DNA from: Nanobdellota archaeon | Lineage (GTDB): Archaea; Nanobdellota; Nanobdellia; Pacearchaeales; GW2011-AR1 | DNA: 64,000 nucleotides | Assembly (NCBI GenBank): GCA_018815925.1 | Contig: JAHIWS010000021.1 | Location: forward strand, 25,641-89,640 | Direction: 5' to 3' | Shown here: positions 1 to 64,000 of the stretch, one piece after another | Position numbering within the stretch: the first letter of the stretch is position 1 | Layout of the letters: the number at the start of each line of letters is the position of its first letter | Position numbers and translations under genes: made by a program | Notes under the pieces: generated by a model | The model's database searches: none | What the model was told of the DNA's origin: nothing | Seen by the model: only the letters and a program-made list of their open reading frames with translations

Positions 1-1
1 T

Positions 2-502
2 CTCAATGAAGCAGATATTTTCATAACAGCAACAGGAAACAAAGACATCATAACTCTAGAACATATGAAAAAAATGAAAAATACTTCAATAGTGTGCAAT
101 ATTGGACACTTTGATAATGAAATACAAATAGATCAATTAGAAAAATATCCTGGAATAAGAAAAATAAATATAAAACCACAAGTAGATCAATATCATTTTC
201 CTGATAACCATTACATTACAATCCTCGCAGAAGGAAGATTAGTAAATCTAGGCTGTGCAACAGGACACCCAAGTTTTGTTATGAGTAATTCTTTTACAAA
301 CCAAGTTCTAGCTCAAATCGACTTATGGAAAAAAAACTATTCTCTCGGAGTCTATATGCTTCCAAAAATACTAGATGAAGAAGTTGCAAGACTTCATCTC
401 AACCAACTTGGAGTAAAACTCACACAACTTACTCCAGAACAATCAGAATATATTGGTGTAAAACAAGAAGGCCCTTATAAGCCGGATTATTATAGGTATT
501 GA
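2..502 (+). CDS. ahcY: S-adenosyl-L-homocysteine hydrolase, C-terminal part (5' end outside window)
   Basis: Frame is open from the window edge ([21 protein letters not shown] precedes the listed Met). [33 protein letters not shown] and terminal PYKPDYYRY are AHCY hallmarks. Confidence 0.9.
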
Positions 503-543
503 ATTAACTAAATCTTTTTAAATAAATTTGTTAGTAAAATAAT

Positions 544-957
544 ATGGCAAATAATATATCAAAAGTAAAACTAACCCAATTAGTTAAAGATGGAGTTACA
601 ATTATAAATAATGTTGGGATAAAAAAAATTGATTTAGGAAAAAGACATTATAATGAAGAGGGATCATATTGTGGAGTTGGATGTGGACTTATAGATGGAT
701 TAATTATAAAATATAATTCAAAGGGATTCAAAGATTCTAGTGAGGATTCCGAAGACAATCTTCCACTTTTTAGTATATCAAGGGGCCCATATAAAAAGTT
801 AGGAATATATTCAAAATCAATCCCAGAAAAAACAAAAGAAGTTGCAGGATTTCATATTTTTTATTCTCCAGGAGACTGGGAAAAACAACTTAAGAATTCA
901 AAAGCAAAATCGGTAGCATGGTCTAAATTTGGAAAGGAGATATTAAGTAAATTATAA
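544..957 (+). CDS. hypothetical protein
   Basis: 137-aa ORF with non-repetitive composition. No motif I recognise. Confidence 0.4.
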   Translation: MANNISKVKLTQLVKDGVTIINNVGIKKIDLGKRHYNEEGSYCGVGCGLIDGLIIKYNSKGFKDSSEDSEDNLPLFSISRGPYKKLGIYSKSIPEKTKEVAGFHIFYSPGDWEKQLKNSKAKSVAWSKFGKEILSKL

Positions 958-1010
958 ATAGATAATACTTAAATAAATAACTTTTTAATTCTTATTTCCC
1001 ATTTATTTTC

Positions 1011-1616
1011 ATGAATCAACAACAAGTTTGGAATAAAATAACTCCAGAATGGAATAAATTCAGAACAATTCCTTTTCCAGAAACAATAGGTTTTTTAAAA
1101 AAACAAAAAGGAAAAATCCTAGATTTAGGATCAGGTTCAGGAAGACATCTAATAAAACTAAAAAATGGGAAAATGTATGAAGTTGATTTCTCAAAAGAGA
1201 TGATTAAACTTGCTAAAATTAAAGCAAGCAAACAGAAAATTCCTGCAGAATTTTTTATATCTGAATCAGAAAATCTTCCTTTTCAAAAGAATTTTTTTGA
1301 TGCAGGAATTTGTACCTCACTAATGCAATGTATTGACACCCAAAATAAAAGAAATAAAACAATCCAAGAACTATTTAGAGTTTTAAAACCAGGCTCAAAA
1401 GCTCTAATATCCACTTGGGATAAAAATTCATCCAGGTACAAAAATAAACCAAAAAAAGCCACAATGAAATGGAGAAACAAAGGAACAAGAACAATATATT
1501 TTTATGATGAGCAAGAACTAAAAGATAAATTAAAAAAAGTTGGTTTTAAAATCAAAACCAAAATCCCAAATAAGTTTAATATTATATTTGTTGTTGAGAA
1601 GCCTTCTCAAATTTAA
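1011..1616 (+). CDS. class I SAM-dependent methyltransferase
   Basis: Motif I ILDLGSGSGRH, downstream acidic residue (YEVDFS) and LKPGSKALIS, typical of the Methyltransf_11/25 fold. Confidence 0.75.
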   Translation: MNQQQVWNKITPEWNKFRTIPFPETIGFLKKQKGKILDLGSGSGRHLIKLKNGKMYEVDFSKEMIKLAKIKASKQKIPAEFFISESENLPFQKNFFDAGICTSLMQCIDTQNKRNKTIQELFRVLKPGSKALISTWDKNSSRYKNKPKKATMKWRNKGTRTIYFYDEQELKDKLKKVGFKIKTKIPNKFNIIFVVEKPSQI

Positions 1617-1953
1617 GAACATGTAATTTTCCATAAACCCTCTGCCTTCTTCTAAAAAGAGTTTCATCAAACTTTAGATCAAAAAAATAAAGAGATTTCT
1701 TTTTTAAAATTTCATTTAGTATTAAAAGAAGAGCATCTTGATCTTTAAAATAAAACTCTCTAACAGAACAAGAATTAGGTAAAAGAGATTCAACACCTAT
1801 GTTATTTACAAAAATAGTATTTGTTGTATTTTTCTTAATAGGATGTCCAGCAACAAAAATACTATCACATTTATAAATCATATCTTCAGGTTTTTTATTA
1901 AAACCATATAAACATTCTGGACCCTTTAAAGATATATTGCTTAAATTTCTCAT
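1582..1953 (-). CDS. hypothetical protein
   Basis: 123-aa ORF. Its 3' end overlaps the convergent methyltransferase gene by 35 nt. No recognisable motif. Confidence 0.35.
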   Translation of the reverse strand: MRNLSNISLKGPECLYGFNKKPEDMIYKCDSIFVAGHPIKKNTTNTIFVNNIGVESLLPNSCSVREFYFKDQDALLLILNEILKKKSLYFFDLKFDETLFRRRQRVYGKLHVLKFEKASQQQI

Positions 1954-1994
1954 GACTCTATTATTAATATTTATTTTTTAAACATTATTGTTAT

Positions 1995-2498
1995 TTATAA
2001 CTTCTTTTTTCCGATAACCCTTAACATATCAAAAAAAGACTTTTTCTCAAAGTCCGTTATCCTCATATCTTCAAGATTAATATTAATTTTTATTATTCCT
2101 AAACTTGAAATAAAAATTGTTCCAACTAAAATTTCTTTTTTATCAAACTTTTGCAATGAAAAGAGTAATTTTTGAATCTTTTTATAAATTTTTTCTTCTT
2201 GCATTTTTTCTTTAATCATCTTTTCAACTTCATTAAAATCAAAACTAATATTTAAATTAATCTTTTTTGGAACTTCATCTCCAATCATCTCAACAGGCAC
2301 AAAATTTTCAGACTCAAGTTGAAAACTAAATATTTTTTTATCTTTTGGTATATAAAAATCAAAATGATTTTTATTATCATTTTTTTCTAAATCAATAATA
2401 AAAAAACCACTACAAGGATATGCATCTGGAAATTCTGTAATAAATTTCTCATACTTATCTAAACTCTTAAGTTTCTCAACATAAAATTGAAGGTTCAT
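1995..2498 (-). CDS. hypothetical protein
   Basis: 167-aa ORF whose start overlaps the thrS stop by 4 nt (operon-like). No recognisable motif. Confidence 0.45.
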   Translation of the reverse strand: MNLQFYVEKLKSLDKYEKFITEFPDAYPCSGFFIIDLEKNDNKNHFDFYIPKDKKIFSFQLESENFVPVEMIGDEVPKKINLNISFDFNEVEKMIKEKMQEEKIYKKIQKLLFSLQKFDKKEILVGTIFISSLGIIKININLEDMRITDFEKKSFFDMLRVIGKKKL

Positions 2499-4186
2499 TT
2501 TCTACTAGAAATCTCTACTTTCAAACCTTTAATAAATTTATCTAATTTCACATTCTCAATTTTTTTGTTTCCTCTTGTTCTGATAGCCACACTATTACTT
2601 TTTTCTTCTCTATCTCCTACAACTAATATATAAGGAATTCTATTTAACTCAGCATCTTTAACTTTAGCAGAAACTGTTGTTGACCTTAAATCAGAATCTA
2701 ACCTAATATTAGGAATTTCCTTAATCTTTTTTATTATCTTTTCAGCATATTTTTTATTCTTATCAGTAAAACTAAGCACCCTAACTTGAGTTGGAGCTAA
2801 CCAGGTAGGAAACCTTCCATTATAATGCTCAATTAAAATACCAATAAATCTCTCCAAGCTCCCATAAATTGCCCTATGCAACATAACAGGTCTTTTTCTT
2901 TTATTGTCTTTATCAATATACTCTAAATCAAATCTTTCAGGCATTGAAAAATCCAATTGAATTGTCCCAACCTGCCATTCTCTATTTAAAGAATCCTTAA
3001 CATGAAAATCTATTTTAGGACCATAAAAAGCACCATCACCCTTATTTAATTTAAAAGTAATTTTTTTCTTTTTTAAAACTCTTTCTAAAATTTTTTCAGA
3101 TTTATCCCAAATTTTATCTAATCCTATTCTTATTTTTGGTCTTGTTGAAAGTTCTATCCTATATTTTAAATTAAATTTATCATAAAAATAACCAATAAGA
3201 TCAATAAGTGCATTAATTTCATTTTCTAATTGATCTTCAGTGCAAAAAACATGTGCATCATCTTGAATAAATTGAATAACTCTAAATAAACCAGCCAAAA
3301 CCCCACTCAACTCTTGCCTATGAACAGTTCCAAACTCTCCAACCCTCAAGGGCAAATCCCTATATGATTTGATATTTGTCCTGTAAACAAGCATACCTCC
3401 TGGACAATTCATTGGCTTAACTAAAAACTTTCTTTTTTCATACTCAGTTACAAAATTATTTTCTTTATATTTATCCCAATGGCCAGAAACAATCCATAAT
3501 TTTTTATCCATAATTTCGGGAGTAGAAATTAATTCATAATTTTCTTTTCTTAAAATCTCTTTTGAAAAATTAATTAATTCATCCCTAATAATTAATCCAT
3601 TATTATGCCAAAAAACCATTCCAGGAGCAGCTTCATTAAAACTAAATAAATCCATTTGCCTTCCAATTATCCTGTGATCATTTTCTTTTAGTTTAGAAGT
3701 ATCAAGTTTTGCTTTAGAAATTTCTCTTAAAAGTTGTTTAGAATCATATTTTTTATCATCTTCAACACCCTGAATATTTATCTCTCTACTCAACTCACTC
3801 AAAGGATGACCTTTAACTTTTAATTCAAATTCTTTATAATATCCAAAAGGTGCTCTCACAACTTTGAAATTTTTATTTAAAATCTTTTCAGCTTCTTTCA
3901 TTACATTCACTGCAACATCAGGAGAACTTAAATTTTTAGACAAATGAGCATAAGGATAAATAACAATATTCTTAACCTTAACTTGTGTTGCAATATCTTT
4001 AATCTCTTTAAAATAACTATTTACAGAATTCTTACTATCTGTTTTTTCAACAGCAGTCAAAATTACTAAACACTCTTTTACTTCCTGACCTTTTTTCTGC
4101 TTCTCACTCAGCTCTTCTACTTTTTTCAAGGCCTTTTTCAAAGGCTTAAATTTAATATAATCACAATGTAATGATAGTATTTTCAT
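2495..4186 (-). CDS. thrS: threonyl-tRNA synthetase, archaeal type with N-terminal editing domain
   Basis: N-terminus MKILSLHCDYIKFKP resembles the archaeal ThrRS editing domain. Class II motifs LFRVIQFIQDDAHVFC and HRAIYGSLERFIGILIEH are present, plus a C-terminal anticodon-binding region. GGAGGT lies 14 nt upstream of the ATG. Confidence 0.92.
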   Translation of the reverse strand: MKILSLHCDYIKFKPLKKALKKVEELSEKQKKGQEVKECLVILTAVEKTDSKNSVNSYFKEIKDIATQVKVKNIVIYPYAHLSKNLSSPDVAVNVMKEAEKILNKNFKVVRAPFGYYKEFELKVKGHPLSELSREINIQGVEDDKKYDSKQLLREISKAKLDTSKLKENDHRIIGRQMDLFSFNEAAPGMVFWHNNGLIIRDELINFSKEILRKENYELISTPEIMDKKLWIVSGHWDKYKENNFVTEYEKRKFLVKPMNCPGGMLVYRTNIKSYRDLPLRVGEFGTVHRQELSGVLAGLFRVIQFIQDDAHVFCTEDQLENEINALIDLIGYFYDKFNLKYRIELSTRPKIRIGLDKIWDKSEKILERVLKKKKITFKLNKGDGAFYGPKIDFHVKDSLNREWQVGTIQLDFSMPERFDLEYIDKDNKRKRPVMLHRAIYGSLERFIGILIEHYNGRFPTWLAPTQVRVLSFTDKNKKYAEKIIKKIKEIPNIRLDSDLRSTTVSAKVKDAELNRIPYILVVGDREEKSNSVAIRTRGNKKIENVKLDKFIKGLKVEISSRK

Positions 4187-4416
4187 AAGACGTTTTTAAC
4201 CTCCATATGATAAAACGGCTTTGACGAAAAATCTATGGTTTTTCAGTCGAATAAAATAAACATTCATTATTTATAAAACTAACCAAATATAATTTTAAAA
4301 ATAAAATCTATTAAGAACAAAACCAATCTACAAAATAATAAACTAAATTAAAAATATTTCTAAAAATCTCTACAAAACTAACTAAAAAAAATCATAGGAA
4401 AAATAAAAAAATAAAA

Positions 4417-4869
4417 TTAAGCAACTTTTCCTGCAATACTTCCACTAGATGTCAAAGGTAATGAACTTCCTGATCTTGTATAACCAACATTAATATCTCC
4501 ACTTATAGTATCTCCAGAACTTAAACCAGTACAACCAGTCCAAGTAAATACAGTTGTTTCACCAGCAGTCATATCAACTGCTACAGGAGCAGTACAAGTA
4601 CCAGTAGAAGGCTGACTAATACTCAATGTAGGAGTTACAGCTGTTATATCTTCTCCACCATTATTTCTAATTTCAACTTGTATTTGTGTAGCACTATAAG
4701 TTACTCCGACTCCATAAAATGGAGCACTAACAACTACTGAATTAGAAACTAATGTGCTAGGTCTAAAATAAATTGCAATAACAGCAATAACAATTATTGC
4801 AGCTAAAATAGCCCAACCATAGGTCATCAAAAATTCCATAGCAGCCTGACCTCTTTTTTCTTCTCTCAT
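4417..4869 (-). CDS. archaeal type IV pilin-like protein (class III signal peptide)
   Basis: N-terminus MREEKRG/QAAMEFLMTYGWAILAAIIVIAVIAI has a basic stretch, a G/Q cleavage motif, Glu at +5 and a hydrophobic helix. The C-terminal part is Thr/Ser/Gly-rich. Confidence 0.8.
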   Translation of the reverse strand: MREEKRGQAAMEFLMTYGWAILAAIIVIAVIAIYFRPSTLVSNSVVVSAPFYGVGVTYSATQIQVEIRNNGGEDITAVTPTLSISQPSTGTCTAPVAVDMTAGETTVFTWTGCTGLSSGDTISGDINVGYTRSGSSLPLTSSGSIAGKVA

Positions 4870-5023
4870 ATTTTACCTCCTTTTGATTTTTTGGTTTTAA
4901 AAACTTATATCTTAACGTAGATAATTTAGTATTTAAATCTTGTCTTTTTATTAATTTTATATTAATGAAATTTTAATAAATTAATTTCTCGTCCTTAATA
5001 ATAATTTTCAAAAATAATCTTTT

Positions 5024-5944
5024 TTAAACCCCATACTTTGTATCATGACCGTCCTCAGCATCAATCTTAAACCACGACGGCATATTAGGAACACTATCAT
5101 GTGCAACAGGATTTAAACTACTAAAATAAATATAATCAATACAAGATTTGTCACGAATAATAAGTGCTTGTGCAGAAAGATCTGGAATATTTACAAAACT
5201 CTCAATACCATTAATATTAGGGCCAATGTTTCCTTCAAACCTATCTAAAAAACTAGGTGCTTCAGAATTAGCAGCATAATAACCTTTATCAACATGATCT
5301 ACTAAACCAGTAGCATCTCCTCCAGCAGAATAAGCACCTTCATAAGGAGTCTGACTTATTTTTCTTGAAATTCTAGCATAAGTATTAATAGTAAAAAAAG
5401 GATCTTCAAAAGAAGTCACAGGAATTAAAATTGAAATTACTTGAGTCTTTTCCCATCTTGCTAAATCTGTTCTATCTTCCATTACAAAATCAGAAGTAAG
5501 AGTAATATTCACATACCAAGGATCATTTTGGCTAATATTTAAAACAGAATTATTAAGAGTTATATCCACATTTATTTTTCTTGCTTTATTATTTAAAGAA
5601 TCAACAATATCCTCATAAGTTGCTCCAATTAAAATTGTACTATTTGCCGGCACTCCTAAAATAGTTGCATTAAAAAAAGCTTCTTGAAAAAAACCATCAA
5701 TATCAGGAATATAAACTCCTGAGGAAGTTATTTGATTTTCTGCTAAAAATAAAATCCTAAATCCAGAAATATAAAGTTGTCTTTCAAGATTATCTTCAAC
5801 AGAAAATAGAAAAGAATCCATACTAGAAACCCTTGTCTTAATTGATTTGTTTTCAGAAAAATAAGAAAATAACTCAAAAGATAAAAACATCAAAGAAATT
5901 AAAAAAATTGCAATTAATGTAAAGAACTGGCCTGATTTATTCAT
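5024..5944 (-). CDS. pilus-associated protein with pilin-like N-terminus
   Basis: MNKSG/QFFTLIAIFLISLMFLSF resembles a class III signal. The start overlaps the upstream phosphatase gene stop by 4 nt. Confidence 0.5.
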   Translation of the reverse strand: MNKSGQFFTLIAIFLISLMFLSFELFSYFSENKSIKTRVSSMDSFLFSVEDNLERQLYISGFRILFLAENQITSSGVYIPDIDGFFQEAFFNATILGVPANSTILIGATYEDIVDSLNNKARKINVDITLNNSVLNISQNDPWYVNITLTSDFVMEDRTDLARWEKTQVISILIPVTSFEDPFFTINTYARISRKISQTPYEGAYSAGGDATGLVDHVDKGYYAANSEAPSFLDRFEGNIGPNINGIESFVNIPDLSAQALIIRDKSCIDYIYFSSLNPVAHDSVPNMPSWFKIDAEDGHDTKYGV

Positions 5945-6345
5945 CTTAACACAACCTCCAAACCATCAACTCTCTTTATTATTTTTTTAATTACCTCTTT
6001 AATCTTCTTAGTGTCCTTTTGATTTGTATCTGAAATTTTCCAGACAATTAATTTTTTAACTCTTCCTTTAAATAAAGATGCTGGAACATTATTTGCAACT
6101 ATCACAACAACATCTTGATTCTTTATTAACTTCTCACTAAGACCTCTTGTCCTCCTGTTGATTTTCAAACCAAATTTTTTTCCAATATCAACTAATTTTT
6201 TATTAACGGAAAACCCTTTAAAAATACCTGCACTTTTAACCCTAAATTTTTTATTGATCTTTTTAAAATAAGTCTCAGCTATTTTACTCCTAAATCTATT
6301 ATGCTTGCAAACAAATAAAATATTTTTCTTCATCTTCATCTCCAA
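5941..6345 (-). CDS. low-molecular-weight protein-tyrosine phosphatase / ArsC-like
   Basis: P-loop ILFVCKHNRFRS matches C-X5-R-S at the expected N-terminal position. About 130 aa. Overlaps both neighbours (10 nt and 4 nt). Confidence 0.7.
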   Translation of the reverse strand: MEMKMKKNILFVCKHNRFRSKIAETYFKKINKKFRVKSAGIFKGFSVNKKLVDIGKKFGLKINRRTRGLSEKLIKNQDVVVIVANNVPASLFKGRVKKLIVWKISDTNQKDTKKIKEVIKKIIKRVDGLEVVLR

Positions 6346-8873
6346 ACTCTTGCTTGAACTTCAGTCTCCCAAACAAAAGGAATTCCATTTACCTCAAATG
6401 AAGCTATTGTAAGCTCATTTTCTTCAAATTTAGTTTCTACTCTTCCATCTCCATCTAAATCCAAAGACAAAAGCAAATCATAAATAGCATAATCAATTGC
6501 ATCATTAGGATTAAACACATAACCTGCAGAAGTATAGGAACAAATTTCAGTTCCAGAATAACTAGGTGGAAAAACCATTGTTGAATTTGTCCCATCTTCA
6601 AATTCAATTGTCCATATACAACCTTTTGCAGAAGCAACAATAGGTGAAAAACCAGAAATATTTTTAGCAACAGAATAAATAATTTTATTATATTGTGACC
6701 CACTAGTAAAATTTTCAGACCCAACACCTAAAGAAACTCTTACAGAATTTTCTCCTGGTCTTACTTCACTTAAAGGGATATTAATTAAATAAGGATCTCC
6801 TAACTCAGTATAAATATCTCCATACTCTGAAAGATTAAAAATAGTGTTCCAGCCACCTAAATTATTATCATAAATTTCTACCTTACTTGTCCATCTTGAA
6901 CCAGAATAAGAAGTAACACTGACTTCATAAGGAGCAGCATCAAAAGGCAAAGAAAAATTCCCTATAGGTGCAGTACTCCCAAAAATAGGGCTTTCAGCAC
7001 TTATAAGTAATTTATGAGAAAGAGTCCTATCAAAATCAACAGAAATATAAGAACTAGGATACACCTCTGTATAAACTCCCTGAGCAACAATTGTCTGTTC
7101 AGAATATGCTGCATTAATAATCTGTTCAGCAACATCCTCATAAATATCAACTAAATCACTAACATTTCCAGAATAAAAATCACCTCCACCACAATCAGCA
7201 ATTGCCTCTGTTGTATTTTTATCTGCATCATCTCCAAAAGCAATAGCATAAACAATTATCCCATAATCATCATAAGCATCACAAGCAGCTTTAATAGCAT
7301 CATCACCAGCATCATCAGTAATACCATTATAATTTAAATCAGGTGTAACACCTTGTTTTGGGCAATGCACATTCGCTTCACCATCAGTCATAACAACAAT
7401 AGACCTAAAATTCTCAGGAACTGACTGATTATTAAGCCTATCAACTCCTTCATTAATACCACAACAAATACAAGTTCCTCCACCATCATTCCAACCAGCA
7501 ACAACATTATGAAGAGCAACAACATCATTTGAAAGATCATATGAATCACCCATCCGGACATAACCTTCATATCCAATTAATCCAACCCTATTTATAGAAG
7601 AACTTAAAACAGCATCAATAAAAACATTGTTAGCTTGCTTTGCTAAATCTAACTTAGTAGTCCAAACACCATTACAAAGAAAACCTTCACAAGTAGCCTG
7701 GTTCCAATTACAAATAAAATAAGGTGTGACAGAACACCAACCCTCACCCATACTACCAGATAAATCAGTAACAGAAAAAACATCTGCATTTCTAGTTAAA
7801 TTAAGAACATAGGAAACATTTTCCAGTCCAAATCTAAAAGGAATTGTTTTGTAATCCATACCTAAATAATCATTTAAATTATTCCTAAGATAAGCATCTG
7901 TCAAAGTATATTCAACATTTGTTCCATTTCCAGAATAAAGAGTTCTATTTCCTATAGTGAAAAAAACATTATAAGGACTAGTATAATTTAAAAACACTTC
8001 CATACTCTGCAAAAGTCCAGGAACATAAAAACTATCATAAATATTGATAAGACCTTTAATTCCAGGAAATTTAAATTTTCCATTAGTATGAATAGATTGA
8101 GATTCATTATAAATTGACTTGACAAAACCGCCTGCAATATACAAATTTTCACTAGAAGTAAAATAAAGATAATTATTATCTGTAACAAATCCAGAAGAAA
8201 TATTAAATCCAAAAGGCTCGCCTGGAGTTGCATTATAGGAAACAGCTGAGCCACCATTAACAGATAAATTAAAAGGACCTGAAAAAACAGCTTCTCCCCT
8301 AGTAAAAACAACATTTTCTCCTAAATCAAGAGTAATATTTCCATCTCCAATATAACCCCCTAAATAAAAATAACTAAATTTGTTTTCTGAAAATAAAAAA
8401 GCCCTAGAAGAAAAACCACTAGAAGAAGAATTAACATTATTATTAATTCCACTAATAATCTGCCTTGAAGTCCAAACATCTTTTGCACCACCTAAATCAG
8501 TTTCATTAGAATTTGCTATTAACATATTATTAAAATACAGACCAACATTTTCATCCAAACCCAAATCATTTAAAATTGAATTTGCTAAAATCTCTGCATT
8601 CATATCAGAATTTGCATAAAACTCCCCTATTTGTTCTAAAACACTCTGATTAAGGTTAGTTATATTACTACTAAATATTAAAGCCTGAGCTTCTGAATTA
8701 TCAAGTTCCACTATTTTTATATTTGATAATACTTCTAAAAGATCATATTGTACATTAACTTCTTGAGACACGTGTGTTGAAGAAGGCTTAATAAAAAGAA
8801 CAATACCTAGAATAATTACTAATGCTAAAAATGCATCTAAACTAAAATAATAACCTCTTCTATTTTTTCTCAT
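6336..8873 (-). CDS. large pilin-like von Willebrand factor A (vWA) domain protein, candidate pilus adhesin
   Basis: Start preferred at Met23 of the listed ORF (MRKNRRG/YYFSLDAFLALVIILGIVLFI, pilin-like). MIDAS DVFSVTDLSGSMGE and VVMTDGEAN are present. Many NxS/T sequons. Confidence 0.75.
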   Translation of the reverse strand: MRKNRRGYYFSLDAFLALVIILGIVLFIKPSSTHVSQEVNVQYDLLEVLSNIKIVELDNSEAQALIFSSNITNLNQSVLEQIGEFYANSDMNAEILANSILNDLGLDENVGLYFNNMLIANSNETDLGGAKDVWTSRQIISGINNNVNSSSSGFSSRAFLFSENKFSYFYLGGYIGDGNITLDLGENVVFTRGEAVFSGPFNLSVNGGSAVSYNATPGEPFGFNISSGFVTDNNYLYFTSSENLYIAGGFVKSIYNESQSIHTNGKFKFPGIKGLINIYDSFYVPGLLQSMEVFLNYTSPYNVFFTIGNRTLYSGNGTNVEYTLTDAYLRNNLNDYLGMDYKTIPFRFGLENVSYVLNLTRNADVFSVTDLSGSMGEGWCSVTPYFICNWNQATCEGFLCNGVWTTKLDLAKQANNVFIDAVLSSSINRVGLIGYEGYVRMGDSYDLSNDVVALHNVVAGWNDGGGTCICCGINEGVDRLNNQSVPENFRSIVVMTDGEANVHCPKQGVTPDLNYNGITDDAGDDAIKAACDAYDDYGIIVYAIAFGDDADKNTTEAIADCGGGDFYSGNVSDLVDIYEDVAEQIINAAYSEQTIVAQGVYTEVYPSSYISVDFDRTLSHKLLISAESPIFGSTAPIGNFSLPFDAAPYEVSVTSYSGSRWTSKVEIYDNNLGGWNTIFNLSEYGDIYTELGDPYLINIPLSEVRPGENSVRVSLGVGSENFTSGSQYNKIIYSVAKNISGFSPIVASAKGCIWTIEFEDGTNSTMVFPPSYSGTEICSYTSAGYVFNPNDAIDYAIYDLLLSLDLDGDGRVETKFEENELTIASFEVNGIPFVWETEVQARVWR

Positions 8874-8895
8874 TTTTTGTCTTTTTTTGATTTGT

Positions 8896-9363
8896 TCATT
8901 TCCACACAAACAATTGAAATTTAACGGGTTTATTTTCATAAATAGTCAGTCTAGTAGTCTGGATTAAATTATCTACTTCTGTAGTATTTAGTATACCAAC
9001 ATAATTTCGAGGAACTCCGCTAATCTTCATATTATTTATACTAAAATAAAAATTAAAATTTAATCCTAAGAAATTCCTTTTATCATTATCACTTAAGGCA
9101 TCAAAATTTTCTAATTTTGTTTGATTAACTTTGTTATCAGATAAAATTCCAACACCAACCTCACTTAAAATTAATTCAGAAGCTAAATTACCCTCATAAA
9201 AAAATTCATCTAACTTATCTTTTGATTGAGAAGAAAGATTTATAGCATAATAAAATAAAATAAGAAGGCCAAATAAAAAAATAATTGTTGCCACAACTAG
9301 ATCAAAACTCCAAATCTGACCTTTCTTTCCCTTAGATTTTTTAATTGATAAAAACTGTTCCAT
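8896..9363 (-). CDS. pilin-like protein (class III signal-like N-terminus)
   Basis: KGKKG/QIWSFDLVVATIIFLFGLLILFY. The start overlaps the upstream pilin gene end by 23 nt. Confidence 0.6.
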   Translation of the reverse strand: MEQFLSIKKSKGKKGQIWSFDLVVATIIFLFGLLILFYYAINLSSQSKDKLDEFFYEGNLASELILSEVGVGILSDNKVNQTKLENFDALSDNDKRNFLGLNFNFYFSINNMKISGVPRNYVGILNTTEVDNLIQTTRLTIYENKPVKFQLFVWK

Positions 9364-9730
9364 TTTGTTTTGTTATATTATTTTGCCCTTTTTGTATTGA
9401 ACCATTTACTTCTGGAATTTTATAAAAAAAGATCATATTGCCCATTGAAACATTAACAAAATCCTCTATAATACCCACCTCATATTCTTTTCCTAAAACA
9501 TTTTGAGGTATCTTAAATACTCTAAAATATCCCTCTGAAGATTCTGAAGCAAGACTAATTTCATCTCTTACACTTAATGCAATATTCTGCAAAAGTAATT
9601 TTTCTTTTTCTTTATTTTTCTCATTCATATTGTTTTGAATAACCCCTAAAAAAGTCACAAAAAAGATTAAAACAAATCCTATTAAAACTAAAAATTCTAT
9701 TGCACCTTGGCCTTTTTTAATAAAAAACAT
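9341..9730 (-). CDS. archaeal type IV pilin-like protein
   Basis: MFFIKKG/QGAIEFLVLIGFVLIFFVTF has a G/Q site, Glu+5 and a hydrophobic helix. Confidence 0.75.
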   Translation of the reverse strand: MFFIKKGQGAIEFLVLIGFVLIFFVTFLGVIQNNMNEKNKEKEKLLLQNIALSVRDEISLASESSEGYFRVFKIPQNVLGKEYEVGIIEDFVNVSMGNMIFFYKIPEVNGSIQKGQNNITKQNGTVFIN

Positions 9731-9798
9731 ATAATCACCTCTTAAAAATATTAGGCAAAGGAATATATAAAATTAAGTATTTAAAATTCCAGAGATAA

Positions 9799-9806
9799 TT
9801 TTATAT
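9799..9806 (+). promoter_or_regulatory. TATA-box-like element (TTTTATAT) 30 nt upstream of ATG 9829
   Basis: Same spacing as at several other genes in the window. Confidence 0.4.
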
Positions 9807-9828
9807 ATCTTACAATATTTTAAAAGAT

Positions 9829-10461
9829 ATGCAAACCCAAACAAAAATAATTTGGAAAATTTTTTTTATATTTATGGCGGTTTTAATTATAATTAGCATA
9901 TTATTTTTTCTAAAAGGAGATGATACTAATGATATTCTAAAAAAAATAACCCAAAATATTTTTGAAAATAACAAAGATAATCAAAAAACAACCTCTGATT
10001 CAGATAACACTCAAGAAATAATTACTTCTAGCCAAGATCAAAGTTCTTCATCTGGTGGAGGTGGTGGAGGAGAAAGTTCATCTTCTGAATCTAGTTCCTT
10101 AGACCTAGAATGCACTGGAAAAGAAATAAGTTACTCAATAATTAATAAAAATAAAACTTCTATTTGTAATTATTATTCAGGAGACATTTGTATTGATAAA
10201 ACAGTTAATTGTTATGCAGAGATTTATAACAGAGATACCACAATTAATGGCCTCTTTAAAATAGAACTAAGATTTCTAAAAGAAGAAGAAAACCAAGAAA
10301 ATGCTCTTGAAATCATAACAAAAGAATTTTTTTTAAATGCTCAAGAACATTATGTCTTTGAAGATTATATAAATATTCAAAGTACTGGAGAAAATGGAAG
10401 TGCAAATAAAGAAATATATTGCTTTTTTAACAGCATCATAATTCCAAGAAAGTGCACTTAA
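9829..10461 (+). CDS. membrane-anchored or secreted Ser/Gly-rich, Cys-containing protein
   Basis: N-terminal TM helix (IIWKIFFIFMAVLIIISILFFL), an S/G linker (SSSSGGGGGGESSSSESSS) and a Cys-containing C-terminal domain. Confidence 0.45.
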   Translation: MQTQTKIIWKIFFIFMAVLIIISILFFLKGDDTNDILKKITQNIFENNKDNQKTTSDSDNTQEIITSSQDQSSSSGGGGGGESSSSESSSLDLECTGKEISYSIINKNKTSICNYYSGDICIDKTVNCYAEIYNRDTTINGLFKIELRFLKEEENQENALEIITKEFFLNAQEHYVFEDYINIQSTGENGSANKEIYCFFNSIIIPRKCT

Positions 10462-10570
10462 AATAAAAAAGATAATAAAAAAAACAAAAAGATAATAAAA
10501 ATAAATAAAATTATTGTTGGTACAAGTGATTTTTCATAAACCTTTAATTCTAATTTCCTGTTTCCAGATA

Positions 10571-10846
10571 TCAATAGTGAGGAAATAAACAAATCCAGCA
10601 CCAACCCAATCCCAAGCCAAACAAAGCCAACACATAAATATTTTTACCTATGAAAATTAAAATAAATATTGCAATAAGAATAAAAATAATTCCATAGTGT
10701 AAATGATGAATTTGTAAACCTGTCTTTCTCCTCAACCAAAATTCTTTAAAATAAGCAGGGTGAATAACATACATAATCCTATAATAAATTAAGGGGAATA
10801 ACAAAAATATAATGAAAGTTAATAATTCATTCATTCTAAGCTTCAC
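10571..10846 (-). CDS. small integral membrane protein
   Basis: Three predicted TM helices. The start overlaps the pilin gene end by 11 nt. Confidence 0.4.
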   Translation of the reverse strand: MKLRMNELLTFIIFLLFPLIYYRIMYVIHPAYFKEFWLRRKTGLQIHHLHYGIIFILIAIFILIFIGKNIYVLALFGLGLGWCWICLFPHY

Positions 10847-11246
10847 TTATATCTAAATAATTTTCATATGCTGTAAGCACTAATTTCTTTGTTCCCTCTG
10901 TTATAGAAATTGTTCCCTGAATTGGAACATCACTCCTAAAAATTTCTCTATTATCACCTGAACTAGTACTTGTAACAACTAAAATATATTCATCATAGAT
11001 CGTAATCTCCCCTATGCCTGCTGGTAAAAAAAGACTAATAGAGGTCTTACTAGGCTCTCCTGAAAAAAACACTGATTCAGCTGAATTCAAAAGTTGGGTA
11101 AAAAAACTTTCTACCTGATTTAATTTAATTCGATCCTTTATCTTATCAGAATAAAACATAGCAATGACTAAAACAGACATAACAGCAAAAGTAACAAAAC
11201 TAATAACAATCATATATTCTATTCCAACTTGCGCTTTTTTCACCAT
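10836..11246 (-). CDS. archaeal type IV pilin-like protein
   Basis: MVKKA/QVGIEYMIVISFVTFAVMSVLVIAMF has an A/Q site, Glu+5 and a hydrophobic helix. Confidence 0.7.
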   Translation of the reverse strand: MVKKAQVGIEYMIVISFVTFAVMSVLVIAMFYSDKIKDRIKLNQVESFFTQLLNSAESVFFSGEPSKTSISLFLPAGIGEITIYDEYILVVTSTSSGDNREIFRSDVPIQGTISITEGTKKLVLTAYENYLDISEA

Positions 11247-11322
11247 TTTTTAGTAAACTTTATATAACTACTCATCTAATAAATATTAAAATAAGTATAT
11301 AAACATTTTCAGAAAAAAGATA

Positions 11323-11838
11323 ATGAAAAAAAGAGTTTTTTTAATAGTGCTAATTGTTATAATAATTTTATCAGGATTAAATATTTTATTATTTACAAAC
11401 AAAGGAACAATATCTTATGCATCAATTTCAGGAAGAATTACAGATAGCGATAAACCTCTTCCAATGGGAATAAGTATATCAGTAATAGCATTTATTATAC
11501 AGTGGATAATACTTTTATCTTTGCTATTTTTTGCCTATAGTAAATTTGTAAAACATAAAAAAATAGAAGAATTAAAAATAAATACCCCCTTAATAAAAAA
11601 GAAGAAAACAAAATCAGAAACAGATTTAGATATTTTATATGAATTATTAAAAGATAAAAAAAACCTAAGCATAAATTCTATTGGAAAAGTCTTTGACATT
11701 ACAAAAGAAAAAGCTCTAGAGTGGTCAAAAATTCTAGAGAATCATGAATTAGTAAGAATAGAATATCCTGCTTTCAATCCTCCAGAGGTAAGAATAAATG
11801 AAAAAGGAACAAAAGAAAATAATCAAAAAACTGTCTAA
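11323..11838 (+). CDS. membrane protein with C-terminal winged-helix-like domain
   Basis: Two TM helices, then DLDILYELLKDKKNLSINSIGKVFDITKEKALEWSKILENHELVRIEY, which looks like a wHTH. Sits immediately upstream of the pilus ATPase and overlaps it. Confidence 0.45.
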   Translation: MKKRVFLIVLIVIIILSGLNILLFTNKGTISYASISGRITDSDKPLPMGISISVIAFIIQWIILLSLLFFAYSKFVKHKKIEELKINTPLIKKKKTKSETDLDILYELLKDKKNLSINSIGKVFDITKEKALEWSKILENHELVRIEYPAFNPPEVRINEKGTKENNQKTV

Positions 11839-13918
11839 AATACAAACAAACAAAAAGAAAACTTTTAAAAATAAATTAAAAAATAATTTTTTAACAAAAA
11901 AAAGACAGTTAGTAAAAACCAAACAACTATTTAGGCCAGATGAAAAAAAAACAGATTTCCAACCAAACATATCAGAAAATTATCAGTTAAACATAGACAA
12001 AGCAGTAGTAAATATCAAAATAAGTAAAACAGAAGAAGGATTAACTTATAGTCTTTTTATTCCTGAAATAGAAAAAGGAACAGAAGCTTTATTAGATGAT
12101 ATAAGGAAAGACCTCATCACAATTACAAGCATTTCAATAGGTGAAATGGCTGATAAAAAAGCTGTTGAAAAAATAAAAAATAGATTCATAACTGATGCCC
12201 ATAACTTATTAAGAAAAAAAGTTCCCGACATTCAAATTGAAACCCAAGATTTTCTAATTGGGATGTTAATGCAAGAAATGCTTGGCTTAGGAAAAATAGA
12301 ATTCCTCATAAATGACCCTCAACTAGAAGAAATTGTAATTACCAGCAGTAAAGAACCAATAAGAATCTATCACAAAAAATATGGATGGCTTAAAACCAAC
12401 ATAATTCCAAAATCAGAAGATGAAATAGTAAATTATTCTAATATAATTGCAAGAAGAGTTGGAAGACAGATAAATGTTTTGGAACCCCTTCTTGATGCTC
12501 ATGTTGTTACAGGTGACAGAGCCAATGCAGTCCTATATCCTATTTCAACAAAAGGAAATACAATAACAATAAGAAAATTTGCAAGAGATCCTTTTACTAT
12601 TGCACATTTAATTGAAAACAAAACAGTAAGTATAGAAATAGCTTCCTTATTATGGCTTGCAATAGAATATGAGATGAATGTCCTAATTTCAGGAGGAACA
12701 GCTTCTGGAAAAACTGTTTTTCTTAATGCATGTATGCCTTTTATCCCTCCAAACCATAGGGTAATTAGTATGGAAGACACTAGGGAATTAATGTTGCCTG
12801 AATTCTTATATTGGTGCCCCCTTGTGACAAGAACTGCAAATCCTGAAGGAAAAGGAGAAGTTTCTATGTTAGATTTACTTGTAAACTCCTTAAGAATGAG
12901 ACCTGATAGAATAGTTCTAGGAGAAATAAGAAGACAAAAAGAAGCAGAAGTTTTATTTGAAGCTATGCATACTGGACACTCAGTATATGCAACTGTCCAT
13001 GCAGATACTGCAAATGAAACAATAAGGAGACTAACTAATCCTCCTATTAATGTTCCCCCAAATATGCTAGGTAATGTAAATCTAAATGTAGTAATGTTCA
13101 GAGACAGAAAAAGAGGTTTAAGAAGAACATCCCAAGTAGCAGAATTTATGCCTGGTAAAGAAAAAATTACTGCAAACATACTTCACAGATGGATTCCAGA
13201 AACAGATCAATTTGTAATTCACAATACAAGTCTATCTCTTTTTGATGAACTAGGAAGACATACAGGAATGTCAGAAAAAGAAATTCAAGAAAATCTAGAT
13301 AAAAAGAAAAAAATTCTAGAATGGACTATCAAAAACAAACTAAATGATTTAAAAACTATTGGAAAAATAATGAATCTTTATTATATGAATAAAGAAAAAC
13401 TTTATGACATAATAAAAAATAACTCAATAGATAAACTAAAAGAACCTAAAAAAATAGTTCCTCAAAAAATAAAACTAGAACCAAAACTAACTCCAAAACC
13501 AGAAATCAAAAATGAACCTTTTAAAAAGGTTGTCAAACCAGAAGAAGAAATAAGAAAGGAAAAGTTTGAAATTCCAATGATAAAAAAGGAAATAAAACCA
13601 CTTTCACAATTAAAAATTAAAGAATTGCCTCAACAACCCACATTCAAAGCAGAAAAAAAATTAATTCCTCCATTAGAATCAGAATATCTAAAAAGAAATT
13701 TATATCAACAACAACTCCAAAAACCAAAAACCCAACAAACACCTCAAAAACCAAGAATAAGAGAGGAGTACAAAAGAATTCCTGAAAAAATACAACCAAA
13801 AAATTCCCATCCCTCTAATGAAATGGATAAAATGAGAGAAGAAATAATGAAAATAGAGGGAGAATTAAAAAATTCTAAATTAAGAATAAGGAAAAAATAT
13901 CAAAAAGGAGGATTCTAA
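11798..13918 (+). CDS. type II/IV secretion-family ATPase (archaeal PilB/FlaI/VirB11-like) with long Lys/Pro/Glu-rich C-terminal tail
   Basis: Walker A SGGTASGKTVFLNA, Asp box MEDTRELMLP, Walker B DRIVLGEIR, His box HTGHSVYATVHAD and the N-domain motif TITIRKF. The last ~170 aa are low complexity. Confidence 0.9.
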   Translation: MKKEQKKIIKKLSKIQTNKKKTFKNKLKNNFLTKKRQLVKTKQLFRPDEKKTDFQPNISENYQLNIDKAVVNIKISKTEEGLTYSLFIPEIEKGTEALLDDIRKDLITITSISIGEMADKKAVEKIKNRFITDAHNLLRKKVPDIQIETQDFLIGMLMQEMLGLGKIEFLINDPQLEEIVITSSKEPIRIYHKKYGWLKTNIIPKSEDEIVNYSNIIARRVGRQINVLEPLLDAHVVTGDRANAVLYPISTKGNTITIRKFARDPFTIAHLIENKTVSIEIASLLWLAIEYEMNVLISGGTASGKTVFLNACMPFIPPNHRVISMEDTRELMLPEFLYWCPLVTRTANPEGKGEVSMLDLLVNSLRMRPDRIVLGEIRRQKEAEVLFEAMHTGHSVYATVHADTANETIRRLTNPPINVPPNMLGNVNLNVVMFRDRKRGLRRTSQVAEFMPGKEKITANILHRWIPETDQFVIHNTSLSLFDELGRHTGMSEKEIQENLDKKKKILEWTIKNKLNDLKTIGKIMNLYYMNKEKLYDIIKNNSIDKLKEPKKIVPQKIKLEPKLTPKPEIKNEPFKKVVKPEEEIRKEKFEIPMIKKEIKPLSQLKIKELPQQPTFKAEKKLIPPLESEYLKRNLYQQQLQKPKTQQTPQKPRIREEYKRIPEKIQPKNSHPSNEMDKMREEIMKIEGELKNSKLRIRKKYQKGGF

Positions 13919-14800
13919 ATGAAATTCAGAATTCCCTTATCTATCACTTCTGATATAGAAATTTTAAAAAGAAGAAGTAAAAATTTTGTTAAATTCACCA
14001 ATCCAAAACCAAGTAAATTAGATGAATATCTAAAAGACACTGATGCAAATATTAACAGAAGACAATACCTAGCAATTTGTTATAGATATTTTGTATTTAA
14101 TTTATTGACATTAACTGTTATATCTACCTCGTTATTTGGCATTTTTCAAGCAAGATTGTTCTATATTTATGGACTAATTCCTGCATTTTTAATTTCAGGA
14201 TTTATTTTGGCAAACCAAGCTTATCATCCAAAAATGTATTCTATGAACAAAGCCAAAAACATTGAAAAAAATTTAATTTCAGTTCTTCAAGATATGTTGG
14301 TGCAATTAAATTCAGGGATTCCTATGTTCAGAATTCTTGTTAATATTGCAGAAGCAGACTATCAAGAAGCAAGCAAAGTATTTGGAAATATAGTAAAAGA
14401 AATAAATACAGGAATTTCCCATATAGAAGCTATAGAAAAATATGGAAAATCAACAAATTCCCAATATCTCAAAAGAGTTCTTTGGCAGATTAGCAATGGT
14501 ATGAGATCTGGAAGTGATATGACACAAATAATAAAAGAGGGTATTAAATCACTAGTAGAAGAACAAACAATTCAAACACAACAATACGGGGGAAGGCTTA
14601 ACCCCTTAATTATGTTTTATATGCTAATTGCAGTAATTTTGCCTGCACTAGGGATTACTTTTTTAATAATTATTTCATCAATATTAAGCCTAGAAGAAAA
14701 AATAATGCAAGGTATTTTTGCCGGAATTTTTGGGGTTGTTGTTTTGATCCAAATCATGTTCCTAGGTGCAATTAAATCAAGGAGACCAAGTTTATTATGA
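13919..14800 (+). CDS. type IV pilus platform protein (T2SSF / FlaJ / TadB-like)
   Basis: Cytoplasmic helical T2SSF-like region (LQDMLVQLNSGIPMFRIL...ISNGMRSGSDM) flanked by TM helices. Abuts the ATPase stop. Confidence 0.75.
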   Translation: MKFRIPLSITSDIEILKRRSKNFVKFTNPKPSKLDEYLKDTDANINRRQYLAICYRYFVFNLLTLTVISTSLFGIFQARLFYIYGLIPAFLISGFILANQAYHPKMYSMNKAKNIEKNLISVLQDMLVQLNSGIPMFRILVNIAEADYQEASKVFGNIVKEINTGISHIEAIEKYGKSTNSQYLKRVLWQISNGMRSGSDMTQIIKEGIKSLVEEQTIQTQQYGGRLNPLIMFYMLIAVILPALGITFLIIISSILSLEEKIMQGIFAGIFGVVVLIQIMFLGAIKSRRPSLL

Positions 14801-15759
14801 ATCTCTTAAAAATATATCCTGAAAAATTCAGAGAAAATTACAAAAAAAACATAAAAAACGCAGGAATAGAAAAAGCACCAGAAGAATACCATAATTTTAT
14901 TTTTAAATTAAGCCTTATAATTGCGTTAATTTCGATTAGTTTTTTTTACTTCCTAAAAATAAATCTAATTTATTCTTTAGGAATTTTTATTCTTTTAAAT
15001 ATTTTCTTTTATTTTAAAACAAATCTAAAAGCAACTACAAGAATAAAAAAAATGGAGATTCTATTCCCAGATGTTATCTCTTTAATGGCAAGTAATTTAA
15101 GATCAGGAATAACAATTGAGAGAGCATTTTTACTTGCAGCAAGACCTGAATTTGCTCCATTAGATAAGGAAATATTAAATGCAGGTAAAGATATTACAAC
15201 AGGTATAGAAATTGTACATTCACTAAAAAAAATGAGTGAAAAAATAAATTCTGAAAAAATATCTAAAATAATAAATCTAATAAATTCTGGATTAAAAGCA
15301 GGAGGAAACATTGCAGATTTATTAGAACAAACATCATCTAATATGAAAGAAAAAGAAGTCCTAGAAAAAAAAGCAGCTTCAACAACCCTAATGTATGTAA
15401 TATTTATTTTTGTTGCAGTGGCAATAGGTGCACCAGTATTATTTGCATTAAGCTCTGTACTAGTTGAAGTGGTAATAAGTCTTGCTGAAAGGGTTCCTGA
15501 CGCAGGCAATATTCAAATGAACCTCCCACTCACATTTAGCAAAGTAGCTATATCAGTAAATTTCATTATTTATTTTGCAATATTCTTTATGATTGTCACA
15601 GATTTTATATCTTGCCATGTAATAGGTGTGGTAAACAAAGGTGAGGGAAAAGCAGGATTAAAATATTTTTTACCAATTATAGCAATAAGTATCTTACTCT
15701 TTTTCTTAATAAGAAAATTTGCATCTGGATTATTACTAGGTGTATTAACATCTACTTAG
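14797..15759 (+). CDS. type IV pilus platform protein (T2SSF / TadC-like)
   Basis: FPDVISLMASNLRSGITIERAF...INSGLKAGGNIADLLEQ plus multiple TM helices. 4-nt overlap with the previous gene. Confidence 0.75.
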   Translation: MNLLKIYPEKFRENYKKNIKNAGIEKAPEEYHNFIFKLSLIIALISISFFYFLKINLIYSLGIFILLNIFFYFKTNLKATTRIKKMEILFPDVISLMASNLRSGITIERAFLLAARPEFAPLDKEILNAGKDITTGIEIVHSLKKMSEKINSEKISKIINLINSGLKAGGNIADLLEQTSSNMKEKEVLEKKAASTTLMYVIFIFVAVAIGAPVLFALSSVLVEVVISLAERVPDAGNIQMNLPLTFSKVAISVNFIIYFAIFFMIVTDFISCHVIGVVNKGEGKAGLKYFLPIIAISILLFFLIRKFASGLLLGVLTST

Positions 15760-15793
15760 GAATATTTAAAAAACAAAGTATCTTTTAAATAAT

Positions 15794-16837
15794 ATGGGAA
15801 AAAAAACAACTAAAAAAAAGAAGGGTGTAAAGAAAAAACCATTAAAAAGAATTTCTAGAAAAAAGACTCTTAAAAAGAAAAGTAAGATTAAGGAAAAACC
15901 TAAGAAAAAAACTAATAAAAAGAAATCTTCTCAAGTAACTAAGAAAAAACAAACCAGACCCTCACGAATACAGTCCATTTTGTCTAAGCACATCCAAAGC
16001 AAAGAAAAACCAATACAAACAATAGAAAAACCTACGCTTCTTCCAGAAAGAATTTTACAAAGACCAAAAACAAGGTTCATTAGAAATATTGTAAAAAATT
16101 CAAAAGGAGTTCTAAGAAGAACAAATATAATATCAAAACTACCAAAAATAGGAACAGGAATTTCTGGATTTGATCAAATAAGTGAAGGAGGATTTGAAAA
16201 AGAATCAATTAATCTAGTTATTGGGGGAAGTGGGAGTGGAAAAACTATTTTTGCTTTGCGTTTTTTATTAGAAGGAGTAAAAAGAGGTGAAACAGTTTTA
16301 TATGTAAGTTTTGAAGAAAAGAAAAAAGAATTCTACAACAACATGGGAAAATTAGGATGGGATTTACAAAGATTAGAAAATTCAGGAAAATTTATTTTCC
16401 TTGAGTACTCTCCTGAAAAAGTGAAAATGACTCTTGATGAAGGAGGGGGTACAATTGAAACCCTTATCCTAAGGCACAAAATAACAAGAATGGTCATGGA
16501 TAGTATTACTAGTTTTTCATTATTATTTGAAGATGCTTTATCAAAAAAACAAGCAAACCTAGGATTATTTGATATAATAAATAAATGGAACACAACCACC
16601 CTTCTTACAGTCCAGCATGACCCTTTAAAAGGAAAAAGTGAGGATGTTTCTACAATAGAATTTGAAGCAGACAGCATAACTCTTTTATATTTCACAAAAG
16701 TAAGGGGAGAAAGAAAAAGATTTATTGAAATCCTAAAAATGCGTGGAACAAATCATTCAAAAGATACCTATATGTTTGAAATAGGCAGAGGAGGAATAGT
16801 GATTGGAAGACAAATAAATCTTAAAAAATTTATTTAA
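15794..16837 (+). CDS. KaiC/RecA-superfamily ATPase (ArlH/FlaH-like) with Lys-rich N-terminal tail
   Basis: GISGFDQISEGGFEKESINLVIGGSGSGKTIFALRFLLEG (Walker A), VLYVSFEE, Walker B-like MVMDSITS. The first ~110 aa are K-rich and low complexity. Confidence 0.8.
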   Translation: MGKKTTKKKKGVKKKPLKRISRKKTLKKKSKIKEKPKKKTNKKKSSQVTKKKQTRPSRIQSILSKHIQSKEKPIQTIEKPTLLPERILQRPKTRFIRNIVKNSKGVLRRTNIISKLPKIGTGISGFDQISEGGFEKESINLVIGGSGSGKTIFALRFLLEGVKRGETVLYVSFEEKKKEFYNNMGKLGWDLQRLENSGKFIFLEYSPEKVKMTLDEGGGTIETLILRHKITRMVMDSITSFSLLFEDALSKKQANLGLFDIINKWNTTTLLTVQHDPLKGKSEDVSTIEFEADSITLLYFTKVRGERKRFIEILKMRGTNHSKDTYMFEIGRGGIVIGRQINLKKFI

Positions 16838-16918
16838 TTTCTTATTTCCTATTCAAATAAAAAACACTGCTCAGCAAAGCTTCACAATTAATAAAAAAAT
16901 CAACTAGTTCTAGGGATC

Positions 16919-17980
16919 TTAATTTCTTAAAATGCTCTTATCCAAATCACTTTTACTAACTTTTTTAAGACTAGACTGAAATTTTTTTACAAATTTAGAT
17001 AATTCTTCAAACAACCTTTCTTTAACATCTTTTGTTAATATTTTTCCAGATTTGTAATCTTCAACAAGATTCTTACTTTGTTTTTCATCTAAAAATAATT
17101 TAGTCAAATAAAAGCAAGAAACATCTTTGTCAGAATCTGCTCCTTTTTTTCTCTGCTCTTCAGCTGTAACTGCTCCACCACTAAAAGCCCTATTAACCTT
17201 TTTCTTTATCACCTCTAAACTATCATTTAAAAAAATAGCATTATTTTTTGATTTAGACATTTTTTTCCCATCTATTCCTGGAAGAAAAAAACTATGAAGA
17301 ATTGCTGGTAATCTATATCCAAATTTACGTGCAACATCTCTTGAAATCCTTATGTGAGCATCTTCATCAGGCCCAATTATAACTAAAACATTTTTAATAT
17401 TAAATTTTTCTTGTGGAAACAAAACATGTGCGGACTGAACAGCCGGATAAAAATACATCCCAGGATTATCTTCATTTTTATACCCATAAGTAGCTTTAAT
17501 TTCAGAAAGGGTTATTTTTTTAGAAAGTTTAACTGCAAAATTATAAATATCTGTGTATATCTGATCAATTATAAAAAAAGTATTCTTAGGATCAAACCCA
17601 TAAGCTATTAATTCTTTAGCTAATTCTAAGGAATTTTTTAATGCTTCTTCTTGATCTTTTACTTTTCCAGTAATATAACTCTCATCGTCAGAGATAGGGA
17701 TAAAAACAGGAAGCTTATATTTTTTCTGGAAAAAAAGATTTGTATCAAAAACAGGTTTATGTCCTAAATGTATTGTTCCTGAAGCATTAAACCCAGAAAG
17801 AATAGCACATTTTTCACCTTTTTTTAAAGCAGAAAAAAATTTATCAAAATCTCTGTGAGAATAAATAAGATTTTTCTGAAAAGTATAAAATTGAGGCAGT
17901 TTACCTAATTTGGATATACGCACAGCTCCAAATTTCTCCACGAGCTTCCTATTATCTTCTTCTAAATTATTAATATCCAT
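16919..17980 (-). CDS. trpS: tryptophanyl-tRNA synthetase (archaeal/eukaryal type)
   Basis: HIGH-type GTIHLGH, ISDDESY (equivalent to the TDDEK element of TrpRS) and the KMSKS loop GKKMSKS. Confidence 0.85.
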   Translation of the reverse strand: MDINNLEEDNRKLVEKFGAVRISKLGKLPQFYTFQKNLIYSHRDFDKFFSALKKGEKCAILSGFNASGTIHLGHKPVFDTNLFFQKKYKLPVFIPISDDESYITGKVKDQEEALKNSLELAKELIAYGFDPKNTFFIIDQIYTDIYNFAVKLSKKITLSEIKATYGYKNEDNPGMYFYPAVQSAHVLFPQEKFNIKNVLVIIGPDEDAHIRISRDVARKFGYRLPAILHSFFLPGIDGKKMSKSKNNAIFLNDSLEVIKKKVNRAFSGGAVTAEEQRKKGADSDKDVSCFYLTKLFLDEKQSKNLVEDYKSGKILTKDVKERLFEELSKFVKKFQSSLKKVSKSDLDKSILRN

Positions 17981-18022
17981 AAATAAGAAAAACAGAAGAA
18001 GTTTATAAAGATTTCACACTAA

Positions 18023-18466
18023 TTATGGTACCTGTGCATTGCTTAATATTTCTTGCACTTCTTCATAAGTCATTGTCTGAAGACCAGATTCTTTAGCAGG
18101 ATTAGAGCACACACCAACTTGCTCAACAGGAACAGGTCCTGCTTTATATAAATAAAACATTAAATAAGTTACATCAAACATATTAACAAGACCATTATTA
18201 TTAACATCACCACAAGAAGTAATTGGATTACAAAAAGGTGCAGACCCTCCTTTGCATAAATAAGATATTAAATAGATTACATCAAACATATTGACTGTTT
18301 TATCTCCATTTGCATCTGCACATAATGGTGTAAAAGGAGAAAAAGATATTTCCCCATCATTCATAAAATTATCAAACTCCACAGCAAAAAATACCTCAAG
18401 AATTAAAATTCCCATCAAAAAACTAATCAACCATTCCTCCTTACCCATGAACTTTCCAAGCACCAT
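18023..18466 (-). CDS. membrane-anchored dockerin-domain protein
   Basis: N-terminal TM helix. Two dockerin/EF-hand-like repeats: DANGDKTVNMFDVIYLISYL and DVNNNGLVNMFDVTYLMFYL. Confidence 0.7.
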   Translation of the reverse strand: MVLGKFMGKEEWLISFLMGILILEVFFAVEFDNFMNDGEISFSPFTPLCADANGDKTVNMFDVIYLISYLCKGGSAPFCNPITSCGDVNNNGLVNMFDVTYLMFYLYKAGPVPVEQVGVCSNPAKESGLQTMTYEEVQEILSNAQVP

Positions 18467-18483
18467 ATGTTTTTAAAGGTTAT

Positions 18484-18492
18484 AGAAGTATA
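18484..18492. repeat. 9-bp target-site duplication, left copy (AGAAGTATA)
   Basis: Identical 9-mer at 22165..22173, each one nt outside the terminal inverted repeats. Confidence 0.8.
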
Positions 18493-18493
18493 A

Positions 18494-18509
18494 GCTTTGT
18501 TTAATAAGT
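18494..18509. repeat. left terminal inverted repeat (GCTTTGTTTAATAAGT)
   Basis: Exact reverse complement of 22148..22163. Confidence 0.8.
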
Positions 18510-18528
18510 AGATTCTGTTTAAAAAGTC

Positions 18529-19221
18529 CTAATTTCTTTTATATATAACTTTCTCTCTCCAACTATCTAATTCTACTAATTTTTTTATATCAAATCTTAT
18601 ATGTTCTAAATCTGTGCCTGTTTTTGGATATGATTTAACTCCTGCAATAATTGTTTTGTGTGTTGGAAAAAATTGCCCATTAGGAATACAGATAAAAGAG
18701 ATTTCTTCTACGAGATTACTTTGTGACCAAGTAACTCTTAAAATATAACTAAGATTAGGCACTTTTCCAAAAAGTTTATGATTTTCATATCTATGTAATT
18801 TAGGTTTCCAAATAAATTTCTTTCCATCTCCCTTTATCACCTCATGGGCATTATCAAAGTCAAAAGATGTCTGATTTTGCCTTATATCTATTCTATTACT
18901 CCTCTCTCTTGCGTCACCATCAGTATCTAAAATAGTTTTAGCGTCTATATGAATAATTGCATCCCCACACTCATAACAACTATCTGAAGCACCAGACATA
19001 GAAGCTACACCCCAATCTAAACGCCTTGCAATCATTGCATTCATTATATTTTCTGAAGCAGTTTCAATAGGATTAACCTTATTTGTAGGTAGATAATCAG
19101 GCATATTTTTTTGGCTGTTAATCTCATTGACAAATCTTCCAATATTATTAGAAAGGATATTACAAATAACATCCATATATTTTTTTTCTAAGTGTTCAAG
19201 ATGGGAGTTGTCTAACACCAT
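18529..19221 (-). CDS. putative type II restriction endonuclease
   Basis: Overlaps the 3' end of the C5-methyltransferase gene by 26 nt. Candidate PD-(D/E)XK core ECGDAIIHIDAKT. No specific family recognised. Confidence 0.55.
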   Translation of the reverse strand: MVLDNSHLEHLEKKYMDVICNILSNNIGRFVNEINSQKNMPDYLPTNKVNPIETASENIMNAMIARRLDWGVASMSGASDSCYECGDAIIHIDAKTILDTDGDARERSNRIDIRQNQTSFDFDNAHEVIKGDGKKFIWKPKLHRYENHKLFGKVPNLSYILRVTWSQSNLVEEISFICIPNGQFFPTHKTIIAGVKSYPKTGTDLEHIRFDIKKLVELDSWREKVIYKRN

Positions 19222-20485
19222 TAAATAGTGTAGTATTTACCATTTTTAACTCTTCCCATTTTTTTTCAGGGTTATTATTTACTACATATTTCTTTATGGT
19301 TTTAGCTAAGTGTTCTCCAATTAAGGGTGGAACTGCATTACCTATTTGCCTATGTTGGCTTGATAAACTCCCATAAAATATAAAATCATCTGGAAAACTC
19401 TGTAATATTGCACATTCTCTCGCTGTTAATCTTCTTTTTCTATTTACATGAATTTCTGGAACACTTGCTGTTATTGTGTCGCTTGGTCTATCCCAATTAG
19501 TAACTCTTAAAGATTGCTCAAATTTTATTTTTCTTTCTTCAACCTCTGTAACCATTTTATCGTATTTATCATCAAAGCCCAAAATCTTTTTTAGTTTAGC
19601 CCAATCTTTTGGAGATGGAATTGAGCCAGATATATCTTTCCTAAACCAATGTCCCGCAGTATGTCTATAACCTAAAATCTTATCTATCTTATGCGTTGTG
19701 ATTTTTGCTTTTGCTCTCCACATTTTAAGATAATCACAAATCTCTGCCTGATTAACTTCGTTCTTTCTGGCAATATACTTTCCACTAACTTTTTTTGAAC
19801 CAATGTGATTAGGAATAAGTTTACCTTCTTCTGTGTGTGGTTCTGGTAAATGTCCTATTGCATCTTTTACAGAAATAACATGAGGTAATTTATTGTAATC
19901 CTCTGGTTTAATAAAATCAGGAATTGGTGTTTTATATCCATTCTTATGAGTTATCTTTGGAAATGTATTTGGTGCGTTTATTCTGTTGCCCATAATAATA
20001 ACTCTTTCTCTAAATTGTGGAACGCCATAATAAGCACAATTTATAATAAATGGCTTTTCTACTTTGTAACCTATTGAATTAAAATCTTTTATAATCATCT
20101 CAATAACTTTCCCATTACCTAATGATAAAATTCCCTTGACATTCTCTGCGATGAAAAATTTAGGTTGAGTTTCCCTTATTATTCTCAACATCTCCTTATA
20201 CAAGAAGTTTCTTTTGTCTTTTACATTTCTTTTATTGTTAGCAACTGAAAAACCCTGACAAGGGAAACCCCCTAATAAAACATCTGCATTTTTAGGAATT
20301 TCAGAACTGGGTATTTTAGTTATATCGCCTAAAACAATACGATTATCAATATTTTTTTTATAAGTTTCAACACTATCTCTATCAAAATCATTAGCCCAAA
20401 TTATTTCGTATCCTGCTTTCTTAAATCCTAAATCTAATCCCCCACAACCCGAAAACAGACTAACAACTTTTGGTTTATTTGCCAT
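19196..20485 (-). CDS. dcm: DNA (cytosine-5)-methyltransferase
   Basis: Motif I VVSLFSGCGGLDLGF, motif IV GGFPCQGFS, motif VI IAENVKG, motif VIII QFRERV, motif X QIGNAVPP. Confidence 0.93.
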   Translation of the reverse strand: MANKPKVVSLFSGCGGLDLGFKKAGYEIIWANDFDRDSVETYKKNIDNRIVLGDITKIPSSEIPKNADVLLGGFPCQGFSVANNKRNVKDKRNFLYKEMLRIIRETQPKFFIAENVKGILSLGNGKVIEMIIKDFNSIGYKVEKPFIINCAYYGVPQFRERVIIMGNRINAPNTFPKITHKNGYKTPIPDFIKPEDYNKLPHVISVKDAIGHLPEPHTEEGKLIPNHIGSKKVSGKYIARKNEVNQAEICDYLKMWRAKAKITTHKIDKILGYRHTAGHWFRKDISGSIPSPKDWAKLKKILGFDDKYDKMVTEVEERKIKFEQSLRVTNWDRPSDTITASVPEIHVNRKRRLTARECAILQSFPDDFIFYGSLSSQHRQIGNAVPPLIGEHLAKTIKKYVVNNNPEKKWEELKMVNTTLFNGVRQLPS

Positions 20486-20687
20486 TATTTTTTACCTCTT
20501 TTTTAGTTCCATTTTTCTTTTCTAAATCCCAATATGCACTTTTACAATTTGGGCATATTCTCGGCTTTTCTTTTAATTCTCCTTCAAGTTGTGATAATTC
20601 AACACGAGGTATCCACTCGTGACCACATCTTAAACACTTGAAAGCATTTACTACCTTCTTAATCTTATACTTTTCTTTGTTGTTCAT
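20475..20687 (-). CDS. small zinc-ribbon protein, first gene of the R-M operon
   Basis: CLRCGHEW...CPNCKSAYW forms two CxxC knuckles. Overlaps the methyltransferase start by 11 nt. Confidence 0.55.
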   Translation of the reverse strand: MNNKEKYKIKKVVNAFKCLRCGHEWIPRVELSQLEGELKEKPRICPNCKSAYWDLEKKNGTKKEVKNNGK

Positions 20688-20808
20688 TGGTTTATTTAAG
20701 TTTAACTCCTTTATATAATTATCGTTTATAAAAACAATGTTAATATTAGTTAATTTTATTGTAATGTAGTATATAAGTATATTTTTATCGTCGGTTATTA
20801 TATTGTAT

Positions 20809-20824
20809 TTACTTATATAGGTAA
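20809..20824. promoter_or_regulatory. imperfect palindrome TTACTTATATAGGTAA (operator and/or TATA candidate)
   Basis: One-mismatch copy of the perfect palindrome at 20852..20867. Contains a TTATATA core. Confidence 0.4.
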
Positions 20825-20851
20825 GAAATAGAAAGGTTTATATAGTAGTTA

Positions 20852-20867
20852 TTACTTATATAAGTAA
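20852..20867. promoter_or_regulatory. perfect 16-bp palindrome TTACTTATATAAGTAA abutting the transposase ATG
   Basis: Self-complementary over all 16 nt. Ends 1 nt before the start codon at 20869. Confidence 0.45.
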
Positions 20868-20868
20868 G

Positions 20869-22128
20869 ATGATAAAAGTAAATAATCAAATACAAGCAAC
20901 GGATATAAGAAAACTTAACAGAGAAGAAAGAGGTAAGTTAATTTTTAAATCAGGAAGAATAAGAAAACAAAATGACTTCTGGGTTGTTGGTTCTCAAACT
21001 TCTTTCAAAGCATACAAAGTTAAATTTAATGGACACAAGCCAACTTGTAACTGCCCTGATTGTGAATTAAGAAAGACAAAATGCAAACACATCTATGCAG
21101 TTGAATTTTATATTAAAAGACAAATAGATGAAGAAGGAAAGATAACAGAAACCAAAGGTATTAAAATTAAGTATAAGCAAGATTGGAGTGCCTATAATAA
21201 ATCTCAAACAAACGAAAAGTTAATTTTTATGAAGTTGTTAAAAGATTTGTGCGAGAATGTAGAACAGCCAGAATATAAATTTGGTCGTCCAACTTTACCT
21301 TTTTCAGATATGCTTTTTGGCTCTGTAATGAAAGTTTATACAGGATTTTCTTTAAGACGATTTATGTCTGATATGAAAATTGCCCACGATTACGGATTAG
21401 TTGATAATGTGCCTTGTTATTCTTCTCTATCTAACTTTATGAATAAAGAAGAAATTAAGGATATTTTAGAAAATCTAATAACCTTAAGTTCATTACCACT
21501 TAAAGAAATTGAAAAGGATTTTGCAGTTGATAGTTCAGGATTTTCTACTTCAAGATATGCTCGTTGGTTTGATTATAAATGGGGTAAAGAGAGAAAATAT
21601 AAGGTTTGGTTAAAGGCACATTTATGTTCAGGTGTAAAAACTAATATAATCACAGGAGTTAAAATTACAGAAGGACAAGAAAATGATAGTCCTCAATTAG
21701 CAGAATTAGTTAGAAAAACGGCAGAAAACTTTAATCTTAATGAGGTATCTGGAGATAAGGCATACAATTCAAAAAATAATTTTAAGATTATTGAAGAAGT
21801 TGGAGCAACACCTTTTATTCCTTTTAAGAAAAATGTTACAGGAAAAAGAGGTGGTTGTTTAATTTGGGGTAAAATGTATCATTATTTTATGTATAAACAT
21901 GAGGAATTTTTAGAACACTATCATAAAAGGTCTAACTCTGAAACAATTTTCCACATGATTAAGACAAAGTTTAGAGGAGATATTAAGAGCAAAAAACAAA
22001 CAGCACAATTTAACGAACTTCTGATTAAAGTTTTATGTCATAATATTTGTGTTGTAATTCAAGAAATAAACGAATTAGGAGTTAAAGCAGAATTTAGTCT
22101 TGAACATACAAGAGAAATTTCTGTTTAA
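20869..22128 (+). CDS. DDE transposase (IS4/IS5-superfamily, DDE_Tnp_1-like) with N-terminal SWIM zinc finger
   Basis: SWIM motif CNCPDCELRKTKCKHIYA. Catalytic candidates AVDSSGF, VSGDKAYNS and RSNSETIFHMIKTKF (D, D, E). Confidence 0.85.
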   Translation: MIKVNNQIQATDIRKLNREERGKLIFKSGRIRKQNDFWVVGSQTSFKAYKVKFNGHKPTCNCPDCELRKTKCKHIYAVEFYIKRQIDEEGKITETKGIKIKYKQDWSAYNKSQTNEKLIFMKLLKDLCENVEQPEYKFGRPTLPFSDMLFGSVMKVYTGFSLRRFMSDMKIAHDYGLVDNVPCYSSLSNFMNKEEIKDILENLITLSSLPLKEIEKDFAVDSSGFSTSRYARWFDYKWGKERKYKVWLKAHLCSGVKTNIITGVKITEGQENDSPQLAELVRKTAENFNLNEVSGDKAYNSKNNFKIIEEVGATPFIPFKKNVTGKRGGCLIWGKMYHYFMYKHEEFLEHYHKRSNSETIFHMIKTKFRGDIKSKKQTAQFNELLIKVLCHNICVVIQEINELGVKAEFSLEHTREISV

Positions 22129-22147
22129 AAAGTATGATGATTTATTG

Positions 22148-22163
22148 ACTTATTAAACAAAGC
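22148..22163. repeat. right terminal inverted repeat (ACTTATTAAACAAAGC)
   Basis: Exact reverse complement of 18494..18509. Confidence 0.8.
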
Positions 22164-22164
22164 C

Positions 22165-22173
22165 AGAAGTATA
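22165..22173. repeat. 9-bp target-site duplication, right copy (AGAAGTATA)
   Basis: Identical to 18484..18492. Confidence 0.8.
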
Positions 22174-22188
22174 TAAAAAAGCACAAAA

Positions 22189-22515
22189 CTAATCTGCAGA
22201 AGTAGTATTTCTATATATAACCTGTCTAATTTCAGAACTATCAATAACACCATTACTATCTAAATCATAAGATAAAATTTCATTAAATTTTCTTTCCCTA
22301 TAACTATTTTTTATCTCTTTATTCCATTGTTCATAGGACTTTCCTTCGCTAAATGGAAAAAGCCTATTAATAGGATCATAATTAACAAGGGGTATGGTAA
22401 CAAGACCACCTAAAGGAAATACAATTAAAAAAAAAGCCAATTGTTTACCAAGCTCTTTAAGTGCATTTTTTCTAGATAAAGGTTGAGAAATTCCTTTTTC
22501 TAAACTCATATACAT
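22189..22515 (-). CDS. small membrane protein with C-terminal EF-hand calcium-binding loop
   Basis: TM helix LAFFLIVFPLGGLVTIPLV. DLDSNGVIDSSE fits the canonical 12-residue EF-hand loop (D1, D3, N5, G6, I8, E12). Confidence 0.55.
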   Translation of the reverse strand: MYMSLEKGISQPLSRKNALKELGKQLAFFLIVFPLGGLVTIPLVNYDPINRLFPFSEGKSYEQWNKEIKNSYRERKFNEILSYDLDSNGVIDSSEIRQVIYRNTTSAD

Positions 22516-22566
22516 CAGAATAAACCAACACTTAAATATTTTTCTCTATTATAATCTACAAGAATA

Positions 22567-22574
22567 TTTATAAA
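22567..22574 (+). promoter_or_regulatory. TATA box (TTTATAAA) 29 nt upstream of ATG 22596
   Basis: Archaeal TATA consensus at the recurrent spacing. Confidence 0.45.
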
Positions 22575-22595
22575 TAATGGTCTTCTAACTCTGGT

Positions 22596-24584
22596 ATGAA
22601 AAAGAGTATATTAATTATATTTGGAATCTTATTATTTAGCTCCTTTGTAACCTCTGAAGTAATAATTAACTCACAGCCAACAGGAATTTACAATTTAGGA
22701 GATACAATTTCTATTCCTGTAACAATAAAAACAGTTAATAAAATATCAGGAACTTTTCAAATGGATTTGATTTGTAATGGACATCTAATAAATTTCTATA
22801 AAAATGGTGTAGGATTATCAGCAGGAGAAGAACAAAAAATGGACTCTTCACTTGTTCTAACAAAAGAAATAATTGGGGAAATTAAAGGAAATTGTGTAGT
22901 AAAATCAACTCTTGGAGAAGATTATATTTTATCAGATGAATTTAAAATATCAGATTTAATTGATATCCAAATAACAAATGAAGAAACTGAATTTGCTCCA
23001 GGAGATTACTTAATTCTAGAAGGAGAAGCAACAAAAGAAAATCAAGAAGATGTTGAAGGATTTATAGAATTTCAAATAGGAACAGATAATTCCACAGAAT
23101 TAATTACCCATATAGAATCTATAAATAAGGGATTTTTCCTAGCAAATATTTCAATACCCAAAAATATGAAGGCCGGAACCCACACTGTAAATATAAATGC
23201 TTATGAAAAAGACAATGCAAATCAAATCACAAACCAAGGTACTACAAGTTATAATATTTTAATAAAACAAATACCAACAAGTCTTGAAATAGTTCTTGAA
23301 GAATCAAAAATAGAACCAGGAAATAATTTAAGAGTAAAGGCAATTCTCCATGATCAAACAGGAGAAAAAATAGAAACATTCACAGTAATAACAATTAAAA
23401 ATAAAAAAGACAAAATTCTAGAACAAACCGAAATAGCAACAGATGAATTTTTAGAATATCCAATAAAAAACAATGAGCCCCCATCAGAATGGAAAATAGT
23501 AGCTATTTCAAATAAACTAACAAGCGAATCACAATTTCAAATAATGGAAAAAAAAGAAGTAAATATAGAAATAATCAATACAACATTAACTCTAACTAAT
23601 GCAGGAAACGTCCCTTACAATGATCTTGTTTTAATAAAAATAGGAAATGAGTCTCTAAACTTAAATGTTAGTTTAAAAGTAGATGAAGTGCAAAAATACA
23701 TCTTAAGTGCCCCTGATGGAGAATATCAAGTAGAAATAATGGGAATCAGCGAAAATGTTGCACTTACAGGAAACACAATTGATGTAAGGGAAGCATCAAC
23801 AGGAGTAATAAGCCTAGTAAGATATCCTATTGTGTGGATATTTATGATTGCTATTTTAGGATTTGTTGCATTCACAATTTTTAGAAAAGGTTATAAAAGA
23901 AGTTTTGTGGGGAGAATTATCCCTAAAAAAAAGCAAAAAGATAAATTTTCTTTAATTTCTTTAAGCAAAAAATCAATAATTAAAACCAAAAACAAAGCAG
24001 AACTTTCTTTATCAATTAAAGGAGAAAAACAAAATGCTAGTATTGTTGGTTTAAAAATTAAAAATCTAAAAGAAATAGAATCAAAAAAAAGTAATGCAGA
24101 AGAAATTTTACAAAAGGTAATTGACATGGCAGAAGGAAATAAAGCAGCAATTTATGAGAATCAGGAGAATATATTTTTCATACTAGCCCCAATAAAAACA
24201 AAAACTTTCAAAAATGAAAAAAATGCCTTAGAAATTTCTCAAAAAACCAAAGAGATACTGAACCAACATAATAAATTAGCTAAACAAAAAATAAATTTTG
24301 GCATTTCAATGGATTATGGAACAATTATTGCAAAACAAGAACCAAATGTCCTAAAATTTATGAGTATGGGAACATTAATTACAAATACAAAAAAAATTTC
24401 ATCTCTAGCTGATAATGAAATCTTATTAGGGGAAAAAATAAATGAAAGACTTACTTCTGAAATAAAAACAGAAAAACAAAGAAAACATAAAACCCCTGTG
24501 TATACAATAAAACAAATAAAAACATCTCCAAAAAATCATGAAAAATTCATCAGAACTTTTCTAGACAGAATGGAAAAGAAGTGA
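22596..24584 (+). CDS. single-pass membrane protein: extracellular beta-rich region, TM helix, cytoplasmic cyclase-homology-like (degenerate) domain
   Basis: Signal peptide (ILIIFGILLFSSFVTS) and a TM helix (YPIVWIFMIAILGFVAFTIF). The C-terminal pattern ASIVGLKIKN...INFGISMDYGTIIAK...MGTLITNTKKISSLADNEILLGE resembles class III cyclase topology but lacks the metal-binding Asp residues. Confidence 0.6.
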   Translation: MKKSILIIFGILLFSSFVTSEVIINSQPTGIYNLGDTISIPVTIKTVNKISGTFQMDLICNGHLINFYKNGVGLSAGEEQKMDSSLVLTKEIIGEIKGNCVVKSTLGEDYILSDEFKISDLIDIQITNEETEFAPGDYLILEGEATKENQEDVEGFIEFQIGTDNSTELITHIESINKGFFLANISIPKNMKAGTHTVNINAYEKDNANQITNQGTTSYNILIKQIPTSLEIVLEESKIEPGNNLRVKAILHDQTGEKIETFTVITIKNKKDKILEQTEIATDEFLEYPIKNNEPPSEWKIVAISNKLTSESQFQIMEKKEVNIEIINTTLTLTNAGNVPYNDLVLIKIGNESLNLNVSLKVDEVQKYILSAPDGEYQVEIMGISENVALTGNTIDVREASTGVISLVRYPIVWIFMIAILGFVAFTIFRKGYKRSFVGRIIPKKKQKDKFSLISLSKKSIIKTKNKAELSLSIKGEKQNASIVGLKIKNLKEIESKKSNAEEILQKVIDMAEGNKAAIYENQENIFFILAPIKTKTFKNEKNALEISQKTKEILNQHNKLAKQKINFGISMDYGTIIAKQEPNVLKFMSMGTLITNTKKISSLADNEILLGEKINERLTSEIKTEKQRKHKTPVYTIKQIKTSPKNHEKFIRTFLDRMEKK

Positions 24585-25154
24585 TTAAACTAACTTCAAA
24601 TAACTATTAACTATTGCTCTTTTTATTTCAGGGTGTTTTTTTTCTAAATCATCAATAAAACTACTAAGCTTATTTTTATTTTTTTTAAATACTTTAAATT
24701 TTAATTTTTTTAACTTAGCATAAAGTAAAAGTTCTTTATCTAAAAATAAATACAAAGGTCTAATAATCTTATCTTCAACAGGTTTTAATTTTAAATTACT
24801 AATTTTATTATCAAGCAATGTTATTATTACTTTTTCTCCAACCACATCAAGATTATTAGAAATAGCCAACTTATCAACAGATTTTGGAATTATAGGAATA
24901 TTAGAATGTGATCTTTTTAATTTTATAATTTCAATTGGAGCTTTATTATCATAATATTTAAGAACATCTTCTAAAACTTCATCCCTAAAACACTCACCAC
25001 TAACATAACCAATAACATCTGCTCGTTTAATCATACTAAATTTCTTAATTGTATATAAAACTTTTTTTTGAAACCACCTAATAAAACAATTTTTACAAAC
25101 TCTCCTCTTGTTTGTAAATTCATACACTGGTTTTGTTTCACATATTTTACACAT
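24585..25154 (-). CDS. Ncs6/TtuA-like protein with degenerate PP-loop (probably inactive)
   Basis: N-terminal zinc finger MCKICETKP...CKNCFIRWFQKKV as in TtuA/Ncs6. SGECFR replaces SGGKDS, SNNLDV replaces HNLDD, and the protein is short (189 aa). Confidence 0.5.
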   Translation of the reverse strand: MCKICETKPVYEFTNKRRVCKNCFIRWFQKKVLYTIKKFSMIKRADVIGYVSGECFRDEVLEDVLKYYDNKAPIEIIKLKRSHSNIPIIPKSVDKLAISNNLDVVGEKVIITLLDNKISNLKLKPVEDKIIRPLYLFLDKELLLYAKLKKLKFKVFKKNKNKLSSFIDDLEKKHPEIKRAIVNSYLKLV

Positions 25155-25176
25155 TTAATTTAATAACCATTTAGAA

Positions 25177-25563
25177 TTATAAATCTTTAGAAACCAAATC
25201 TTCTTCTAACCTACCAATCAATGCTTCAAACCCTGGTTTATATCTTTCAGATATTCCAGGGACATCTTTTATAAAATCAAAATATTTTGATAGTTCTTTT
25301 ATATTTTTTTCATTACCTGAAAGGTTTCCAGAATTTACATAATAACCTGCACCTGCTATTAATTCTCTTCCACCAAAACATGACTTATTTAATTTTTCTA
25401 AACCTATTCCATAAAAACAATTTTTTTTCTCATCTTGGATTTTTACCCACAATAATTTTTTATCAACAACAAATCCATAAGTAATTAAGCCAGTAGCCTT
25501 ATCAGTATCCTCAAAATCCTGTTCCCACTTTAAATTTGATTTTTCTTTCATAAATTTAATCAA
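25177..25563 (-). CDS. hypothetical protein
   Basis: 128-aa ORF between the two PP-loop-related genes. No motif recognised. Confidence 0.45.
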   Translation of the reverse strand: MIKFMKEKSNLKWEQDFEDTDKATGLITYGFVVDKKLLWVKIQDEKKNCFYGIGLEKLNKSCFGGRELIAGAGYYVNSGNLSGNEKNIKELSKYFDFIKDVPGISERYKPGFEALIGRLEEDLVSKDL

Positions 25564-25590
25564 AATTAGATATATTTAAAACTTATTATT

Positions 25591-26460
25591 TTATAACTTT
25601 AACCCCTCAAACGTCTTTCTCTCCTTCAAACTTCCTTTCTTTGAATAAGCCTTAACCAAATCCTTAACTTTTTTATCCATAGTTTTATTATTATCCAGTA
25701 TAATTGCACTAGGAGCAGGATAATCTAGCTCAATTAATTTTCCAACACCTAAATTCTCAATAATTTTATTCTCAGTTTGATTTCTTCCAATAACAACCCA
25801 ACATTTATTAATCACAAAATGTCTGCCCACATTAACTAATTTAATTTCTTTTTCATTCATTCCCCTACTTAATAAATAATTTAACCTGTCTTTTAATTGT
25901 TTTTCACAAAGTAAACACCCTCCTGCAGGATGAGGATATTTTATCTTAAATTTTTTAGCCAGTTCAATCTGCTTCTTCCTACTTCTGCCTTTAATTCCAA
26001 AATCAATCAAAGGCCTAATAATCCTATTACCCAATCCTGTCTCTTTCTCAATTAATTCTATTTGTTTTTTTTGTTGACTCATTGGGCGCTGACCAGTAAC
26101 TTCTCCTGTTGCAATAAACTTAATTTTATTTTTATCTGCAAACTGCTTAGTTTTTTTTAACATAAAAATTCTACAATCAATACACGGATTTATCCCTGCT
26201 CCTGTTCCATGTTTAGCTTGTTTTACAATATTTAGATATTCTTGTAATAATTTTCCCTTAGAACAATCAATTATTTTTAATTTTAAGTTATGAAGTTGAG
26301 CAAAATTAAAACTACAAGCTTCACTGCAACAACCTGTTCCAAATGGAAGATTAAAAAAAACAGGCAATACCTCATATCCTTTCTCCTGCATAATTTTAAT
26401 AGCAAGTCTACTATCAAGACCTCCTGAAAACAGAACTATACATTTTTCCTTAGTTACCAT
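25591..26460 (-). CDS. PP-loop ATPase, ThiI/MnmA-like tRNA sulfurtransferase family
   Basis: PP-loop CIVLFSGGLDS, NPCIDCRIFM and IATGEVTGQRPMSQ (ThiI-like TGE..GQ..SQ). Confidence 0.75.
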   Translation of the reverse strand: MVTKEKCIVLFSGGLDSRLAIKIMQEKGYEVLPVFFNLPFGTGCCSEACSFNFAQLHNLKLKIIDCSKGKLLQEYLNIVKQAKHGTGAGINPCIDCRIFMLKKTKQFADKNKIKFIATGEVTGQRPMSQQKKQIELIEKETGLGNRIIRPLIDFGIKGRSRKKQIELAKKFKIKYPHPAGGCLLCEKQLKDRLNYLLSRGMNEKEIKLVNVGRHFVINKCWVVIGRNQTENKIIENLGVGKLIELDYPAPSAIILDNNKTMDKKVKDLVKAYSKKGSLKERKTFEGLKL

Positions 26461-26494
26461 AGATTAATTCTAAAAACACACTATAAAAACTATT

Positions 26495-27307
26495 TTATTT
26501 TTTTTTGCTATCCTTCTTAACTTTAGAAACCTCTTCCTTTACTATCTCTTGCACTTCTTTTCTTGAAAATTTCTTTTTTAAAAAATCAAAAGTCAAAAAC
26601 CTAAAAATAATTCCCAAGGCTAAAACAACAATTCCAATAATAATGCTAATTAAAAAAACATCTGTTGCTCTTGAAAAGAAAACACCTAAAAAATGTAAAA
26701 ATGATTTATTAATAAGTGAAAAAATCCAATCAAGTTTTCTAAAAAGCAATGCTGAAAATGTTAATAAAGCTCCTACAAGAATAAGCAAGTTAGGTTTATG
26801 TTCTACTAACAAAAACATCAGGGCTACTAAAACAATAGCAACAACTAATAAATAATAAAATTTCCCATTCCAGTAATCCTGAGCTTTTTTAGAAACAAGA
26901 AAAAAAGGAATTTCTGTTTCACCAAAACAACTCCAAAAACCACAATTATAATCCTTATAATAATTTTCTTCCATAAAATATTCAACACCATAATCAAAAA
27001 CATTATCAAAACCCAAATCCACAACATCACAAGGAATTGCAAAAGTTTGACCTTGCTCACTAAAAACATATTCTGAATAATTCTGACAATAATCCTGCAT
27101 AAGAGGAAATTTTTCTTCAAAAATAGAATTCAAATTTATTTCTTGTTCAGCAAGTTCCCTCACAACAGAACTCAACTCTGCTTTAATATTACCATAATCT
27201 AAAGATAAAGAAAATGTCAAAAATAAATTCCCTGCTAAAAAAACTACAAAAAGAACAGCACTTGCAATAACTAATAAACTACTCCTTATAACACCCATTT
27301 TATACAA
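26495..27307 (-). CDS. integral membrane protein
   Basis: N-terminal TM helix, a Cys/aromatic-rich loop region, four C-terminal TM helices and a K-rich tail. Confidence 0.5.
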   Translation of the reverse strand: MYKMGVIRSSLLVIASAVLFVVFLAGNLFLTFSLSLDYGNIKAELSSVVRELAEQEINLNSIFEEKFPLMQDYCQNYSEYVFSEQGQTFAIPCDVVDLGFDNVFDYGVEYFMEENYYKDYNCGFWSCFGETEIPFFLVSKKAQDYWNGKFYYLLVVAIVLVALMFLLVEHKPNLLILVGALLTFSALLFRKLDWIFSLINKSFLHFLGVFFSRATDVFLISIIIGIVVLALGIIFRFLTFDFLKKKFSRKEVQEIVKEEVSKVKKDSKKK

Positions 27308-27338
27308 AAGAAGTATTAAGGATTTATAAAATTAAGGA

Positions 27339-27701
27339 TTAATCAGCTTCTCCATCAAAACCCCCTAAAGATTCATAATGGCTATCTACTATCTCTCTTT
27401 TAGAAGCATTTCTCCACTGAATATCATCTATCTTGTAATAAATTAATGGATGAAAAAAATCACTACCTATAGCAACAGGACTACCTCTAATAACATGAGA
27501 ACCAAGGTAAGCATTTGCTCCCTCAGAAGCATTTCTTTCTCTGATTTTTAATCTATCTTCATTTCCAGAATATCCATCATATTTAAGAATAACAACACCA
27601 CTTAACTGAACAGGATTTATTACAACCTGATTAATATCTGAAATAATTAAACATTTTTTATTATTATCAAAAGCTAGCCTTACTAATTTTTCTCTAACCA
27701 T
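27339..27701 (-). CDS. hypothetical protein
   Basis: 120-aa ORF with normal composition. No motif recognised. Confidence 0.45.
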   Translation of the reverse strand: MVREKLVRLAFDNNKKCLIISDINQVVINPVQLSGVVILKYDGYSGNEDRLKIRERNASEGANAYLGSHVIRGSPVAIGSDFFHPLIYYKIDDIQWRNASKREIVDSHYESLGGFDGEAD

Positions 27702-27754
27702 TTTAAATTAAAAAACAAACAATTTATAACCTTTGTTATAAAACAAAATATATT

Positions 27755-28639
27755 TCACATCCTTTCTAAAACAGAAATTCTTTTTTCTAAAGGGGGGTGA
27801 GTATTTCCCCATCCCTTAAAAGGATTACTTATAAACAAAGGAGCAAGAGCTTTACTTACTTTCTTTTCTGGTTCCTTATGCTCTTCTTTAATCTTCTTTA
27901 AAGCCTTAATTAATCCACCAGGATATCTTGTAAATTTAACAGCACTTGCATCAGCAGAAAATTCTCTTTTTCTTGATATAGACATCTGAACAAAATAAAC
28001 AACAATAGGAGCTAAAATTGCCAAAGCAACTGCAATTATCATAAAAATAGCACCTCCTTTACTATCTCTATCTCCCCCTCTAAACCATAAACTCCTTAAA
28101 AAAATTTGGGAAATAATTGAAACCATACCTACTCCAACAGCTACTAAAGTCATATACCTCATATCATAACTTGCTATATGTCCTAATTCATGAGCTAAAA
28201 CTCCCTCTAATTCTCTTTTTTCTAATTTATCTAAGGCTCCTTCAGTTACACAAATTACTGCATGATGTGGATCTCTACCAGAAGCAAAAGCATTAATATT
28301 AGAGGAAGACATAATATAAAGTTTAGGCATAGGTATCCCACTGGCAATTGTCAATCCCTCAACTAAATCATAATATTGTTTATCTCTTTCACGAGAAGCT
28401 TTTTTAGCCCCAACACTAGCAATAGCAATTTTATGAGAATTATAAAAACTAAGCCACACATAAAATATTGAAAATAAACTAGCAAGAATCATAATAACAA
28501 AAAAATAACCTGGATCAGTCGCAAGAGTAATCACATAACCCAACACAATTATAATTATAAAAATCCCCAACATAAGAAAAAAAGACTTGTATTTATTTCT
28601 TGAAATCTGATCCCTGAAATCAATATGAACTTTTTCCAT
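27755..28639 (-). CDS. htpX: HtpX-like M48 zinc metalloprotease
   Basis: HELGHI zinc motif, four TM helices and downstream EFSADA. Confidence 0.85.
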   Translation of the reverse strand: MEKVHIDFRDQISRNKYKSFFLMLGIFIIIIVLGYVITLATDPGYFFVIMILASLFSIFYVWLSFYNSHKIAIASVGAKKASRERDKQYYDLVEGLTIASGIPMPKLYIMSSSNINAFASGRDPHHAVICVTEGALDKLEKRELEGVLAHELGHIASYDMRYMTLVAVGVGMVSIISQIFLRSLWFRGGDRDSKGGAIFMIIAVALAILAPIVVYFVQMSISRKREFSADASAVKFTRYPGGLIKALKKIKEEHKEPEKKVSKALAPLFISNPFKGWGNTHPPLEKRISVLERM

Positions 28640-28684
28640 ATTAAAAATAATGAGAAAGAGTTTTTAAGTTTTAAGATAAGAATA

Positions 28685-29170
28685 TTAGATTAGAACAACC
28701 CCTTTTATTAAAGGTTTAATATAAATAATTTCCTCTTTATTATTTTCATAAAGAGGGACTCTAACTAATTCTTGATATCCACAAAATCTCAAAAGTGAAT
28801 TTACTTCCAAATTGTCAGAATGTGTGTCACAAATTAGCGCACCCTGACCAAATTTTCTTGCTTCAATTTCAGCCTGTCTAAGTAAAAAAGATCCAAAATA
28901 CCGCCCCCTAATCCAAGAATCAACTCTTAAATTCTTTAACTCCAATAATCCGCGTAATTGCTTATGAGATTGAAAAATTAAATCTCCAACCAAACAACCC
29001 TCACTAAAAGCTAAAATTACCTTCTTATACCCGCTTAATATTTCCTCTTTTGCTTTATTAACCCAATCTTGATAATTAGGATAACCCAAAGATTGTAATC
29101 TTAAAAAATTTTCTAAATCCAATACTTCAGACTCATCTTGTAGACCTCTAAACCTAAAATCAAATACCAT
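28685..29170 (-). CDS. GNAT-family N-acetyltransferase
   Basis: Motif A-like VDSWIRGRYFGSFLLRQAEIEARKFG. About 160 aa. Confidence 0.6.
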   Translation of the reverse strand: MVFDFRFRGLQDESEVLDLENFLRLQSLGYPNYQDWVNKAKEEILSGYKKVILAFSEGCLVGDLIFQSHKQLRGLLELKNLRVDSWIRGRYFGSFLLRQAEIEARKFGQGALICDTHSDNLEVNSLLRFCGYQELVRVPLYENNKEEIIYIKPLIKGVVLI

Positions 29171-29211
29171 TTCAAAATAAAACTATCTAAGGATTAATAA
29201 GAATTTATATT

Positions 29212-29763
29212 CTAAAACTTAACCTTCACAACTTTCTTTTCAGCTTCTGCAATCTTAATATACTCTTTAACTTTAAAATCATACAATCCTGCAAAAAACC
29301 TACCAGGCATTAGCTTAACTGAATTATTGTAGGACAAGATTGAATCATTATAATGTTGTCTTGCATAGGCAACCCTATCCTCTGTGGTTGCTAATTCTCT
29401 TTGTAATTCGAGAAAATTGGCGTTGGCTTTTAAATCAGGGTAATTTTCAGCCAAAGCAAATAATTTTCCTAAAAAACCCTCCATCTGATTATTTGCCTTC
29501 ATCTTTGCAGGCAAATCTTTAGCAGCAATCAAAGCTTTTCTAGCATCTGTAACAGACTTCATAATAGACTTCTCATGCTTCATGTATCCTTTAACACTCT
29601 CCATTAAATTTGGAATCAAATCAGTTCTTCTCTTAAGCTGCACATCAATCTGACTTAAAGAATTATCAATTCTATTGGACAATCTAGTAAATCTATTGTA
29701 ATATACAAAAAATGTAATTATAATAACTGCCACAATCCCTAATAAAATCCATAACCCTAACAT
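29212..29763 (-). CDS. lemA: LemA family protein
   Basis: N-terminal TM helix followed by YNRFTRLSNRIDNSLSQIDVQLKRRTDLIPNL, typical of LemA. Confidence 0.85.
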   Translation of the reverse strand: MLGLWILLGIVAVIIITFFVYYNRFTRLSNRIDNSLSQIDVQLKRRTDLIPNLMESVKGYMKHEKSIMKSVTDARKALIAAKDLPAKMKANNQMEGFLGKLFALAENYPDLKANANFLELQRELATTEDRVAYARQHYNDSILSYNNSVKLMPGRFFAGLYDFKVKEYIKIAEAEKKVVKVKF

Positions 29764-29797
29764 GAAAAGACTAAAGAAAAATAGTTTATAAATTTAG

Positions 29798-30241
29798 CTA
29801 TTTAGAATCTTTTTCAAGAGCATATTTAATACTACCACCCTCTAAAAAAGAAATTATTCCTAAAATGCCTTTATCATCAGAAGAATTATCTGGTTTTAAA
29901 TAAATAATAGCATCCCATGTCCTATTAACAACAGCTCCAATATAAGATTGACTATAATTTAAAGCTCGAGCATCTCCTAATGCTTCTTGAATAGTATCAT
30001 AAATCCTATCTTCAAAAATATCAATATCTAGCTCTAAACGACTAAAAGGAAACTTAACTTTTCTAATTGCAATAGATAAAAAAACCCTTAAACCTTTATA
30101 AAAATTTATATCCAAAAACTTATAAATGAAAAAGTCTAGTCTTAAAAATGGTAAGCATAAATAAAAAAAAATGTATAGGATGTGGAACATGTGCTTCTGT
30201 TTGTTCAGAAGTATTTGAAATGAGTGATGATGGAAAAGCAA
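29798..30241 (-). CDS. questionable ORF (only the C-terminal ~80 codons look protein-like)
   Basis: The N-terminal third is antisense to the ferredoxin gene and its promoter. No ATG/GTG/TTG start lies downstream of that overlap. Confidence 0.2.
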   Translation of the reverse strand: MLFHHHSFQILLNKQKHMFHILYIFFYLCLPFLRLDFFIYKFLDINFYKGLRVFLSIAIRKVKFPFSRLELDIDIFEDRIYDTIQEALGDARALNYSQSYIGAVVNRTWDAIIYLKPDNSSDDKGILGIISFLEGGSIKYALEKDSK

Positions 30242-30315
30242 AAGTCAAAGCCCAAAAAAACACCCCGTGTGTCAAAGAAGCAATTGAGAGCTGTCCTGTA
30301 GATGCTATAAGTTAA
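30148..30315 (+). CDS. fdx: small monocluster 4Fe-4S ferredoxin (55 aa, absent from ORF track)
   Basis: My translation is MVSINKKKCIGCGTCASVCSEVFEMSDDGKAKVKAQKNTPCVKEAIESCPVDAIS. The CxxCxxC...CP pattern and VFEM.D.GKA resemble Pyrococcus/Thermotoga-type ferredoxins. Confidence 0.8.
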   Translation: MVSINKKKCIGCGTCASVCSEVFEMSDDGKAKVKAQKNTPCVKEAIESCPVDAIS

Positions 30316-30435
30316 TAGAAGTTTACTAAAAAAATAAGTGATTAAAAAAACCACAATACAACTTCTAGTATGTAATCACCACATTTATTTAAAAAAAGCA
30401 TGTTCCTACAAATCCCTTTTAAATTAGTTTTTTAT

Positions 30436-30993
30436 TCAGGACCCTCTTAATATTAAAAAATAATGTTTCTTATGAAAAGGTTCTAAATTTTTAACCAGAA
30501 TAATTTTAAAACATGTTTTTAATTTTTCCATAACTTCCTGTAATGTCTTTTTGGGATTTTGTTGGGATATACTTTGGGTTTTAAGAGAGAAAAATATCCT
30601 GCATTCCTTGCTAACTAACTTAGAAGCGTTTATCAATATTTCAACTTGGTCTCTAGAAGGGATGTCTTGAAATAAAATATTTATCTTTTTGTTAAATAAA
30701 GCTTTAGTTATAAAAACTACATCCCTTGCATCACTAAATATAGGAGCAATATTTTGTCTTTTTTTAGATAATCTTACTAGGTTTATAGCCATTTGAGGAG
30801 AATTTTCAACAGCAAATATAATTCCCTTGGTTAATTTAGATACCCTATTAACTGTTGTTCCTGAAGATGCACCTAAATAAAGAATATTATCTGTTTTATT
30901 TACTGTCAAATCCAAACCTTTTTCAAATGCAGCTTCCCACTTGCTTGTATAAGGATTCCATTCTTCTGTTTTTGATTTACTCCTAGTTTTCAT
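30436..30993 (-). CDS. flpA: fibrillarin-like rRNA/tRNA 2'-O-methyltransferase (short form)
   Basis: WNPYTSKWEAA, ILYLGASSGTTVNRVS (SAM motif), IFSDARD and LEPFHKKHYF match fibrillarin. Only 185 aa. Confidence 0.88.
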   Translation of the reverse strand: MKTRSKSKTEEWNPYTSKWEAAFEKGLDLTVNKTDNILYLGASSGTTVNRVSKLTKGIIFAVENSPQMAINLVRLSKKRQNIAPIFSDARDVVFITKALFNKKINILFQDIPSRDQVEILINASKLVSKECRIFFSLKTQSISQQNPKKTLQEVMEKLKTCFKIILVKNLEPFHKKHYFLILRGS

Positions 30994-31003
30994 TATAATT
31001 TTT

Positions 31004-31041
31004 GCCCTCAGCCGCTGTCGTAAGGTTTCTCATCATTGGGC
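31004..31041 (-). ncRNA. candidate box C/D kink-turn element (mini C/D sRNA or mRNA K-turn) between nop5 and flpA
   Basis: The minus strand reads GCCC-A-AUGAUGA-(18 nt)-CUGA-GGGC. It has a C box, a D box and a 4-bp G/C closing stem in otherwise AT-rich DNA. The nop5 stop codon lies within the C box and the flpA ATG is 11 nt downstream. Confidence 0.45.
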
Positions 31042-31707
31042 AAACATTTGAAAATAATCTATTCTGATACCTAATATGAGTTTATTTGCAAGTCTTCTTG
31101 AAGTTTTTCCTTTATCTTTCGCATTTTGTATTTTACCTGAATAATAAATTAAACCATATTTTGGAGAAGGCTTCTTTTTTGATATATGTCTAAACATAGC
31201 TCTCTCTGCACCTATCAATTGGATTGTACTAGAAGGCTTTCTATATAAATTTTTAATTCCCCCGACAGAACTTATAATTTTCCCCAACAAATAAGGTTCA
31301 ATTAAAACTGAGGAATTAGGTAAATACTTCTTGACCAATAAACTAAGCATCTCTTTAATCTTTGGTTCTACTTTATTTCTGTCTTTTATTTTACAATTTG
31401 AATCAAGATTATTTATAAAAAACTTTACATAATCAATTTCTTCTTTATCGAGCAATAATCCTTCTCTAGATTTAAAATTTAATTTTTTAAAATGATCATA
31501 AATCTGCTTTGTATCCTTAAAGTCAAAATAAGGATATATAGATAAAAATAATTCTTTTAGCCTACCATAAAAGTTAGGATTTTTATATTTACCCAAATCT
31601 TCAACTATCCTAGTAAAAAAAATTATTATCCTGTCCTTTAGAATATTCTTCTTAATATTTTTTTTTGATTGTTGTATGTTCCATTGGATAATTTGTTTAT
31701 TGTCCAT
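31033..31707 (-). CDS. nop5: Nop5 (Nop56/58) homologue, C-terminal Nop domain only (short form)
   Basis: LLGKIISSVGGIKNLYRKPSSTIQLIGAERAMFRHISKKKPSPKYGLIYYS...GKTSRRLANKLILGIRIDYF matches the Nop domain. At 224 aa there is no room for the usual N-terminal and coiled-coil domains. Confidence 0.8.
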   Translation of the reverse strand: MDNKQIIQWNIQQSKKNIKKNILKDRIIIFFTRIVEDLGKYKNPNFYGRLKELFLSIYPYFDFKDTKQIYDHFKKLNFKSREGLLLDKEEIDYVKFFINNLDSNCKIKDRNKVEPKIKEMLSLLVKKYLPNSSVLIEPYLLGKIISSVGGIKNLYRKPSSTIQLIGAERAMFRHISKKKPSPKYGLIYYSGKIQNAKDKGKTSRRLANKLILGIRIDYFQMFAQ

Positions 31708-31765
31708 GTATCTTGATAATAAGAGTATATTTATTATTTTCTATGAACACCAAATATATTTAAAA

Positions 31766-32986
31766 TCAATTTTTTCTTCTAGATTCCACTATGTTTTTAA
31801 GTTTTAAAGATACTATGGAAAAGAATAACATAAAAACTCCAAAAAAGAGAAATAAAAATTTAAAAGGCAAAAACAAAAGAATAATTGCTCCTATGAAAGA
31901 AGTTGCAAGATGATTTAAATCAATAGCTGTATTATATACCCCATAATACTTTTCTCTTTGTTTTTTCTTGATGATGTCAAAAAAATATGCTTCTGATGTT
32001 GATTCAATCATTGCCCCCCCTACACTTGCTAATACTAAAAGAATCATGACTATAATAGGATTAAAAGAAAAAATAAAAGAAAAAATAGCTAAAATTGAAA
32101 GAATCAAATACCCTAAAAAAGAGATTTTTTTAAATCCTTTTTTTCCAGCCAAATTCCCAAAATAATAACTAAAAAATATCAAAGGAGCAACAATCGCAAA
32201 AAGAAACAACCCGACAATAAAAGTGCTAAAACCCATCTCTATTATATAAAGAGGCATAAAAACATAAATAAGCCCCCACCAAAAATTAATTCCCCCACTA
32301 ATAATATAACTAAAAACCCTATCTTTGTTATTAAAAAAATCTTTTGTAAGCTTATATAGGTTTTTGTCCAATCGTTTTGGTTTTTTTGTATCAGAAATTT
32401 TAAAAAACTTAAAAAGAATTAATGATAAAAACATCAAAATAGAGGAAATCAAAAAAACAAAAGAGAACCCATATTTTTCTGAGATAAATCCTGCAAATAA
32501 AGGACCTACAAGCCAGGCCAAATTAAAAAAAGTGTAAACAAATCCCTCATTTTTAGATAATTCTGAATTTTTTGATTTATCACTTATTATTATCCCTATT
32601 GTTGTTACTCTTAAACTCGCTAGTATTGATGTCAAAACTCCTAAAATTATCACTGCATACAATGTAGTAAATATAGTAAACAAAAGATAAGATAAAAAGA
32701 AAAGAAAAGTCGAAAGCACAAACAAACCAGCATTGTTCTTTTTTTCAACAAGAGGAATTAAAACAATATAAGAGATTATCCCTATTATTGTAAAAGCAGT
32801 AATTAAAAAACCAACATAAGAATCATTTCCTAAAAAAGATTTTAAATATACTGACCATACAGTTCTTACTGCTGCTAAACCAAGACCTGAAAAAAATAAT
32901 ATAAATCCTATCTTGCTTATTTGACCAGAAGGCAAAAATCTCCTTTTTATCATTAAAACATAAGGAAAGTTATATTTAAAAAACAA
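31766..32986 (-). CDS. major facilitator superfamily transporter
   Basis: About 12 TM helices in a 6+6 arrangement with a basic central loop (KKPKRLDKN). Confidence 0.7.
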   Translation of the reverse strand: MFFKYNFPYVLMIKRRFLPSGQISKIGFILFFSGLGLAAVRTVWSVYLKSFLGNDSYVGFLITAFTIIGIISYIVLIPLVEKKNNAGLFVLSTFLFFLSYLLFTIFTTLYAVIILGVLTSILASLRVTTIGIIISDKSKNSELSKNEGFVYTFFNLAWLVGPLFAGFISEKYGFSFVFLISSILMFLSLILFKFFKISDTKKPKRLDKNLYKLTKDFFNNKDRVFSYIISGGINFWWGLIYVFMPLYIIEMGFSTFIVGLFLFAIVAPLIFFSYYFGNLAGKKGFKKISFLGYLILSILAIFSFIFSFNPIIVMILLVLASVGGAMIESTSEAYFFDIIKKKQREKYYGVYNTAIDLNHLATSFIGAIILLFLPFKFLFLFFGVFMLFFSIVSLKLKNIVESRRKN

Positions 32987-33069
32987 TTGTAAGATGCAAA
33001 AATCAAATTAAGAAAAACACTTAAAGACTATTCTTCCACCCAAAAAAAGGTTTTTTTGCAACAAAAACC

Positions 33070-33077
33070 TTTATTAA
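33070..33077 (+). promoter_or_regulatory. TATA-like box (TTTATTAA) 29 nt upstream of ppsA ATG
   Basis: Recurrent spacing. Confidence 0.4.
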
Positions 33078-33098
33078 CTTTCCAAGCTTTTTCCTTTA

Positions 33099-35777
33099 AT
33101 GAATCAAAAAAAAGAGAATATAGATTTTGTAAAATGGTTTTCTGAATTAAATAAAAATTCTGGACCTGTTGCTGGCGGAAAAGGTGCAAATTTATCTGAA
33201 ATCTACAATCTAAAAGTACAAGTTCCCCCAGGATTCGTAATAACAGCCCAAGCTTATGATTATTTTATAAAAAAAGCAAATCTTGATAAAGAGATTAAAG
33301 AACTCATCTCAACAATAAATTATGAAAACACAAAACAATTAGATGAAGTAACAAAAAAAATAAGAGATAAAATTCTCAAAGCCGAAATTCCAAAAGAAAT
33401 GGAAGAGGAAATTCTTGAATCTTATGAAAATTTAGGAGGATCTGAACATGAATCTATTAAAAGAGGACAAGCCCATGATATTCTCAGAACAGCTTCAGAA
33501 CCAATATTTGTAGCAGTTAGAAGTTCTGCTACTACAGAAGATCTTGCAGAAGCTAGTTTTGCAGGACAACAAGATTCTTTTGTAAACATAAAAGGAAATG
33601 ATAATCTTCTTGAGCATATAAAAAAATGTTTTGCTTCATTATTTACCTCTAGAGCAACATACTACAGAAACAAAAAAGGATTTAAAAATGAACAAACAAG
33701 CTTAGCAGTTGTTATTCAGAAAATGGTTGACTCTGATAAATCAGGGGTTATTTTTTCAAAAGATCCTTCATATAAAAATGACAATGTTACAATAGAAGCT
33801 GTTTGGGGCCTTGGAGAAGGGATTGTGTCAGGAAGAATTACTCCAGATAGTTATACTATCTCAAAAGAATTAGAAATCCTAAATAAAACCATAGCAGAAA
33901 AAAAGATTGCAATAACAAGAGATTCTTCAGGAGAGAAATCAATTGTAAAATTAAGAGAAGAAAAATCAAAATATCAAGTTCTAAAAGAACATGAAATAAA
34001 AAAATTAGCAGATATTGCACTAAAATTAGAAGGCCATTATAAAAAACCACAAGATATTGAATTTGCGATTGAAGGAGAAGAAATTTATATTGTTCAAACA
34101 AGACCTATCACAACAATAGGAAAAAAAGCTGAAGGAGAAAAAGAACTCAAAGGAGAACCAATTCTAATAGGATTAGCTGCATCACCTGGAATTGCTTCAG
34201 GAAAAATAATTATTATAAAAGAAGTAAGTGATCTTCAAAAAATAAAACAAGGAGATATATTAGTTACAAAAATGACTAATCCAGATATGGTTGTTGCAAT
34301 GCAAAAATCAGCTGCAATAATTACTGATGAAGGAGGAAGAACAAGTCATGCAGCAATAGTTTCCAGAGAAATGGGAATTCCTGCTGTAGTAGGAACTCAA
34401 GAAGCAACTACAAAACTTAAAGAAAAAGAAATAGTTACAGTAAACGGTTTTACAGGGAAAATTTACAAAGGCAAAATTGCAGAAACAGTCCAAAAAGAAG
34501 TCTTACCTGCAACTGCTAAAACAAAAACAGAAATCAAGGTAATAGTGGATCTTCCAACCTACGCAGAACGTGCAGCTAAAACAAAATTAAAAAAAGTCGG
34601 TCTGGTCAGAATAGAAGGAATCATTGCAGAATCAGAAAAACATCCAGAGTACTTTTTAAAAGAAAACAAAATTAAAGATTATGAAGAAATAATTTATAAA
34701 GGAATTAAAAAAATTTCCCAGTATTTTGAAGAATTATGGATAAGGACATCAGACATAAGAAGTGATGAATTTCAAAATCTTAAGGGGGCTCCTTCAGAAC
34801 CTGAAGCAAATCCAATGTTAGGTTTTCATGGAATAAGATATAGTTTAAAAAAACCAGAAATATTTAAAGCAGAACTCAACGGATTAAAAAAAATAGCAGA
34901 ACAAAATAAAATAATAGGACTTTTATTACCTCAAGTAATATCAGTAGATGAAATTAAAAAAACCAAAGAAATTCTTAAAGAAATAGGATTTGATAATGCT
35001 AAAGTTGGAGTAATGGTTGAAACCCCTGCTGCAGTTCAATTAATAAAAGAAATTTGTGAGGAAGGAATTGCATTTATCTCGTTTGGAACTAATGATTTAA
35101 CCCAGTACATGTTAGCAATTGACAGAGGAAATGAAAAAGTCCAGTACCTATATGATGAAATGCATCCAGCAATATTATATCAAATGGCTTATGTAATTAG
35201 AGTATGCAAAAGATATAATGTTGAAACAAGTATTTGTGGTCAAGCAGGAAGCAATAAAGAAATGGTAAAATTCTTAGTTGAAACAGGTATAAATTCTATT
35301 AGTGTTAATGCAGACAAAGCAGCTGAAATAGCAGAATATGTAGCAGAAATTGAAAAATCCTTAGTAGCTGGAACAGATAAGGAACCAAGAAAATACCAAC
35401 CAGAAGAAAAATCAGAAGCAGAGGAACCTAAACCCCTTCCCCCACAAATAACAAACAAAGAAGACATAGAAGACTCTGAGGTAAGATCAGGTCTAGCACC
35501 TGAATCAAAAGATTCGAACACTAAAGAAGCAGAGCCTCTAGCTAGATCATCTGAAAGCAAAGCTAAAGAAGATATTGATGATGAAGAGGAATCTAAAGAA
35601 GAACAAGAAGTTGAAAATAAAAACCCTCATCTAGAAAAAGATATTCAAGCAATTGAAGCAGAAAAACAAGAATATTTTAAAGAACATCCTGAAGAAAAAG
35701 AATCTGAAACAAGTCCAGATCTAGCATCTGAATCAAAAAATTCAAACACTAAAGAAGAAATTTTGGATATCTTTTAA
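33099..35777 (+). CDS. ppsA: phosphoenolpyruvate synthase (pyruvate, water dikinase) with acidic repeat-containing C-terminal extension
   Basis: GGKGANLSE, the phosphohistidine loop TDEGGRTSHAAIVSREMGIPAVVG and a PEP-utilising C-terminal domain (SFGTNDLTQY). About 135 extra acidic residues follow AEIEKSL. Confidence 0.92.
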   Translation: MNQKKENIDFVKWFSELNKNSGPVAGGKGANLSEIYNLKVQVPPGFVITAQAYDYFIKKANLDKEIKELISTINYENTKQLDEVTKKIRDKILKAEIPKEMEEEILESYENLGGSEHESIKRGQAHDILRTASEPIFVAVRSSATTEDLAEASFAGQQDSFVNIKGNDNLLEHIKKCFASLFTSRATYYRNKKGFKNEQTSLAVVIQKMVDSDKSGVIFSKDPSYKNDNVTIEAVWGLGEGIVSGRITPDSYTISKELEILNKTIAEKKIAITRDSSGEKSIVKLREEKSKYQVLKEHEIKKLADIALKLEGHYKKPQDIEFAIEGEEIYIVQTRPITTIGKKAEGEKELKGEPILIGLAASPGIASGKIIIIKEVSDLQKIKQGDILVTKMTNPDMVVAMQKSAAIITDEGGRTSHAAIVSREMGIPAVVGTQEATTKLKEKEIVTVNGFTGKIYKGKIAETVQKEVLPATAKTKTEIKVIVDLPTYAERAAKTKLKKVGLVRIEGIIAESEKHPEYFLKENKIKDYEEIIYKGIKKISQYFEELWIRTSDIRSDEFQNLKGAPSEPEANPMLGFHGIRYSLKKPEIFKAELNGLKKIAEQNKIIGLLLPQVISVDEIKKTKEILKEIGFDNAKVGVMVETPAAVQLIKEICEEGIAFISFGTNDLTQYMLAIDRGNEKVQYLYDEMHPAILYQMAYVIRVCKRYNVETSICGQAGSNKEMVKFLVETGINSISVNADKAAEIAEYVAEIEKSLVAGTDKEPRKYQPEEKSEAEEPKPLPPQITNKEDIEDSEVRSGLAPESKDSNTKEAEPLARSSESKAKEDIDDEEESKEEQEVENKNPHLEKDIQAIEAEKQEYFKEHPEEKESETSPDLASESKNSNTKEEILDIF

Positions 35778-35782
35778 TTAAA

Positions 35783-35790
35783 TTTATAAA
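35783..35790 (+). promoter_or_regulatory. TATA box (TTTATAAA) 29 nt upstream of ATG 35812
   Basis: Consensus box at the recurrent spacing. Confidence 0.45.
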
Positions 35791-35811
35791 CAACAAACCA
35801 TTCTATAAAAT

Positions 35812-36390
35812 ATGAAAAAAAGAGCTGTGAAAAAAAAGAAATCTAAAAAGAAAAGACCAGTTAAAAAGAAGAAGAAAATAAAAAAATCAAAGTCTGCAAA
35901 AAAAGTTTCAAAACCCACTATAACAAAATCTAGCAGTGATTTTCAAATAGAAAAAATATTAGTCCATAATTTTGTTTCTTTACAAAAAGTAATTGTAAAT
36001 TTATCCACAAAAATAGATAATTTAACCACCAGGATAACAAAACTTCTTGATCTTTTTGAACTTTCAGCAAAAGCACTTGCTGATAAAAATCCACATTTAG
36101 GAAAACCTAAAGAAAATAAAGAGATTATGGAAAAAATAGAGAAATTACTAGATCAAAATAAAACAATTGCTAAAGGAATAACCACAATACATGAAAAATC
36201 TCAAAACCAATCCCTTCCACCGCAACAACAAAAATTTATTGAATCAGAAGAATTAGACCCGGAGTCAGAAGAACCAGAATTTGAAGCAGAACAAATAGAA
36301 CCTGAATCAGAAGAATCAGGATTTGAATCAGATGATTATCAAAAATCAATCTCATCAGAATTTCCTGAATCAGAAGAATTTCAACAATAA
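35812..36390 (+). CDS. hypothetical protein (Lys-rich N-terminus, coiled middle, acidic C-terminus)
   Basis: Compositionally tripartite 192-aa ORF. No family motif. Confidence 0.45.
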   Translation: MKKRAVKKKKSKKKRPVKKKKKIKKSKSAKKVSKPTITKSSSDFQIEKILVHNFVSLQKVIVNLSTKIDNLTTRITKLLDLFELSAKALADKNPHLGKPKENKEIMEKIEKLLDQNKTIAKGITTIHEKSQNQSLPPQQQKFIESEELDPESEEPEFEAEQIEPESEESGFESDDYQKSISSEFPESEEFQQ

Positions 36391-36391
36391 A

Positions 36392-37198
36392 ATGATTCTA
36401 ATAGAACTAAAAAACTCAAAAGAGTTTTCAGAAAATTTTAAAACAGCTTTTCTTTTAGAATTTACAAGAGAATTAATTAAAAACTCTGCAACAAAAGAAA
36501 TAGTAGAACTAGAAAAAACCCTAAAAGAAGAACAAAAAAAAGAAGCAGTAACAGAAAAAAAAACTCAGAAGAAAGAAATAATAAAAAATAAACCAAAAAA
36601 AATAGAAAAAAAACTACCTCCATTAACAAAAAAGAAAATAAATATTTCTAAAAAAATAACCCTTCCGGCCCCAATTATTCCAACAATCCATAAACCACAA
36701 GCACCCCCTATAAAAATTCCAAAATTCAAACCTCTTCCAACAACCCCTAAAATAAGGCCTCCACAACCAAGATTAAAAATTCCAGAAACAAGATTTCCAC
36801 CAAGACTTCAGTACCTCCAACCAATACCAACAAATTTTGAATTAAATCTAGGAAAAATAAATCCTCTAATAAAAGATCCTCTAGTGGAAACAATAGAATG
36901 CAGTGGACAAGGACAAAATTTAGTAGTAACAGGAAAAATGGGAACTAAAAAAACAAAAATAATTTTGACTAAAGAAGAAATTCAGAATATTATCCAAAGA
37001 TTCTCCACAGCTACAAAAATTCCTGTTTCTGAAGGAATTTACAAAGTAGTTAGAGGAAAACTTATTTTATCTTCAATTGTCTCAGAAATTGTGGGTAGTA
37101 AATTCATCATAAAAAAAATAAGATTTTCACAGCCCCAAAGAGGAGTACTTCCTTCACCAAGATTTCCAATGCCTTATCCGGCTCCAAGAAGATTTTAA
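36392..37198 (+). CDS. stand-alone homologue of the pilus-ATPase N-terminal domain (no ATPase core)
   Basis: Start preferred at internal ATG 36392, right after the stop of the previous gene. LGKINPLIKDPLVETIECSG...LTKEEIQNIIQRFS...GSKFIIKKI aligns with LGKIEFLINDPQLEEIVITS...SEDEIVNYSNIIAR...GNTITIRKF of the ATPase at 11798..13918. Confidence 0.55.
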   Translation: MILIELKNSKEFSENFKTAFLLEFTRELIKNSATKEIVELEKTLKEEQKKEAVTEKKTQKKEIIKNKPKKIEKKLPPLTKKKINISKKITLPAPIIPTIHKPQAPPIKIPKFKPLPTTPKIRPPQPRLKIPETRFPPRLQYLQPIPTNFELNLGKINPLIKDPLVETIECSGQGQNLVVTGKMGTKKTKIILTKEEIQNIIQRFSTATKIPVSEGIYKVVRGKLILSSIVSEIVGSKFIIKKIRFSQPQRGVLPSPRFPMPYPAPRRF

Positions 37199-37203
37199 AT
37201 AAA

Positions 37204-37482
37204 ATGCCCTCAAAAATTCCTAAACAAAAACTTACTAAGTATTTCAACTTAACTAGCAAAGCCCTTGAAATTGCAAAAAAATCAATTTCAAAGAAAAAAA
37301 CAAAACAAGCTAAAGAAATAATAGAAATGGTCTCAAACTATCTATCTGATTCAAAACATTTTGAAAAAAAACATGATATTGTAAATGCATTTGCTGCAAT
37401 AAATTATGCTCATGGATGGCTTGATTGCGGAGCACGATTAAAAATTTTCAATGTAAAAGATAATAAACTATTTACTATTTAG
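37204..37482 (+). CDS. small archaeal protein, DUF357-like
   Basis: AAINYAHGWLDCGARLKIFNV resembles the conserved YAHGWLD.G.RLG motif of that family, recalled from memory. Confidence 0.4.
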   Translation: MPSKIPKQKLTKYFNLTSKALEIAKKSISKKKTKQAKEIIEMVSNYLSDSKHFEKKHDIVNAFAAINYAHGWLDCGARLKIFNVKDNKLFTI

Positions 37483-37912
37483 TTTTATCTCTAGGATAGG
37501 ATAAAATCTGCCTAAGAACATAATTAATTACACTATGTTTTGCTTTTTTAAAATTATTACTATCAAATTCTGCAGTAAAAATATACTTACCTTCTAACTT
37601 CTCAAATTTCTTATATTTAAGAAAACTTGCATATTTTTTAATATTCTGCCTTAAAGGATCTTTTAATTGATCTTTTTTTAAAGATTGTCTGGTTTCAATC
37701 CAAGAAATACATTTTTCAAGAGAATCAATACTATTAGAAGGAAATATTAAAACTTCTAAATTCTTTTTATCAATATTAAAGGTAAATTTAAAATCAGCTA
37801 AATAAATAGAATTGGGATCATCAAGGTATTTACCTACATATTCTTCTCCTAATCTACAATCTGTTCTAAAATAAGAAACTATTTTTCCAGCAAGAAGTTC
37901 TCCTGAATCCAT
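37475..37912 (-). CDS. hypothetical protein
   Basis: 145-aa ORF. No motif recognised. Confidence 0.4.
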   Translation of the reverse strand: MDSGELLAGKIVSYFRTDCRLGEEYVGKYLDDPNSIYLADFKFTFNIDKKNLEVLIFPSNSIDSLEKCISWIETRQSLKKDQLKDPLRQNIKKYASFLKYKKFEKLEGKYIFTAEFDSNNFKKAKHSVINYVLRQILSYPRDKTK

Positions 37913-38001
37913 ATAAAATCATTAAATCCTCTATTAAAAACCTTTATGGTTCTCAAGTATACATTAAAAAACTATAAAAACACCGCCAACCTTTTCCTAT
38001 T

Positions 38002-38685
38002 ATGAAAAAACAGGTGATAGTTTTAAGCCTAGGGGGAAGTTTAATAATTCCAAATAAAATAGACCTCAAATTCCTTAATAACTTCAAAAAAACAATAAAA
38101 TCTAATTTAAAAAATTATAAATTCATAATTGTATGTGGTGGAGGTTCAATAGCAAGAACCTACATTTCTGCTTTAAAAAATAAACAAAACAAAATTCAAA
38201 GCACAGCTGGAATAGCATCAACAAGAACAAATGCTAAATTTATGTCCTTATTTTTTGATCAAGATCCCTTACATAAAATACCCCAAAAATTAAAAAAAAT
38301 TAAAAAACAAATCAAAAAACAAGAGATTATTTTTTGTGGGGCTTTAGATTTTAAACCAAAACAAACAACAGATTCAAATGCAGCAGAAATTGCTAGTTAT
38401 TTTAAAACAGATTTTATCAACTTAACAAATGTTCTTGGGTTGTATGATAAAAATCCAAAAAAATTCAAAAATGCTAAATTTATTGAAAAAATTACTTGGA
38501 AAAGTTTCTATAAAACAGCAAACAAACTTGGATTTAAACCAGGACAACATTTTGTTTTAGATCAAACATCAGCCAAAATAATTTTAAAAAACAAAATCAA
38601 AACCTATATTCTGGGACAAAATATGAATAACCTCGATAACCTTTTAAAAAACAAAAGTTTTAAAGGAACAATTATTGAAGGGTAA
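38002..38685 (+). CDS. pyrH: uridylate (UMP) kinase, archaeal type
   Basis: Amino-acid-kinase fold signatures VIVLSLGGSLI and FIIVCGGGSIARTY, with the length expected of archaeal PyrH. Confidence 0.8.
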   Translation: MKKQVIVLSLGGSLIIPNKIDLKFLNNFKKTIKSNLKNYKFIIVCGGGSIARTYISALKNKQNKIQSTAGIASTRTNAKFMSLFFDQDPLHKIPQKLKKIKKQIKKQEIIFCGALDFKPKQTTDSNAAEIASYFKTDFINLTNVLGLYDKNPKKFKNAKFIEKITWKSFYKTANKLGFKPGQHFVLDQTSAKIILKNKIKTYILGQNMNNLDNLLKNKSFKGTIIEG

Positions 38686-39189
38686 TCATCTGGTTTTTTG
38701 TTTTTTCTTCCAAAGATAAACTCCAACCAGCCCAATAACTAAAGAAACAATTCCAAGATAATTAGAACCACTATTAGATAAGTTGCCTATAATATTTCCA
38801 GTAAAATTGGAAGATAAAAAAAATATAGATACTAAAAAACCAAAAAAGACCATAATAAGAGAAAGTTTAGATGTTAGCCCTCCTTTTGAGCCTCTTTCTA
38901 TCGCATCTTTCGCCTCTTTTCTAAGTTTTTCTGTATATTTTTTTGAAGATAATTCTCCAACTTCAATAGACCTACCAATAAGTGTGGCTAATCCTTGATG
39001 GTAAGTTTTAAAATTAGTTAATAAAACATCTTCGAAAATTTGGTGTTTTGCAATTTCCATAGGGTCATCGGATTCCCACCAGTGATTATCTCCATATTTT
39101 TGCATGACTTTCATAACTTCTCTTGCTTCTTTAGGAGACATCCCTTTATAATGTTCTTTCATATAGTTTTCATCTACAATCATAGCCAT
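38686..39189 (-). CDS. hypothetical protein with C-terminal TM helices
   Basis: Soluble N-terminal domain plus two TM helices. No family motif. Confidence 0.45.
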   Translation of the reverse strand: MAMIVDENYMKEHYKGMSPKEAREVMKVMQKYGDNHWWESDDPMEIAKHQIFEDVLLTNFKTYHQGLATLIGRSIEVGELSSKKYTEKLRKEAKDAIERGSKGGLTSKLSLIMVFFGFLVSIFFLSSNFTGNIIGNLSNSGSNYLGIVSLVIGLVGVYLWKKKQKTR

Positions 39190-39355
39190 ATAAATATTTT
39201 TTACTTTATAATCTTTTCTTTTTCAAACCCTACTAAGCAACCAAGGAATTATTCATTCATTATCTTTTCTTTATTAATCTATATCTGGTTATTAGAGGTA
39301 GATTATTTACTTTTCAAACAACTAGTTTTAAAAATCCTCCCACCTTAATTCTGCC

Positions 39356-39817
39356 ATGAAGACCACCATCTTAATACAAGAAAAAACATTTGAAGCTACA
39401 AGAAAATCTATGAAAGATAATCAAAACAAAACCATAATCTTTTCAAGTGATGATGACGAACTGAATAGGAAAGTTCTAGAAAAAGAAATTATTCAAATTC
39501 TTTTACTTAACCAAACTAATAGAAAAGACTATTCAAAACAAAGAAATTCAGGATTTAATCAAGTCATGGCAAAAATAGTTAAAAAAAATAAAATTAACCT
39601 TGGAATTAATCTTGATGAGATAATATCTTCTAAACCAAAACAAAAAGCAGAAATTCTTGCAAGAATTAAACAAAATATTAAATTATGCAATAAAAATAAT
39701 CTTCCAATCGTATTTGTAGGAAAAATCCAAAAAGAAATTTATGATTTAAAAGCATTAGGATTAGTATTAGGAATATCCACTAAAATAAGCTCAACTATGA
39801 AATACTTAAATCTGTAG
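39356..39817 (+). CDS. RNase P protein component 3 (Rpp30)-like, short
   Basis: NSGFNQVMAKIVKKNKINLGINLDEII...KAEILARIKQNIKLCNKNNLPIVF resembles the C-terminal half of the Rpp30 barrel. Weak, from memory. Confidence 0.4.
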   Translation: MKTTILIQEKTFEATRKSMKDNQNKTIIFSSDDDELNRKVLEKEIIQILLLNQTNRKDYSKQRNSGFNQVMAKIVKKNKINLGINLDEIISSKPKQKAEILARIKQNIKLCNKNNLPIVFVGKIQKEIYDLKALGLVLGISTKISSTMKYLNL

Positions 39818-40271
39818 TATAAGAATCAATAAAATCTCCAGTAACTGTTTCTCCATCACCAACATCAATAACTGCAGCTATTTTAACTTCTTTAATTGTC
39901 ACAGGAAAAGTAAACTTATCACTTAAATCTGAATTAGTAATCCTAAAAGTCTTCTCTTCTAATTCTTCTAAACCAGTAGCTGTCTTCTCAAAAATATAGG
40001 TATCTGTTCCATCAGAAAGTCCAAAATTTACAGCAGCTAAAGCTCCTTCGCCTGGATCTCTTTTAACTTTAATATTAAGCACGGTTGGAGTAAGAGTACC
40101 ATTATTAACATCAATTATATCTAAACTAACTAAAATCTTGTCAGGGGTTATTTGACTAGTGGTATCTTCAATAATATTTTTAATAACAACCCAAACAACA
40201 CCAACTGCAACTAAAACCAATAAAATCATTATCACAGTAGTTACAACAGTTGATAACCCCTTTTTTAACAT
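39795..40271 (-). CDS. archaeal type IV pilin (Pilin_N/DUF1628-type N-terminus), orphan
   Basis: MLKKG/LSTVVTTVIMILLVLVAVGVVWVVI. Confidence 0.65.
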   Translation of the reverse strand: MLKKGLSTVVTTVIMILLVLVAVGVVWVVIKNIIEDTTSQITPDKILVSLDIIDVNNGTLTPTVLNIKVKRDPGEGALAAVNFGLSDGTDTYIFEKTATGLEELEEKTFRITNSDLSDKFTFPVTIKEVKIAAVIDVGDGETVTGDFIDSYTTDLSIS

Positions 40272-40377
40272 AATTAACTAAAAAGAATATTCTTTATAAA
40301 GTTTTTGTTGTTTATTAAAACAAAGCTTTTTAATATTAAAACAAAGCTTTTTTAACTATTGACATTCTTTTATTAAA

Positions 40378-41889
40378 ATGGATACTAAAAAAATCTCTGA
40401 ATCACTAAGTCCAAATGAAGTAAAAATTCTTCCTTATCTTGAAGAAAATTTAAATGAAATTTGCAAAAAGTCTAATCTTGATAAAACATCTGTACTAAGA
40501 TCATTAGAATATTTACAAAATAAAGACCTTATTAAACTTGATTTTGAAAAAAAGAAAATAATTGAAATAGGTGTTAATGGAGCATTATACAAAAAAAAAG
40601 GACTACCAGAAAGAAGACTCCTAAACCTATTAAATGAAAAAAGAATACTTTCACTTGAAGAAGCTCAAAAATTAGGTTCTTTATCTAATGATGAATTTAA
40701 AGCCTCTATAGGAGTTCTAAAAAGAAAAGCATTAATTGAATTAAAAAACAAAAAAATAATATTTAATGCAGACAAATCAGAGATTTCTAAAAAAACTCCA
40801 GAAGAATTTCTAATTGAAAAGCTTCCAATAGAAAAAGACAATCTATCTCCAGAACAAACCTATGCATTAAAAAATTTAGAAAATAGAAAAGACATAATTC
40901 AAATAAAAGAAAAAAAAATAATCCACATTCAAATTACTCCTTTAGGGCAAAAAATAATGAGTTCAAAAATAAAAACTCAAGATCTAATTGAACAAATAAC
41001 TCCTGAAATCCTAAAAAAAGAATCATCTTGGAAAGGAAAAAAATTTAGAAGATATGATGTTACATCTCATGTTCCAGCAATAAATGGCGGAAAAAAACAT
41101 TTTGTAAATCAATCAATTGACTATGCAAAAAAAATATGGGTAGAAATGGGTTTTAAAGAAATGAGCGGTTCTATGATCCAAAGCTCTTTTTGGAACTTTG
41201 ATGCTTTATTTACGGCACAAGATCATCCAGTAAGAGAAATGCAAGATACTTTCTTTCTTAATAAAAAAACAGAACTTCCAAATAAAGAACTTGTAAAAAA
41301 TATAAAAAAAGCACATGAATCAGGTATTAAAGAAAGTATAGGTTGGAGATATAAGTGGGATGAAAATGAAGCTAAAAAAATTGTATTACGTACACATACA
41401 ACTTGTCTTTCTGCACAAACACTTTCCAAACTAAAACTCAAAGATCTTCCAGTAAAATATTTTTCCCTAGGAAAATGTTTTAGGAACGAAACAATAGATT
41501 GGAGTCATGGATTCGAATTTAATCAAACAGAAGGAATTGTTGTAGCTGAAGAAGCAAATTTTGTACATTTACTAGGATATTTAAAAGAATTTTATAAAAA
41601 AATGGGTTTTGAAAAAATTAGATTTACACCTGCATATTTTCCTTATACTGAACCATCTGTAGAAATAAATGTCTGGCATCCAGAAAAAAAAGTCTGGTTA
41701 GAACTTGGAGGAGCAGGAATATTTAGGCCAGAAGTAACAACACCTCTTTTAGGAAAACCAATCCCAGTATTAGCATGGGGACAAGGATTTGATAGAATAA
41801 TAACAGATTATTATAAAATAAAAGATCTTAGAGAACTTTACAAAAACAATCTAACTAAATTAAGAAAAATGAAATTTTGGATGAAATAA
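40378..41889 (+). CDS. pheS: phenylalanyl-tRNA synthetase alpha subunit (archaeal type)
   Basis: N-terminal winged-helix repeats. Class II core FRNETIDWSHGFEFNQTEG, with GAGIFRPEV and AWGQGFDRI as motif 3. Confidence 0.9.
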   Translation: MDTKKISESLSPNEVKILPYLEENLNEICKKSNLDKTSVLRSLEYLQNKDLIKLDFEKKKIIEIGVNGALYKKKGLPERRLLNLLNEKRILSLEEAQKLGSLSNDEFKASIGVLKRKALIELKNKKIIFNADKSEISKKTPEEFLIEKLPIEKDNLSPEQTYALKNLENRKDIIQIKEKKIIHIQITPLGQKIMSSKIKTQDLIEQITPEILKKESSWKGKKFRRYDVTSHVPAINGGKKHFVNQSIDYAKKIWVEMGFKEMSGSMIQSSFWNFDALFTAQDHPVREMQDTFFLNKKTELPNKELVKNIKKAHESGIKESIGWRYKWDENEAKKIVLRTHTTCLSAQTLSKLKLKDLPVKYFSLGKCFRNETIDWSHGFEFNQTEGIVVAEEANFVHLLGYLKEFYKKMGFEKIRFTPAYFPYTEPSVEINVWHPEKKVWLELGGAGIFRPEVTTPLLGKPIPVLAWGQGFDRIITDYYKIKDLRELYKNNLTKLRKMKFWMK

Positions 41890-42269
41890 AAATGGATATA
41901 AAAGAACTTCAAAATAAATTAAAAGAATTTGATAAAGCCAGAGGATGGGAAAATGACTGGAACATAAAAGACCTCTTACTAAACATAACCGAAGAAGGTG
42001 GAGAATTATGGGACTTAATAAAATGGATAGATACTGAAAAACAAAAAGAAGTAATTAAAGAAAAAAAAGAAGAAGCTTCAGATTACATTGGGGATTCTCT
42101 ATTTATATTATTAAAAATGGCTAATCAAATGGATATTGATGCCCAAAAAGCTTTGAATGAAACATTAAATGAATATGAAAAAAGAATGCCCCCCGAAATT
42201 ATGAAAAAAGTAAAACATGCAAATAAACACGCAGGAGGAATTGATAATAAACAAAAATGGCAAATATAA
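41877..42269 (+). CDS. MazG-like nucleotide pyrophosphohydrolase
   Basis: FDKARGWEN...ITEEGGELWDLIKW...DYIGDSLFILLKMANQMDID has the EExxE/D-type MazG helices. Nested between pheS and pheT with overlaps on both sides. Confidence 0.7.
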   Translation: MDEIKMDIKELQNKLKEFDKARGWENDWNIKDLLLNITEEGGELWDLIKWIDTEKQKEVIKEKKEEASDYIGDSLFILLKMANQMDIDAQKALNETLNEYEKRMPPEIMKKVKHANKHAGGIDNKQKWQI

Positions 42270-43894
42270 AATTTCCAAGAAAAATATTCGAAAAAGAAAT
42301 AGGAAAACTAGATTCAAAAATGCAAGAAAAAATTGCTATGTTTGGAACTCCACTTGAATCTTTTAATGATGAAGAAATTGAGATTGAAATTTTTCCAAAT
42401 AGACCAGACTTCCTATCTTACCAAGGATTTAAAAGAAGTTTTCTAGCATTTTTAGGCAAAAAAACAGGTTTAAAAGAATACAAAATAAATAAACCTGAAA
42501 AAGATTATAAAGTCAATATAGAATCATCTGTAAAAAATATAAGACCTTACACAGCCTGTGCAATTATTAAAAATCTAAATCTAGATGATGAAAAAATAAA
42601 AGAACTAATAGAAATACAAGAAAAATTGCACTTAACCATAGGAAGAAAAAGAAAAAAACTTGCGATAGGAATTTACCCTCTTGAAAAAATAAAACTTCCA
42701 ATAACTTACAAAGCTTTAGAACCAGATAAAATAAAATTTATTCCTCTAGAAACAAATAAAGAAATGTCAGGACTAGAAATATTGCAAAAACACCCAGCAG
42801 GAAAAGAATATTCTAATCTTTTAGCAGGAAAAACACAATTCCCTATTTTTATTGATGCTAATAAAAACATATTAAGTATGCCTCCAATAATAAATTCTCA
42901 ATTAACAGGAAAAATAACTTCTAAAACAAAAGAGGTATTTGTTGAATGTTCTGGATTTAATTTTGAAATACTAAATAAATGCCTTAATATAATTATTACT
43001 TGTTTAGCAGATATGGGTGGAAAAATATATAATATGGAAATAAAATCTTCTAAAAAAATTTTAACCCCTAATTTAACCCCTTCAAAAATGAGATTAGATT
43101 TAGAAAATACAAACAAACTTCTTGGACTTAATCTTAATGAAAAAGAAATTAAAAAACTAATTGAAAAAATGGGTCATAATTATAATAAAGGAATTGTGGA
43201 AATTCCTGCATGGAGAACAGATATCCTACATGAAGTTGATTTAATTGAAGACATTGCAATTACTTATGGGTATGAAAATTTTACTATAGAAGTTCCAAAA
43301 ATAGCAGGTATGGGTGAAGAAAAACCAATAGAAATTTTCAAAAGAAAAGTATCTGAAATATTAACTGGTTTAGAATTTTTAGAGGTTTCAAACTACCATC
43401 TAACTAACAAAACAAATCAATTCATAAAAATGGGCATTAACGAAAAACAAGAAAAAGAATTTGTAGAATTAAAGGAATCAAAAACAGACTATAACATTCT
43501 AAGAAAAGATTTAACTCATTATATATTAAAAAATTTCTCAGAAAATGTAGATTCAGAATATCCTCAAAAAATATTTGAAATAGGAAAAATCTTTGAAGAA
43601 AAAGATTCTATAATTGAAAAAGAAAGAATTGCAATAGCAATAACTTCTGGAAATTTTACAGAAATAAAACAAATTCTAGAATATTTATTTAGAATGCTTG
43701 ATAAAAAAATAGAATTAAAAGAAGCCAAAGAACTCCCCCCACATTTTATCGAAGGAAGAACAGCAAGCATTACTCTTAACAATAAAAAAATAGGATTTGT
43801 AGGAGAAATATCTCCTAAAATTTTAAAAAACTGGAAATTAAAAATGCCTGTAGCTCTCTTAGAACTAAACCTTGAAGAAGTTTTTTATGAGTGA
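42257..43894 (+). CDS. pheT: phenylalanyl-tRNA synthetase beta subunit (archaeal type)
   Basis: B3/4 domain region (NRPDFLSYQGF) and B5 region (IPAWRTDILHEVDLIEDIAITYGY). Length and order as in archaeal PheT. Confidence 0.88.
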   Translation: MANIKFPRKIFEKEIGKLDSKMQEKIAMFGTPLESFNDEEIEIEIFPNRPDFLSYQGFKRSFLAFLGKKTGLKEYKINKPEKDYKVNIESSVKNIRPYTACAIIKNLNLDDEKIKELIEIQEKLHLTIGRKRKKLAIGIYPLEKIKLPITYKALEPDKIKFIPLETNKEMSGLEILQKHPAGKEYSNLLAGKTQFPIFIDANKNILSMPPIINSQLTGKITSKTKEVFVECSGFNFEILNKCLNIIITCLADMGGKIYNMEIKSSKKILTPNLTPSKMRLDLENTNKLLGLNLNEKEIKKLIEKMGHNYNKGIVEIPAWRTDILHEVDLIEDIAITYGYENFTIEVPKIAGMGEEKPIEIFKRKVSEILTGLEFLEVSNYHLTNKTNQFIKMGINEKQEKEFVELKESKTDYNILRKDLTHYILKNFSENVDSEYPQKIFEIGKIFEEKDSIIEKERIAIAITSGNFTEIKQILEYLFRMLDKKIELKEAKELPPHFIEGRTASITLNNKKIGFVGEISPKILKNWKLKMPVALLELNLEEVFYE

Positions 43895-43901
43895 AAGTAA
43901 A

Positions 43902-44390
43902 TTATCCAAAATAGCCCCTATTATTTACCTCAAATTTATTATCTAAATTAAGTTGTATTGCTCCAAAAACATCTAATAAATCTTTTTTTATTTCTTGCCA
44001 TATATTATAAGAATCCCTTATAAAAATAACTTCTTTTTCTTCAACAAAACTAAGGTCCAGCTCAATAAGCCTAATTTCTATTTTAGCTAGTTTTGTATAG
44101 ATCTCTGTCAAAATATCTTTTTCTTTTATTCCTATTGACTTAATAATTGAGAAGACAAACATAGGAGTATTTATTGGATGTAAAATAGTCTCAACAAACC
44201 GAAGATAATTAGATAATTTCTCAGAAACAATTTTTCTTATTTCCCTTATTACAAAATCTGTTTCAACATCTGAAGCTCTCTCGATTCCAAATTCCTTATT
44301 AAAATTATCAAAATCAGGAAGACCATATTTCTTCTGAAGATCTAAATAAGATTCCTTTAATTTCTCTAAATTAGATTCTGCTTTAGTCAT
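43902..44390 (-). CDS. hypothetical protein
   Basis: 162-aa ORF, predicted helical. No motif recognised. Confidence 0.45.
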   Translation of the reverse strand: MTKAESNLEKLKESYLDLQKKYGLPDFDNFNKEFGIERASDVETDFVIREIRKIVSEKLSNYLRFVETILHPINTPMFVFSIIKSIGIKEKDILTEIYTKLAKIEIRLIELDLSFVEEKEVIFIRDSYNIWQEIKKDLLDVFGAIQLNLDNKFEVNNRGYFG

Positions 44391-44426
44391 ATAAATCTGT
44401 AGAAAAAGGATTTATAAAGTTATTGA

Positions 44427-44448
44427 AAAAAGCCTCAGCTGGGATTCG
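44427..44448 (-). repeat. 22-nt duplicate of the tRNA-Thr 3' end plus trailer
   Basis: AAAAAGCCTCAGCTGGGATTCG (plus strand) is identical to 44524..44545. The copy lacks the rest of the T arm and any 5' acceptor strand. Confidence 0.7.
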
Positions 44449-44527
44449 GGCCTCACAATTATCTTATGCTCGACCTGTATTCCAAAACCAAAAATTTTGA
44501 AACACAAACCAAGGTTCGAATTCAAAA

Positions 44528-44603
44528 AGCCTCAGCTGGGATTCGAACCCAGGACCTCGACATTACCAATGTCGCGCTCTAACCAGGACTGAGCTACTAA
44601 GGC
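44528..44603 (-). tRNA. tRNA-Thr: tRNA-Thr (anticodon GGU)
   Basis: Hand-folded cloverleaf: GCCTTAG/CTGAGGC acceptor, GCTC/GAGC D stem, CGACA-TTGGTAA-TGTCG anticodon arm, CTGGG-TTCGAAT-CCCAG T arm. 76 nt. Confidence 0.9.
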
Positions 44604-44636
44604 ATAACATTTAATTCAGAATAAGACTATAAAAAC

Positions 44637-44954
44637 TTATTTCCTAAACCATTTCATAAAAAGAAAAGCTAATAAAACAATTAAAAAAGCTACAGAAATA
44701 AAACCTAAAATAGTTGAAAGAATAAAAAATAAATTCACATAAATTTCTGCTGTAGAAACATTATATAAAACAAAAGATAAAATAAATAACACTACAAACA
44801 AAATTAAATTTCTAGTTACTAATTTTAACCTACTTTTAAAAGATCCAATCTTCTTAACAGATCTTCTTACTTTTTTAGCTCTTACAGGGGTTCTCTTTTT
44901 AACAATTTTTTTCTTAGAAATCCTCTTTTTAGGTTTGATCTTTTTCTTAGGCAT
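44637..44954 (-). CDS. small membrane protein with Lys/Arg-rich N-terminal tail
   Basis: About 45 basic N-terminal residues followed by two TM helices. Confidence 0.45.
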   Translation of the reverse strand: MPKKKIKPKKRISKKKIVKKRTPVRAKKVRRSVKKIGSFKSRLKLVTRNLILFVVLFILSFVLYNVSTAEIYVNLFFILSTILGFISVAFLIVLLAFLFMKWFRK

Positions 44955-45181
44955 TTTATAATATATGATAGAGTATATACTTTATAAAAGTTACTGAGGA
45001 CAACATAAAACCATCCAAATTAACTTTAGCACTTCATGAAATTAATAGTTCAAATCCTGCTTTGCTTAGATTTTCATCTTAATTATTTTGTTAACGAATA
45101 ATCTGATAAAATTGATTATGAGTCTTAATTGGAGAACTTGTTGCTACTAAATTTAAATTTAGTTAAAAAAACTCCAAAAGA

Positions 45182-45388
45182 TCAAGGAACCCAATCCAAA
45201 CCAACTATATTTCCTGTTAAAAATTGAAGATTATTATAAAATCCATTTATCCAATCAAAATAAAGTGTAGAAAAAATTTCAATATTTTCTGATTCTAACA
45301 TTCCCAAATTATTATTGCTAATTATCAATAACGCACTAAGAACAAAAAACATAAAAATAAAAATTAAAAATTTCATATTAGGTTTCAC
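45182..45388 (-). CDS. small membrane or secreted protein
   Basis: N-terminal hydrophobic helix. The start overlaps the upstream ORF end by 11 nt. Confidence 0.35.
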   Translation of the reverse strand: MKPNMKFLIFIFMFFVLSALLIISNNNLGMLESENIEIFSTLYFDWINGFYNNLQFLTGNIVGLDWVP

Positions 45389-45674
45389 TAACAGCCCAAT
45401 CCATTTTTATTGCATTTGTTGTAATTGTTTTCAAATTTCCAAAAATAGATCCTAACCAAGAAAAATAAATTTTTCCAGCTACAATCCACCCCTCTATTGA
45501 TTTAAAATCTAAATTCCTATCCTTAATAACAACAGCAAAACTAATATAAGCAAATAAAATCAACGCTATTAAGAACATAGCAAATACCTTGTGTCTTAAT
45601 CTTTTTATTTCTATAAAAACCCAGATAGCAATAATTAATACTGCAACAACAAAAAGTGCAATTCCCACAGCCAT
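45378..45674 (-). CDS. small integral membrane protein
   Basis: Two to three TM helices. Confidence 0.4.
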   Translation of the reverse strand: MAVGIALFVVAVLIIAIWVFIEIKRLRHKVFAMFLIALILFAYISFAVVIKDRNLDFKSIEGWIVAGKIYFSWLGSIFGNLKTITTNAIKMDWAVSET

Positions 45675-45762
45675 AATATATAAGAGAAGCAGAAGTATAA
45701 AAAGATTTCGAGTTACTAATAAATAACAAATTTTTAATACTAAATACTCTATCTAAAATCAG

Positions 45763-45889
45763 AGCCCTGTAGTACAGTGGTCAAGTATAGGAGGTTCTGG
45801 TGAGCAAGTTCGCGAGAGAAATCATATCTCGTAGATGCGAACAAGCTTGGAAATACCTTCTGACCCAGGTTCGAATCCTGGCAGGGCTA
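45763..45889 (+). tRNA. tRNA-Gln: tRNA-Gln (anticodon CUG) with 54-nt intron at 37/38
   Basis: A1-U72 acceptor pair (AGCCCTG/CAGGGCT), GGAGG/CCTTC anticodon stem, loop TTCTGG|intron 45801..45854|A. Exon TTCT pairs with intron GGAA between two 3-nt bulges (BHB). T arm CCAGG-TTCGAAT-CCTGG. Confidence 0.85.
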
Positions 45890-45931
45890 TTCACTCCAAA
45901 AATTTAAATATACATTATACTTAAATAAAAC

Positions 45932-46186
45932 ATGACAAAAGAAAAAAAAATAGGAATTGTATCGAGTTACTTTAGTCATCCAGAAGTCGCTGCAATAAAA
46001 CTATCTGGTATTTTAAAAGTTGGAAATAAAATCCATATAAAAGGACACACAACAGACTTTGAAGTGGAAATCAAAGACATACAAATAGAAAGAAAATCTG
46101 TTGAAAAAGCTAAAAAAGGCGACCACATTGGCATAAAAGTTCCTGAAAAAGTAAGGCCTAATGACGAAGTTTTTCTTGTAGAATAA
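45932..46186 (+). CDS. small EF-Tu domain 2-like beta-barrel protein
   Basis: LKVGNKIHIKG...KKGDHIGIKV resembles the translation-factor domain II barrel. Confidence 0.45.
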   Translation: MTKEKKIGIVSSYFSHPEVAAIKLSGILKVGNKIHIKGHTTDFEVEIKDIQIERKSVEKAKKGDHIGIKVPEKVRPNDEVFLVE

Positions 46187-46233
46187 ACACCATAAATATT
46201 TTAAAACAATTATCCCTGAATTCTTAGTAATAC

Positions 46234-46444
46234 GCCTCTGTAGTTCAGTGGTCAAGAATGCCGCCCTCTCAAAAAACCGGAAAAGAACAAATCAGTGCTG
46301 ATAATATTGGATGGAGTCAAACATTCCTCCCCAATCTAAGAGAGGTGATCTATTCTTGATGAAAGAAAAGGTCTATGTATCTCAATACAACCTTCTCTTG
46401 TTTAGAGTACGGCGGTGACCCGAGTCCGAATCTCGGCAGAGGCG
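46234..46444 (+). tRNA. tRNA-Glu: tRNA-Glu (anticodon CUC) with 138-nt intron at 37/38
   Basis: GCCTCTG/CAGAGGC acceptor, CCGCC/GGCGG anticodon stem, loop CTCTCA|intron 46272..46409|C. Exon CTCT pairs with intron AGAG, flanked by bulges CAA and TAC (BHB). The T loop is TCCGAAT, with C at position 55. Confidence 0.75.
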
Positions 46445-46511
46445 TTTCTACTTAAAAACATTTATAAAAACACTCTACTTTTCTAAAATACAAAAAGGGG
46501 CTTGATAAAAA

Positions 46512-47093
46512 GTGTTGCTAGAAATTGAAACCAAAATAAAACTCGAAGATTCCCAAGTTAAAGAATTTAGAAAAAGAATTAAAGAAATTGCTAGATTTTC
46601 TAAAAAAGGAAAAAAAGTCGACGATTATTTTGCAATACAAAGATGGGGATATCCAAAAAAAGCATTTAGAACAAGAACAACCAGAGATCAAATAGAAATT
46701 AATTTTAAAAAACATTTAAAAAAATATTGGACAAAAGAAATTGTTGTTAAACAAGAATTTGAATTTGTTATTCCTAAAGAAAACTTTGATGATATGATCG
46801 AATTATACAAAGATATGGGATTTAAAGAGTGGGTTCAAAAAATTAAATGGAATGAAACTTACAAATGGAAAAAAGATAAACATGTTTCAATAGAATTAAA
46901 CAGAGTAAAACATCTTGGATATTTTATTGAATTAGAATATCTTGCTACACCGAGCCAAATGAATATGGCAATAAGAAAGATCCAAGCTGTTCTCAAAGAT
47001 CTAAAAATAAATCTTAATCAAATAGATAATACAGGTTATACAAAAATGCTTTGGTATAAAGGAACCAGAGGAAAAAGGAAATTTTTGAAATGA
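46512..47093 (+). CDS. CYTH-domain protein (class IV adenylate cyclase / triphosphate tunnel metalloenzyme family)
   Basis: N-terminal EIETK (ExExK) motif and GYFIELEY near the C-terminal strands. GTG start according to the ORF track. Confidence 0.7.
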   Translation: MLLEIETKIKLEDSQVKEFRKRIKEIARFSKKGKKVDDYFAIQRWGYPKKAFRTRTTRDQIEINFKKHLKKYWTKEIVVKQEFEFVIPKENFDDMIELYKDMGFKEWVQKIKWNETYKWKKDKHVSIELNRVKHLGYFIELEYLATPSQMNMAIRKIQAVLKDLKINLNQIDNTGYTKMLWYKGTRGKRKFLK

Positions 47094-47341
47094 AAGAAAA
47101 AAAAAATCTAGAAAAAGAAGGTAAAAAAACTCTTAAAGTAGGTTTCTGGATTTTAGGAATTTTCATATTTTTATGGATAATATATTACATTATTATGTTA
47201 ACAAGTTGTAATGATGAAAGTTGTGGTATGGGTTTTATAGTAGCTATTTACTCTTCAATAATCCCTCTTGCAATAATATTAATAATTATTTTCATAGGAA
47301 TAATACTATTAATTATAGGCAAACAGAGAAATAAAAAATGA
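47090..47341 (+). CDS. small membrane protein
   Basis: Two TM helices. 4-nt overlaps with both neighbours. Confidence 0.4.
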   Translation: MKEKKNLEKEGKKTLKVGFWILGIFIFLWIIYYIIMLTSCNDESCGMGFIVAIYSSIIPLAIILIIIFIGIILLIIGKQRNKK

Positions 47342-49293
47342 CATCATACATAACAAAAAAATCAGGAAAATATTGGCCATCTAAAGCAATGAAAGACATT
47401 GCTTGGGTCAAAGATTCAAAAATCTATAAAGAAGCAGATAAAAATCCTATCAAGTTTTGGTCAGAATTAGCAAAACAAGGACTTGTATGGGAAAAATTAT
47501 GGAAACCAGAAAATACATATGTTCAAAAAATTCCATATTTTTGGTGGTTTAAACAAGGAAAAATCAATTTTTGTGTTAATGCACTAGACAGACATTTAGA
47601 CAAACCTTCAAAACCTGCTTTAATCTGGGTTCCAGAGCCAACCAATGAAAAAACAGTTATTCTAACTTATGCAGGGCTCTATGAAAAAGTAAATAGATTT
47701 GCAAACACACTCAAACAATTAGGAGTAAAAAAACAAGAAATTGTATCTATCTATTTACCTTTAATTCCAGAAGCACTAATAGCAATGCTTGCCTGCACAA
47801 GAATTGGAGCAATTCATTCTGTTGTATTTTCTGCTTTTGCACCAGACGCATTAAAAACAAGAATTATTGATGGTAATGCAAAAATACTAATAACTGCTGA
47901 TGGATATTATAGGAGAGGTAAAAAAGAAAATTTATTAAAAAAAGCAAAAAAAGCAATAAAAGGAACTAAGATAAAAAAAGTGATTGTGGTTCCAAGATTT
48001 AATAAGAAAAAACATTATTTTGGAAAATATTTAAATTTTTATGATATTCTTAACAAAACTCCTTCTTATTGTAAACCAGAAATTATGAACTCAGAAGACC
48101 CTCTTTTTATATTATACACTTCGGGAACAACAGGTAAACCAAAAGGAATTGTTCATGATACTGGAGGTTATGCAACTCAAGCATACTGGACAACAAAGTG
48201 GAATTTTAATTTACATGAAGATGATATTATATGGTGCACTGCAGATATTGGATGGGTCACAGGCCATACTTATGCTTTTTATGGTCCTTTATTAAATGGT
48301 GCAACAACTTTAATTTATGAAGGAACTCCTGATTTTCCAAATCCTTCTAGATGGTGGAAAATAATTGACAAATTTAAAGTAACATCTTTTTATACAGCTC
48401 CAACAGCAATAAGGATGTTTATGAGGTTTGGAGATAAATGGGTTAATAAACATAAACTTAACTCCCTAAGAATACTAGCTACTGTTGGAGAACCAATAGA
48501 CCAAAATGCATGGAACTGGTATTTAAAAAAAATAGGAAAATCAAGGTGCCCCATAATTGATACTTGGTGGCAGACAGAAACAGGGGGAACTTTAATAAAT
48601 GTATTACCAGGAATAGGTCCTTTTATTCCAACAATTGCAGGAAAAAGTTTTCCAGGAACAAGACACATAATCCTTAATAAAGCAGGAAAGAAAGTTTCAA
48701 AAGGATTTTTAGCACAAGTATCTCCTTTTGCACCTGGTATGCTCCATGGAGTCTGGAAAAACCATAAAAAATATGTAGAAACTTATTGGAAAACATTTAA
48801 AACAAAATATGACACAAGTGACGGAGCAATAATGAAAAATAATTTATTTAGGATCACAGGAAGAACAGATGATGTGATGAAAGTAGCAGGACACAGACTT
48901 GCAACAGCAGAATTAGAAAATGTAATAAACACTCATAAATTTGTTAATGAATCTGCAGTAGTTCCAATACCTGATAAAATAAAAGGTCAGACCCCAATTG
49001 CATTTGTTGTATTAAAAGGAAAAAACAAAAATCCAGAAAAAATTGAAAAAAAACTCAAAAGCCATGTTGATAAACACCTTGGTCCAACTTCTCGTCCATC
49101 AAGAATTTATTTGGTAAATGCTCTTCCAAAAACCAGGTCAGGCAAAATCATGAGGAGAATCTTAAAAAGCCTCCTCAATAACGAAGAAGCTCAAGGATTA
49201 ATGACCCTGGTCAATCCTGATTGTGTAGAAGAAATTAAAAACCTTGTTTCCCAAGACATAATAAATAAAAATGCCAAAAAAACAAATAACTAA
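47338..49293 (+). CDS. acs: acetyl-CoA synthetase (AMP-forming)
   Basis: YTSGTTGKPKG (AMP-binding), WWQTETGG and C-terminal RSGKIMRR. Confidence 0.92.
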   Translation: MTSYITKKSGKYWPSKAMKDIAWVKDSKIYKEADKNPIKFWSELAKQGLVWEKLWKPENTYVQKIPYFWWFKQGKINFCVNALDRHLDKPSKPALIWVPEPTNEKTVILTYAGLYEKVNRFANTLKQLGVKKQEIVSIYLPLIPEALIAMLACTRIGAIHSVVFSAFAPDALKTRIIDGNAKILITADGYYRRGKKENLLKKAKKAIKGTKIKKVIVVPRFNKKKHYFGKYLNFYDILNKTPSYCKPEIMNSEDPLFILYTSGTTGKPKGIVHDTGGYATQAYWTTKWNFNLHEDDIIWCTADIGWVTGHTYAFYGPLLNGATTLIYEGTPDFPNPSRWWKIIDKFKVTSFYTAPTAIRMFMRFGDKWVNKHKLNSLRILATVGEPIDQNAWNWYLKKIGKSRCPIIDTWWQTETGGTLINVLPGIGPFIPTIAGKSFPGTRHIILNKAGKKVSKGFLAQVSPFAPGMLHGVWKNHKKYVETYWKTFKTKYDTSDGAIMKNNLFRITGRTDDVMKVAGHRLATAELENVINTHKFVNESAVVPIPDKIKGQTPIAFVVLKGKNKNPEKIEKKLKSHVDKHLGPTSRPSRIYLVNALPKTRSGKIMRRILKSLLNNEEAQGLMTLVNPDCVEEIKNLVSQDIINKNAKKTNN

Positions 49294-49564
49294 ACCCCTA
49301 ACAAAAAAAGAAATAATAAAGTTAAAGGCCAAAGTATCAACTCAGAACTTTAAAAGAGAAATGAAAAAAGCTATGAACACTGCAATAGTAGCTGCTTTTG
49401 GTTTTGTAATTGCATTAGTTTGGAAAGATGTAATAACAGAATGGGTATCTACAATTACTGGAGCAAGTCCTGTTCATGGAAAAATAATTGAAGCAATTTT
49501 AGTAACAATAATTGCAGTAATAGGAATAATAATTGTTACAAGAATATTCTCAGAAAAAAAATAA
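49271..49564 (+). CDS. small membrane protein
   Basis: Basic N-terminus plus two TM helices. Overlaps the acs end by 23 nt. Confidence 0.4.
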   Translation: MPKKQITKPLTKKEIIKLKAKVSTQNFKREMKKAMNTAIVAAFGFVIALVWKDVITEWVSTITGASPVHGKIIEAILVTIIAVIGIIIVTRIFSEKK

Positions 49565-49620
49565 AGTTTATTTTCCAAGTTCAAAAAAAGAAATAAATAC
49601 TCTTTATTCTAATTAACAAA

Positions 49621-50271
49621 ATGAAAAAAACAATTCTTCCAATACTAAAAATTCTCTCAAAAAAATATCCTTCTAATTCTAGAACAACCTTAAACAGAAT
49701 GCGTTTAAAACCAAATCCATTTAAAGTCTTAATTGCCTGTTTATTATCTCTTAGGGCTAGAGATGAAAACACAGAAAAAGTTTCAAAAAAACTTTTTGCT
49801 ATTGCAGATACTCCTGAAAAATTAATCAAAATTCCTACAAAAAAGCTTGAAAAAATAATTTACTCATCTGGACATTATAAGAAAAAAACAGCTACATTAA
49901 AACATGTCACAGGAGAGCTCATAGGAAAATTTAATTCAAAAGTTCCAAAAACAAGAGAAGAACTCTTATCAATCAAAGGAATAGGTCCAAAAACAGCAAA
50001 TATTGTTTTAGCATTTGCCTATGGAAAAGCAGTCATTCCAGTTGATGTGCATGTTCATATTTGTGCAAATAGGTTTGGATGGGTTAAAACCAAAACAGCT
50101 GAGAAAACTGAGATTGAACTAACAAAAGTACTACCAAAAAGATATTGGAAAGAGCTAAATGCAATATTAGTACAATTTGGTAAAGATATCTGTGACACTC
50201 GCTCCCCTAAATGTTCAATCTGCCCTATAAGCAAATATTGCCCAAGAATTAATGTGAAAAGAAGCAGATAA
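49621..50271 (+). CDS. nth: endonuclease III (DNA glycosylase/AP lyase)
   Basis: HhH-GPD LLSIKGIGPKTANIVL, catalytic Asp region VDVHV and the 4Fe-4S ligands C-X6-C-X2-C-X5-C (CDTRSPKCSICPISKYC). Confidence 0.88.
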   Translation: MKKTILPILKILSKKYPSNSRTTLNRMRLKPNPFKVLIACLLSLRARDENTEKVSKKLFAIADTPEKLIKIPTKKLEKIIYSSGHYKKKTATLKHVTGELIGKFNSKVPKTREELLSIKGIGPKTANIVLAFAYGKAVIPVDVHVHICANRFGWVKTKTAEKTEIELTKVLPKRYWKELNAILVQFGKDICDTRSPKCSICPISKYCPRINVKRSR

Positions 50272-50302
50272 CTTTTTAAACTAATTTTTTCTTCATCTTC
50301 CT

Positions 50303-50419
50303 ATGAAGAGAAGCTCTAGACGTTGGAAAAAGAAAAGACAAATGCGTTGGAAATGGCAACGTAAAAAACTTAGAAAAGAAAAACGTAAGCGTAAGCTCAA
50401 GAGAGCTAGAGCTAAATAG
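50303..50419 (+). CDS. rpl41e: ribosomal protein L41e (38 aa, absent from ORF track)
   Basis: My translation is MKRSSRRWKKKRQMRWKWQRKKLRKEKRKRKLKRARAK. The RRWKKK.RMRWKW pattern matches archaeal L41e as I recall it. Confidence 0.75.
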   Translation: MKRSSRRWKKKRQMRWKWQRKKLRKEKRKRKLKRARAK

Positions 50420-50486
50420 ATCTAGAAAATATAGTTTTTAAAAAATCTTAGGTAAAGAAAAATAACCCCTATCCACAACAATAATC

Positions 50487-50494
50487 TTTATTAA
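50487..50494 (+). promoter_or_regulatory. TATA-like box (TTTATTAA) 29 nt upstream of rfcS ATG
   Basis: Recurrent spacing. Confidence 0.4.
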
Positions 50495-50515
50495 TTAATC
50501 CTCAATAAACTATCT

Positions 50516-51478
50516 ATGATTAATAGCAGTATATGGACAGAAAAATACAGACCATCCAACTTCACCGGAATTGTTGGTCAGGATGAAATAGTAAAAAGAG
50601 TTGAATCACTAACATCTTCACTAAATATTCCTCACTTAATGTTTGCTGGACCAGCAGGAACAGGAAAATCAACTTTAGCCTTAATTGTAGTAAAAACCTT
50701 ATTTAAAGAAAATTGGAAAGAAAATTATTTAGAATTAAATGCTAGTGATGAAAGGGGAATTAATGTTGTAAGAGAAAAAGTCAAAAACTTTGCAAGAACA
50801 AAGGCATTAGGACAAGTCCCATTCAAAGTAATATTTCTAGATGAAGCAGATGCATTAACACCTGAAGCTCAACAAGCCTTAAGAAGAACAATGGAAAATT
50901 ATTCAAATACATGCAGGTTCATATTATCTTGCAATTACTCTTCAAAGATAATTGATCCAATTCAATCAAGATGTGCTATTTTTAGATTCAAACTTCTAGA
51001 AAAAAAAGATGTTGAAAAAGTTATTAATAAAATTGCAGATGGCGAAAGATTAACAATAACAGCAGAGGCTCTAGAAAATTTATATGAAGGAAGTGAAGGA
51101 GATTGTAGAAAATGTATAAATATTTTACAATCAACAGCTTCTGTTTCCCCTTCAATAACCCTTGATCTTATATCGACAATAATATCAAGTGCAAAACCCA
51201 AAGACATAAGAATTGTTCTAGATTACACTTTATCTGGAGATTTTCAAAAAGCCAGAGAAAAACTTCTTGACATTATGCTAAAAGAAAGTATTTCAGGGCA
51301 AGATGTTATTAAAGCAATACAAAAAGAAATCTGGAATCTTCCAATAGAGCCAGATTTAAAAGTAAAACTAACAGAAAAAACAGGTGAAACAGAATTTAGA
51401 ATTGTAGAGGGCTCAGATCCTTTTATACAACTTCAATCTTTACTAGCAAGTTTTGTTCTAGCCGGATTAGGCAGATAA
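50516..51478 (+). CDS. rfcS: replication factor C small subunit
   Basis: WTEKYRP, Walker A GPAGTGKST, DEAD-like FLDEADAL, SRC motif QSRC. No intein. Confidence 0.9.
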   Translation: MINSSIWTEKYRPSNFTGIVGQDEIVKRVESLTSSLNIPHLMFAGPAGTGKSTLALIVVKTLFKENWKENYLELNASDERGINVVREKVKNFARTKALGQVPFKVIFLDEADALTPEAQQALRRTMENYSNTCRFILSCNYSSKIIDPIQSRCAIFRFKLLEKKDVEKVINKIADGERLTITAEALENLYEGSEGDCRKCINILQSTASVSPSITLDLISTIISSAKPKDIRIVLDYTLSGDFQKAREKLLDIMLKESISGQDVIKAIQKEIWNLPIEPDLKVKLTEKTGETEFRIVEGSDPFIQLQSLLASFVLAGLGR

Positions 51479-51795
51479 TGTTTCCAATTCAAGATAAGAA
51501 ATATATAAATGAAAAAATAATTCCATTAACATACAAGAGATTAGAAAAATTAATCACATTAAAAGAAGAAAAATATATTGAAAAACTAAAGAAAAAAAAG
51601 AAATCAGAATTCAAAAAAATATCTGCTGATGCACAATTTTATCACCATGAATTAACTGATAATAATTATTTAAATGGAATCAAATTTTTTAAAAATAAAG
51701 TGCATGTTCCAAGAGAAATCAGGGAAATAATTGAATGGGCAGAAAAAAAAGAAGATAAATATAGAAAATATATTGGTTTTGATCCAACAAAATAA
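51478..51795 (+). CDS. hypothetical protein
   Basis: 105-aa ORF whose start overlaps the rfcS stop. Confidence 0.4.
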   Translation: MFPIQDKKYINEKIIPLTYKRLEKLITLKEEKYIEKLKKKKKSEFKKISADAQFYHHELTDNNYLNGIKFFKNKVHVPREIREIIEWAEKKEDKYRKYIGFDPTK

Positions 51796-51797
51796 AA

Positions 51798-52136
51798 ATG
51801 GGAATACAGATTGAATTTAATCCAGACTTAGCATTAAGAAAACATGAAACTGCTGGAAGATTAGAACATGAATGTTTACCAAAAGTTTTAGAAGTAGGTA
51901 AAATATATAGATTCTTAAAAAAAGGACAAAGAAACTATTGGTTAGAGGGGGAAATACCCTTATTAGAAACAAAAGGAAATCAAAAATTGTCGAGACCTTT
52001 AGCTAGTATAAAAATATTAGAAGCAACCCATTTCAAGGTAAAAGAAAAAACCTACACTAGAGGGCTTTATGAGATTAAAGAAATATATAATATCAATAAT
52101 CCCAGAATACATTTTGAAGGGATGAACAAAATATGA
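51798..52136 (+). CDS. hypothetical protein
   Basis: 112-aa ORF within the RFC gene string. Confidence 0.4.
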   Translation: MGIQIEFNPDLALRKHETAGRLEHECLPKVLEVGKIYRFLKKGQRNYWLEGEIPLLETKGNQKLSRPLASIKILEATHFKVKEKTYTRGLYEIKEIYNINNPRIHFEGMNKI

Positions 52137-52552
52137 GTAATCAAATTAGACCCAGAGTTGGAGTAAGTGTAATAATCATAAAAGATAATAAAGTATTATT
52201 AGGAAAAAGAATAGGGTCACATGGCCAAGGAACATGGGCATTTCCAGGAGGACATATTGAATTATTTAATAATTTAATAGATACCTGCATTAAAGAGGTA
52301 AAAGAAGAAACCGACCTAGATATTAACATAATTGATGCTAATCCAGTAGCAGTTACAAATGATTTTTTTACCAAAAATAATAAACACTACATAACTTTAT
52401 TTTTCAGAGCAAAAATAATTAATGAAAAAGAACCTAAATTAACAGAGCCAGATAAGTGTGAAGGATGGTACTGGTTTAGTTGGAATGAACTACCCTCCCC
52501 TCTATTTATACCTATTCAAAACTTATTAAAACAAAATTTTAAACCATTTTAA
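52133..52552 (+). CDS. NUDIX hydrolase
   Basis: Nudix box GGHIELFNNLIDTCIKEVKEETDL. Confidence 0.75.
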   Translation: MSNQIRPRVGVSVIIIKDNKVLLGKRIGSHGQGTWAFPGGHIELFNNLIDTCIKEVKEETDLDINIIDANPVAVTNDFFTKNNKHYITLFFRAKIINEKEPKLTEPDKCEGWYWFSWNELPSPLFIPIQNLLKQNFKPF

Positions 52553-52557
52553 TAAAA

Positions 52558-53772
52558 ATGTTAATGAAAAAAGAAACTCCTTGGTGTGAAAAATATAGGC
52601 CAAAAAATTTCCAAGACATAAAAGGTCAAGAAGAAGCAATAACAAAAACAAAACAATTCCTAGGAAATTTTTACCTAAGCAAACTAACAAAAACAAGAAA
52701 AAAAGCTTTAATTCTTCATGGCCCACCTGGAACAGGAAAAACAACATTAGCACATGTTGCTGCTCTTGAAACAAATTCAGAAATTTTTGAATTAAATGCT
52801 TCTGATTTAAGAAATAAATCTAAACTGCAAGAAATCTTAAAACCTGCAATTGAACAACAATCACTTACAAAAAAAAGAAAAATAATTCTTGTAGATGAGG
52901 TAGATGGAATTTCAGCAGTTGATAGAGGGGGTTTAACAGAACTTCTTTTTTTAATTGAGTTAACTTCCTACCCCGTAATTATAACCGCCAATGATATTTG
53001 GAATAGAAAATTAAACCCTCTAAGAAAAAAAACAGACATGATTCAATTAAAAGAAATAAATTACAAAACAATAAAAGATGTTTTAATCAATATCTTAAAA
53101 AAAGAAAACAAATTCATAGAAAACGAAAGTCTAACAAAAATATCTCTAAAATCAAAAGGAGATATAAGGGCTGCAATAAATGATCTTCAAACAATTTCAA
53201 AAATACAAAACTATTCATCAATAGAAATTGATGAAAGAAACAAAGAAACAGATATTTTCAAAGCACTAAGATTAATTTTCAAAGGAAAAACTTCAGATGA
53301 AATAATAAGAATTTTTGATTCTGTATCTATGCCTCTAGATGAAATAATATTATGGATAGAAGAAAATATTCCATCTGAATATTCAGGAAAAGAACTTGCA
53401 AAAGCATATGATACATTAAGTAAAGCAGATATATTCAAAGGAAGAATCTATAAACAGCAATATTGGAGATTTTTAGTCTATGAAAATTTTCTTCTCTCAT
53501 ACGGAATCTCAGCTGCAAAAAAAGAAATCAAAACAGGATTTACAAGTTATAAAAAACCATCTAGAATACTTAAAATATGGTTATATAATCAAAAAACAAT
53601 AAAAATGAAATCAATATGTCAAAAATATGCAAAATATGTTCATATAAATCAAAAACGTGCTAGAAATGAATTTCCAATAATAAAAAATATTTTAAAAAAC
53701 AACAAATCAATACAAAAAGAACTAAAACTCAATGATGAAGAAGTTGATTATTTAGAAAACAAATTAAATTAA
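52558..53772 (+). CDS. rfcL: replication factor C large subunit
   Basis: WCEKYRP, Walker A GPPGTGKTT, VDEVDG. About 400 aa with a C-terminal helical domain. Confidence 0.85.
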   Translation: MLMKKETPWCEKYRPKNFQDIKGQEEAITKTKQFLGNFYLSKLTKTRKKALILHGPPGTGKTTLAHVAALETNSEIFELNASDLRNKSKLQEILKPAIEQQSLTKKRKIILVDEVDGISAVDRGGLTELLFLIELTSYPVIITANDIWNRKLNPLRKKTDMIQLKEINYKTIKDVLINILKKENKFIENESLTKISLKSKGDIRAAINDLQTISKIQNYSSIEIDERNKETDIFKALRLIFKGKTSDEIIRIFDSVSMPLDEIILWIEENIPSEYSGKELAKAYDTLSKADIFKGRIYKQQYWRFLVYENFLLSYGISAAKKEIKTGFTSYKKPSRILKIWLYNQKTIKMKSICQKYAKYVHINQKRARNEFPIIKNILKNNKSIQKELKLNDEEVDYLENKLN

Positions 53773-54226
53773 GTTTTTATTGCTTCTAATGCAACAAGAG
53801 CTGATTTTCTAACTGACTCTAACATCACAGGATCTCCAAGAACTTCCTTTTTATTAAACCATCTAAGTTTTTCTTTTTCATCAGTTTCTTTAACTTTTAT
53901 ATCAGGATTTTTACATTTTCCAAAAAATACAAAATTCATATGTTGACTATGATGTGGAACAAATTCTAATTGAAAACGATGCATCTTAATCACTTCTACA
54001 TTTCCATTATCATATCTATTAAAATCCTCCTATAAATCAAACTCAAAACCAACCTCTTCTTCAACTTCCCTTCTTATAGCTTCAAGAGGAGACTCTCCAA
54101 GATTAATATGACCTCCTATCGGAACCCATGTCTGCAAAATTTTATTCCAATTCAGTAAAACCCTCTTATTGTTAACTAAAAAATAGTTGCAACCCAGCAT
54201 TTATCTTTCCAGTTTATTTCAGACAT
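53769..54226 (-). pseudogene. NUDIX hydrolase pseudogene (homopolymer frameshift plus in-frame TAG)
   Basis: From ATG 54226 the frame reads MSEINWKDKCWVATIF, then TAG. One extra T in the T6 run (plus-strand A-run 54178..54183) would give ...ATIFLVNNKRVLL...GGHINLGESPLEAIRREVEEEVG (a perfect Nudix box). A second, in-frame TAG lies at 54030..54032. The listed 74-aa ORF is the tail. Confidence 0.65.
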
Positions 54227-54275
54227 ATGGGTAAAAATATGGATTGTTTTTTAAAAATTATTATGTTAAATCACC

Positions 54276-54581
54276 TTATTTCTTTTTAGCCCTTACAGAA
54301 ATTTTCTTTTTAACAATTTTTTTCCTAGGTCTTCTTCCTAAACCAACTCTTTTAAGAATCCAAATAAGAACTATTGCCAAAATAACTGTTATTAAAGCAA
54401 AAAGTAATACTTTGATAATAAAAGGACTTATTTGTGTATCTTCCGGAGAAAACTGAATATTATTTGCATTTGTCATCCCAAGAACATTACTTGATGAAAA
54501 AAATTCAAACCACACCCCAACTAATAAAGCTACAAAAGCTATAGCAATAACAACAACATAAAATTTCTCATCTTTTTGCAT
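54276..54581 (-). CDS. small membrane protein with Lys/Arg-rich C-terminal tail
   Basis: Two TM helices, then RRPRKKIVKKKISVRAKKK. Confidence 0.45.
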   Translation of the reverse strand: MQKDEKFYVVVIAIAFVALLVGVWFEFFSSSNVLGMTNANNIQFSPEDTQISPFIIKVLLFALITVILAIVLIWILKRVGLGRRPRKKIVKKKISVRAKKK

Positions 54582-54702
54582 ACGAATATATAGGATTACT
54601 TGTTTAAAAAATTTCCCTTATCCTTATTATACACAGATTAAGTATAATATATACTTAATAACAAAAACCTTTATAAACAATAAAATACACATATTAAGTA
54701 TT

Positions 54703-54818
54703 CTAAGGGTAGAAATAGTGAAAGAGAGAACTAAGAAATTCATAATTAATATTAAATTTTTTTCTAGCAAGGACTCTCTTTCAAATACCCTAGAAATCAT
54801 GAGCCCTTGCTTTTTTTC
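54703..54818 (+). promoter_or_regulatory. structured GC-enriched leader or small RNA upstream of the giant surface-protein gene
   Basis: Helix TGAAAGAGAG (54719..54728) / CTCTCTTTCA (54774..54783) sits above AGGGTA/TACCCT. An alternative hairpin AGCAAGGACTC (54767..54777) / GAGCCCTTGCT (54801..54811) is followed by T7. A TATA-like CTTTATAAAC lies at 54668..54677. Confidence 0.35.
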
Positions 54819-54820
54819 AT

Positions 54821-57800
54821 ATGATAAATAAAATAATTCAGTTGGAACAAAGAAAAAAAGAAATTATTGAAAAGATAAGAACAGTTGCTAAAGTCAAAAG
54901 AAGAATAATAAATTATACTAAAAAACTAATTTCAGACTTTAATTCTAAAAAAATTACAAAAGAAGAATATCAAGAAAAATTAAAAAAAGATTTCAAACAG
55001 AAATATCCTCAAGAATGGCTTGATTATTATACTAAACACATTACAATATACGAAAAACACCTTGAAGAATGTGAAAAAGCAATTTCAAGAGAAAAAAGAA
55101 AATCAATTATAAAAAAAATAATTTTACCTCTAATAAGCATTGCCTTAATTTCAATGGGATTATTTTTATACTCTTATTTACAAGAACGTGCTCCTGCTTT
55201 AGCACCCCCAACAATAGAAACTTATACAGAAACCTTAGGTGTTACTATAAATGAAAACATAACCTATACCTGGATTTTAGATAATTTTGGAACACTGCAA
55301 TCAGTTAAATTATCTGGGTTAATAATAGAACAAGGAAATGCAAAAGTATATTTAGAAGACAACTCAGAAAATGAATTTTTAATATTTGATAGTCTTAATA
55401 TAGGAATACTTTACAGCCCAGATGAAAACATAACTCAAAATACAACACAACCAACAAACCAAACAATCCCTCAAACCAACATTTCAAACCAAACTCTTTC
55501 TCCAAATCAAACAACAAACATAACACAACCAACAAACCAAACAACACTCACACCAGAAAAAATAACAATTCCTGAAAATATTACACAAGAAATTCCAATC
55601 AATGAAACAAACATAACAAAAAAAATTATTCCTATAAACATCACACTAAATTTTTCAGATATTTGTGAAGAAACTTGTGACTTATCTGAATTTAATCTAA
55701 ACCAAACTTCCTACAATCTAAAAATAGAAATAACTAACTCGGAATTATACTTAGACACAATAACTTATGAAATAATAACTCAAGAAATAACACTTCCTCC
55801 TGAAAATATAACAATTCCTGAAAATATAACAGAAGAACCTCTCTCTACTCCTTTAAAAGAAACAGGAGAAAAAGCAACATGGTGGAACTCTTTTTATCAA
55901 TACAGAAAACAATTAAGAATAACAAATAACCAAGCTTCTACTTTAGTAGCCGGATATAGTGTTTATTTTGTAATTGACACAACAGGACCAGATTTTTTAG
56001 ATAATGGAGATGACCTAAGAATTGTATGGGATAGTGGAACAGGCTTAATTGAGTTAGATAGAGTAAATGAAACAATATTTGATTCTACAACAACACAAAT
56101 TTGGTTCAAATCACAGCAAAATATTCCTGCAAGTTCTTATGATGAAAACTATTATTTGTATTACGGCAATAATGCTGCTGCAAATCCTCCAAATAATAAA
56201 AAAAATGTTTATCTATGGTTTGATGATTTTAATAGAGTCAATAAACCTGATATTACTACTGAATCTGATTACTCAATAAAAACAAATGGTGGAACATGGT
56301 CAATAGAAAATAATCAACTTAAAAATATAGGTGCTACAGGAGACCCAAATAAATTATTTATAACAGCTTTAGGTTCAAGTGTTCTTCCTGTAGAAATGCT
56401 AACAAAAATAAATGTAAATACCTGGGTTGCAAATAATGATCTTGGAAGAATAGGTCTTTCTCAAGATATGATATCTACTGGTGCAGGTTATTGTTCATTA
56501 TTTCATAATGACCAAAGTAGTTTAGATTTACTAAATGATTTGCTTTCTTGGGGAACTCTTGGAACTTATTCTTGGTTAACAAATACTTGGTATAATATGA
56601 GATTTAAAGTAATTGATCCTTCAACAAGAAATGGGCAAATAAAAGTCTGGCAATCAGGAACTGCAGAACCAGGTTCTTGGACAATTGATGGAAATTTTGG
56701 AACAGGAGCAGCAAAAACAAATGGGTATGTTGGATTTGCAGGCTCAAGGCAAGCAGACATAACTTATTTTGATGATATCCAAATAAGATATATTGTAGCA
56801 CAAGAACCAACACTAACAATATTTGATGTTCAAAACACACCTCCATCAATTCCATTAGATATGGAATGCAATGGGGTTAGTGGTCCAGGAAGTTGTAATA
56901 TAGAAGTTAATACAGGAGTTTTATTGGAAGCAACTGGTTCAACAGATGAGGATTTAGATCTAATAACTTATTATCTTGAAGCTTATTTAGATTCAGGAGG
57001 AACTTGTGCAAATAATGGTGCTTGTGATTTATGTGGAAATTCTGCTCAATGTTCAGATTGTTCTGGGGCTGGATGCTCTTGGATTAGCGAAGAAGATTCA
57101 TCAACTTTAATTCACTTTACTGGTTTTGAAACAGATGCTACTGCTCCATGGGATGGTTGGGTTAATGCAGGAACAGATTGTTTGCGTAGTCTTCAATCAG
57201 CAGTTAATGATAATGGGATACTAGGAGGAACATATTCTCTTGAAGTGCAAGACAATACTTTTACTTCTTACACTGCTCAAACTTTTGATTTATCAAGTCC
57301 TTGCGAAGGAAGTACATGTGATAGTATAAATCTTTCTGTTTATTTAAGACCAAGTAGTTATGATAATACTAGGGAAGGTTTTGATATTTGGTGTGATCAT
57401 GGAACTTTAAATGCTGTTAGAATAGCACACTGGATAGAAGATGGAGATAATTGTGTAATAATAGGGGGAATCGATGTTTGTGAAGATGTTTGGACTAAAG
57501 TTGAATTTGATCTTATAAGTCTAGGATGCACAATAGATTCTGCAATTGAAATAAGATTTACTTCACAAGATTTTACATCTGGGGGAAATAATGACCAGGT
57601 GTATATTGATGGAATTAATATTACTGGACACAAATCAGGAGAATTACCAGGTTGTTCAGGAACTTTAGATTGTTCTTCTCTTAACCAAGTTAATTGTCAA
57701 TCCTGTAATCAATGTGATTGGCAAACTTCAAAACAATGGGTAGAAATAGGAAGTCATACTGAAAGTTCAAGTTTTAACTGGGATACTTCTTTATTACCAG

Positions 57801-59179
57801 AACAAACAAATGTTAATTTAAGAGCAAGAGCAATTGATTTAACAGGAAGCAACACATATTCAAATTATTTTACAAAAAATCCAACTTCACCTTATTTAGA
57901 AATAAATCATGGAGCAAATGACCCCCCAATTATAACAATAACTTCAGTAGATACAAACAATCAAGTGGATTTAATACCAGCAAGCACAACACCAGTTGAA
58001 ATTATCTTTGATGTTACAGATCCTAATGGATATACAGATATTGATGATTCTTCAGTCTCAATAAGTTATGATTATGATTTAGGAGGAGAAGTGACAAGAA
58101 ACAATTTCAACTGCCCAGCCCCAACCAACAACGGACTAAACACAAAAACATTTACCTGCACTGTTGATATGGAATATTATGATGCTGCAGGATACTGGAC
58201 AGCAACAATAGACATTAGTGACTTTTCAGGACCTTCAACAGGTCAAGATACACACCAATTCACAGTTAATTTTTTAAGAGCAATATCTTTAAATCCAGGA
58301 ACAATTACTTTTCCTCCAATATTTCCAGGACAAACAAACATAAACTCAGCACAAAATACAAACATAATAAATGAAGGAAACTTTGAGATTCCAGAAGATA
58401 GTAAACTACAAATAACTTCTCAAGCACTTATAGGACAATCTAATCCTCTGGAAAATATTTCAGGAAATAATTTTAGAGTAGTTGAGGAATCTATTGGAAA
58501 TCCTTGTGTTTTAGGAACCCAATTATCAGAAACAATTCCAATAGATATCTCTGGAATAACCTTATCAAGACTTCCTCCAGGCTCTTATGTAAATATTTCT
58601 TATTGTTTAACTTCTGTTCCAAGTATAAGTTCTCAAGACTATTCAACAACAGGTTATAATGCATGGAGTATAGATATTGTAGTCCTTCTTGTAGCTGTAA
58701 TTCCAGCTCGTAGAAAAAAGAAGAAGAAAATATTAGATGAAAACTTTTTAAACTTTTTAGATGAAAACCTAAAAGATCTATTAATATTTGTAAAACAAAA
58801 TAAAATAAAATCAAAACTTCAAAATATTGAAATCCCCTTAAGTATCTTCAAACAAGGATTAAGTCCTGCAGAAGTTGTCTGCAAATATTTAAAAGAAAAT
58901 AAAAAATTAAAATTCAGTGAAATTGCAATAGCTCTTAACAGAGATCAAAGAACAATCTGGATAAATTACAGAAACTCTTCAAATAAATTAAAAGAAAAAA
59001 TAAAAATAGAAAAATCAGTTTTAATTCCAATTAACATATTCAAGAATAAACTAAGTATATTAGAAGCTATTGTAAAATATCTAAAAGATTTAGGATTAAA
59101 AAACCAGGACATTGCAAAACTTTTAGGAAAAAATCCAAACAACATATGGACAATTTATTCAAGAGCAATAAAAAAATAA
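54821..59179 (+). CDS. giant two-pass membrane surface protein: N-glycosylation-rich stalk, DUF2341/LamG-like lectin region, Cys-rich modules, Ig-like domains, cytoplasmic tandem HTH tail
   Basis: TM1 IILPLISIALISMGLFLYSYL and TM2 WSIDIVVLLVAVIP followed by RRKKKKK. WWNSFYQYRKQLRITNN...GDDLRIVWD is DUF2341-like. The two C-terminal repeats are IP.sIFK..LS..E..VKYLK...LK...IA..L......IW..Y. Confidence 0.8.
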   Translation: MINKIIQLEQRKKEIIEKIRTVAKVKRRIINYTKKLISDFNSKKITKEEYQEKLKKDFKQKYPQEWLDYYTKHITIYEKHLEECEKAISREKRKSIIKKIILPLISIALISMGLFLYSYLQERAPALAPPTIETYTETLGVTINENITYTWILDNFGTLQSVKLSGLIIEQGNAKVYLEDNSENEFLIFDSLNIGILYSPDENITQNTTQPTNQTIPQTNISNQTLSPNQTTNITQPTNQTTLTPEKITIPENITQEIPINETNITKKIIPINITLNFSDICEETCDLSEFNLNQTSYNLKIEITNSELYLDTITYEIITQEITLPPENITIPENITEEPLSTPLKETGEKATWWNSFYQYRKQLRITNNQASTLVAGYSVYFVIDTTGPDFLDNGDDLRIVWDSGTGLIELDRVNETIFDSTTTQIWFKSQQNIPASSYDENYYLYYGNNAAANPPNNKKNVYLWFDDFNRVNKPDITTESDYSIKTNGGTWSIENNQLKNIGATGDPNKLFITALGSSVLPVEMLTKINVNTWVANNDLGRIGLSQDMISTGAGYCSLFHNDQSSLDLLNDLLSWGTLGTYSWLTNTWYNMRFKVIDPSTRNGQIKVWQSGTAEPGSWTIDGNFGTGAAKTNGYVGFAGSRQADITYFDDIQIRYIVAQEPTLTIFDVQNTPPSIPLDMECNGVSGPGSCNIEVNTGVLLEATGSTDEDLDLITYYLEAYLDSGGTCANNGACDLCGNSAQCSDCSGAGCSWISEEDSSTLIHFTGFETDATAPWDGWVNAGTDCLRSLQSAVNDNGILGGTYSLEVQDNTFTSYTAQTFDLSSPCEGSTCDSINLSVYLRPSSYDNTREGFDIWCDHGTLNAVRIAHWIEDGDNCVIIGGIDVCEDVWTKVEFDLISLGCTIDSAIEIRFTSQDFTSGGNNDQVYIDGINITGHKSGELPGCSGTLDCSSLNQVNCQSCNQCDWQTSKQWVEIGSHTESSSFNWDTSLLPEQTNVNLRARAIDLTGSNTYSNYFTKNPTSPYLEINHGANDPPIITITSVDTNNQVDLIPASTTPVEIIFDVTDPNGYTDIDDSSVSISYDYDLGGEVTRNNFNCPAPTNNGLNTKTFTCTVDMEYYDAAGYWTATIDISDFSGPSTGQDTHQFTVNFLRAISLNPGTITFPPIFPGQTNINSAQNTNIINEGNFEIPEDSKLQITSQALIGQSNPLENISGNNFRVVEESIGNPCVLGTQLSETIPIDISGITLSRLPPGSYVNISYCLTSVPSISSQDYSTTGYNAWSIDIVVLLVAVIPARRKKKKKILDENFLNFLDENLKDLLIFVKQNKIKSKLQNIEIPLSIFKQGLSPAEVVCKYLKENKKLKFSEIAIALNRDQRTIWINYRNSSNKLKEKIKIEKSVLIPINIFKNKLSILEAIVKYLKDLGLKNQDIAKLLGKNPNNIWTIYSRAIKK

Positions 59180-59217
59180 AATAGCCTTTCAATTAAAGAA
59201 AAGTATTTAAATAGAAA

Positions 59218-60147
59218 ATGAGTAAAAACAATATGAAAAGAGGTCATTTAGTATTAGGGATATTATTATTAATGATAATCATACCTTTTACAAATGCAGG
59301 ATTCTGGGATATTTTTAAAAAATCAGAACCTCAATTAGAACCTCAAGATGTTAGTGTTACTGTTGGAAATTCACCTCCTTCAGTCATAATAAACTACATA
59401 GATTCTGACCAAGATAATAGTGTCACACTAACCCAGGCAGGAATTGTTGCTGTAGAAATAAATTTTAATGTAACAGATTTTAATGGTTATTCTGATATTG
59501 ATGATTCTTCTCTAGCAATAAGTTTTGATCTTGATTTAGGAGGAGAACAAAGAACAGGAGCAATAGGTGATTGTACTAGTATAACAAACGATGGAGCTAA
59601 TACAAAAGAATATATTTGTGGGATTAATATGTATCATTATGATCATGATGGAGCATGGACAGCAACAGTAAATATTGATGATCAAACACCTGAAATAGGC
59701 CAAGACAATCACTCATTTATAGTAGAACAATTAAAAGCAATAAGCCTAATACCTTTAGGAATTAGTTTTGGAACTGTAACAGCAGGACAACCCAATATTA
59801 TTGGAGAAGATACAGAAGTCACAAATGAAGGAAATTATGCTATTAGTGCTGATCTGGCAATTACAGCTCAAAACTTAACAGGAGATACAACTCCTTCTGA
59901 ATATATCCCTGCAATTAATTTTAACTCAGCAGACCAATCAGAAGCAGATGTTTGTGGAAGTGGAAGTGCTCTTATTGAAGACAATCCTATTTCAATACCT
60001 AATTTTGTGCTTTCAAAAGGAACAATAGCAACCCCCCTCCCAAACAGAAATGTCACTCACTGCTTAACCCTTGTTCCAACAGGAATAAGTGATCAAATAT
60101 ATTCAGCAACAACAATAAAAACAATACAATGGGAATTTTTAATTTAA
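59218..60147 (+). CDS. secreted protein paralogous to the distal extracellular domains of the giant protein
   Basis: Signal peptide LVLGILLLMIIIPFTNA. NVTDFNGYSDIDDSSLAISFDLDLGGE and AWTATVNIDD mirror DVTDPNGYTDIDDSSVSISYDYDLGGE and YWTATIDISD in the giant protein. Confidence 0.6.
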   Translation: MSKNNMKRGHLVLGILLLMIIIPFTNAGFWDIFKKSEPQLEPQDVSVTVGNSPPSVIINYIDSDQDNSVTLTQAGIVAVEINFNVTDFNGYSDIDDSSLAISFDLDLGGEQRTGAIGDCTSITNDGANTKEYICGINMYHYDHDGAWTATVNIDDQTPEIGQDNHSFIVEQLKAISLIPLGISFGTVTAGQPNIIGEDTEVTNEGNYAISADLAITAQNLTGDTTPSEYIPAINFNSADQSEADVCGSGSALIEDNPISIPNFVLSKGTIATPLPNRNVTHCLTLVPTGISDQIYSATTIKTIQWEFLI

Positions 60148-60677
60148 AAATAACAATATTAATAACAATAATTTTACTAGTCGGAACAGGAAGTGTTATT
60201 GCATTTGGAGTTAGTTCTCCATACTGGGATAAAAATCCTCTAGAAATGTACCCTGGACAAGTTAAAGAAATTGAATTCACACTTGTAAATAAACCAAATG
60301 CAGAAACAGCAAATGCTGTTGTTGAATTAAAACAAGGAGAACAAATAGCTGAAATAAGTAGTGGAAAAAACTATGTTGTGGCTCCTGGAAGCAAAGACAC
60401 AAAAGTAATTTTAAAGATAAGTGTTCCTGAAACTGCTCAAATAGGACATGTTTTTGATGTTAAATTTACAGTTAAAGCAGCTCCTGAGAATCAAGGAGGA
60501 ACAGTACAACTAGGAATAGGTTATAATGTAGATTTCCCTGTTAAAATAGTTGAAGAATATGAAGAAGAAATCATAACTCCTGAAGAACCAAAATCAAAAA
60601 TAAGTTGGTTAACCTGGTTAATTGCGATAGTGATTGTTCTTGTAATAGCTTATTTATTTCTAAGAAGAAAAAGATAA
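60129..60677 (+). CDS. surface protein with N-terminal signal/TM and C-terminal TM anchor
   Basis: Beta-rich ectodomain and the C-terminal anchor WLTWLIAIVIVLVIAYLFLRRKR. Overlaps the previous gene by 19 nt. Confidence 0.55.
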   Translation: MGIFNLKITILITIILLVGTGSVIAFGVSSPYWDKNPLEMYPGQVKEIEFTLVNKPNAETANAVVELKQGEQIAEISSGKNYVVAPGSKDTKVILKISVPETAQIGHVFDVKFTVKAAPENQGGTVQLGIGYNVDFPVKIVEEYEEEIITPEEPKSKISWLTWLIAIVIVLVIAYLFLRRKR

Positions 60678-60707
60678 TTTTAAATAAAAAGAATATTAAA
60701 GGTATTT

Positions 60708-62009
60708 ATGAAAAGAGGAATAATTATTTTATTTTTATTAATAATATTAACTAATTTTAGTCTAGCAAATCAAGCATCTCTAAGCCCAAGTGATGTTTCT
60801 GTTGTGGTGGATAGTCATGCACCAAGTATTGAAATACTTAGTCCATTAAATCAAAGCTATGCTCTAACTATATTAGTTAACTACACTGTTATTGATCCTA
60901 CACTTGATTCAACCTGGTATTCTCTAGATAATCAACCAAATCTAACAATCTTTGGACCTTTTGAATTAACTCTAACAGAAGGAGGCCACCACCTAATAAT
61001 TTATGCAAATGATAGTTTTTCCAGGATAAATTTCTCAGAAGTTTCTTTTAATATAAATTCTTCATTAGGACCTTATTGTGGGAATAATAATTGTGATACT
61101 AATGAAAACTGCTCAAACTGTCCTTCTGACTGTGGAGAATGTTCTTATTGTGGAGACGGCAATTGTGATTCAGATGAAACATGTTCAACATGTGAAGATG
61201 ATTGCGGAGAGTGTTCCCCTGATGATGAAGAAAAACCACCACAAGATAATGAAATAATTATATTAACAAGAGATTTTACTCTTTCTCCATCTACATTAAA
61301 AATTACTTCAACTCCAGGCCAAACTCAAACACAAAAAATAACAGTAGAAAACATAGGAGAAACAAGTCTAAACATTAATTTTGAAATATCCCCTACCATA
61401 ATACTTTTTTCAAAACTTAATCAAGAAAATTTATTCTTGGGCCCAGGAGAAAAAAAAGATATAGGAATAATCTTTGATATTCCTGAAAAAACAACTCCAA
61501 ATGTTTATACAGGAAATATTTTAGCAAAATCAGGAAATCTTTACAAAGCCCTATATCTAAGTATAGAAATAGAAAGTTCAGAACCTCTTTTCGATGTTTT
61601 AGTAACAATTCCATCTGAATATTTAACTGTTTATCCAGGAGATATAATTCCTGCAGAAATAGAAATCATTGATGTTGGAAACGTTGGAATAGTAAAAACT
61701 TCAATTGAAAAAATAATTAAAGATTTTGAAGATAAAATTATCCTTGAAAAAAAACAAAACCTCTCAATCAATGGGAAAATAAATTTTACTGAAATTTTAA
61801 ACATACCTAAAAATATCCTTCCAGGAAAATATGTTTTTTATGTAACAGTAAATTATGAAAATAAAACAGCAATCAGTAGTCAAGAATTTGAAGTAAAAAC
61901 AAATTATCCTTTAAGAATTTTAATTATATCTATTATAATGGGAATAATAATCATCTTATTAATTATTATTTATCTAATTAAAAAGAGAAAAAAACCTAAG
62001 AAAAAATGA
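60708..62009 (+). CDS. surface protein with Cys-rich CGxGxCDxxExCxxCxxDCGEC repeats and C-terminal TM anchor
   Basis: Signal peptide plus two repeats, CGNNNCDTNENCSNCPSDCGEC and CGDGNCDSDETCSTCEDDCGEC. Ig/CARDB-like beta regions and a C-terminal TM followed by KKRKKPKKK. Confidence 0.6.
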   Translation: MKRGIIILFLLIILTNFSLANQASLSPSDVSVVVDSHAPSIEILSPLNQSYALTILVNYTVIDPTLDSTWYSLDNQPNLTIFGPFELTLTEGGHHLIIYANDSFSRINFSEVSFNINSSLGPYCGNNNCDTNENCSNCPSDCGECSYCGDGNCDSDETCSTCEDDCGECSPDDEEKPPQDNEIIILTRDFTLSPSTLKITSTPGQTQTQKITVENIGETSLNINFEISPTIILFSKLNQENLFLGPGEKKDIGIIFDIPEKTTPNVYTGNILAKSGNLYKALYLSIEIESSEPLFDVLVTIPSEYLTVYPGDIIPAEIEIIDVGNVGIVKTSIEKIIKDFEDKIILEKKQNLSINGKINFTEILNIPKNILPGKYVFYVTVNYENKTAISSQEFEVKTNYPLRILIISIIMGIIIILLIIIYLIKKRKKPKKK

Positions 62010-62020
62010 TCTGTATCTAA

Positions 62021-62296
62021 CTAATCTTCTCTATAAACTACAGCAATAACCTTATCATCTCCAAAATGATGTTCTCTATTATACACAACACTATTAAATT
62101 CTACCTTAAAAGGACGACAAAGTAATAAATTTTTCTGATCATCACTTAAATTAATCTCAGAACCATCTCCTTTCTTACAAAAAACAATATTTCCTTCTTT
62201 AATTATGCACTCAATTGTGTTTTTATTCCTATCATGACCACATTTACAAGAAGGCCACTCTCCTTGGAGATAAGTAAAATTAGATTCATCTTTCAT
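62021..62296 (-). CDS. hypothetical small Cys/His-containing protein
   Basis: 91-aa ORF with CKCGHD...C...FCKKG. Confidence 0.4.
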   Translation of the reverse strand: MKDESNFTYLQGEWPSCKCGHDRNKNTIECIIKEGNIVFCKKGDGSEINLSDDQKNLLLCRPFKVEFNSVVYNREHHFGDDKVIAVVYRED

Positions 62297-62346
62297 AAAA
62301 AATAAATTAATCAGGTCTTTTTAAAGTTAATTACACTAAAGAATAA

Positions 62347-63408
62347 TTAACACTGAGCAACAGTATCTGTTCCTGTGTTATATCCAAATCCTGCTGAAGG
62401 AGAACTAGAACTTAATGATTCACTACATTCTGAAGGAGCAATATTAAATGCTGCACAAATACCCACTAAATAACTTGCAGGACTTCTTCCTGCACTTGAT
62501 TGAACACCATTAATAATCAAAGTAGGACTTCCGCTAACACCATATCCTTCACTTAATGCAGAATCAACAGCAAAATAATCTTCTGCCTTATTATTCAAAC
62601 ATGTCTGCAACTTAGCACTATTAATACCAGCTTCTTTCTCACAAGCACTAACATCTCCTGGTTCTTGAGGATTATCAGAATCTAAAATACAAACCATATA
62701 TTTGTTCAACTTATCTTGTCCTTCTTCTTCTCTTATACACAACTCTCTCTTATTTTCAAGATCTTCCTTATCTCCATGAAGAATATAATGGACAAACCTC
62801 AAATTAAAATCAATTTTATCTCCTAATAAAGCAACAACAGGCAATAATCCTTTTTCTGCCTGAGTTCCATATGGACAATAACTCATTACAAATAATTCTA
62901 CTTCTGGTTTATCTGTTTTTGGAACTTCTGTAGGTGTTTGCTGAGTTGGAGTATTTTGAGCATCTTGTAAAACAGATAAAGGTGTTAAACCCCCAACAAG
63001 ATTTTCTCCATCTTTAGTCAAATAAACAGGAACTTCTGTTCCTTGCATAAAAAGAACAACCTCATATAAACCACTTTTCTCATTAACTTCAATCAATTCT
63101 ACATTACCAACTTGAGCATTTGCTAATTCAAGCACAGTATTTCCAGCAGCCTCTGAAGAAATAACTCCTCCTGAAACAACACCTCCAGTAAGCCCTCCTG
63201 AAAAATTTCCAACTAATAATATTAAAACAATAATTCCTAAAACAAGTGTTGAAATAATCCAAGGATTAGCCCTCATCTTTTCTGTAAGAGTCCCTTGTTC
63301 TCCTACAGGTTTAATAGGTTTAACATTTTCTTTCATCTCAGGTTTAACCTTACTCTCTCCAGGAACTTCTTTTTTTTCTTCCTCAACCTTTCCATCTTTT
63401 TCATCCAT
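62347..63408 (-). CDS. membrane-anchored thioredoxin-fold (DsbA/GILT-like) protein with CPYG variant active site
   Basis: N-terminal TM helix. FVMSYCPYGTQAE sits where DsbA has CxxC. GSPTLIINGV corresponds to the cis-Pro loop region. Confidence 0.5.
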   Translation of the reverse strand: MDEKDGKVEEEKKEVPGESKVKPEMKENVKPIKPVGEQGTLTEKMRANPWIISTLVLGIIVLILLVGNFSGGLTGGVVSGGVISSEAAGNTVLELANAQVGNVELIEVNEKSGLYEVVLFMQGTEVPVYLTKDGENLVGGLTPLSVLQDAQNTPTQQTPTEVPKTDKPEVELFVMSYCPYGTQAEKGLLPVVALLGDKIDFNLRFVHYILHGDKEDLENKRELCIREEEGQDKLNKYMVCILDSDNPQEPGDVSACEKEAGINSAKLQTCLNNKAEDYFAVDSALSEGYGVSGSPTLIINGVQSSAGRSPASYLVGICAAFNIAPSECSESLSSSSPSAGFGYNTGTDTVAQC

Positions 63409-63569
63409 CTAAATTCTATGAAAAAAGCCTTTAAAAATATTTCGTAATTACAATTAAAATGTTTTTAGCCAAAAATTTCTAAAAAAAAGTTTTGTGATAC
63501 TATAATACTCTAAAAATACTATAGTAAGTTCAACAATAATTATAAAAATACAAATCAAGTCATTTAATT

Positions 63570-64000
63570 ATGACCCAAGATATAATTATAGGTAGAAATG
63601 AAGCAGACAAAATTGCTTTTGGAAATAAAGGACTTGTTTTTCTTGGAAAGAGTTATGTAAAAATGGGCCAGTATACCTCGCTTAGTAATAAAATTTTAAT
63701 GGACATAGCAAGAAGTCATGTCGTGTTAGTTGCTGGAAAGAGAGGAAGTGGAAAATCTTACACCTTGGGAGTCATAGCAGAAGAACTTTCTAGTCTTCCT
63801 ACGGAAGCAAAAAATAATATTGCTTCACTAATATTTGATACAATGGGTATTTATTGGACAACGAAATTCTCAAATGAAAAAGATAAAGAATTATTAAGAG
63901 ATTGGGAACTTGATTCAAAAAATCTTCCTATAAAAATTTTTGTTCCTTACGGACACTATGATTCTTATATGTATAAAGGAATTAATGCTGATGAAAAATT
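63570..64000 (+). CDS. HerA/DUF87-like P-loop ATPase, N-terminal part (3' end outside window)
   Basis: My translation from ATG 63570 is MTQDIIIGRNEADKIAFGNKG...ARSHVVLVAGKRGSGKSYTLGVIAEEL (Walker A in HerA-like context). The frame is open to the window end. TATA-like AATTATAAAAAT lies about 30 nt upstream. Confidence 0.6.
   Translation, partial: MTQDIIIGRNEADKIAFGNKGLVFLGKSYVKMGQYTSLSNKILMDIARSHVVLVAGKRGSGKSYTLGVIAEELSSLPTEAKNNIASLIFDTMGIYWTTKFSNEKDKELLRDWELDSKNLPIKIFVPYGHYDSYMYKGINADEK

Follow-up and report, generated by a model that had tools for sequence, protein, structure and literature searches.

A cluster of pilin-like genes in a tiny Nanobdellota (DPANN) archaeon of Pacearchaeota-like type raises the question of which machine it encodes and what that machine might do. 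The window analyzed in this study is a 64,000-nt stretch of contig JAHIWS010000021.1 (assembly GCA_018815925.1, positions 25,641 to 89,640), and ORF calls recovered all of the ORFs named in an earlier note on this DNA at the same coordinates. Six genes carried class III (prepilin) signals; an operon of five genes, divergent from them, encoded a membrane winged-helix protein, an ATPase of the PilB/VirB11 type, the platform as two half-size proteins, and a KaiC-like ATPase with a single domain. The locus is a complete, intact, and fully ordered type IV pilus (T4P) gene cluster. It very probably encodes an adhesive T4P assembly machine, as predicted from its genes, of the Epd/Tad-like class (Makarova clade 1, 'system 1'), and as part of this best explanation we regard it, with high confidence, as the standard Pace/Woesearchaeota-type Nanoarchaeota version of system 1.

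The 11 genes form a conserved module that recurs in about 80 related species; therefore, the locus is a fine illustration of a machine already known, not a new one. The full set was found in 28 of 38 related Pace/Woesearchaeota MAG loci, counting only loci with at least 8 kb visible on each of the two sides. Genes were tightly spaced or overlapping from the winged-helix gene to TadC2, followed by 34 nt to the KaiC-like gene, and likewise from pil5 to pil2. In related loci, the pil4-pil3-pil2-pil1 block was located upstream or directly 3' of the KaiC-like gene, always within the cluster. A 2026 survey described DPANN pilin genes as scattered, whereas the full gene order is present here, which represents a modest novelty. 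Inserts were also identified. A low-molecular-weight (LMW) phosphotyrosine phosphatase/ArsC-like gene (5941..6345, minus strand; PF01451, 1.3e-13) lies inside the pilin operon but outside the conserved module; among 80 related loci, only 3 had it at the same place, and a paralogue, 49% identical, lies on contig C28. The other two, variable inserts encode a membrane-anchored Ser/Gly-rich, Cys-rich protein of 210 aa (9829..10461, plus strand; no significant match in the Pfam search; 10 of 80 related loci only) and a small membrane protein of 91 aa (10571..10846, minus strand; overlapping the pil6 stop; 3 of 80 related loci only).

The claim that this is a T4P locus with six pilin-like proteins, a split platform, and a KaiC-family ATPase was supported by domain matches, by synteny kept among relatives, and by a confident model in which pil1 is pilin-like. 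All six N-termini have a basic stretch, a Gly or Ala, and a hydrophobic helix, as first described, and these motifs were conserved in orthologues. Glu at +5 is found in pil1, pil5, and pil6, in agreement with the three cases reported earlier. The pil5 gene (9341..9730, minus strand) encodes a pilin of 129 aa with the signal KKG/QGAIEF, where the slash marks the predicted cleavage site; Q+1 and E+5 were retained in 60 of 62 orthologues, and its match to Class_IIIsignal (PF04021, E = 5e-4, 20.3 bits) fell just short of the 23.7-bit cut-off. The pil6 gene (10836..11246, minus strand; 136 aa; KKA/QVGIEY) is the first gene divergent from the ATPase operon, and in 68 of 80 loci its immediate divergent neighbour is the membrane winged-helix gene, with Q+1, E+5, and Y+6 in all 65 orthologues. 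The minor pilin-like pil4 (8896..9363, minus strand; 155 aa; KKG/QIWSFD) adjoins pil3 in every case among related loci, and its orthologues conserve Q+1 (53/57), W+3 (52/57), and D+6 (53/57). The pilin-like pil2 (5024..5944, minus strand; 306 aa; KSG/QFFTLI) carries no acidic residue near its N-terminus and had no Pfam family match; its start overlaps the stop of the phosphatase gene by 4 nt, and orthologues were found in 54 of 80 loci, 49 of them with the signal KK[GA]/x-x-F-T. The small pilins matched Pfam Class_IIIsignal only under its cut-off. Across the pilin families, the signals were near-invariant over 41-68 orthologues each, and their retention in up to 68 other species is far beyond chance.

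The candidate major pilin gene pil1 (4417..4869, minus strand) encodes 150 aa with the signal KRG/QAAMEFLMTYGWAILAA, in which KRG/QAAMEF places Glu at +5. Positions +1 to +6 (QAAMEF) and M+8 were invariant in 41 of 41 orthologues and L+7 was found in 40 of the 41, while the C-terminal domain was variable. The AF2 model (pLDDT 90) comprises a helix at 6-34 and a beta-sandwich, and this confidently predicted fold is pilin-like. Its Foldseek matches were weak (E ~3e-3, TM 0.3-0.4) and included a Sulfolobus Aap pilin, a Pyrobaculum T4P pilin, and the M. hungatei archaellin, with archaeal T4 pilins as the top full-length matches. Additionally, a separate 154-nt region precedes pil1, with GGAGGT ahead of the ATG, and a T-run follows the stop. 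The family was found in 181 of 301 genomes of the phylum, with one copy in the focal genome and as many as 13 in others. These features suggest that pil1 is the major pilin.

The largest pilin-like protein, pil3 (6336..8873, or to 8939, minus strand; 845 aa from the second ATG), is a vWA/MIDAS protein with the signal RRG/YYFSLDAF. Its VWA domain (PF00092, 8.8e-6) passed the Pfam cut-off, the MIDAS residues DxSxS (D392, S394, S396) and [ST]DG were retained in 44 of 47 aligned orthologues, and the signal with D+6 was found in 55 of 57. This protein is a candidate adhesin, presumably placed at the tip. T4P-like machines rich in minor pilins can also serve secretion or competence, and small-genome symbionts need nucleotide import, so that the locus might encode a short pseudopilus, a display/secretion device, or a DNA-uptake pilus and not a long adhesive fibre. 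This reading has a low probability: ComEC is absent from the genome, a binding role is indicated by the pilin-anchored vWA/MIDAS protein, whose conservation extends along its full length, and pil1 shows the hallmarks of a polymerising major pilin (invariant helix, a strong ribosome-binding site of its own, and as many as 13 copies elsewhere).

The earlier note had also stressed that the window has no prepilin peptidase. This is so, since the sole A24 match in the 930-kb genome lies on contig C22; the system itself does not lack one, as the peptidase located by the genome-wide search retains both catalytic Asp motifs. Its gene ends a second pilus locus. An A24 match was identified in 30 of 31 related genomes, as a single match in 28, and in none of 80 related loci. 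Encoding the peptidase outside the locus is the rule among relatives; therefore, its absence from the locus is not an issue.

The ATPase operon begins with a membrane-anchored winged-helix protein of 171 aa (11323..11838, plus strand), whose gene was present in 78 of 80 loci. It had no family match in Pfam or NCBIfam, and its AF2 model (pLDDT 81) contains two TM helices, with a winged helix at the C-terminus that reaches pLDDT 93-97 and Foldseek matches to MarR/ArsR-type wHTH domains (E ~1e-3). The next gene (11798..13918, plus strand) encodes a PilB/VirB11-family assembly ATPase of 706 aa, whose N- and C-terminal tails are both rich in Lys and which is 58-75% identical across 80 species. HMM search confirmed it as a T2SSE-family protein (4e-32), and the split platform described earlier was likewise borne out by two proteins with one T2SSF domain each. 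The first half (13919..14800, plus strand; 293 aa; 9.2e-13) begins at the base right after the ATPase stop and aligns to residues 3-168 of the 465 of ArlJ (N-terminal half), and the second (14797..15759, plus strand; 320 aa; 1.6e-13) aligns to residues 192-456 (C-terminal half). The two genes overlap by 4 nt and their products share 23% identity. The T2SSE, two T2SSF, KaiC, and VWA Pfam domains were all above cut-off.

Two platform genes are the defining feature of system 1, which is found in DPANN/Nanobdellati (PMC13705601), and Epd-like loci, the sister group of Tad, have a second ATPase of the FlaH type (PMC6668835). In an ML tree with only three named references and long branches, where the grouping with CpaF could be long-branch attraction, the assembly ATPase lay on the CpaF side, with afGspE, FlaI, and a paralogue on contig C26 across a 98% UFBoot split. 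Both by architecture and in this small tree, the locus falls with Epd/Tad-like system 1 pili. A euryarchaeal clade 2/'system 2' pilus (Haloferax PilB3/PilB4-type, afGspE-like) seems unlikely, although the best PDB match of the ATPase was A. fulgidus GspE (239 bits, against 192 for FlaI and 160 for CpaF), a weak PilB3_C Pfam match was found under cut-off (E = 0.0038), and Makarova 2016 reported many clade 2 loci with KaiC ATPases and two tadC genes and placed some Nanoarchaea in clade 2. The C26 paralogue is much nearer to afGspE (374 bits) and groups with it in the tree, system 2 has a single platform gene (PMC13705601), and the focal pilins have Q+1 and E+5, as in EppA substrates.

The last gene of the operon encodes a single-domain KaiC-like ATPase (15794..16837, plus strand; 347 aa; PF06745, 2e-54), with a polybasic N-terminal tail of 112 aa (39% K+R); tails of at least 15 aa were found in 44 of 51 orthologues. 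The orthologues conserve Walker A, an FEE catalytic pair, Walker B D236, and KMRG. Of the earlier description as KaiC/ArlH-like, membership of the KaiC family stood and ArlH orthology was rejected (60.5 bits vs the NCBIfam ArlH cut-off of 215). A profile of the family of this protein gave 37 bits against S. acidocaldarius FlaH and 118-157 bits against other single-domain KaiC-like chains, so that by sequence the protein appears as a generic single-domain KaiC homologue. A cryptic archaellum-like rotary machine with KaiC as ArlH would account for a KaiC-family ATPase adjoining platform genes and for ArlI as the top NCBIfam match of the assembly ATPase, but this reading is extremely improbable: the ArlI equivalog score (288 bits) is far under the 550-bit cut-off, the ArlH and FlaH scores are similarly low, FlaI lies across the 98% split, and no other locus protein matched archaellum families ArlF/G or ArlCDE/X in Pfam or NCBIfam. 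The locus had been described as having no archaellin-type genes, and no archaellin (PF01917) match was found genome-wide at E <= 1.

KaiC ATPases have been linked to T4P (PMC4858521), and a KaiC/FlaH-type second ATPase with two platform genes in non-archaellum pili has already been published (PMC4858521, PMC6668835, PMC13705601), for system 1 including DPANN. The KaiC-like gene could instead be a mere neighbour or a general signalling hub with no specific pilus role, in line with the broad signalling roles of KaiC-like ATPases in archaea, the 34-nt gap and TATA-like motif ahead of the gene, and its location on the opposite strand in 9 loci. This is quite improbable, as the protein is the only strong KaiC match of a reduced genome, its gene was present in 51 of 55 loci with enough downstream sequence, and it was kept in the cluster despite rearrangements, either followed by pil4-pil1 on the same strand or beside pil1. 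The KaiC-like protein may interact with the assembly ATPase.

In an Epd/Tad-like pilus of this kind, the six prepilins would insert into the membrane and be cleaved after the G/A at -1 by the single A24 peptidase, acting in trans from C22. The ATPase hexamer would dock on a heterodimeric platform of the two half-size T2SSF proteins and drive polymerisation of pil1, with its invariant N-terminal helix and variable beta-sandwich, while the minor pilins pil5 and pil6 (E at +5), pil4, pil3, and pil2 may prime or cap the fibre. The vWA/MIDAS domain of pil3, metal-dependent in its binding, would be displayed, probably at the tip. The KaiC-like protein might act on the assembly ATPase as its dedicated second, modulating ATPase, a functional analogue of archaellar ArlH or of the TadZ of Tad pili and an orthologue of neither, and the winged-helix protein might be a conserved partner or regulator at the cytoplasmic face. 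Attachment to a host by the pilus is plausible, and a host surface would be the presumed adhesion target. The genome holds two further T4P-like loci; therefore, the focal locus is a reasonable but unproven choice as the sole attachment apparatus, and roles may be divided among loci.

Compared with known systems, the locus resembles the archaellum core ArlH-ArlI-ArlJ in combining a T2SSF platform with two ATPases, one of the KaiC family and one of the VirB11 type, but its platform is split, neither ATPase reaches the cut-off of its equivalog model (ArlI or ArlH), and archaellins, ArlF/G, and ArlCDE/X are absent from the genome. The Haloferax volcanii PilB3/PilC3 and A. fulgidus GspE-type systems (system 2) are also non-archaellum archaeal adhesion pili, often with KaiC-family ATPases close by, and afGspE is the top solved-structure match; however, they have one two-domain platform gene, the focal ATPase lies apart from afGspE in the tree, and the C26 locus is the afGspE-like one of this genome.

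Bacterial Tad/Flp pili (type IVc; TadA/CpaF, TadB, TadC, TadZ, TadE/F, TadG) resemble the locus in two half-size platform proteins following the ATPase, in the grouping with CpaF in the small tree, in several pseudopilins with a large pilin-anchored vWA protein (pil3 being analogous to TadG), and in an accessory second ATPase and adhesive function, the latter predicted for the focal locus. Unlike Tad, the locus has no secretin or other Tad envelope parts, its second ATPase is KaiC-type whereas TadZ is ParA/MinD-type, pil3 has no Pfam TadE/G-like match, and the major pilin is not Flp-like. The Epd pilus of Methanococcus maripaludis (clade 1/system 1; Makarova 2016, Denise 2019, and PLoS Genet 2026, PMC13705601) likewise has two single-T2SSF platform genes beside the ATPase, several pilins with G/Q...E signals, a KaiC/FlaH-family second ATPase adjoining the core, and around 11 clustered genes, with a link to adhesion that is predicted for the focal locus. 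M. maripaludis has EppA, whereas the focal locus has no EppA-type peptidase and the sole A24 lies in another pilus locus; the focal second ATPase fails the ArlH model; and the Epd major pilin is short, as is Flp, whereas the candidate pil1 has a globular beta-sandwich domain. The focal order further differs in running from the ATPase through two platform genes to KaiC, and two conserved proteins, the wHTH membrane protein and the pilin with vWA/MIDAS, are added.

The genome comprises 929,670 bp in 29 contigs (the window being C14:25641-89640), with a GC content of ~28% and an estimated completeness of 87.7%. Its size, together with the Pacearchaeota, Woesearchaeota, or Nanoarchaeota labels of the MAGs carrying the closest relatives of the locus, indicates that the organism is a small-genome DPANN archaeon. 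A gene list was compiled from the ORF listing and Pfam, which placed the pilus locus between genes for ThrRS (2495-4186) and TrpRS (16919-17980). Since several close relatives show the same flanks, the bounds proposed in the earlier note (4417-16837) delimit the feature correctly. No RNA genes or tRNAs were found within the locus. Just past the TrpRS gene, the minus strand (18023-18466) encodes a small protein that has a membrane anchor and type I dockerin repeats (PF00404, 1.4e-10) and may be another surface-interaction protein.

Six minus-strand genes of the locus, pil1 to pil6, encode proteins with a class III (prepilin) signal, i.e., a basic stretch, G/A at -1, and a hydrophobic helix. With a slash marking the predicted cleavage point, these are pil1 (150 aa; KRG/QAAMEF), pil2 (306 aa; KSG/QFFTLI), pil3 (867 aa from the first ATG or 845 aa from the second; RRG/YYFSLD), pil4 (155 aa; KKG/QIWSFD), pil5 (129 aa; KKG/QGAIEF), and pil6 (136 aa; KKA/QVGIEY), and the minus-strand genes overlap from pil5 through pil2. 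The earlier note had recognized six pilin-like proteins, three of them with Glu at +5. Both observations held among relatives, with the motifs kept in 41-68 orthologues each and the Glu residue belonging to pil1, pil5, and pil6. In pil1, QAAMEF and M+8 occurred in 41 of 41 orthologues and L+7 in 40 of 41; pil6 kept Q+1, E+5, and Y+6 in all 65, and pil5 kept Q+1 and E+5 in 60 of 62. Additionally, Q+1 and D+6 were found in 53 of 57 pil4 orthologues, D+6 in 55 of 57 pil3 orthologues (a class III-type signal in 57 of 58), and KK[GA] followed by x-x-F-T in 49 pil2 orthologues. All three small E+5 pilins scored under the gathering cut-off of Class_IIIsignal (PF04021), and we therefore do not claim membership of that family.

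The product of pil1 behaves like a candidate major pilin, as judged from its sequence and predicted structure. Its gene has its own 154-nt upstream region, GGAGGT ahead of the ATG, and a T-run past the stop codon. Among orthologues, the N-terminal helix is invariant and the globular part variable. The AF2 model (pLDDT 90) contained a helix at residues 6-34 and a confidently predicted beta-sandwich at 44-148. Foldseek matches to this model were weak (best E = 1.5e-3), with archaeal pilins near the top amid generic Ig-like folds; the best full-length matches, at E ~3e-3, included a Sulfolobus Aap pilin, a Pyrobaculum T4P pilin, and an archaellin. The pil1 family was present in 181 of 301 genomes of the phylum. 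There is one copy here, up to 13 copies per genome occur in other Nanoarchaeia, and some copies elsewhere in the phylum are fused to far longer ORFs of 300-770 aa, pointing to diversification or modularity among these pilins.

The pil3 protein carries a vWA domain (PF00092, 26.5 bits vs a cut-off of 23.8 bits), of which the MIDAS motifs DxSxS and [ST]DG were kept in 44 of 47 aligned orthologues. It is thus a predicted pilin-anchored, metal-dependent binding protein, by analogy with TadG or PilY1. Homology to TadG itself is not claimed, because pil3 had no TadE/G match in Pfam.

Divergently from the pilins, the plus strand encodes a 171-aa membrane-anchored winged-helix protein (wHTH, 11323-11838), a PilB/VirB11-type assembly ATPase (11798-13918), two half-size platform proteins, TadC1 (13919-14800) and TadC2 (14797-15759), and a KaiC-like protein (15794-16837). 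The ORF listing and Pfam thereby bear out the divergent arrangement of a T2SSE ATPase, two T2SSF-type proteins, and a KaiC-like ATPase described in the earlier note. The packing is operon-like: the wHTH and ATPase genes overlap by 41 nt, the ATPase gene directly abuts TadC1, TadC1 and TadC2 overlap by 4 nt, and 34 nt separate TadC2 from the KaiC-like gene. In the divergent pil6/wHTH spacer, TATA-box positions compared among 58 loci were too noisy in DNA of 28% GC to identify specific promoters. The wHTH protein combines two TM helices with a winged helix modelled at pLDDT 93-97, and was present in 78 of 80 related loci. The assembly ATPase matched T2SSE (PF00437, 4e-32) with 111.7 bits vs a cut-off of 24.9 bits and has the Walker A box GGTASGKT. 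Low-complexity tails occur at both of its ends, namely a Lys-rich N-terminus (11798-11965, 38% K+R) and a 160-aa K/P/E/Q-rich C-terminus (13430-13918). The adjacent TadC1 and TadC2 each have one PF00482 (T2SSF) domain above the cut-off, and they align to positions 3-168 (N-terminal half) and 192-456 (C-terminal half) of the 465-position ArlJ model. These alignments identify a true split platform at the sequence level, as had been proposed.

The KaiC-like protein matched PF06745 with 184.7 bits (2e-54) and has a single domain, unlike the double-domain clock KaiC. It is the sole strong KaiC homologue in the genome and keeps Walker A, the FEE pair, Walker B, and KMRG; G144-K150, E174/E175, and D236 were invariant or nearly so in 37-59 orthologues. 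Its N-terminal tail (15794-16129) spans 112 aa with 39% K+R. Orthologue tails ranged from 2 to 120 aa and were polybasic throughout; those of at least 15 aa, found in 44 of 51, had a median of 45% K+R. The earlier note had called this ATPase KaiC/ArlH-like, of which the KaiC family assignment stands and the ArlH assignment is ruled out, the score against NCBIfam NF052589 being 60.5 bits vs a cut-off of 215 bits. In addition, a profile of 37 orthologues gave 37 bits on S. acidocaldarius FlaH (4YDS), whereas it reached 118-157 bits against KaiC-like proteins of one domain, 142-145 bits against KaiC CI constructs, likewise single-domain, and 210-300 bits against full-length KaiC chains with both domains.

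These scores also bear on the reading of the locus as an archaellum. The assembly ATPase reached 288 bits against the ArlI equivalog, with a cut-off of 550 bits, and no archaellin (PF01917) match was found in the genome at E <= 1, extending to the whole genome the earlier remark that archaellin-type genes are lacking at the locus. With no archaellin, an ATPase under the ArlI cut-off, and a KaiC-like protein that falls under the ArlH cut-off and scores low on FlaH, we reject the archaellum reading.

The earlier note reported no A24 prepilin peptidase in the window and called for a genome-wide search. Searching the entire genome in six frames confirmed this absence and yielded one Peptidase_A24 match, on contig C22 (C22:5589-6446, minus strand; 285-aa ORF), with 44-48 bits against PF01478 (cut-off 26.5 bits) and both catalytic Asp motifs. 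This predicted peptidase is available to the locus in trans and is a candidate processor of pil1 to pil6. An A24 match was found in 30 of 31 related genomes, including all 9 high-quality ones, and was single-copy in 28, while none of the 80 related loci contained an A24 homologue; therefore, a peptidase encoded outside the locus, usually in single copy, is the rule in this order. Such an arrangement is also usual in archaea, and peptidases have been reported to be exchangeable between systems (PMC6668835).

Other pilus-like loci were found in the genome. The one at C22:5589-15500 has the genome's only A24 peptidase at its end and contains seven small pilin-like genes, one with a bacterial-looking KKG/FLLAEE signal, as well as a 719-aa platform-like protein that had no T2SSF match in Pfam and a 761-aa ATPase very divergent in sequence (T2SSE 1e-12). 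A third T4P-like locus, C26:48193-54295, encodes a 520-aa ATPase, a split platform (432 and 276 aa, one T2SSF domain apiece), and a pilin with a KTRG/QIWVE signal, with wHTH-like genes and genes of unknown function interspersed. A 4-kb contig carries three tandem pilin-like genes (C15:119-1615) and no visible machinery genes; one of the three has the classic archaeal Pilin_N motif KKKG/VSPVIATVLLI (PF07790 above the cut-off).

Scanning one genome per species yielded 80 loci with an ATPase 58-75% identical to the one studied here, onto which the module was mapped by tblastn of all window proteins. In nearly all of the 80 loci, pil6 and pil5 are divergent from a wHTH-ATPase-TadC1-TadC2 operon, and in most of them the KaiC-like gene comes after TadC2. 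The pil4-pil3-pil2-pil1 block has two placements, upstream as in this locus or right behind the KaiC-like gene on the same strand. All 11 genes (pil1 to pil6, wHTH, ATPase, TadC1, TadC2, and KaiC-like) were present in 28 of the 38 loci flanked on both sides by at least 8 kb, and the KaiC-like gene in 51 of the 55 with at least 4.5 kb downstream. This gene pattern is not due to chance.

Three further genes vary among the related loci: an LMW-PTP/ArsC-like gene (5941-6345, minus strand; PF01451, 1.3e-13; CX5R motif CKHNRFRS) in 3 of 80, the gene of a 210-aa membrane protein (9829-10461, plus strand) in 10 of 80, and that of a 91-aa membrane protein (minus strand) in 3 of 80. Because each occurs in at most 10 loci, they are regarded as lineage-specific inserts and were rejected as pilus components. 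The LMW-PTP gene, whose 3 occurrences are all at this position, sits between pil3 and pil2 with translational coupling, and a 49%-identical paralogue lies on contig C28; a tie to KaiC-type phospho-regulation would be pure speculation. The 210-aa protein, encoded between pil5 and pil6, starts with a TM helix, continues in a Ser/Gly-rich linker (SSSSGGGGGGESSSSESSS), and ends in a Cys-rich domain.

From this parts list, with its conserved motifs, operon-like packing, and peptidase in trans, we infer how the fibre might be built. The A24 peptidase would cut the prepilins after G/A at -1, and the ATPase, acting on a TadC1/TadC2 heterodimer, would polymerise pil1. The remaining five pilins would prime and cap the fibre, with the pil3 vWA domain exposed for metal-dependent binding. 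A KaiC-like hexamer may tune the assembly ATPase, by analogy with ArlH and ArlI, and the wHTH protein could be a partner or regulator at the membrane face.

Pacearchaeota and similar DPANN archaea have yet to be cultured. For a genome of 0.9 Mb, binding to a host cell is a plausible function. The conserved cluster gives concrete, testable candidates for an attachment fibre and adhesin. A fuller proposal is that the module is the host-attachment organelle of Pace/Woesearchaeota episymbionts, with pil3 as the host-recognition tip and the polybasic-tailed KaiC-like protein and wHTH as integral parts of the cytoplasmic motor that take the role of ArlH/ArlX or TadZ; we consider this unlikely as a whole. 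If true, it would place a KaiC-type second ATPase and a TadG-like vWA pilin already in the archaeal ancestor of the Epd/Tad lineage. A pilus serving DNA uptake instead of attachment is less likely, because ComEC is absent from the genome.

With ATPase, platform, pilins, and A24 peptidase all predicted in the genome, the locus belongs, on sequence criteria, to the type IV filament (T4F/TFF) superfamily. Two classes of archaeal pili were considered within it. According to a 2026 census (PMC13705601), two platform genes define system 1 (Epd/Tad-like, Makarova clade 1), which occurs in methanogens, Thermococcales, and Nanobdellati, whereas system 2 (clade 2, PilB3/afGspE-type) has a single platform gene. 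By its architecture and G/Q...E pilins, the locus appears to fit system 1, which it resembles in building the platform from two genes with one T2SSF domain each. An ML tree of 282 columns was built from the ATPase, ten orthologues, the C22 and C26 paralogues, and the aligned portions of three PDB chains (afGspE, FlaI, and Caulobacter CpaF). The focal clade grouped with CpaF (Tad) and the divergent C22 paralogue, with thin sampling and long branches, and was split from afGspE, FlaI, and the C26 paralogue at 98% UFBoot, a value subject to the three references and possible long-branch attraction. By score, too, the C26 ATPase is much closer to afGspE, at 374 bits vs 239 bits for the ATPase of the focal locus. 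Within the limits of thin sampling, long branches, and possible long-branch attraction, the tree supports an Epd/Tad-like over a clade-2 assignment.

Nevertheless, the locus is not a strict M. maripaludis Epd pilus. The latter has a short major pilin without a globular domain and a dedicated EppA in its locus, whereas pil1 has a beta-sandwich and no A24 homologue is encoded in the window or the 80 related loci; the ORF listing of the locus also contained no short Flp/EpdE-like pilin gene. Epd sensu stricto is ruled out because of the globular domain of the candidate major pilin and the absence of an EppA gene from the locus.

Every feature that the earlier note found odd is already documented for this pilus class, and the locus reveals no new kind of machine. 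KaiC-family ATPases and paired tadC genes were tied to non-archaellum T4P by Makarova 2016 (PMC4858521), and Denise 2019 (PMC6668835) described a fissioned platform common to Epd-like archaeal pili and bacterial Tad, as well as a FlaH-family second ATPase adjoining the main ATPase in Epd. A 2019 paper (PMC6393860) had already noted T4P islands in DPANN whose pilins were unrecognisable. Pili were used to tell CPR bacteria from DPANN in groundwater, being treated as absent from the latter (He et al. 2020, preprint), and the 2026 census (PMC13705601) found an ordered T4F locus to be rare in DPANN, with scattered pilins. In contrast, the 11 genes of the Pace/Woesearchaeales system form a strongly conserved cluster, ordered throughout and found in ~80 species, a modest addition which suggests that censuses based on profile models miss divergent DPANN pilins.

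Follow-up and report, generated by a model that had tools for sequence, protein, structure and literature searches.

Results

Organization of the locus

The stretch of DNA analyzed here (64 kb, hereafter the window) contains a segment in which four open reading frames lie between inverted repeats (IRs). A plus-strand transposase gene is transcribed divergently from three minus-strand genes, which encode a small zinc-ribbon protein, a DNA methyltransferase and a predicted endonuclease and overlap by 11 and 26 nt (Table 1). The 16-bp IR GCTTTGTTTAATAAGT occupies positions 18494-18509, with its exact reverse complement at 22148-22163, and the segment is flanked by two identical copies of AGAAGTATA, a perfect 9-bp direct repeat. 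This confirms the repeats and the four genes as the initial annotation described them. On each side a single base, A at 18493 and C at 22164, separates the IR from the duplication. When the ends are set against those of 49 relatives and of IS903, this extra base proves to be the terminal nucleotide of the element. The element thus spans positions 18493-22164 (3672 bp), with 17-bp ends that disagree at position 1 alone and otherwise match perfectly (16/16). Across the family described below, the terminal nucleotide is G at 93 of 100 ends; the A at the left end seen here is among the seven deviations.

The 16-mer occurs exactly twice in the window and is therefore not a common intergenic motif, a concern that had been raised earlier. 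By itself, a 16-bp IR is statistically unremarkable at 28.5% GC: the window has four perfect 16-bp inverted repeats within 10 kb, whereas 100 windows simulated with a Markov model average 2.7. It is the combination with the target-site duplication (TSD) that is remarkable, as an IR with a 9-bp direct repeat at an offset of 0-2 was found once in the window and in none of the 100 simulations. At 29.5% GC the element does not stand out from its surroundings (28.5%), and base composition therefore offers no separate indication that it is foreign. Only one transposase copy is present in the window; the element is therefore not a composite transposon.

Table 1. Features of the element and its flanks (window coordinates)
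Feature	Position	Strand	Description
Target-site duplication, left copy	18484-18492	.	9 bp, AGAAGTATA
Left terminal IR	18493-18509	+	17 nt, AGCTTTGTTTAATAAGT; position 1 is A, mostly G in the family
Left subterminal repeat	18512-18527	+	IR-like, 12/16 identical to the IR, oriented as the left IR
Predicted Type II restriction endonuclease	18529-19221	-	230 aa; cargo gene 2; BglI/SfiI/MwoI-like PD-(D/E)XK fold
C5 cytosine DNA methyltransferase	19196-20485	-	429 aa; cargo gene 1
Zinc-ribbon protein	20475-20687	-	70 aa, C4; backbone gene, first gene of the cargo operon
Divergent promoter region	20688-20868	.	Conserved in relatives
TATA-like box	20709-20718		CTTTATATAA; would serve the zinc-ribbon/cargo operon
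16-bp palindromes (two)	20809-20824, 20852-20867		Form TTACTTATAnAAGTAA; flank the transposase TATA
BRE/TATA-like box	20832-20844		AAAGGTTTATATA; would serve the transposase
Transposase	20869-22128	+	419 aa; N-terminal SWIM zinc finger and IS5/IS903-type DDE domain
Right subterminal repeat	22118-22133	+	IR-like (12/16), orientation opposite to the right IR
Right terminal IR	22148-22164	-	GGCTTTGTTTAATAAGT, reading inward from the end
Target-site duplication, right copy	22165-22173	.	9 bp, AGAAGTATA

The transposase and the ends of the element

The transposase matches the Pfam families DDE_Tnp_1 (77 bits) and SWIM (21.6 bits) and has more than 6,400 homologs. Its SWIM zinc-finger residues (C60, C62, C72, H74), DDE residues (D221, D296, E358) and Y-R-E-K signature (Y351-R354-E358-K365) are invariant across 36 homologs of 45-89% identity, and the enzyme is probably active. 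Residues 105-393 score 139.6 bits against NCBIfam transpos_IS5_2, 0.4 bit short of the cut-off of 140. The protein aligns with the IS903B transposase at 21% identity over 304 aa (E 5e-9), and a tblastn search against plasmids matched IS5-family transposases only, over residues 105-405. IS903B on plasmid Rts1 is 1057 bp long, with the IR GGCTTTGTTGAATAAATC and a 9-bp TSD; this 18-bp end is identical to the right end of the present element (GGCTTTGTTTAATAAGTC) at 16/18 positions and to the left end at 14/18. Thus, end sequence, TSD length and transposase alignment bear out what had been a guess, that the element belongs to the IS903 group of IS5.

Inside each terminus lies an IR-like copy at a constant offset in nearly all elements examined, +19 on the left and +31 on the right. 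The variable core of the left copy covaries with the IR of its own element (4.9/6 matches, versus 2.7/6 for foreign IRs), and the right copy, which overlaps the transposase stop codon, likewise covaries. The left copy is a candidate for an extra transposase-binding site. Folding of the right copy as an RNA hairpin was not significant (-7.3 kcal/mol, z -1.2).

The zinc-ribbon gene and the divergent promoter region

The zinc-ribbon protein, which has only sub-threshold profile matches in Pfam and NCBIfam, is 70-97% identical among elements whose methyltransferases and nucleases are unrelated. Its stop codon overlaps the methyltransferase start, and in relatives the first cargo gene always begins at, or within a few nucleotides of, the same stop. 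Because close relatives keep the zinc-ribbon/promoter/transposase block and carry different cargo in the slot, we assign this gene to the transposon backbone and not to the R-M (restriction-modification) cargo; it may encode a regulator or serve as a leader gene. The three-gene R-M cargo operon proposed initially therefore stands as an overlapping operon, but not in its count of the zinc ribbon as cargo. In an alignment of eight elements, the promoter region has a mean column identity of 78%, with the palindromes and TATA blocks invariant, and these are putative operators and promoters.

The restriction-modification cargo

The methyltransferase scores 268 bits against Pfam DNA_methylase and 245 bits against NCBIfam dcm, and its translation contains FSGCGG, GFPCQGFS, ENVKG, QFRER and GNAVPP. 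Its best solved relatives are M.HaeIII (1dct, E 2e-53) and M.HhaI. The endonuclease belongs to Pfam PF27366 MwoI_N (a precomputed assignment), and its AlphaFold model (pLDDT 88, pTM 0.87) superposes in Foldseek on BglI (1dmu, E 1.5e-13, TM 0.70) and SfiI (2ezv, E 4.5e-9, TM 0.71). Across 42 homologs neither D80 nor K95 varies, and D93 is nearly invariant. As judged from the model and the translations, the nuclease keeps its fold and the methylase its motifs, and both enzymes are predicted to be active. BglI, SfiI and MwoI are Type IIP enzymes that all cleave interrupted GC-rich palindromes. The present endonuclease differs from them in sequence, being only 13-15% identical, and in having as its partner an m5C methylase closest to M.HaeIII.

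A homologous pair (methylase 84% and nuclease 73% identical) lies inside an independent 3573-bp element (L073), which has its own perfect TSD and a transposase only 48% identical to that in the window; the pair also occurs outside any transposon. At three loci (L071, L072 and L073) its homologs lack the zinc-ribbon gene, and the adjoining 49-aa ORFs are unrelated.

A family of elements with exchangeable cargo

A survey of about 140 related loci yielded 49 further elements with the same ends and a 9-bp duplication at different sites. The 50 elements comprise that in the window, 27 that came from genomes, from an IMG/VR contig and from a protein look-up, and a further 22 found in metagenomes. 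Their sizes range from 1.8 to 9.0 kb (median 5.3 kb). The TSD is perfect in 48 of the 49, with one mismatch (8/9) in L030; its register relative to the ends is the same, to the nucleotide, in all 50, and the insertion sites are all different save for one reverse-complement pair.

All but one of the further elements carry more than the transposase region. The exception, with at most 600 nt upstream and 300 nt downstream of the transposase, still has a 92-aa ORF. The cargo consists mostly of R-M genes of types I, II, IIG, III and IV. Among 122 cargo ORFs of the genome set, we counted matches to N6_Mtase (12), Eco57I (10), Methylase_S (5), HSDR_N_2 (5), N6_N4_Mtase (3), ResIII (3) and C5 methylase (2); among 59 of the metagenome set, N6_Mtase (11), Methylase_S (8), Eco57I (5) and N6_N4_Mtase (4). 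Single matches include MunI, BglII endonuclease, an EcoRI-type methylase, GmrSD, Mrr and HNH.

Aligned at the nucleotide level with more than 25 relatives, the element shares with them only positions 1-35/37 and from about 1981-2036 to 3671, the sequence common on the left being limited to those 35-37 bp, and the interval between holds unrelated cargo in the relatives. Even where transposases are 82-91% identical, the same slot can be occupied by a type I, II or III system, and the breakpoints recur. The architecture recurs at 50 different sites, and the cargo is exchanged as a module.

Discussion

The segment at window positions 18493-22164 is very probably an intact, non-composite "transporter IS" derived from the IS903 group within the IS5 family, with R-M genes as cargo. 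The initial annotation had proposed one IR- and TSD-bounded unit with a single DDE transposase and R-M genes, and not a plain IS beside an R-M system; the 49 further elements, with R-M genes dominating the cargo inside their ends, uphold this view.

The backbone has a left end of 35 bp, where the terminal IR is followed by an IR-like copy in direct orientation, and a right end of 47 bp, where the IR-like copy is inverted relative to the terminal IR. It also includes the genes for the zinc ribbon and the SWIM-DDE transposase, diverging from the conserved promoter region of about 180 bp. The cargo slot extends from the left end to the zinc-ribbon stop codon and is filled here by a Type II pair with the m5C methyltransferase first and the BglI/SfiI/MwoI-like endonuclease second. 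The transposase presumably binds the terminal and subterminal repeats, with its extra SWIM domain a candidate reader of the subterminal copies, and would cut at the GGC termini and, like IS903, insert the 3.7-kb unit at a target cut with a 9-bp stagger. Of this, the TSD and the homology of the ends are observed, and the chemistry is expected from the family. Cargo transcription would start from the transposon's own promoter, with the methylase ahead of the nuclease, an order that would let the R-M system establish safely in a new genome. By analogy with known Type II systems, it could protect the host and penalize loss of the element.

It is unlikely, but conceivable, that the element is a structurally intact yet immobile relic, kept because its R-M genes make loss costly. 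It is single-copy in the window, its left terminal base is off the family consensus, and its position is unchanged across the 7-8 assemblies found to encode these exact proteins. We found no second copy of this exact element and no empty site; an exact-match search for empty sites in JGI metagenomes, a collection from which the organism may be absent, likewise gave nothing. The earlier description of the transposition as recent is therefore unproven. Against a relic, the transposase is encoded in full and keeps every catalytic and zinc-binding residue, the ends and TSD are undecayed, and relatives with 87-91% identical transposases occupy many different sites.

We consider it improbable that the backbone transposed here empty or with different cargo and gained its present R-M pair only later, by recombination with another copy of the element, and hence improbable too that the AGAAGTATA-duplicating event did not itself deliver the R-M genes. 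Cargo is clearly often exchanged while the backbone stays constant, and the same pair is found both beside a 48%-identical transposase and without any transposon. However, the sequence bears no mark of a later replacement, recombination would have had a left homology arm of only about 35 bp to use, and it is simpler to suppose that the whole unit arrived at once. In either case, the R-M system now lies inside a transposable unit.

That the zinc-ribbon protein is the controller of the R-M system, in a three-gene cargo operon, is very improbable. Its gene is the first of the operon and overlaps the methyltransferase start, and the promoter region has conserved palindromes, as C-protein operators do. 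Nevertheless, the conserved protein stands beside type III Mod/Res, gamma-class N6 methylases, type I M/S, and m5C methylases with HNH or HSDR_N-like nucleases; homology between elements begins at its stop codon; and homologs of the R-M pair do without it. Finally, a plain IS beside a resident R-M system, its distal left repeat a chance match or solo end and the flanking 9-mers coincidental, would accord with the number of chance repeats in the window and the short length of IS903, but is effectively refuted by the lack of any IR-like sequence (at most three mismatches) between the R-M genes and the transposase, by the IR and direct-repeat simulations, by conservation in relatives of the left 35 bp with its subterminal copy, and by the 49 other elements with the same layout and TSDs.

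The transporter IS described here belongs to a widespread and apparently undescribed family of IS903-like transposons that moves many different defence systems between genomes; we found no published description of it in the literature. It resembles IS903 and IS903B in its ends, its 9-bp TSD and its DDE_Tnp_1 transposase with the Y-R-E-K signature. IS903, in contrast, is found in Enterobacterales and not in a DPANN archaeon, encodes only a transposase (about 307-323 aa), and lacks the 104-residue N-terminal SWIM region, the asymmetric subterminal repeats, the divergent zinc-ribbon gene and the cargo slot; transposase identity is low, as noted above.

Transporter ISs (tISs) are IS derivatives with passenger genes (PMC9330008), and the present element likewise has one transposase, IS-type IRs with a TSD, and passenger genes within the IRs. 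In the literature, with ISfinder and TnCentral outside the comparison, we found no described tIS of the IS903 group, no archaeal tIS that carries R-M genes, and no tIS whose cargo sits in a fixed slot under a transposon promoter. Tn7-like transposons also carry variable cargo in which defence systems, R-M among them, are abundant (Benler et al. 2021, PMC8649781), but they are bacterial and use multi-protein TnsABCD/E machinery at site-specific targets, whereas this family has a single IS903-type DDE transposase and no evident target specificity; the TSDs of the 50 elements all differ. Also comparable are the bacterial R-M units described by Furuta, Abe and Kobayashi (2010, PMC2853133), in which a gene pair enclosed by IRs and bordered by a short TSD, of 8 bp in Xanthomonas oryzae, was read as a mobile form of R-M. 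Those are isolated cases, mostly without an identified transposase family, whereas the present analysis defines a transposase, its ends and a family of 50 members that exchange cargo.

Ends and gene content of the window element

The terminal inverted repeats (IRs), flanking direct repeat, and four ORFs described in the initial annotation are all present in the sequence (see the table). As a check on whether the IR is a common intergenic motif, the 64-kb window was searched for the 16-mer, which occurs at those two places only. An inverted repeat of this length, perfect and spaced within 10 kb, is not in itself unusual: the window (28.5% GC) has four, against a mean of 2.7 in 100 simulated first-order Markov windows. 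The combination of a 16-bp inverted repeat with a 9-bp direct repeat at an offset of 0-2 is found at the window element only, and in none of the 100 simulations. Thus, the significance of the ends rests on the IR and the target-site duplication (TSD) jointly, together with the family evidence presented below.

One base lies between IR and TSD on either side of the element. Read inward, the right end is GGCTTTGTTTAATAAGTC, which is identical to the IS903 IR at 16 of 18 positions (14 of 18 for the left end); thus, the element's terminal nucleotide is this single base, which is G at 93 of the 100 family ends and A at the left end of the window element. The GC content of the element is not distinguishable from that of its surroundings, and an Rfam search of window positions 17500-23000 gave no match. 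When the element was compared to the window by tblastn and blastn, one transposase copy was found, and no second copy of the element was detected elsewhere in the window. A composite transposon was rejected, because the cargo is not flanked by two IS copies. The window element is a transporter IS (tIS), or non-composite transposon: it has a single transposase, its passenger genes lie inside the IRs, and one TSD surrounds the whole.

Positions and annotation of features in the window and in fetched loci of relatives (L-numbers)
Feature	Positions	Strand	Annotation or basis
Window element	18493-22164		3672 bp
9-bp TSD, AGAAGTATA	18484-18492 and 22165-22173		Sequence reading
16-mer IR, GCTTTGTTTAATAAGT	18494-18509; exact reverse complement 22148-22163		Sequence reading
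Subterminal IR-like copies	18512-18527 (left), 22118-22133 (right)		Right copy overlaps transposase stop codon
230-aa endonuclease ORF	18529-19221	-	Structure prediction and PF27366 tag
C5 methyltransferase	19196-20485	-	PF00145, 268 bits, model positions 2-324 of 324
70-aa C4 zinc ribbon	20475-20687	-	ORF reading
Transposase	20869-22128	+	DDE_Tnp_1 (PF01609), 77 bits; SWIM, 21.6 bits (cut-off 19.6)
Gene left of insertion	18023-18466	-	147-aa protein, dockerin type I domain
Direct repeat inside dockerin gene	18125-18187 and 18233-18295		63 nt, 79% identical, 108 nt apart
L010, L032 cargo			Type III Mod and Res
L017 cargo			m5C methylase and HSDR_N-like nuclease
L034 cargo			Dam-like methylase and GmrSD
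L035 cargo			MT-A70 methylase and MunI
L047 cargo			N6_N4 methylase and Mrr-like nuclease
L025	5720-12028		Cargo: HerA-like ATPase, NurA nuclease, AEP-TOTE primase-like protein (TOTE conflict-system module), not restriction-modification
L036	3256-7140		Cargo: cyclodipeptide synthase, not restriction-modification
L050 element	2431-7780		Blastocatellia bacterium UBA11740
L051 element	2109-10004		Blastocatellia bacterium UBA11740
L071 Vsr-type very-short-patch repair endonuclease gene	5604-5993		Adjoins nuclease and m5C methylase
L076 element	5373-9295		3923 bp, UViG_3300022860_000148

An IS903-group transposase with an added SWIM finger

Assignment to the IS903 group of IS5, suggested in the initial annotation, is supported by the end sequence, the 9-bp TSD, and the transposase alignment. 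A 44-mer from the IS903 end matched thousands of enterobacterial plasmids at 100%, in features annotated as IS903B or IS5-family transposase; the IS903B copy on plasmid Rts1 is 1057 bp long, with 18-bp IRs (GGCTTTGTTGAATAAATC) and a 9-bp TSD. The window transposase is 21% identical to that of IS903B across 304 residues (E 5e-9). A tblastn search of plasmids with the window protein returned IS5-family transposases only, aligned over residues 105-405, and the NCBIfam model NF033579 (transpos_IS5_2) matched residues 105-393 at model positions 2-287 of 289, with 139.6 bits against a cut-off of 140. Among 36 homologs (45-89% identity), the catalytic residues D221, D296, and E358 are invariant, as are Y351, R354, and K365 of the Y-(2)-R-(3)-E-(6)-K signature and the SWIM ligands C60, C62, C72, and H74. 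The window element therefore has the traits of the group, namely DDE_Tnp_1 with Y-R-E-K, a 9-bp TSD, and IRs of ca. 18 bp that start with GGC.

Residues 1-104, which contain the SWIM finger, have no counterpart in IS903, and the finger lies N-terminal to the catalytic domain. A Mutator/MULE-like SWIM transposase was rejected, since the profile search gave DDE_Tnp_1 and SWIM only, with no MULE-family match. A plain transposase-only IS of ca. 1 kb was likewise rejected: the length of 3672 bp, the three further genes, and the extra SWIM domain make this an IS903-group derivative (tIS or unit transposon).

Fifty bounded elements in archaea and bacteria

Searches with the transposase gave more than 6,400 matches, from sources whose names include Pacearchaeota and Nanoarchaeota. 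Fetched loci numbered 62 from GTDB genomes, 80 from JGI metagenomes, and one from IMG/VR, and elements were called where a GCTTTG-type end pair enclosed the transposase and, in the same 1-nt register, a 9-bp direct repeat flanked the pair. The genome set yielded 25 elements, with a perfect TSD in 24 and an 8/9 match in L030; to these were added L073, adjoining an endonuclease homolog, L076 from the IMG/VR contig, and 22 non-redundant metagenomic elements. With the window element, the total is 50, each at a different target sequence and 49 with a perfect TSD; lengths range from 1.8 to 9.0 kb, with a median of 5.3 kb. The restriction-modification (R-M) genes had been proposed to lie inside the mobile unit rather than beside an IS, and recurrence of the same bounded layout in 49 other elements bears this out. 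Only in one element, L022 (1.8 kb), does the DNA beside the transposase stay within 600 nt on the upstream side and 300 nt on the downstream side, and L022 still holds a 92-aa DUF2569 ORF. Other family branches carry cargo downstream of the transposase or on both sides. Several genomes contain two different elements each (L023 and L024, on one contig; L026 and L039; L042 and L045).

The closest genome relatives, L009 and L019, have transposases 86-89% identical to that of the window. They share 7.3 kb (positions 2-7323 of each) at 88% identity, and similarity is lost just past the right IR, which suggests that one element of more than 7.3 kb has inserted at separate sites in the two MAGs; the 6 kb fetched stops short of the element's left end.

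The element in L076 lies on a 24-kb contig classed as viral by IMG/VR, and the same contig was also fetched as L137 (Ga0222698_1000182). This element has exactly the IRs of the window element and the TSD CTTTCTGTA, and its cargo comprises a zinc ribbon, an m5C methylase, and an HNH nuclease. Should the IMG/VR classification be right, the contig would serve as a vehicle carrying the element between cells.

Bacterial genomes of Blastocatellia, Pyrinomonadaceae, Terriglobia, and Dehalococcoidia, including the closed chromosome OZ244792.1, encode transposase relatives with 44-51% identity (L050-L052, L054, L057, L062, L066, and L068). Thus, the family is spread over both domains. Two further cases may be archaeal contigs placed in the wrong bin: a 3.7-kb contig assigned to Fusobacteriaceae, with a copy of 66% identity (L021), and a fragment assigned to Firestonebacteria (L064). 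L050, which also contains a second transposase copy, and L051 lie ca. 40 kb apart on DNNE01000076.1 and have different IR variants. Their TSDs, GAACCATAG and CTATGGTTC, are mutual reverse complements and represent the same 9-mer in contig orientation; this is unlikely by chance and suggests a repeated target or a rearrangement between the elements.

A constant backbone with a variable cargo slot

When the window element was compared to all loci by blastn, more than 25 relatives matched only positions 1-35/37 and ca. 1981-2036 to 3671 of the element, with 73-88% identity in these two stretches and unrelated DNA between them. The left stretch comprises the left IR and a second IR-like copy; the right one runs from the zinc-ribbon stop codon through the intergenic region and the transposase to the right end. 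Among these elements the zinc-ribbon protein is 70-97% identical, and in L078 it is 97%, and the transposase 91%, identical to that of the window, with different cargo. In all cases the first cargo gene begins at, or a few nucleotides from, the zinc-ribbon stop codon (for example ATGA, TAATG, or TAAAATG), and it is a methyltransferase wherever annotated or read. In the window element, neighbouring genes on the minus strand overlap, by 11 nt in one case and 26 nt in the other. The initial annotation had treated these genes as a three-gene R-M operon; the R-M pair is indeed cargo, but the zinc ribbon is conserved across differing cargo and is thus a backbone gene, so that the operon consists of a leader and a two-gene R-M system.

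Close homologs of the R-M pair were found in three other settings. In L072 they are chromosomal, with no transposase or IR (methylase 87%, nuclease 75% identical). In L071 they lie in an island with an integrase (83% and 79%); the genes of that island also include GmrSD, NERD, PLD-like, and PD-(D/E)XK proteins, the integrase being of the tyrosine type. In L073 they sit inside an independent 3573-bp element with TSD AACTTACTA (84% and 73%), whose transposase is just 48% identical to that of the window, which has no zinc-ribbon gene, and in which the nuclease gene is inverted. Thus, backbone and cargo have separate histories, and cargo is exchanged while the backbone stays constant. Such swaps could proceed by homologous exchange from one element to another, which would account for the boundaries seen, but the left arm measures only ca. 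35 bp; selection for insertions at the sole permissive junctions would be an alternative.

Pfam tallies of all cargo ORFs are dominated by R-M families in both sets. The 122 ORFs of the genome set include N6_Mtase (12), Eco57I (10), Methylase_S, HSDR_N_2, and MmeI_Mtase (5 each), N6_N4_Mtase and ResIII (3 each), and C5 methylase (2). The 59 of the metagenome set include N6_Mtase (11), Methylase_S (8), Eco57I (5), N6_N4_Mtase (4), D12 methylase and HNH (2 each), and single matches to an EcoRI-type methylase, BglII endonuclease, and GmrSD. Several elements carry cargo ORFs that have no annotation. Many of the cargo ORFs overall lack a Pfam match (for example in L026 and L041), and these might be unrecognised defence genes.

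The restriction-modification pair of the window element

The methyltransferase has the canonical C5 motifs, including PCQ and ENV, matches TIGR00675 with 245 bits, and has M.HaeIII (E 2e-53) and M.HhaI as its closest solved relatives. The 230-aa endonuclease had no sequence match in PDB, NCBIfam, or the copy of Pfam-A used, and its precomputed annotation is PF27366 (MwoI_N). An AlphaFold model built from 42 homologs (pLDDT 88, pTM 0.87) matched BglI (E 1.5e-13, TM 0.70) and SfiI (E 4.5e-9, TM 0.71) in Foldseek. Among the 42 homologs D80 and K95 are invariant and D93 nearly so, which fits a PD-(D/E)XK site. The endonuclease function is assigned because of the PF27366 tag and the structure prediction with Foldseek. 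By their predicted activities, the C5 methyltransferase and the adjacent protein with a restriction-enzyme fold constitute a type II R-M system. BglI, SfiI, and MwoI all cut interrupted GC-rich palindromes, and a target of this kind is a reasonable prediction for the window endonuclease.

Subterminal repeats and probable promoter region

Nearly all elements examined have an asymmetric end layout. At the left end a second IR-like copy lies at +19 in the same orientation, with a third at +39 in some elements; at the right end a copy lies at +31 in the opposite orientation, with another at +51 in some. The variable core of these copies matches that of the element's own IR at 4.9 and 4.6 of 6 positions, against 2.7 and 2.6 of 6 for elements with a different core. 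This covariation argues that the subterminal copies are functional sites, most simply extra transposase-binding sites. No such copies were seen in the ends of IS903B, as read from the Rts1 copy. An RNA hairpin formed by the right-end pair was rejected (-7.3 kcal/mol, z -1.2); since there is no significant hairpin, the pair is read as candidate protein-binding sites.

The 181-bp divergent intergenic region has 78% mean column identity in an alignment of eight elements. Its invariant blocks are a TATA-like CTTTATATAA ca. 22 nt from the zinc-ribbon start, a BRE/TATA-like AAAGGTTTATATA that ends 25 nt before the transposase ATG, and two 16-bp palindromes, TTACTTATAnAAGTAA, at window positions 20809-20824 and 20852-20867, that flank the transposase TATA, the second abutting the ATG. 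We infer that the transcripts are probably leaderless and that the palindromes form a putative operator pair for a dimeric repressor, which could be the zinc-ribbon protein or the transposase.

The insertion site

The element is inserted in a TATA-like run, GCTTTTTTATATACTTCT in the reconstructed empty site, at a distance of 18 nt upstream from the dockerin gene's start codon, and the cargo operon reads toward that gene. The position suggests that the insertion may have altered the dockerin gene's promoter. The dockerin gene itself has an internal direct repeat (see the table). All assemblies found to encode these exact proteins have the element at the same place. Look-ups with the flanking proteins found no empty site, only occupied sites or contigs broken inside the transposase. 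The 26-mer expected of an empty site (flank, TSD, and flank; AAGGTTATAGAAGTATATAAAAAAGC) had no exact match in the JGI metagenomes; the source assemblies come from ENA/Logan, and the organism may be absent from the JGI set. Logan contigs of SRR6514274 (L003 and L005) break inside the transposase on both sides, at about residues 140-153, with the cargo and the host genes flanking the break assembling normally; the breaks are compatible with repeated sequence or several transposase variants sharing k-mers in the sample.

Discussion

Intact ends, a TSD, and a transposase with an R-M pair inside define the window element, and this design recurs at 50 sites. Judging from the family, the transposase would cleave at the GGC termini by DDE catalysis and insert the element at a target cut with a 9-bp stagger. 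The anatomy of the elements suggests that end recognition involves the SWIM domain together with the extra binding sites, that the transposon promoter drives the cargo genes, with the methylase ahead of the nuclease, and that the palindromes and the zinc-ribbon protein regulate expression. From general R-M biology, the cargo would help the host via defence and the element via post-segregational killing.

The window element is a clean, ordinary-looking member, and the interest lies in the family it reveals. One joint reading, which we offer tentatively and rate at a little under an even chance, is that the elements act as a dedicated "defence shuttle" and make up a large transposon family derived from IS903. 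This family would be found mainly in DPANN archaea, with relatives also present in genomes of Acidobacteriota and Dehalococcoidia and a single copy on a contig predicted to be viral. On the same tentative footing, the family would have evolved a fixed cargo slot, driven by the transposon promoter and the zinc-ribbon leader gene, and a new transposase architecture that combines the SWIM finger with asymmetric subterminal binding sites. The reading further holds that R-M and further defence modules are swapped frequently, like cassettes, at precise boundaries, possibly by a dedicated exchange mechanism that goes beyond selected rare recombinants. If this reading is true, these would be the first described passenger-carrying DDE transposon family in archaea and possibly a major route for R-M movement among ultra-small archaeal genomes.

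The bounded transposons number at least 50, and most lie in genomes labelled DPANN. Their cargo includes a variety of R-M and other conflict systems, and they offer a testable vehicle for horizontal R-M spread among ultra-small archaea. The IR and the 9-bp TSD delimit the mobile defence cargo, and its unannotated ORFs could be mined for new defence genes. With a compact single-protein transposase, ends of 35 and 47 bp, and tolerated cargo of 0.3-7 kb, the elements could serve as an archaeal genetic tool.

We found no published description of the family in the literature; ISfinder, TnCentral, and REBASE lay outside the comparison. A 2019 survey of integrated elements in archaea stated that no passenger-gene transposons, which are common in bacteria, had yet been detected in that domain (PMC6563490), and a 2026 survey of archaeal immunity reports that R-M is under-represented in DPANN and leaves such elements unmentioned (PMC12988326). 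Tn7-like transposons, whose defence-rich cargo is well documented (PMC8649781), and aloposons, which target tRNA genes and carry giant genes (PMC8813620), were rejected as relatives on mechanism and gene content. For bacteria, isolated cases have been reported of R-M units that lie between IRs and have short TSDs (PMC2853133). The structural class of the window element is the tIS, or non-composite transposon, as defined previously (PMC9330008), and its closest characterised relative is IS903.

What the first reader, a model, noticed from the sequence alone, without database searches (positions are those of the whole stretch)
58661..59179. Cytoplasmic tandem HTH tail on a giant extracellular protein: possible membrane-tethered one-component regulator
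After ~1160 extracellular residues and a second TM helix (WSIDIVVLLVAVIP, then RRKKKKK), the last ~150 aa contain two repeats. They are IPLSIFKQGLSPAEVVCKYLKENKKLKFSEIAIALNRDQRTIWINYRNSSNKL and IPINIFKNKLSILEAIVKYLKDLGLKNQDIAKLLGKNPNNIWTIYSRAIKK. Their spacing of hydrophobic and IA..L...... residues matches sigma-70 region 4, LuxR and HTH_10 (Bat-type) helix-turn-helix domains. This would couple a lectin-like surface sensor or adhesin directly to DNA binding (ToxR/CadC logic, but C-terminal and duplicated). I do not know of this architecture being described in archaea. The tail might alternatively be released by proteolysis.
Basis: inference. Interest (0 to 1): 0.65.

Follow-up and report, generated by a model that had tools for sequence, protein, structure and literature searches.

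The report
Membrane-tethered tandem-HTH regulator tail
The last 150 residues of a giant surface protein from a tiny DPANN archaeon are a cytoplasmic pair of sigma-factor-like DNA-binding domains; this large, barely studied family is almost always linked to such membrane proteins and to one conserved promoter motif, which suggests how these symbionts couple their cell surface to gene expression.

Summary
ORF 54821..59179 (1452 aa) ends in a short hydrophobic segment, RRKKKKK, a linker helix and two homologous repeats (43% identical). Each repeat is a three-helix HTH that superposes on sigma-70 region 4.

The tail belongs to a DPANN-restricted family of at least 2,273 clusters at 50% identity. 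Most members are soluble ~175-aa proteins, probably the Woesearchaeota "sigma-70" genes reported in 2021 with no known anti-sigma factor.

Three things are new:
- **Partner domain.** The family is tied to membrane proteins carrying a conserved ~95-aa N-terminal cytoplasmic coiled-coil hairpin ("Ncyt"). The link is either a fusion, as here, or an overlapping two-gene operon. Of 23 decidable Ncyt proteins, 21 are linked to the HTH.
- **Promoter motif.** These operons carry an oriented ~17-bp motif (ACAYACATA-N-TAAGTA), usually one copy on each side of the TATA box. It occurs in 35/53 versus 3/327 upstream regions, and in 30/37 versus 4/114 in a hold-out set. The window has two copies, at 54629 and 54685.
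- **No region 2.** These proteins are not sigma factors.

Best reading: a membrane-tethered or membrane-sequestered autoregulator with sigma/anti-sigma-like logic. DNA binding, the Ncyt-HTH contact and the topology are inferred. The second hydrophobic segment is unusually short.

The parts
54629..54645 (+). Distal copy of the conserved operon motif (ATACACAGATTAAGTAT), about 25 nt upstream of the TATA-like box.
   Evidence: Direct repeat D3. It matches the family motif ACAYACATA-N-TAAGTA. The strict motif gives 4 overlapping matches in the 64-kb window against 0.6 expected; 3 of the 4 form these two sites.
54651..54658 (-). Inverted half-site ATACTTAA, the reverse complement of TTAAGTAT, next to the distal copy.
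   Evidence: Read from the sequence. TAAGTAT/ATACTTA is the most enriched 7-mer upstream of HTH-linked operons (34/54 vs 38/327, p=3e-15).
54670..54677 (+). TATA-like box TTTATAAA. The proximal motif core (ACACA) starts 17 nt after the start of the box.
   Evidence: Read from the sequence. Across the family, the distance from TATA start to motif start clusters at 14-19 nt. Its role as a TATA box is inferred from archaeal promoter architecture.
54685..54701 (+). Proximal copy of the conserved motif (ATACACATATTAAGTAT), lying between the TATA box and the inferred transcription start. Candidate operator for the tandem HTH.
   Evidence: The same TATA-to-motif arrangement is seen in the hold-out loci.
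54702..54820 (+). 119-nt leader with a long hairpin (about 54701-54795).
   Evidence: RNA fold -28.2 kcal/mol, z=-2.9. No Rfam family matches. A subset of related operons have longer structured leaders, and 22 of 70 are leaderless.
54821..55117 (+). Ncyt: conserved basic N-terminal cytoplasmic domain (residues 1-99, motif EWLDYY). Predicted antiparallel coiled-coil hairpin continuous with TM1. Candidate partner of the tail.
   Evidence: AF2 pLDDT 95.8, with helices 2-41, 47-57 and 63-123. It is present in 26/29 complete fused giants and in the ORF downstream of 15 stand-alone HTH genes. Reverse test: 21/23.
55118..55180 (+). TM1 (IILPLISIALISMGLFLYSYL), a signal anchor with the N-terminus inside.
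   Evidence: Highest hydrophobicity in the protein. Best 13-mer dG is -1.9. It is flanked by a basic N-terminal side.
55181..58663 (+). Ectodomain (residues 121-1281). It is acidic, Cys-rich and rich in sequons. It has a DUF2341/LamG-like segment (nt 56069-56236) and a conserved membrane-proximal module (nt 57914-58651).
   Evidence: pI 4.05, 22 sequons, 27 Cys. DUF2341 scores 22.6 bits against a cut-off of 23.4. Homologues are annotated DUF2341 or LamG. The proximal module has a paralogue in ORF 59218.
58664..58708 (+). Short hydrophobic segment WSIDIVVLLVAVIPA, the putative second membrane crossing or stop-transfer signal.
   Evidence: In relatives the stretch from W to the basic cluster is 8-17 aa. 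The split version L001 lacks it.
58709..58729 (+). Polybasic cluster RRKKKKK, a positive-inside signal.
   Evidence: Conserved in all fused relatives.
58730..58831 (+). Linker (residues 1304-1337), predicted to be a long helix. It is homologous to the N-terminal region of the stand-alone proteins.
   Evidence: AF2 helix 38-64 of the construct. Alignment with stand-alone homologues.
58832..58990 (+). HTH repeat 1 (IPLSIF...). Recognition helix RDQRTIWINY.
   Evidence: AF2: strand plus three helices, pLDDT above 94. Nearly invariant P, F, E, KYLKE, R, W and Y.
59024..59176 (+). HTH repeat 2 (IPINIF...). Recognition helix KNPNNIWTIY. This is the part that matches Sigma70_r4_2.
   Evidence: Pfam PF08281, positions 25-53 of 54, 25.6 bits. 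TIGR02952/TIGR02937 region 4 only. Foldseek match to SigR region 4 at 0.8 A.

Best explanation
Region 58661..59179 encodes the cytoplasmic C-terminal tail of a two-pass (N-in, C-in) giant surface protein of a DPANN (Nanoarchaeota, Woese/Pace-type) archaeon. The tail is a linker helix followed by an internally duplicated HTH that resembles sigma-70 region 4.

**Shown**
- The HTH fold and the duplication.
- Membership of a large DPANN-specific family.
- Near-obligate linkage of that family to membrane proteins carrying a conserved N-terminal cytoplasmic coiled-coil hairpin (Ncyt). The linkage is either a fusion or a translationally coupled upstream gene.
- A conserved, oriented ~17-bp bipartite motif (ACAYACATA-N-TAAGTA) specific to the promoters of these operons, typically one copy upstream of the TATA box and one between the TATA box and the start.

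**Inferred mechanism**
- The tandem HTH binds this motif, one repeat per half-site about one helical turn apart, and so autoregulates the surface-protein operon.
- Its access to DNA is controlled at the membrane. In two-gene systems Ncyt would sequester it. In fused proteins such as this one it is covalently tethered, with Ncyt of the same or a neighbouring molecule as partner.
- The state of the giant ectodomain (host contact, loss, cleavage) would then feed back on transcription.

This is ECF sigma/anti-sigma-like or ToxR-like logic built from an ordinary archaeal transcription factor, not from a sigma factor. My evidence does not decide whether the tail acts while tethered or after proteolytic release, or whether it activates or represses.
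For: **HTH identity:**

**Family size and taxonomy**
- 190 hits in the word-indexed search, median length 175 aa, soluble.
- 2,273 clusters at E<=1e-3 among 1.84 billion representatives.
- 255 relatives in the GTDB species genomes. The 80 loci retrieved are labelled Woese-, Pace- or Nanoarchaeota, apart from a few 'uncultured Methanosarcinales/archaeon' TPA bins.
- None in viral contigs.

**Fusion recurs:** 45 giant ORFs of 590-3455 aa with a C-terminal tail, and giants up to 5919 aa.

**Ncyt linkage**
- 38 of 38 Ncyt ORFs in HTH-selected loci either carry the tail (26) or sit directly downstream of a stand-alone HTH gene (12).
- In Ncyt-selected metagenome loci, 21 of 23 decidable cases are linked.
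- Among 47 ectodomain homologues: 9 have Ncyt plus tail, 1 has the tail only, 0 have Ncyt only, and 37 have neither.
- Stop and start codons overlap by 4-56 nt in the two-gene forms.
- Some partners are small, anti-sigma-sized proteins of 116-318 aa.

**Split version:** in L001 the ectodomain stops after the last strand and the HTH protein starts, in the same frame, at the polybasic stretch.

**Motif**
- Unbiased k-mer enrichment.
- Composite motif 35/53 vs 3/327, p=1e-32.
- Hold-out set 30/37 vs 4/114, p=9e-21.
- Orientation-specific, with stereotyped spacing from the TATA box.
- Two copies upstream of this gene.
- Suggestive co-variation between recognition-helix class and 3' half-site: RT/RN helices with TAAGTA in 33/41, RS/KKHPS with ACAGTA in 4/5, RC or RN/RT with TATGTA.

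**Topology:** charge asymmetry.
Against: - No experiment or structure shows DNA binding, Ncyt-HTH contact or topology.
- The second hydrophobic segment is very short: 15 aa here and 8-17 aa in relatives. Best 13-mer dG is +0.6 here, with a family median of +1.3. That compares with -1.9 for TM1 and -5 and -7.8 for the neighbouring C-terminal anchors.
- Its W-x-I-x-I part is the terminal ectodomain strand in tail-less relatives.
- Ncyt shows no similarity to known anti-sigma domains; it matches only generic coiled-coil hairpins.
- Only 15 of 52 stand-alone HTH genes have a recognisable Ncyt gene downstream. Others precede giants with a plain signal anchor.
- Another factor could bind the motif, or it could be a specialised core-promoter or initiator element.
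- The co-variation sample is small and phylogenetically non-independent.
- This protein's repeat 2 recognition helix (KNPNNIW) departs from the family consensus (RDQRNIW).
Confidence: 0.55

Rival explanations
1. The tandem HTH is a protein-protein adaptor, not a DNA binder. It would bind the Ncyt hairpin, or TFB/RNAP, much as sigma region 4 binds anti-sigma factors and the beta-flap. Its role would be stoichiometric: a cytoplasmic chaperone or assembly factor for inserting or clustering the giant surface proteins.
For: - Overlapping stop and start codons suggest roughly equimolar synthesis with the membrane partner.
- There is near-obligate co-occurrence with Ncyt.
- Covalent fusion to the partner is tolerated.
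Against: - The recognition helices are the most conserved part: nearly invariant R, W and Y, in a basic tail of pI 9.9.
- A specific conserved DNA motif marks exactly these operons.
- The half-site varies with helix class.
Confidence: 0.15
2. The tail binds DNA for a structural purpose, not to regulate genes. It might anchor the nucleoid to the membrane at the host-contact site, or hold incoming DNA on the cytoplasmic side.
For: - The tail is basic and membrane-proximal.
- DPANN cells are tiny and depend on their hosts for nucleotides (general knowledge).
- Other giants next to stand-alone HTH genes have long K/R-rich cytoplasmic tails.
Against: - Generic DNA anchoring does not explain a sequence-specific, promoter-positioned, oriented motif restricted to these operons.
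- It also does not explain the soluble stand-alone majority of the family.
Confidence: 0.1
3. The short hydrophobic segment does not span the membrane, so the tail is extracellular, for example as an eDNA-binding module on the cell surface.
For: - The hydrophobic stretch is 8-17 aa with marginal predicted insertion energy.
- W-x-I-x-I is an ectodomain strand in tail-less relatives.
Against: - A polybasic cluster always follows it.
- Both termini are basic and the ectodomain is acidic.
- Stand-alone homologues have no signal peptide or TM.
- In the split form the HTH protein is a separate leaderless-type cytoplasmic protein and the hydrophobic segment is absent.
- The tail co-occurs with a cytoplasmic N-terminal domain.
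Confidence: 0.05
4. These are genuine bacterial-type sigma factors acquired by DPANN archaea, as earlier automatic classification suggested. In that case the tail would be a tethered sigma factor.
For: - Pfam, NCBIfam and JGI annotations call them sigma-70 region 4 or sigma-24.
- They were reported as sigma-70 genes in Woesearchaeota (PMC8204110).
Against: - None of 109 members has a Sigma70_r2 match. Only region 4-like HTHs are present, and in duplicate.
- The region N-terminal to the repeats is a 35-60-aa linker.
- Archaeal RNA polymerase uses TBP and TFB, and the promoters here have TATA boxes.
Confidence: 0.03

Closest known systems
ECF sigma factor / membrane anti-sigma factor pairs (e.g. 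sigmaE-RseA; SigI-RsgI of Clostridium thermocellum, which has extracellular carbohydrate-binding sensors)
   Same: - The DNA-binding unit is built from sigma region 4-type HTHs.
- The regulator gene lies directly upstream of, and overlaps, the gene of a membrane protein.
- That membrane protein has a ~95-aa helical N-terminal cytoplasmic domain, one TM and an extracytoplasmic domain of variable size.
- The operon promoter carries a family-specific motif, as expected for autoregulation.
   Different: - There is no region 2, so this is not a sigma factor.
- It has two region 4-like repeats instead of sigma2 plus sigma4.
- The host uses TBP/TFB promoters.
- Ncyt is a coiled-coil hairpin with no detectable similarity to anti-sigma domains.
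- In about half of the retrieved cases the two partners are one polypeptide separated by a giant ectodomain.
Transmembrane transcription regulators (ToxR, TcpP, CadC; archaeal ArnR/ArnR1)
   Same: - One polypeptide combines an extracytoplasmic domain, a membrane anchor and a cytoplasmic DNA-binding domain.
- The class is known in archaea (PMC10269533; PMC6396743).
   Different: - ToxR and CadC have an N-terminal OmpR-type winged HTH and a single TM.
- Here the DNA-binding unit is C-terminal, tandem and sigma4-like.
- It is reached through a second, unusually short hydrophobic segment.
- The ectodomain is 1,100 to more than 5,000 aa.
- A second conserved cytoplasmic domain sits at the N-terminus.
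'Sigma-70' protein family reported in DPANN, prevalent in Woesearchaeota (fam00359 of Castelle et al. 2021, PMC8204110)
   Same: - Probably the same stand-alone proteins. JGI names several hits 'sigma24 family' and NCBI names this very protein 'sigma-70 region 4 domain-containing'.
- The taxonomic distribution is the same.
   Different: - That paper found no anti-sigma factors and left their control unexplained.
- The fusion to giant surface proteins, the Ncyt partner and the promoter motif are not mentioned there.
- I could not check that fam00359 is identical to this family.
Bipartite two-HTH DNA-binding domains read as one unit (paired domain, Tc1/mariner and CENP-B N-terminal domains)
   Same: - Two small HTH units in tandem on one chain.
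- This fits a ~17-bp bipartite site whose conserved blocks lie about one helical turn apart.
- Weak Foldseek hits to SETMAR and CENP-B DNA-binding domains.
   Different: - There is no sequence relationship.
- The repeats here are sigma4/LuxR-like, and each is preceded by a short strand (IPxSIF).
- There is no transposase or other catalytic domain.

Membership tests
Pfam Sigma70_r4_2 (PF08281) / sigma region 4-type HTH | Score at or above the Pfam gathering cut-off of 25.7 bits | tested here: inconclusive
   The window tail scores 25.6 bits (25.3 in a longer construct), just below the cut-off. It matches positions 25-53 of 54, in repeat 2 only. 88 of 109 family members match at E<=1e-3, the best at 9e-15.
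Pfam Sigma70_r4_2 (PF08281) / sigma region 4-type HTH | Three-helix HTH fold superposable on sigma region 4 | tested here: met
   In the AF2 model the repeats have pLDDT above 94. Foldseek gives SigR region 4 (5fgm) at rmsd 0.8 A over 47 residues with probability 1.00, and SigF region 4 (8jzt) at 0.8 A over 47. The family profile against PDB sequences gives sigma-H 3mzy at E=3e-4.
Sigma-70 family sigma factors (including ECF) | Region 2 (core binding and -10 recognition) N-terminal to region 4 | tested here: not met
   None of 109 members has a Sigma70_r2 hit. NCBIfam sigma models align only over their region 4 part. Only a 35-60-aa linker helix precedes the repeats.
Sigma-70 family sigma factors (including ECF) | Acts with a bacterial-type RNA polymerase core on -35/-10 promoters | not testable with these tools
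   The host is an archaeon. The operon promoters show TATA-like boxes 14-19 nt upstream of the motif.
Transmembrane transcription regulators (definition of Demey et al. 2023: DNA-binding domain plus at least one TM) | Predicted DNA-binding domain in the same polypeptide as a TM segment | tested here: met
   HTH pair. TM1 is clear. The second crossing is marginal.
Transmembrane transcription regulators | Binds promoter DNA and regulates transcription while membrane-anchored | not testable with these tools
   There is only circumstantial evidence: the conserved motif at own promoters.
Anti-sigma factor (ASD/ZAS) as identity of the Ncyt domain | Sequence or fold similarity to an anti-sigma domain (four-helix ASD, HxxxCxxC in the ZAS type) | tested here: not met
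   The profile against the PDB gives only coiled-coil noise. The AF2 model is a helical hairpin, and Foldseek gives only generic hairpins at E>=0.39. Pfam Sigma_reg_N scores E=0.2.
Sigma/anti-sigma-like two-gene module (functional analogy) | Regulator gene co-oriented with, adjacent to and overlapping the gene of a membrane protein that has an N-terminal cytoplasmic domain, with reciprocal co-occurrence | tested here: met
   12 overlapping pairs in HTH-selected loci, and no unlinked Ncyt ORF. 21 of 23 are linked in Ncyt-selected loci. In this window the two parts are fused in one ORF.
DPANN tandem-HTH family (defined here by alignment A1) | Two repeats IPxSIF-x(3-5)-LSxLE-x-VKYLKE...EIA-x-LL-x-RD-x-R-[TN]-IW-x-x-Y after a linker helix | tested here: met
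   The window tail is the query, and hits reach E=2e-55. Nearly invariant positions are shared. Repeat 2 of this protein deviates in the recognition helix (KNPNNIW).

The most novel reading that the evidence does not exclude
DPANN archaea would have an archaeal counterpart of extracytoplasmic-function sigma/anti-sigma signalling. In this reading a giant host-contact surface protein uses its N-terminal cytoplasmic hairpin to gate a sigma4-like tandem-HTH factor. That factor is either co-encoded or fused to the protein's own C-terminus. It binds a bipartite operator flanking the TATA box of the same operon. Events at the cell surface (attachment, shedding, cleavage) would then directly reset expression of the surface-protein repertoire. 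This would also explain the previously puzzling 'sigma factors without anti-sigma factors' of Woesearchaeota.
Probability: 0.35. Interest if true: 0.85.

Novelty: new variant of a known kind. Interest (0 to 1): 0.72.

Why it matters
- DPANN archaea are ultrasmall, mostly uncultured episymbionts. How they sense and respond to hosts is essentially unknown, and they have very few recognisable signal-transduction genes.
- This family has at least 2,273 clusters at 50% identity. It links their most conspicuous surface proteins to a DNA-binding module and to a defined promoter motif.
- That gives a concrete, testable regulatory circuit. The operator sequence, the protein domains and the candidate partner domain are all specified.
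- It offers an answer to a question left open in the literature: what controls the 'sigma-70-like' proteins of Woesearchaeota (PMC8204110).
- It would extend membrane-tethered transcription factors to a new architecture: C-terminal, tandem, placed behind a giant ectodomain, with both termini cytoplasmic.
- The motif can also be used to predict the regulon in any DPANN genome.

Tried and rejected
- **Other copies in the window.** A family HMM against all six frames found only this tail.
- **Ncyt homologues in the word-indexed database.** A single-sequence search returned nothing and used the last search of that kind. I replaced it with HMM scans of the loci already held and with a metagenome scan.
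- **Metagenome scan with the broad Ncyt alignment A2.** The narrower alignment A4 worked.
- **AF2 with A2.** I redid it with permitted subsequences as A3.
- **Identity of Ncyt.** The PDB profile search and Foldseek gave only generic coiled-coil hairpins. I therefore rejected the anti-sigma-domain reading as homology and kept it only as analogy.
- **Ectodomain against PDB sequences.** No hit. An earlier attempt was out of frame.
- **Rfam on the upstream region.** Nothing near threshold.
- **Viral contigs.** No relatives, so a mobile or viral origin is not supported.
- **Assembly or fusion artefact.** Rejected because the architecture recurs in dozens of independent contigs.
- **Motif as base composition or a generic promoter signal.** I first compared against random windows, then against other intergenic upstream regions of the same loci, then in a hold-out set. 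The enrichment survived all three.
- **First regex attempts at the helix/half-site co-variation table.** They returned nothing. The corrected version gives only suggestive numbers.
- **Pfam scan of single repeats.** The coordinates I used (proteins 3 and 4) were offset from the true repeat boundaries.
Full report
**1. The observation**

ORF 54821..59179 (+) is a continuous 1452-codon reading frame ending in TAA. Its parts are as follows:
- A basic N-terminal region, residues 1-99, pI 9.9.
- A strong hydrophobic helix, residues 100-120.
- An acidic region, residues 121-1281: pI 4.05, 22 N-x-S/T sequons, 27 Cys.
- The segment WSIDIVVLLVAVIPA, residues 1282-1296, followed by RRKKKKK.
- A 34-residue linker.
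- Two repeats: residues 1338-1390 (nt 58832-58990) and residues 1402-1452 (nt 59024-59176).

The repeats are 43% identical over 46 residues (E=2e-9 for the pair). The finding's coordinates and quoted peptides are correct. The identical protein is in NCBI from a 96-kb contig, named 'sigma-70 region 4 domain-containing protein [Nanoarchaeota archaeon]' (P0121). The window holds only this one copy of the module.

**2. The repeats are HTH domains of the sigma region 4 type**

- Pfam Sigma70_r4_2 scores 25.6 bits on the tail against a cut-off of 25.7.
- NCBIfam ECF-sigma models align only with their region 4 part.
- In an alignment of 109 family members (A1), 88 match Sigma70_r4_2 and none matches region 2.
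- The family profile's best solved relative is sigma-H region 4, 3mzy (E=3e-4).
- AlphaFold2 on A1 gives pLDDT 88 and pTM 0.75, with pLDDT above 94 across both repeats. Each repeat is a short strand (IPxSIF) followed by three helices.
- Foldseek finds no global match. Single repeats superpose on SigR region 4 (5fgm) and SigF region 4 (8jzt) at 0.8 A over 47 residues.

Because region 2 is absent, these proteins are not sigma factors.

**3. The tail is one form of a large DPANN family**

- The tail alone retrieves at least 190 proteins.
- An exhaustive profile search finds 2,273 clusters at 50% identity with E<=1e-3, and 1,468 with E<=1e-30.
- A scan of one genome per species finds 255 relatives. 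The 80 loci retrieved carry Woesearchaeota, Pacearchaeota or Nanoarchaeota labels, apart from a few 'uncultured Methanosarcinales/archaeon' TPA bins.
- Viral contigs have none.
- Most members are soluble proteins with a median length of 175 aa. They consist of the linker plus the two repeats and have no hydrophobic segment. Some have four repeats.
- JGI names several of them 'sigma24 family'.

Castelle et al. 2021 reported sigma-70-classified genes 'particularly prevalent in Woesearchaeota'. They found no anti-sigma factors and called the controlling mechanism unclear (PMC8204110). This is very probably the same family, though I could not verify the identity of their fam00359.

**4. The fusion to a giant surface protein is recurrent, not an accident**

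- Of the 80 genome loci, 45 carry the module as the C-terminal tail of ORFs of 590-3455 aa.
- The representative search adds giants of up to 5919 aa.
- All share a conserved membrane-proximal ectodomain ending (...Y-C-L...S-Q-x-Y-S-T...G-x-W-x-I-x-I). This is followed by 3-10 hydrophobic residues, often P-A, a polybasic cluster, the linker and the repeats.

**5. A second conserved cytoplasmic domain and two-gene versions**

The N-terminal ~95 residues, here called Ncyt, carry the motif EW(L/I)xYYD. They are conserved among the fused giants.

AF2 predicts with pLDDT 95.8 an antiparallel coiled-coil hairpin whose second helix runs straight into TM1. It resembles no known domain.

Association in the HTH-selected loci:
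- All 38 Ncyt ORFs are linked to the module. 26 carry the tail and 12 lie directly downstream of a stand-alone HTH gene.
- 26 of 29 complete fused giants have Ncyt.

Two-gene forms:
- The stop of the HTH gene overlaps the start of the Ncyt gene by 4-56 nt.
- Some partners are small proteins of 116-318 aa, consisting of Ncyt, one TM and a modest ectodomain.

Reverse test, on 47 metagenome loci selected only by Ncyt:
- 18 have the tail.
- 3 have the upstream HTH gene.
- 24 are cut by contig ends and cannot be decided.
- Only 2 decidable cases lack both.

Among 47 homologues found through the ectodomain, 9 have both Ncyt and the tail, 1 has the tail only, none has Ncyt only, and 37 have neither.

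Overall, 24 of 44 stand-alone HTH genes directly precede an ORF of at least 400 aa on the same strand. Six more precede a small Ncyt protein.

One Woesearchaeota locus (L001) shows a split version. A 1313-aa surface protein ends right after the last ectodomain strand. In the same frame, the next codon starts a 175-aa HTH protein at its polybasic stretch. The hydrophobic segment is simply missing.

**6. Topology**

Evidence for an N-in/C-in topology:
- The charge asymmetry.
- The soluble, signal-less homologues.
- The split version.
- The coupling to a cytoplasmic N-terminal domain.

The caveat is that the second crossing is weak:
- From W to the basic cluster is 15 residues here, including an Asp, and 8-17 residues in relatives.
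- A Hessa-type estimate gives +0.6 kcal/mol here and a family median of +1.3. TM1 scores -1.9 and the classical C-terminal anchors of the two neighbouring genes score -5.0 and -7.8.
- Tail-less relatives end exactly with W-x-I-x-I, so that part belongs to the ectodomain fold. The neighbouring ORF 59218 also ends with a hydrophobic W-containing strand (..QWEFLI*), consistent with this.

I therefore treat the cytoplasmic location as likely (about 0.85) but unproven. The segment may work as a short stop-transfer signal reinforced by the polybasic cluster.

**7. A conserved cis-element marks these operons**

The window's upstream region has the direct repeat ATACACA(G/T)ATTAAGTAT at 54629 and 54685, plus an inverted ATACTTAA at 54651.

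- **Unbiased k-mer test.** I compared upstream regions of HTH-linked operons with other intergenic upstream regions of the same loci. TAAGTAT/ATACTTA ranks first among 7-mers (34/54 vs 38/327, p=3e-15), with ATACATA next. Among 6-mers TACATA ranks first.
- **Composite pattern.** ACA[ACT]A-N1-5-[TA]A[AG]GTA in the gene's orientation occurs in 35/53 operon regions, 26 of them with two or more copies. It occurs in 3/327 other regions (p=1e-32). In reverse orientation there is no enrichment.
- **Consensus.** Anchored alignment of 59 sites gives TACAYACATA-N-TAAGTA.
- **Hold-out set.** In the Ncyt-selected metagenome loci it occurs in 30/37 vs 4/114 (p=9e-21).
- **Layout.** The arrangement is stereotyped: a distal copy, about 20-25 nt, TTTATAAG, about 9 nt, then a proximal copy. 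The proximal copy often abuts the ATG. The distance from TATA start to motif start clusters at 14-19 nt.
- **Position relative to the promoter.** By standard archaeal promoter geometry (my knowledge), the proximal copy covers roughly -13 to +3 and the distal copy lies upstream of BRE/TATA.
- **In the window.** TTTATAAA lies at 54670-54677 and the proximal copy at 54685-54701. The strict motif gives 4 overlapping matches in 64 kb against 0.6 expected. Three of them make up these two sites.

The only DNA-binding domain encoded by these operons is the tandem HTH. Its recognition helices are the most conserved part of the protein. Two conserved DNA blocks about one helical turn apart fit two HTHs on one chain.

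Helix classes and 3' half-sites co-vary suggestively:
- RDxRT/RDQRN helices go with TAAGTA in 33 of 41 cases.
- RDDRS/KKHPS helices go with ACAGTA in 4 of 5.
- RxERC or N/RDxRT helices go with TATGTA.

The sample is small and phylogenetically structured.

**8. Mechanism**

Shown:
- The fold.
- The family.
- The fusion.
- The reciprocal Ncyt linkage.
- The promoter motif.

Inferred:
- The tandem HTH binds the motif and autoregulates the operon.
- Ncyt is its cytoplasmic partner.
- Tethering or sequestration at the membrane makes its activity depend on the giant ectodomain.

The gene logic matches ECF sigma/anti-sigma pairs: the regulator gene overlaps the gene for a membrane protein with an N-terminal cytoplasmic helical domain, and the promoter is autoregulated and family-specific. 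It also overlaps with ToxR/CadC-type transmembrane regulators, which are known in archaea (PMC10269533; ArnR, PMC6396743).

It is not a member of the sigma family (no region 2). Ncyt is not a recognisable anti-sigma domain.

I put 0.55 on the full model. Separately, I put about 0.9 on 'cytoplasmic sigma4-like tandem HTH tail belonging to this family', and about 0.6 on 'binds the motif'.

Rivals are listed separately:
- A protein-protein adaptor or chaperone.
- Structural DNA anchoring.
- An extracellular tail.
- A genuine sigma factor.

Open points:
- Whether the factor activates or represses.
- Whether the tail acts tethered or after cleavage.
- What the ectodomain (DUF2341/LamG-like) senses.

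**9. Novelty and score**

Membrane-tethered transcription regulators and sigma/anti-sigma sequestration are known kinds. In my literature searches I found none of the following described:
- The C-terminal tandem sigma4-like tail behind a giant ectodomain.
- The N-terminal hairpin partner.
- The interchangeable fused and two-gene forms.
- The conserved operator.

I rate the finding a new variant of a known kind, with interest 0.72. It turns an explicit open question about DPANN 'sigma factors' into directly testable predictions.

Noticed in passing
window 54702-54820; also L091, L104, L107, L110, L009, L011, L013, L020, L101 upstream regions: The 119-nt leader between the proximal motif and the ATG folds into a long hairpin (z=-2.9). 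A subset of related operons have 150-215-nt leaders with very stable long-range stems, for example AGGTGTGTAAAGTGGC...GCCACTTTACACACCT, with MFE of -43 to -50 kcal/mol. About a third of the operons are leaderless instead. No Rfam family matches. This may be an undescribed cis-regulatory RNA or DNA element.
   Followed up: partly
window 59218-60147 (+): A 309-aa secreted protein is a paralogue of the giant's membrane-proximal ectodomain module (residues 1032-1277; 44% identity, E=3e-51). It ends ..IQWEFLI* with no anchor or tail. It starts 38 nt after the giant's stop codon, so it is probably in the same operon.
   Followed up: partly
window 60129-60677 and 60708-62009 (+): Two further surface proteins follow on the same strand. 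Both have classical C-terminal anchors: 20-23 hydrophobic residues followed by RRKR or KKRKKPKKK. The second has Ig-like and Cys-rich segments. They make a useful contrast to the giant's very short second hydrophobic segment.
   Followed up: partly
L001 4059-8528 (= L072), Woesearchaeota YT1_182: The gene order is giant (1313 aa), stop, in-frame ATG of an HTH gene (175 aa), a second HTH gene (199 aa), then a giant (2216 aa) overlapping it. The in-frame stop between the first giant and the HTH gene raises the possibility of occasional read-through producing a fused form.
   Followed up: no
L044, L046, L049, L057, L059 (stand-alone HTH plus downstream giant): This sub-class has a divergent repeat 2 helix (KKHPSAIATV). 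It precedes giants that have a plain N-terminal signal anchor, no Ncyt, and long K/R-rich C-terminal cytoplasmic tails. Their promoters carry ACAGTA instead of TAAGTA.
   Followed up: partly
L045, L070, L079 (including the complete genome of archaeon GW2011_AR20, CP010426.1): Here a stand-alone HTH gene overlaps the start of a giant that itself has both Ncyt and a C-terminal HTH tail. In this subgroup the hydrophobic segment before the tail is only about 8 residues (WTISIFFF, then KRRK), which is hard to reconcile with a helical membrane span.
   Followed up: partly
P0003, P0004, P0008, P0133, P0168, P0170; the 320-370-aa class: Versions with four HTH repeats (the tandem unit duplicated) exist both as soluble proteins and as tails of giants of up to 5919 aa.
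   Followed up: no
P0122, P0123, P0152 (closest ectodomain homologues): These tail-less relatives carry a different conserved N-terminal cytoplasmic segment (MVYKRYIYKNGKKIGPYYYENKKV...) before their TM. This suggests that cytoplasmic modules are swapped on a common ectodomain scaffold.
   Followed up: no
window 54276-54581 (-): A divergently transcribed 101-aa protein with two hydrophobic segments and a K/R-rich C-terminus shares the intergenic region that holds the motifs. It has a weak PspC-TM-like Pfam hit (E=0.003).
   Followed up: no
window 42867: This is the only other strict motif match in the window (ACATATTAAGTA). It lies inside ORF 42257..43894 and is probably chance.
   Followed up: no
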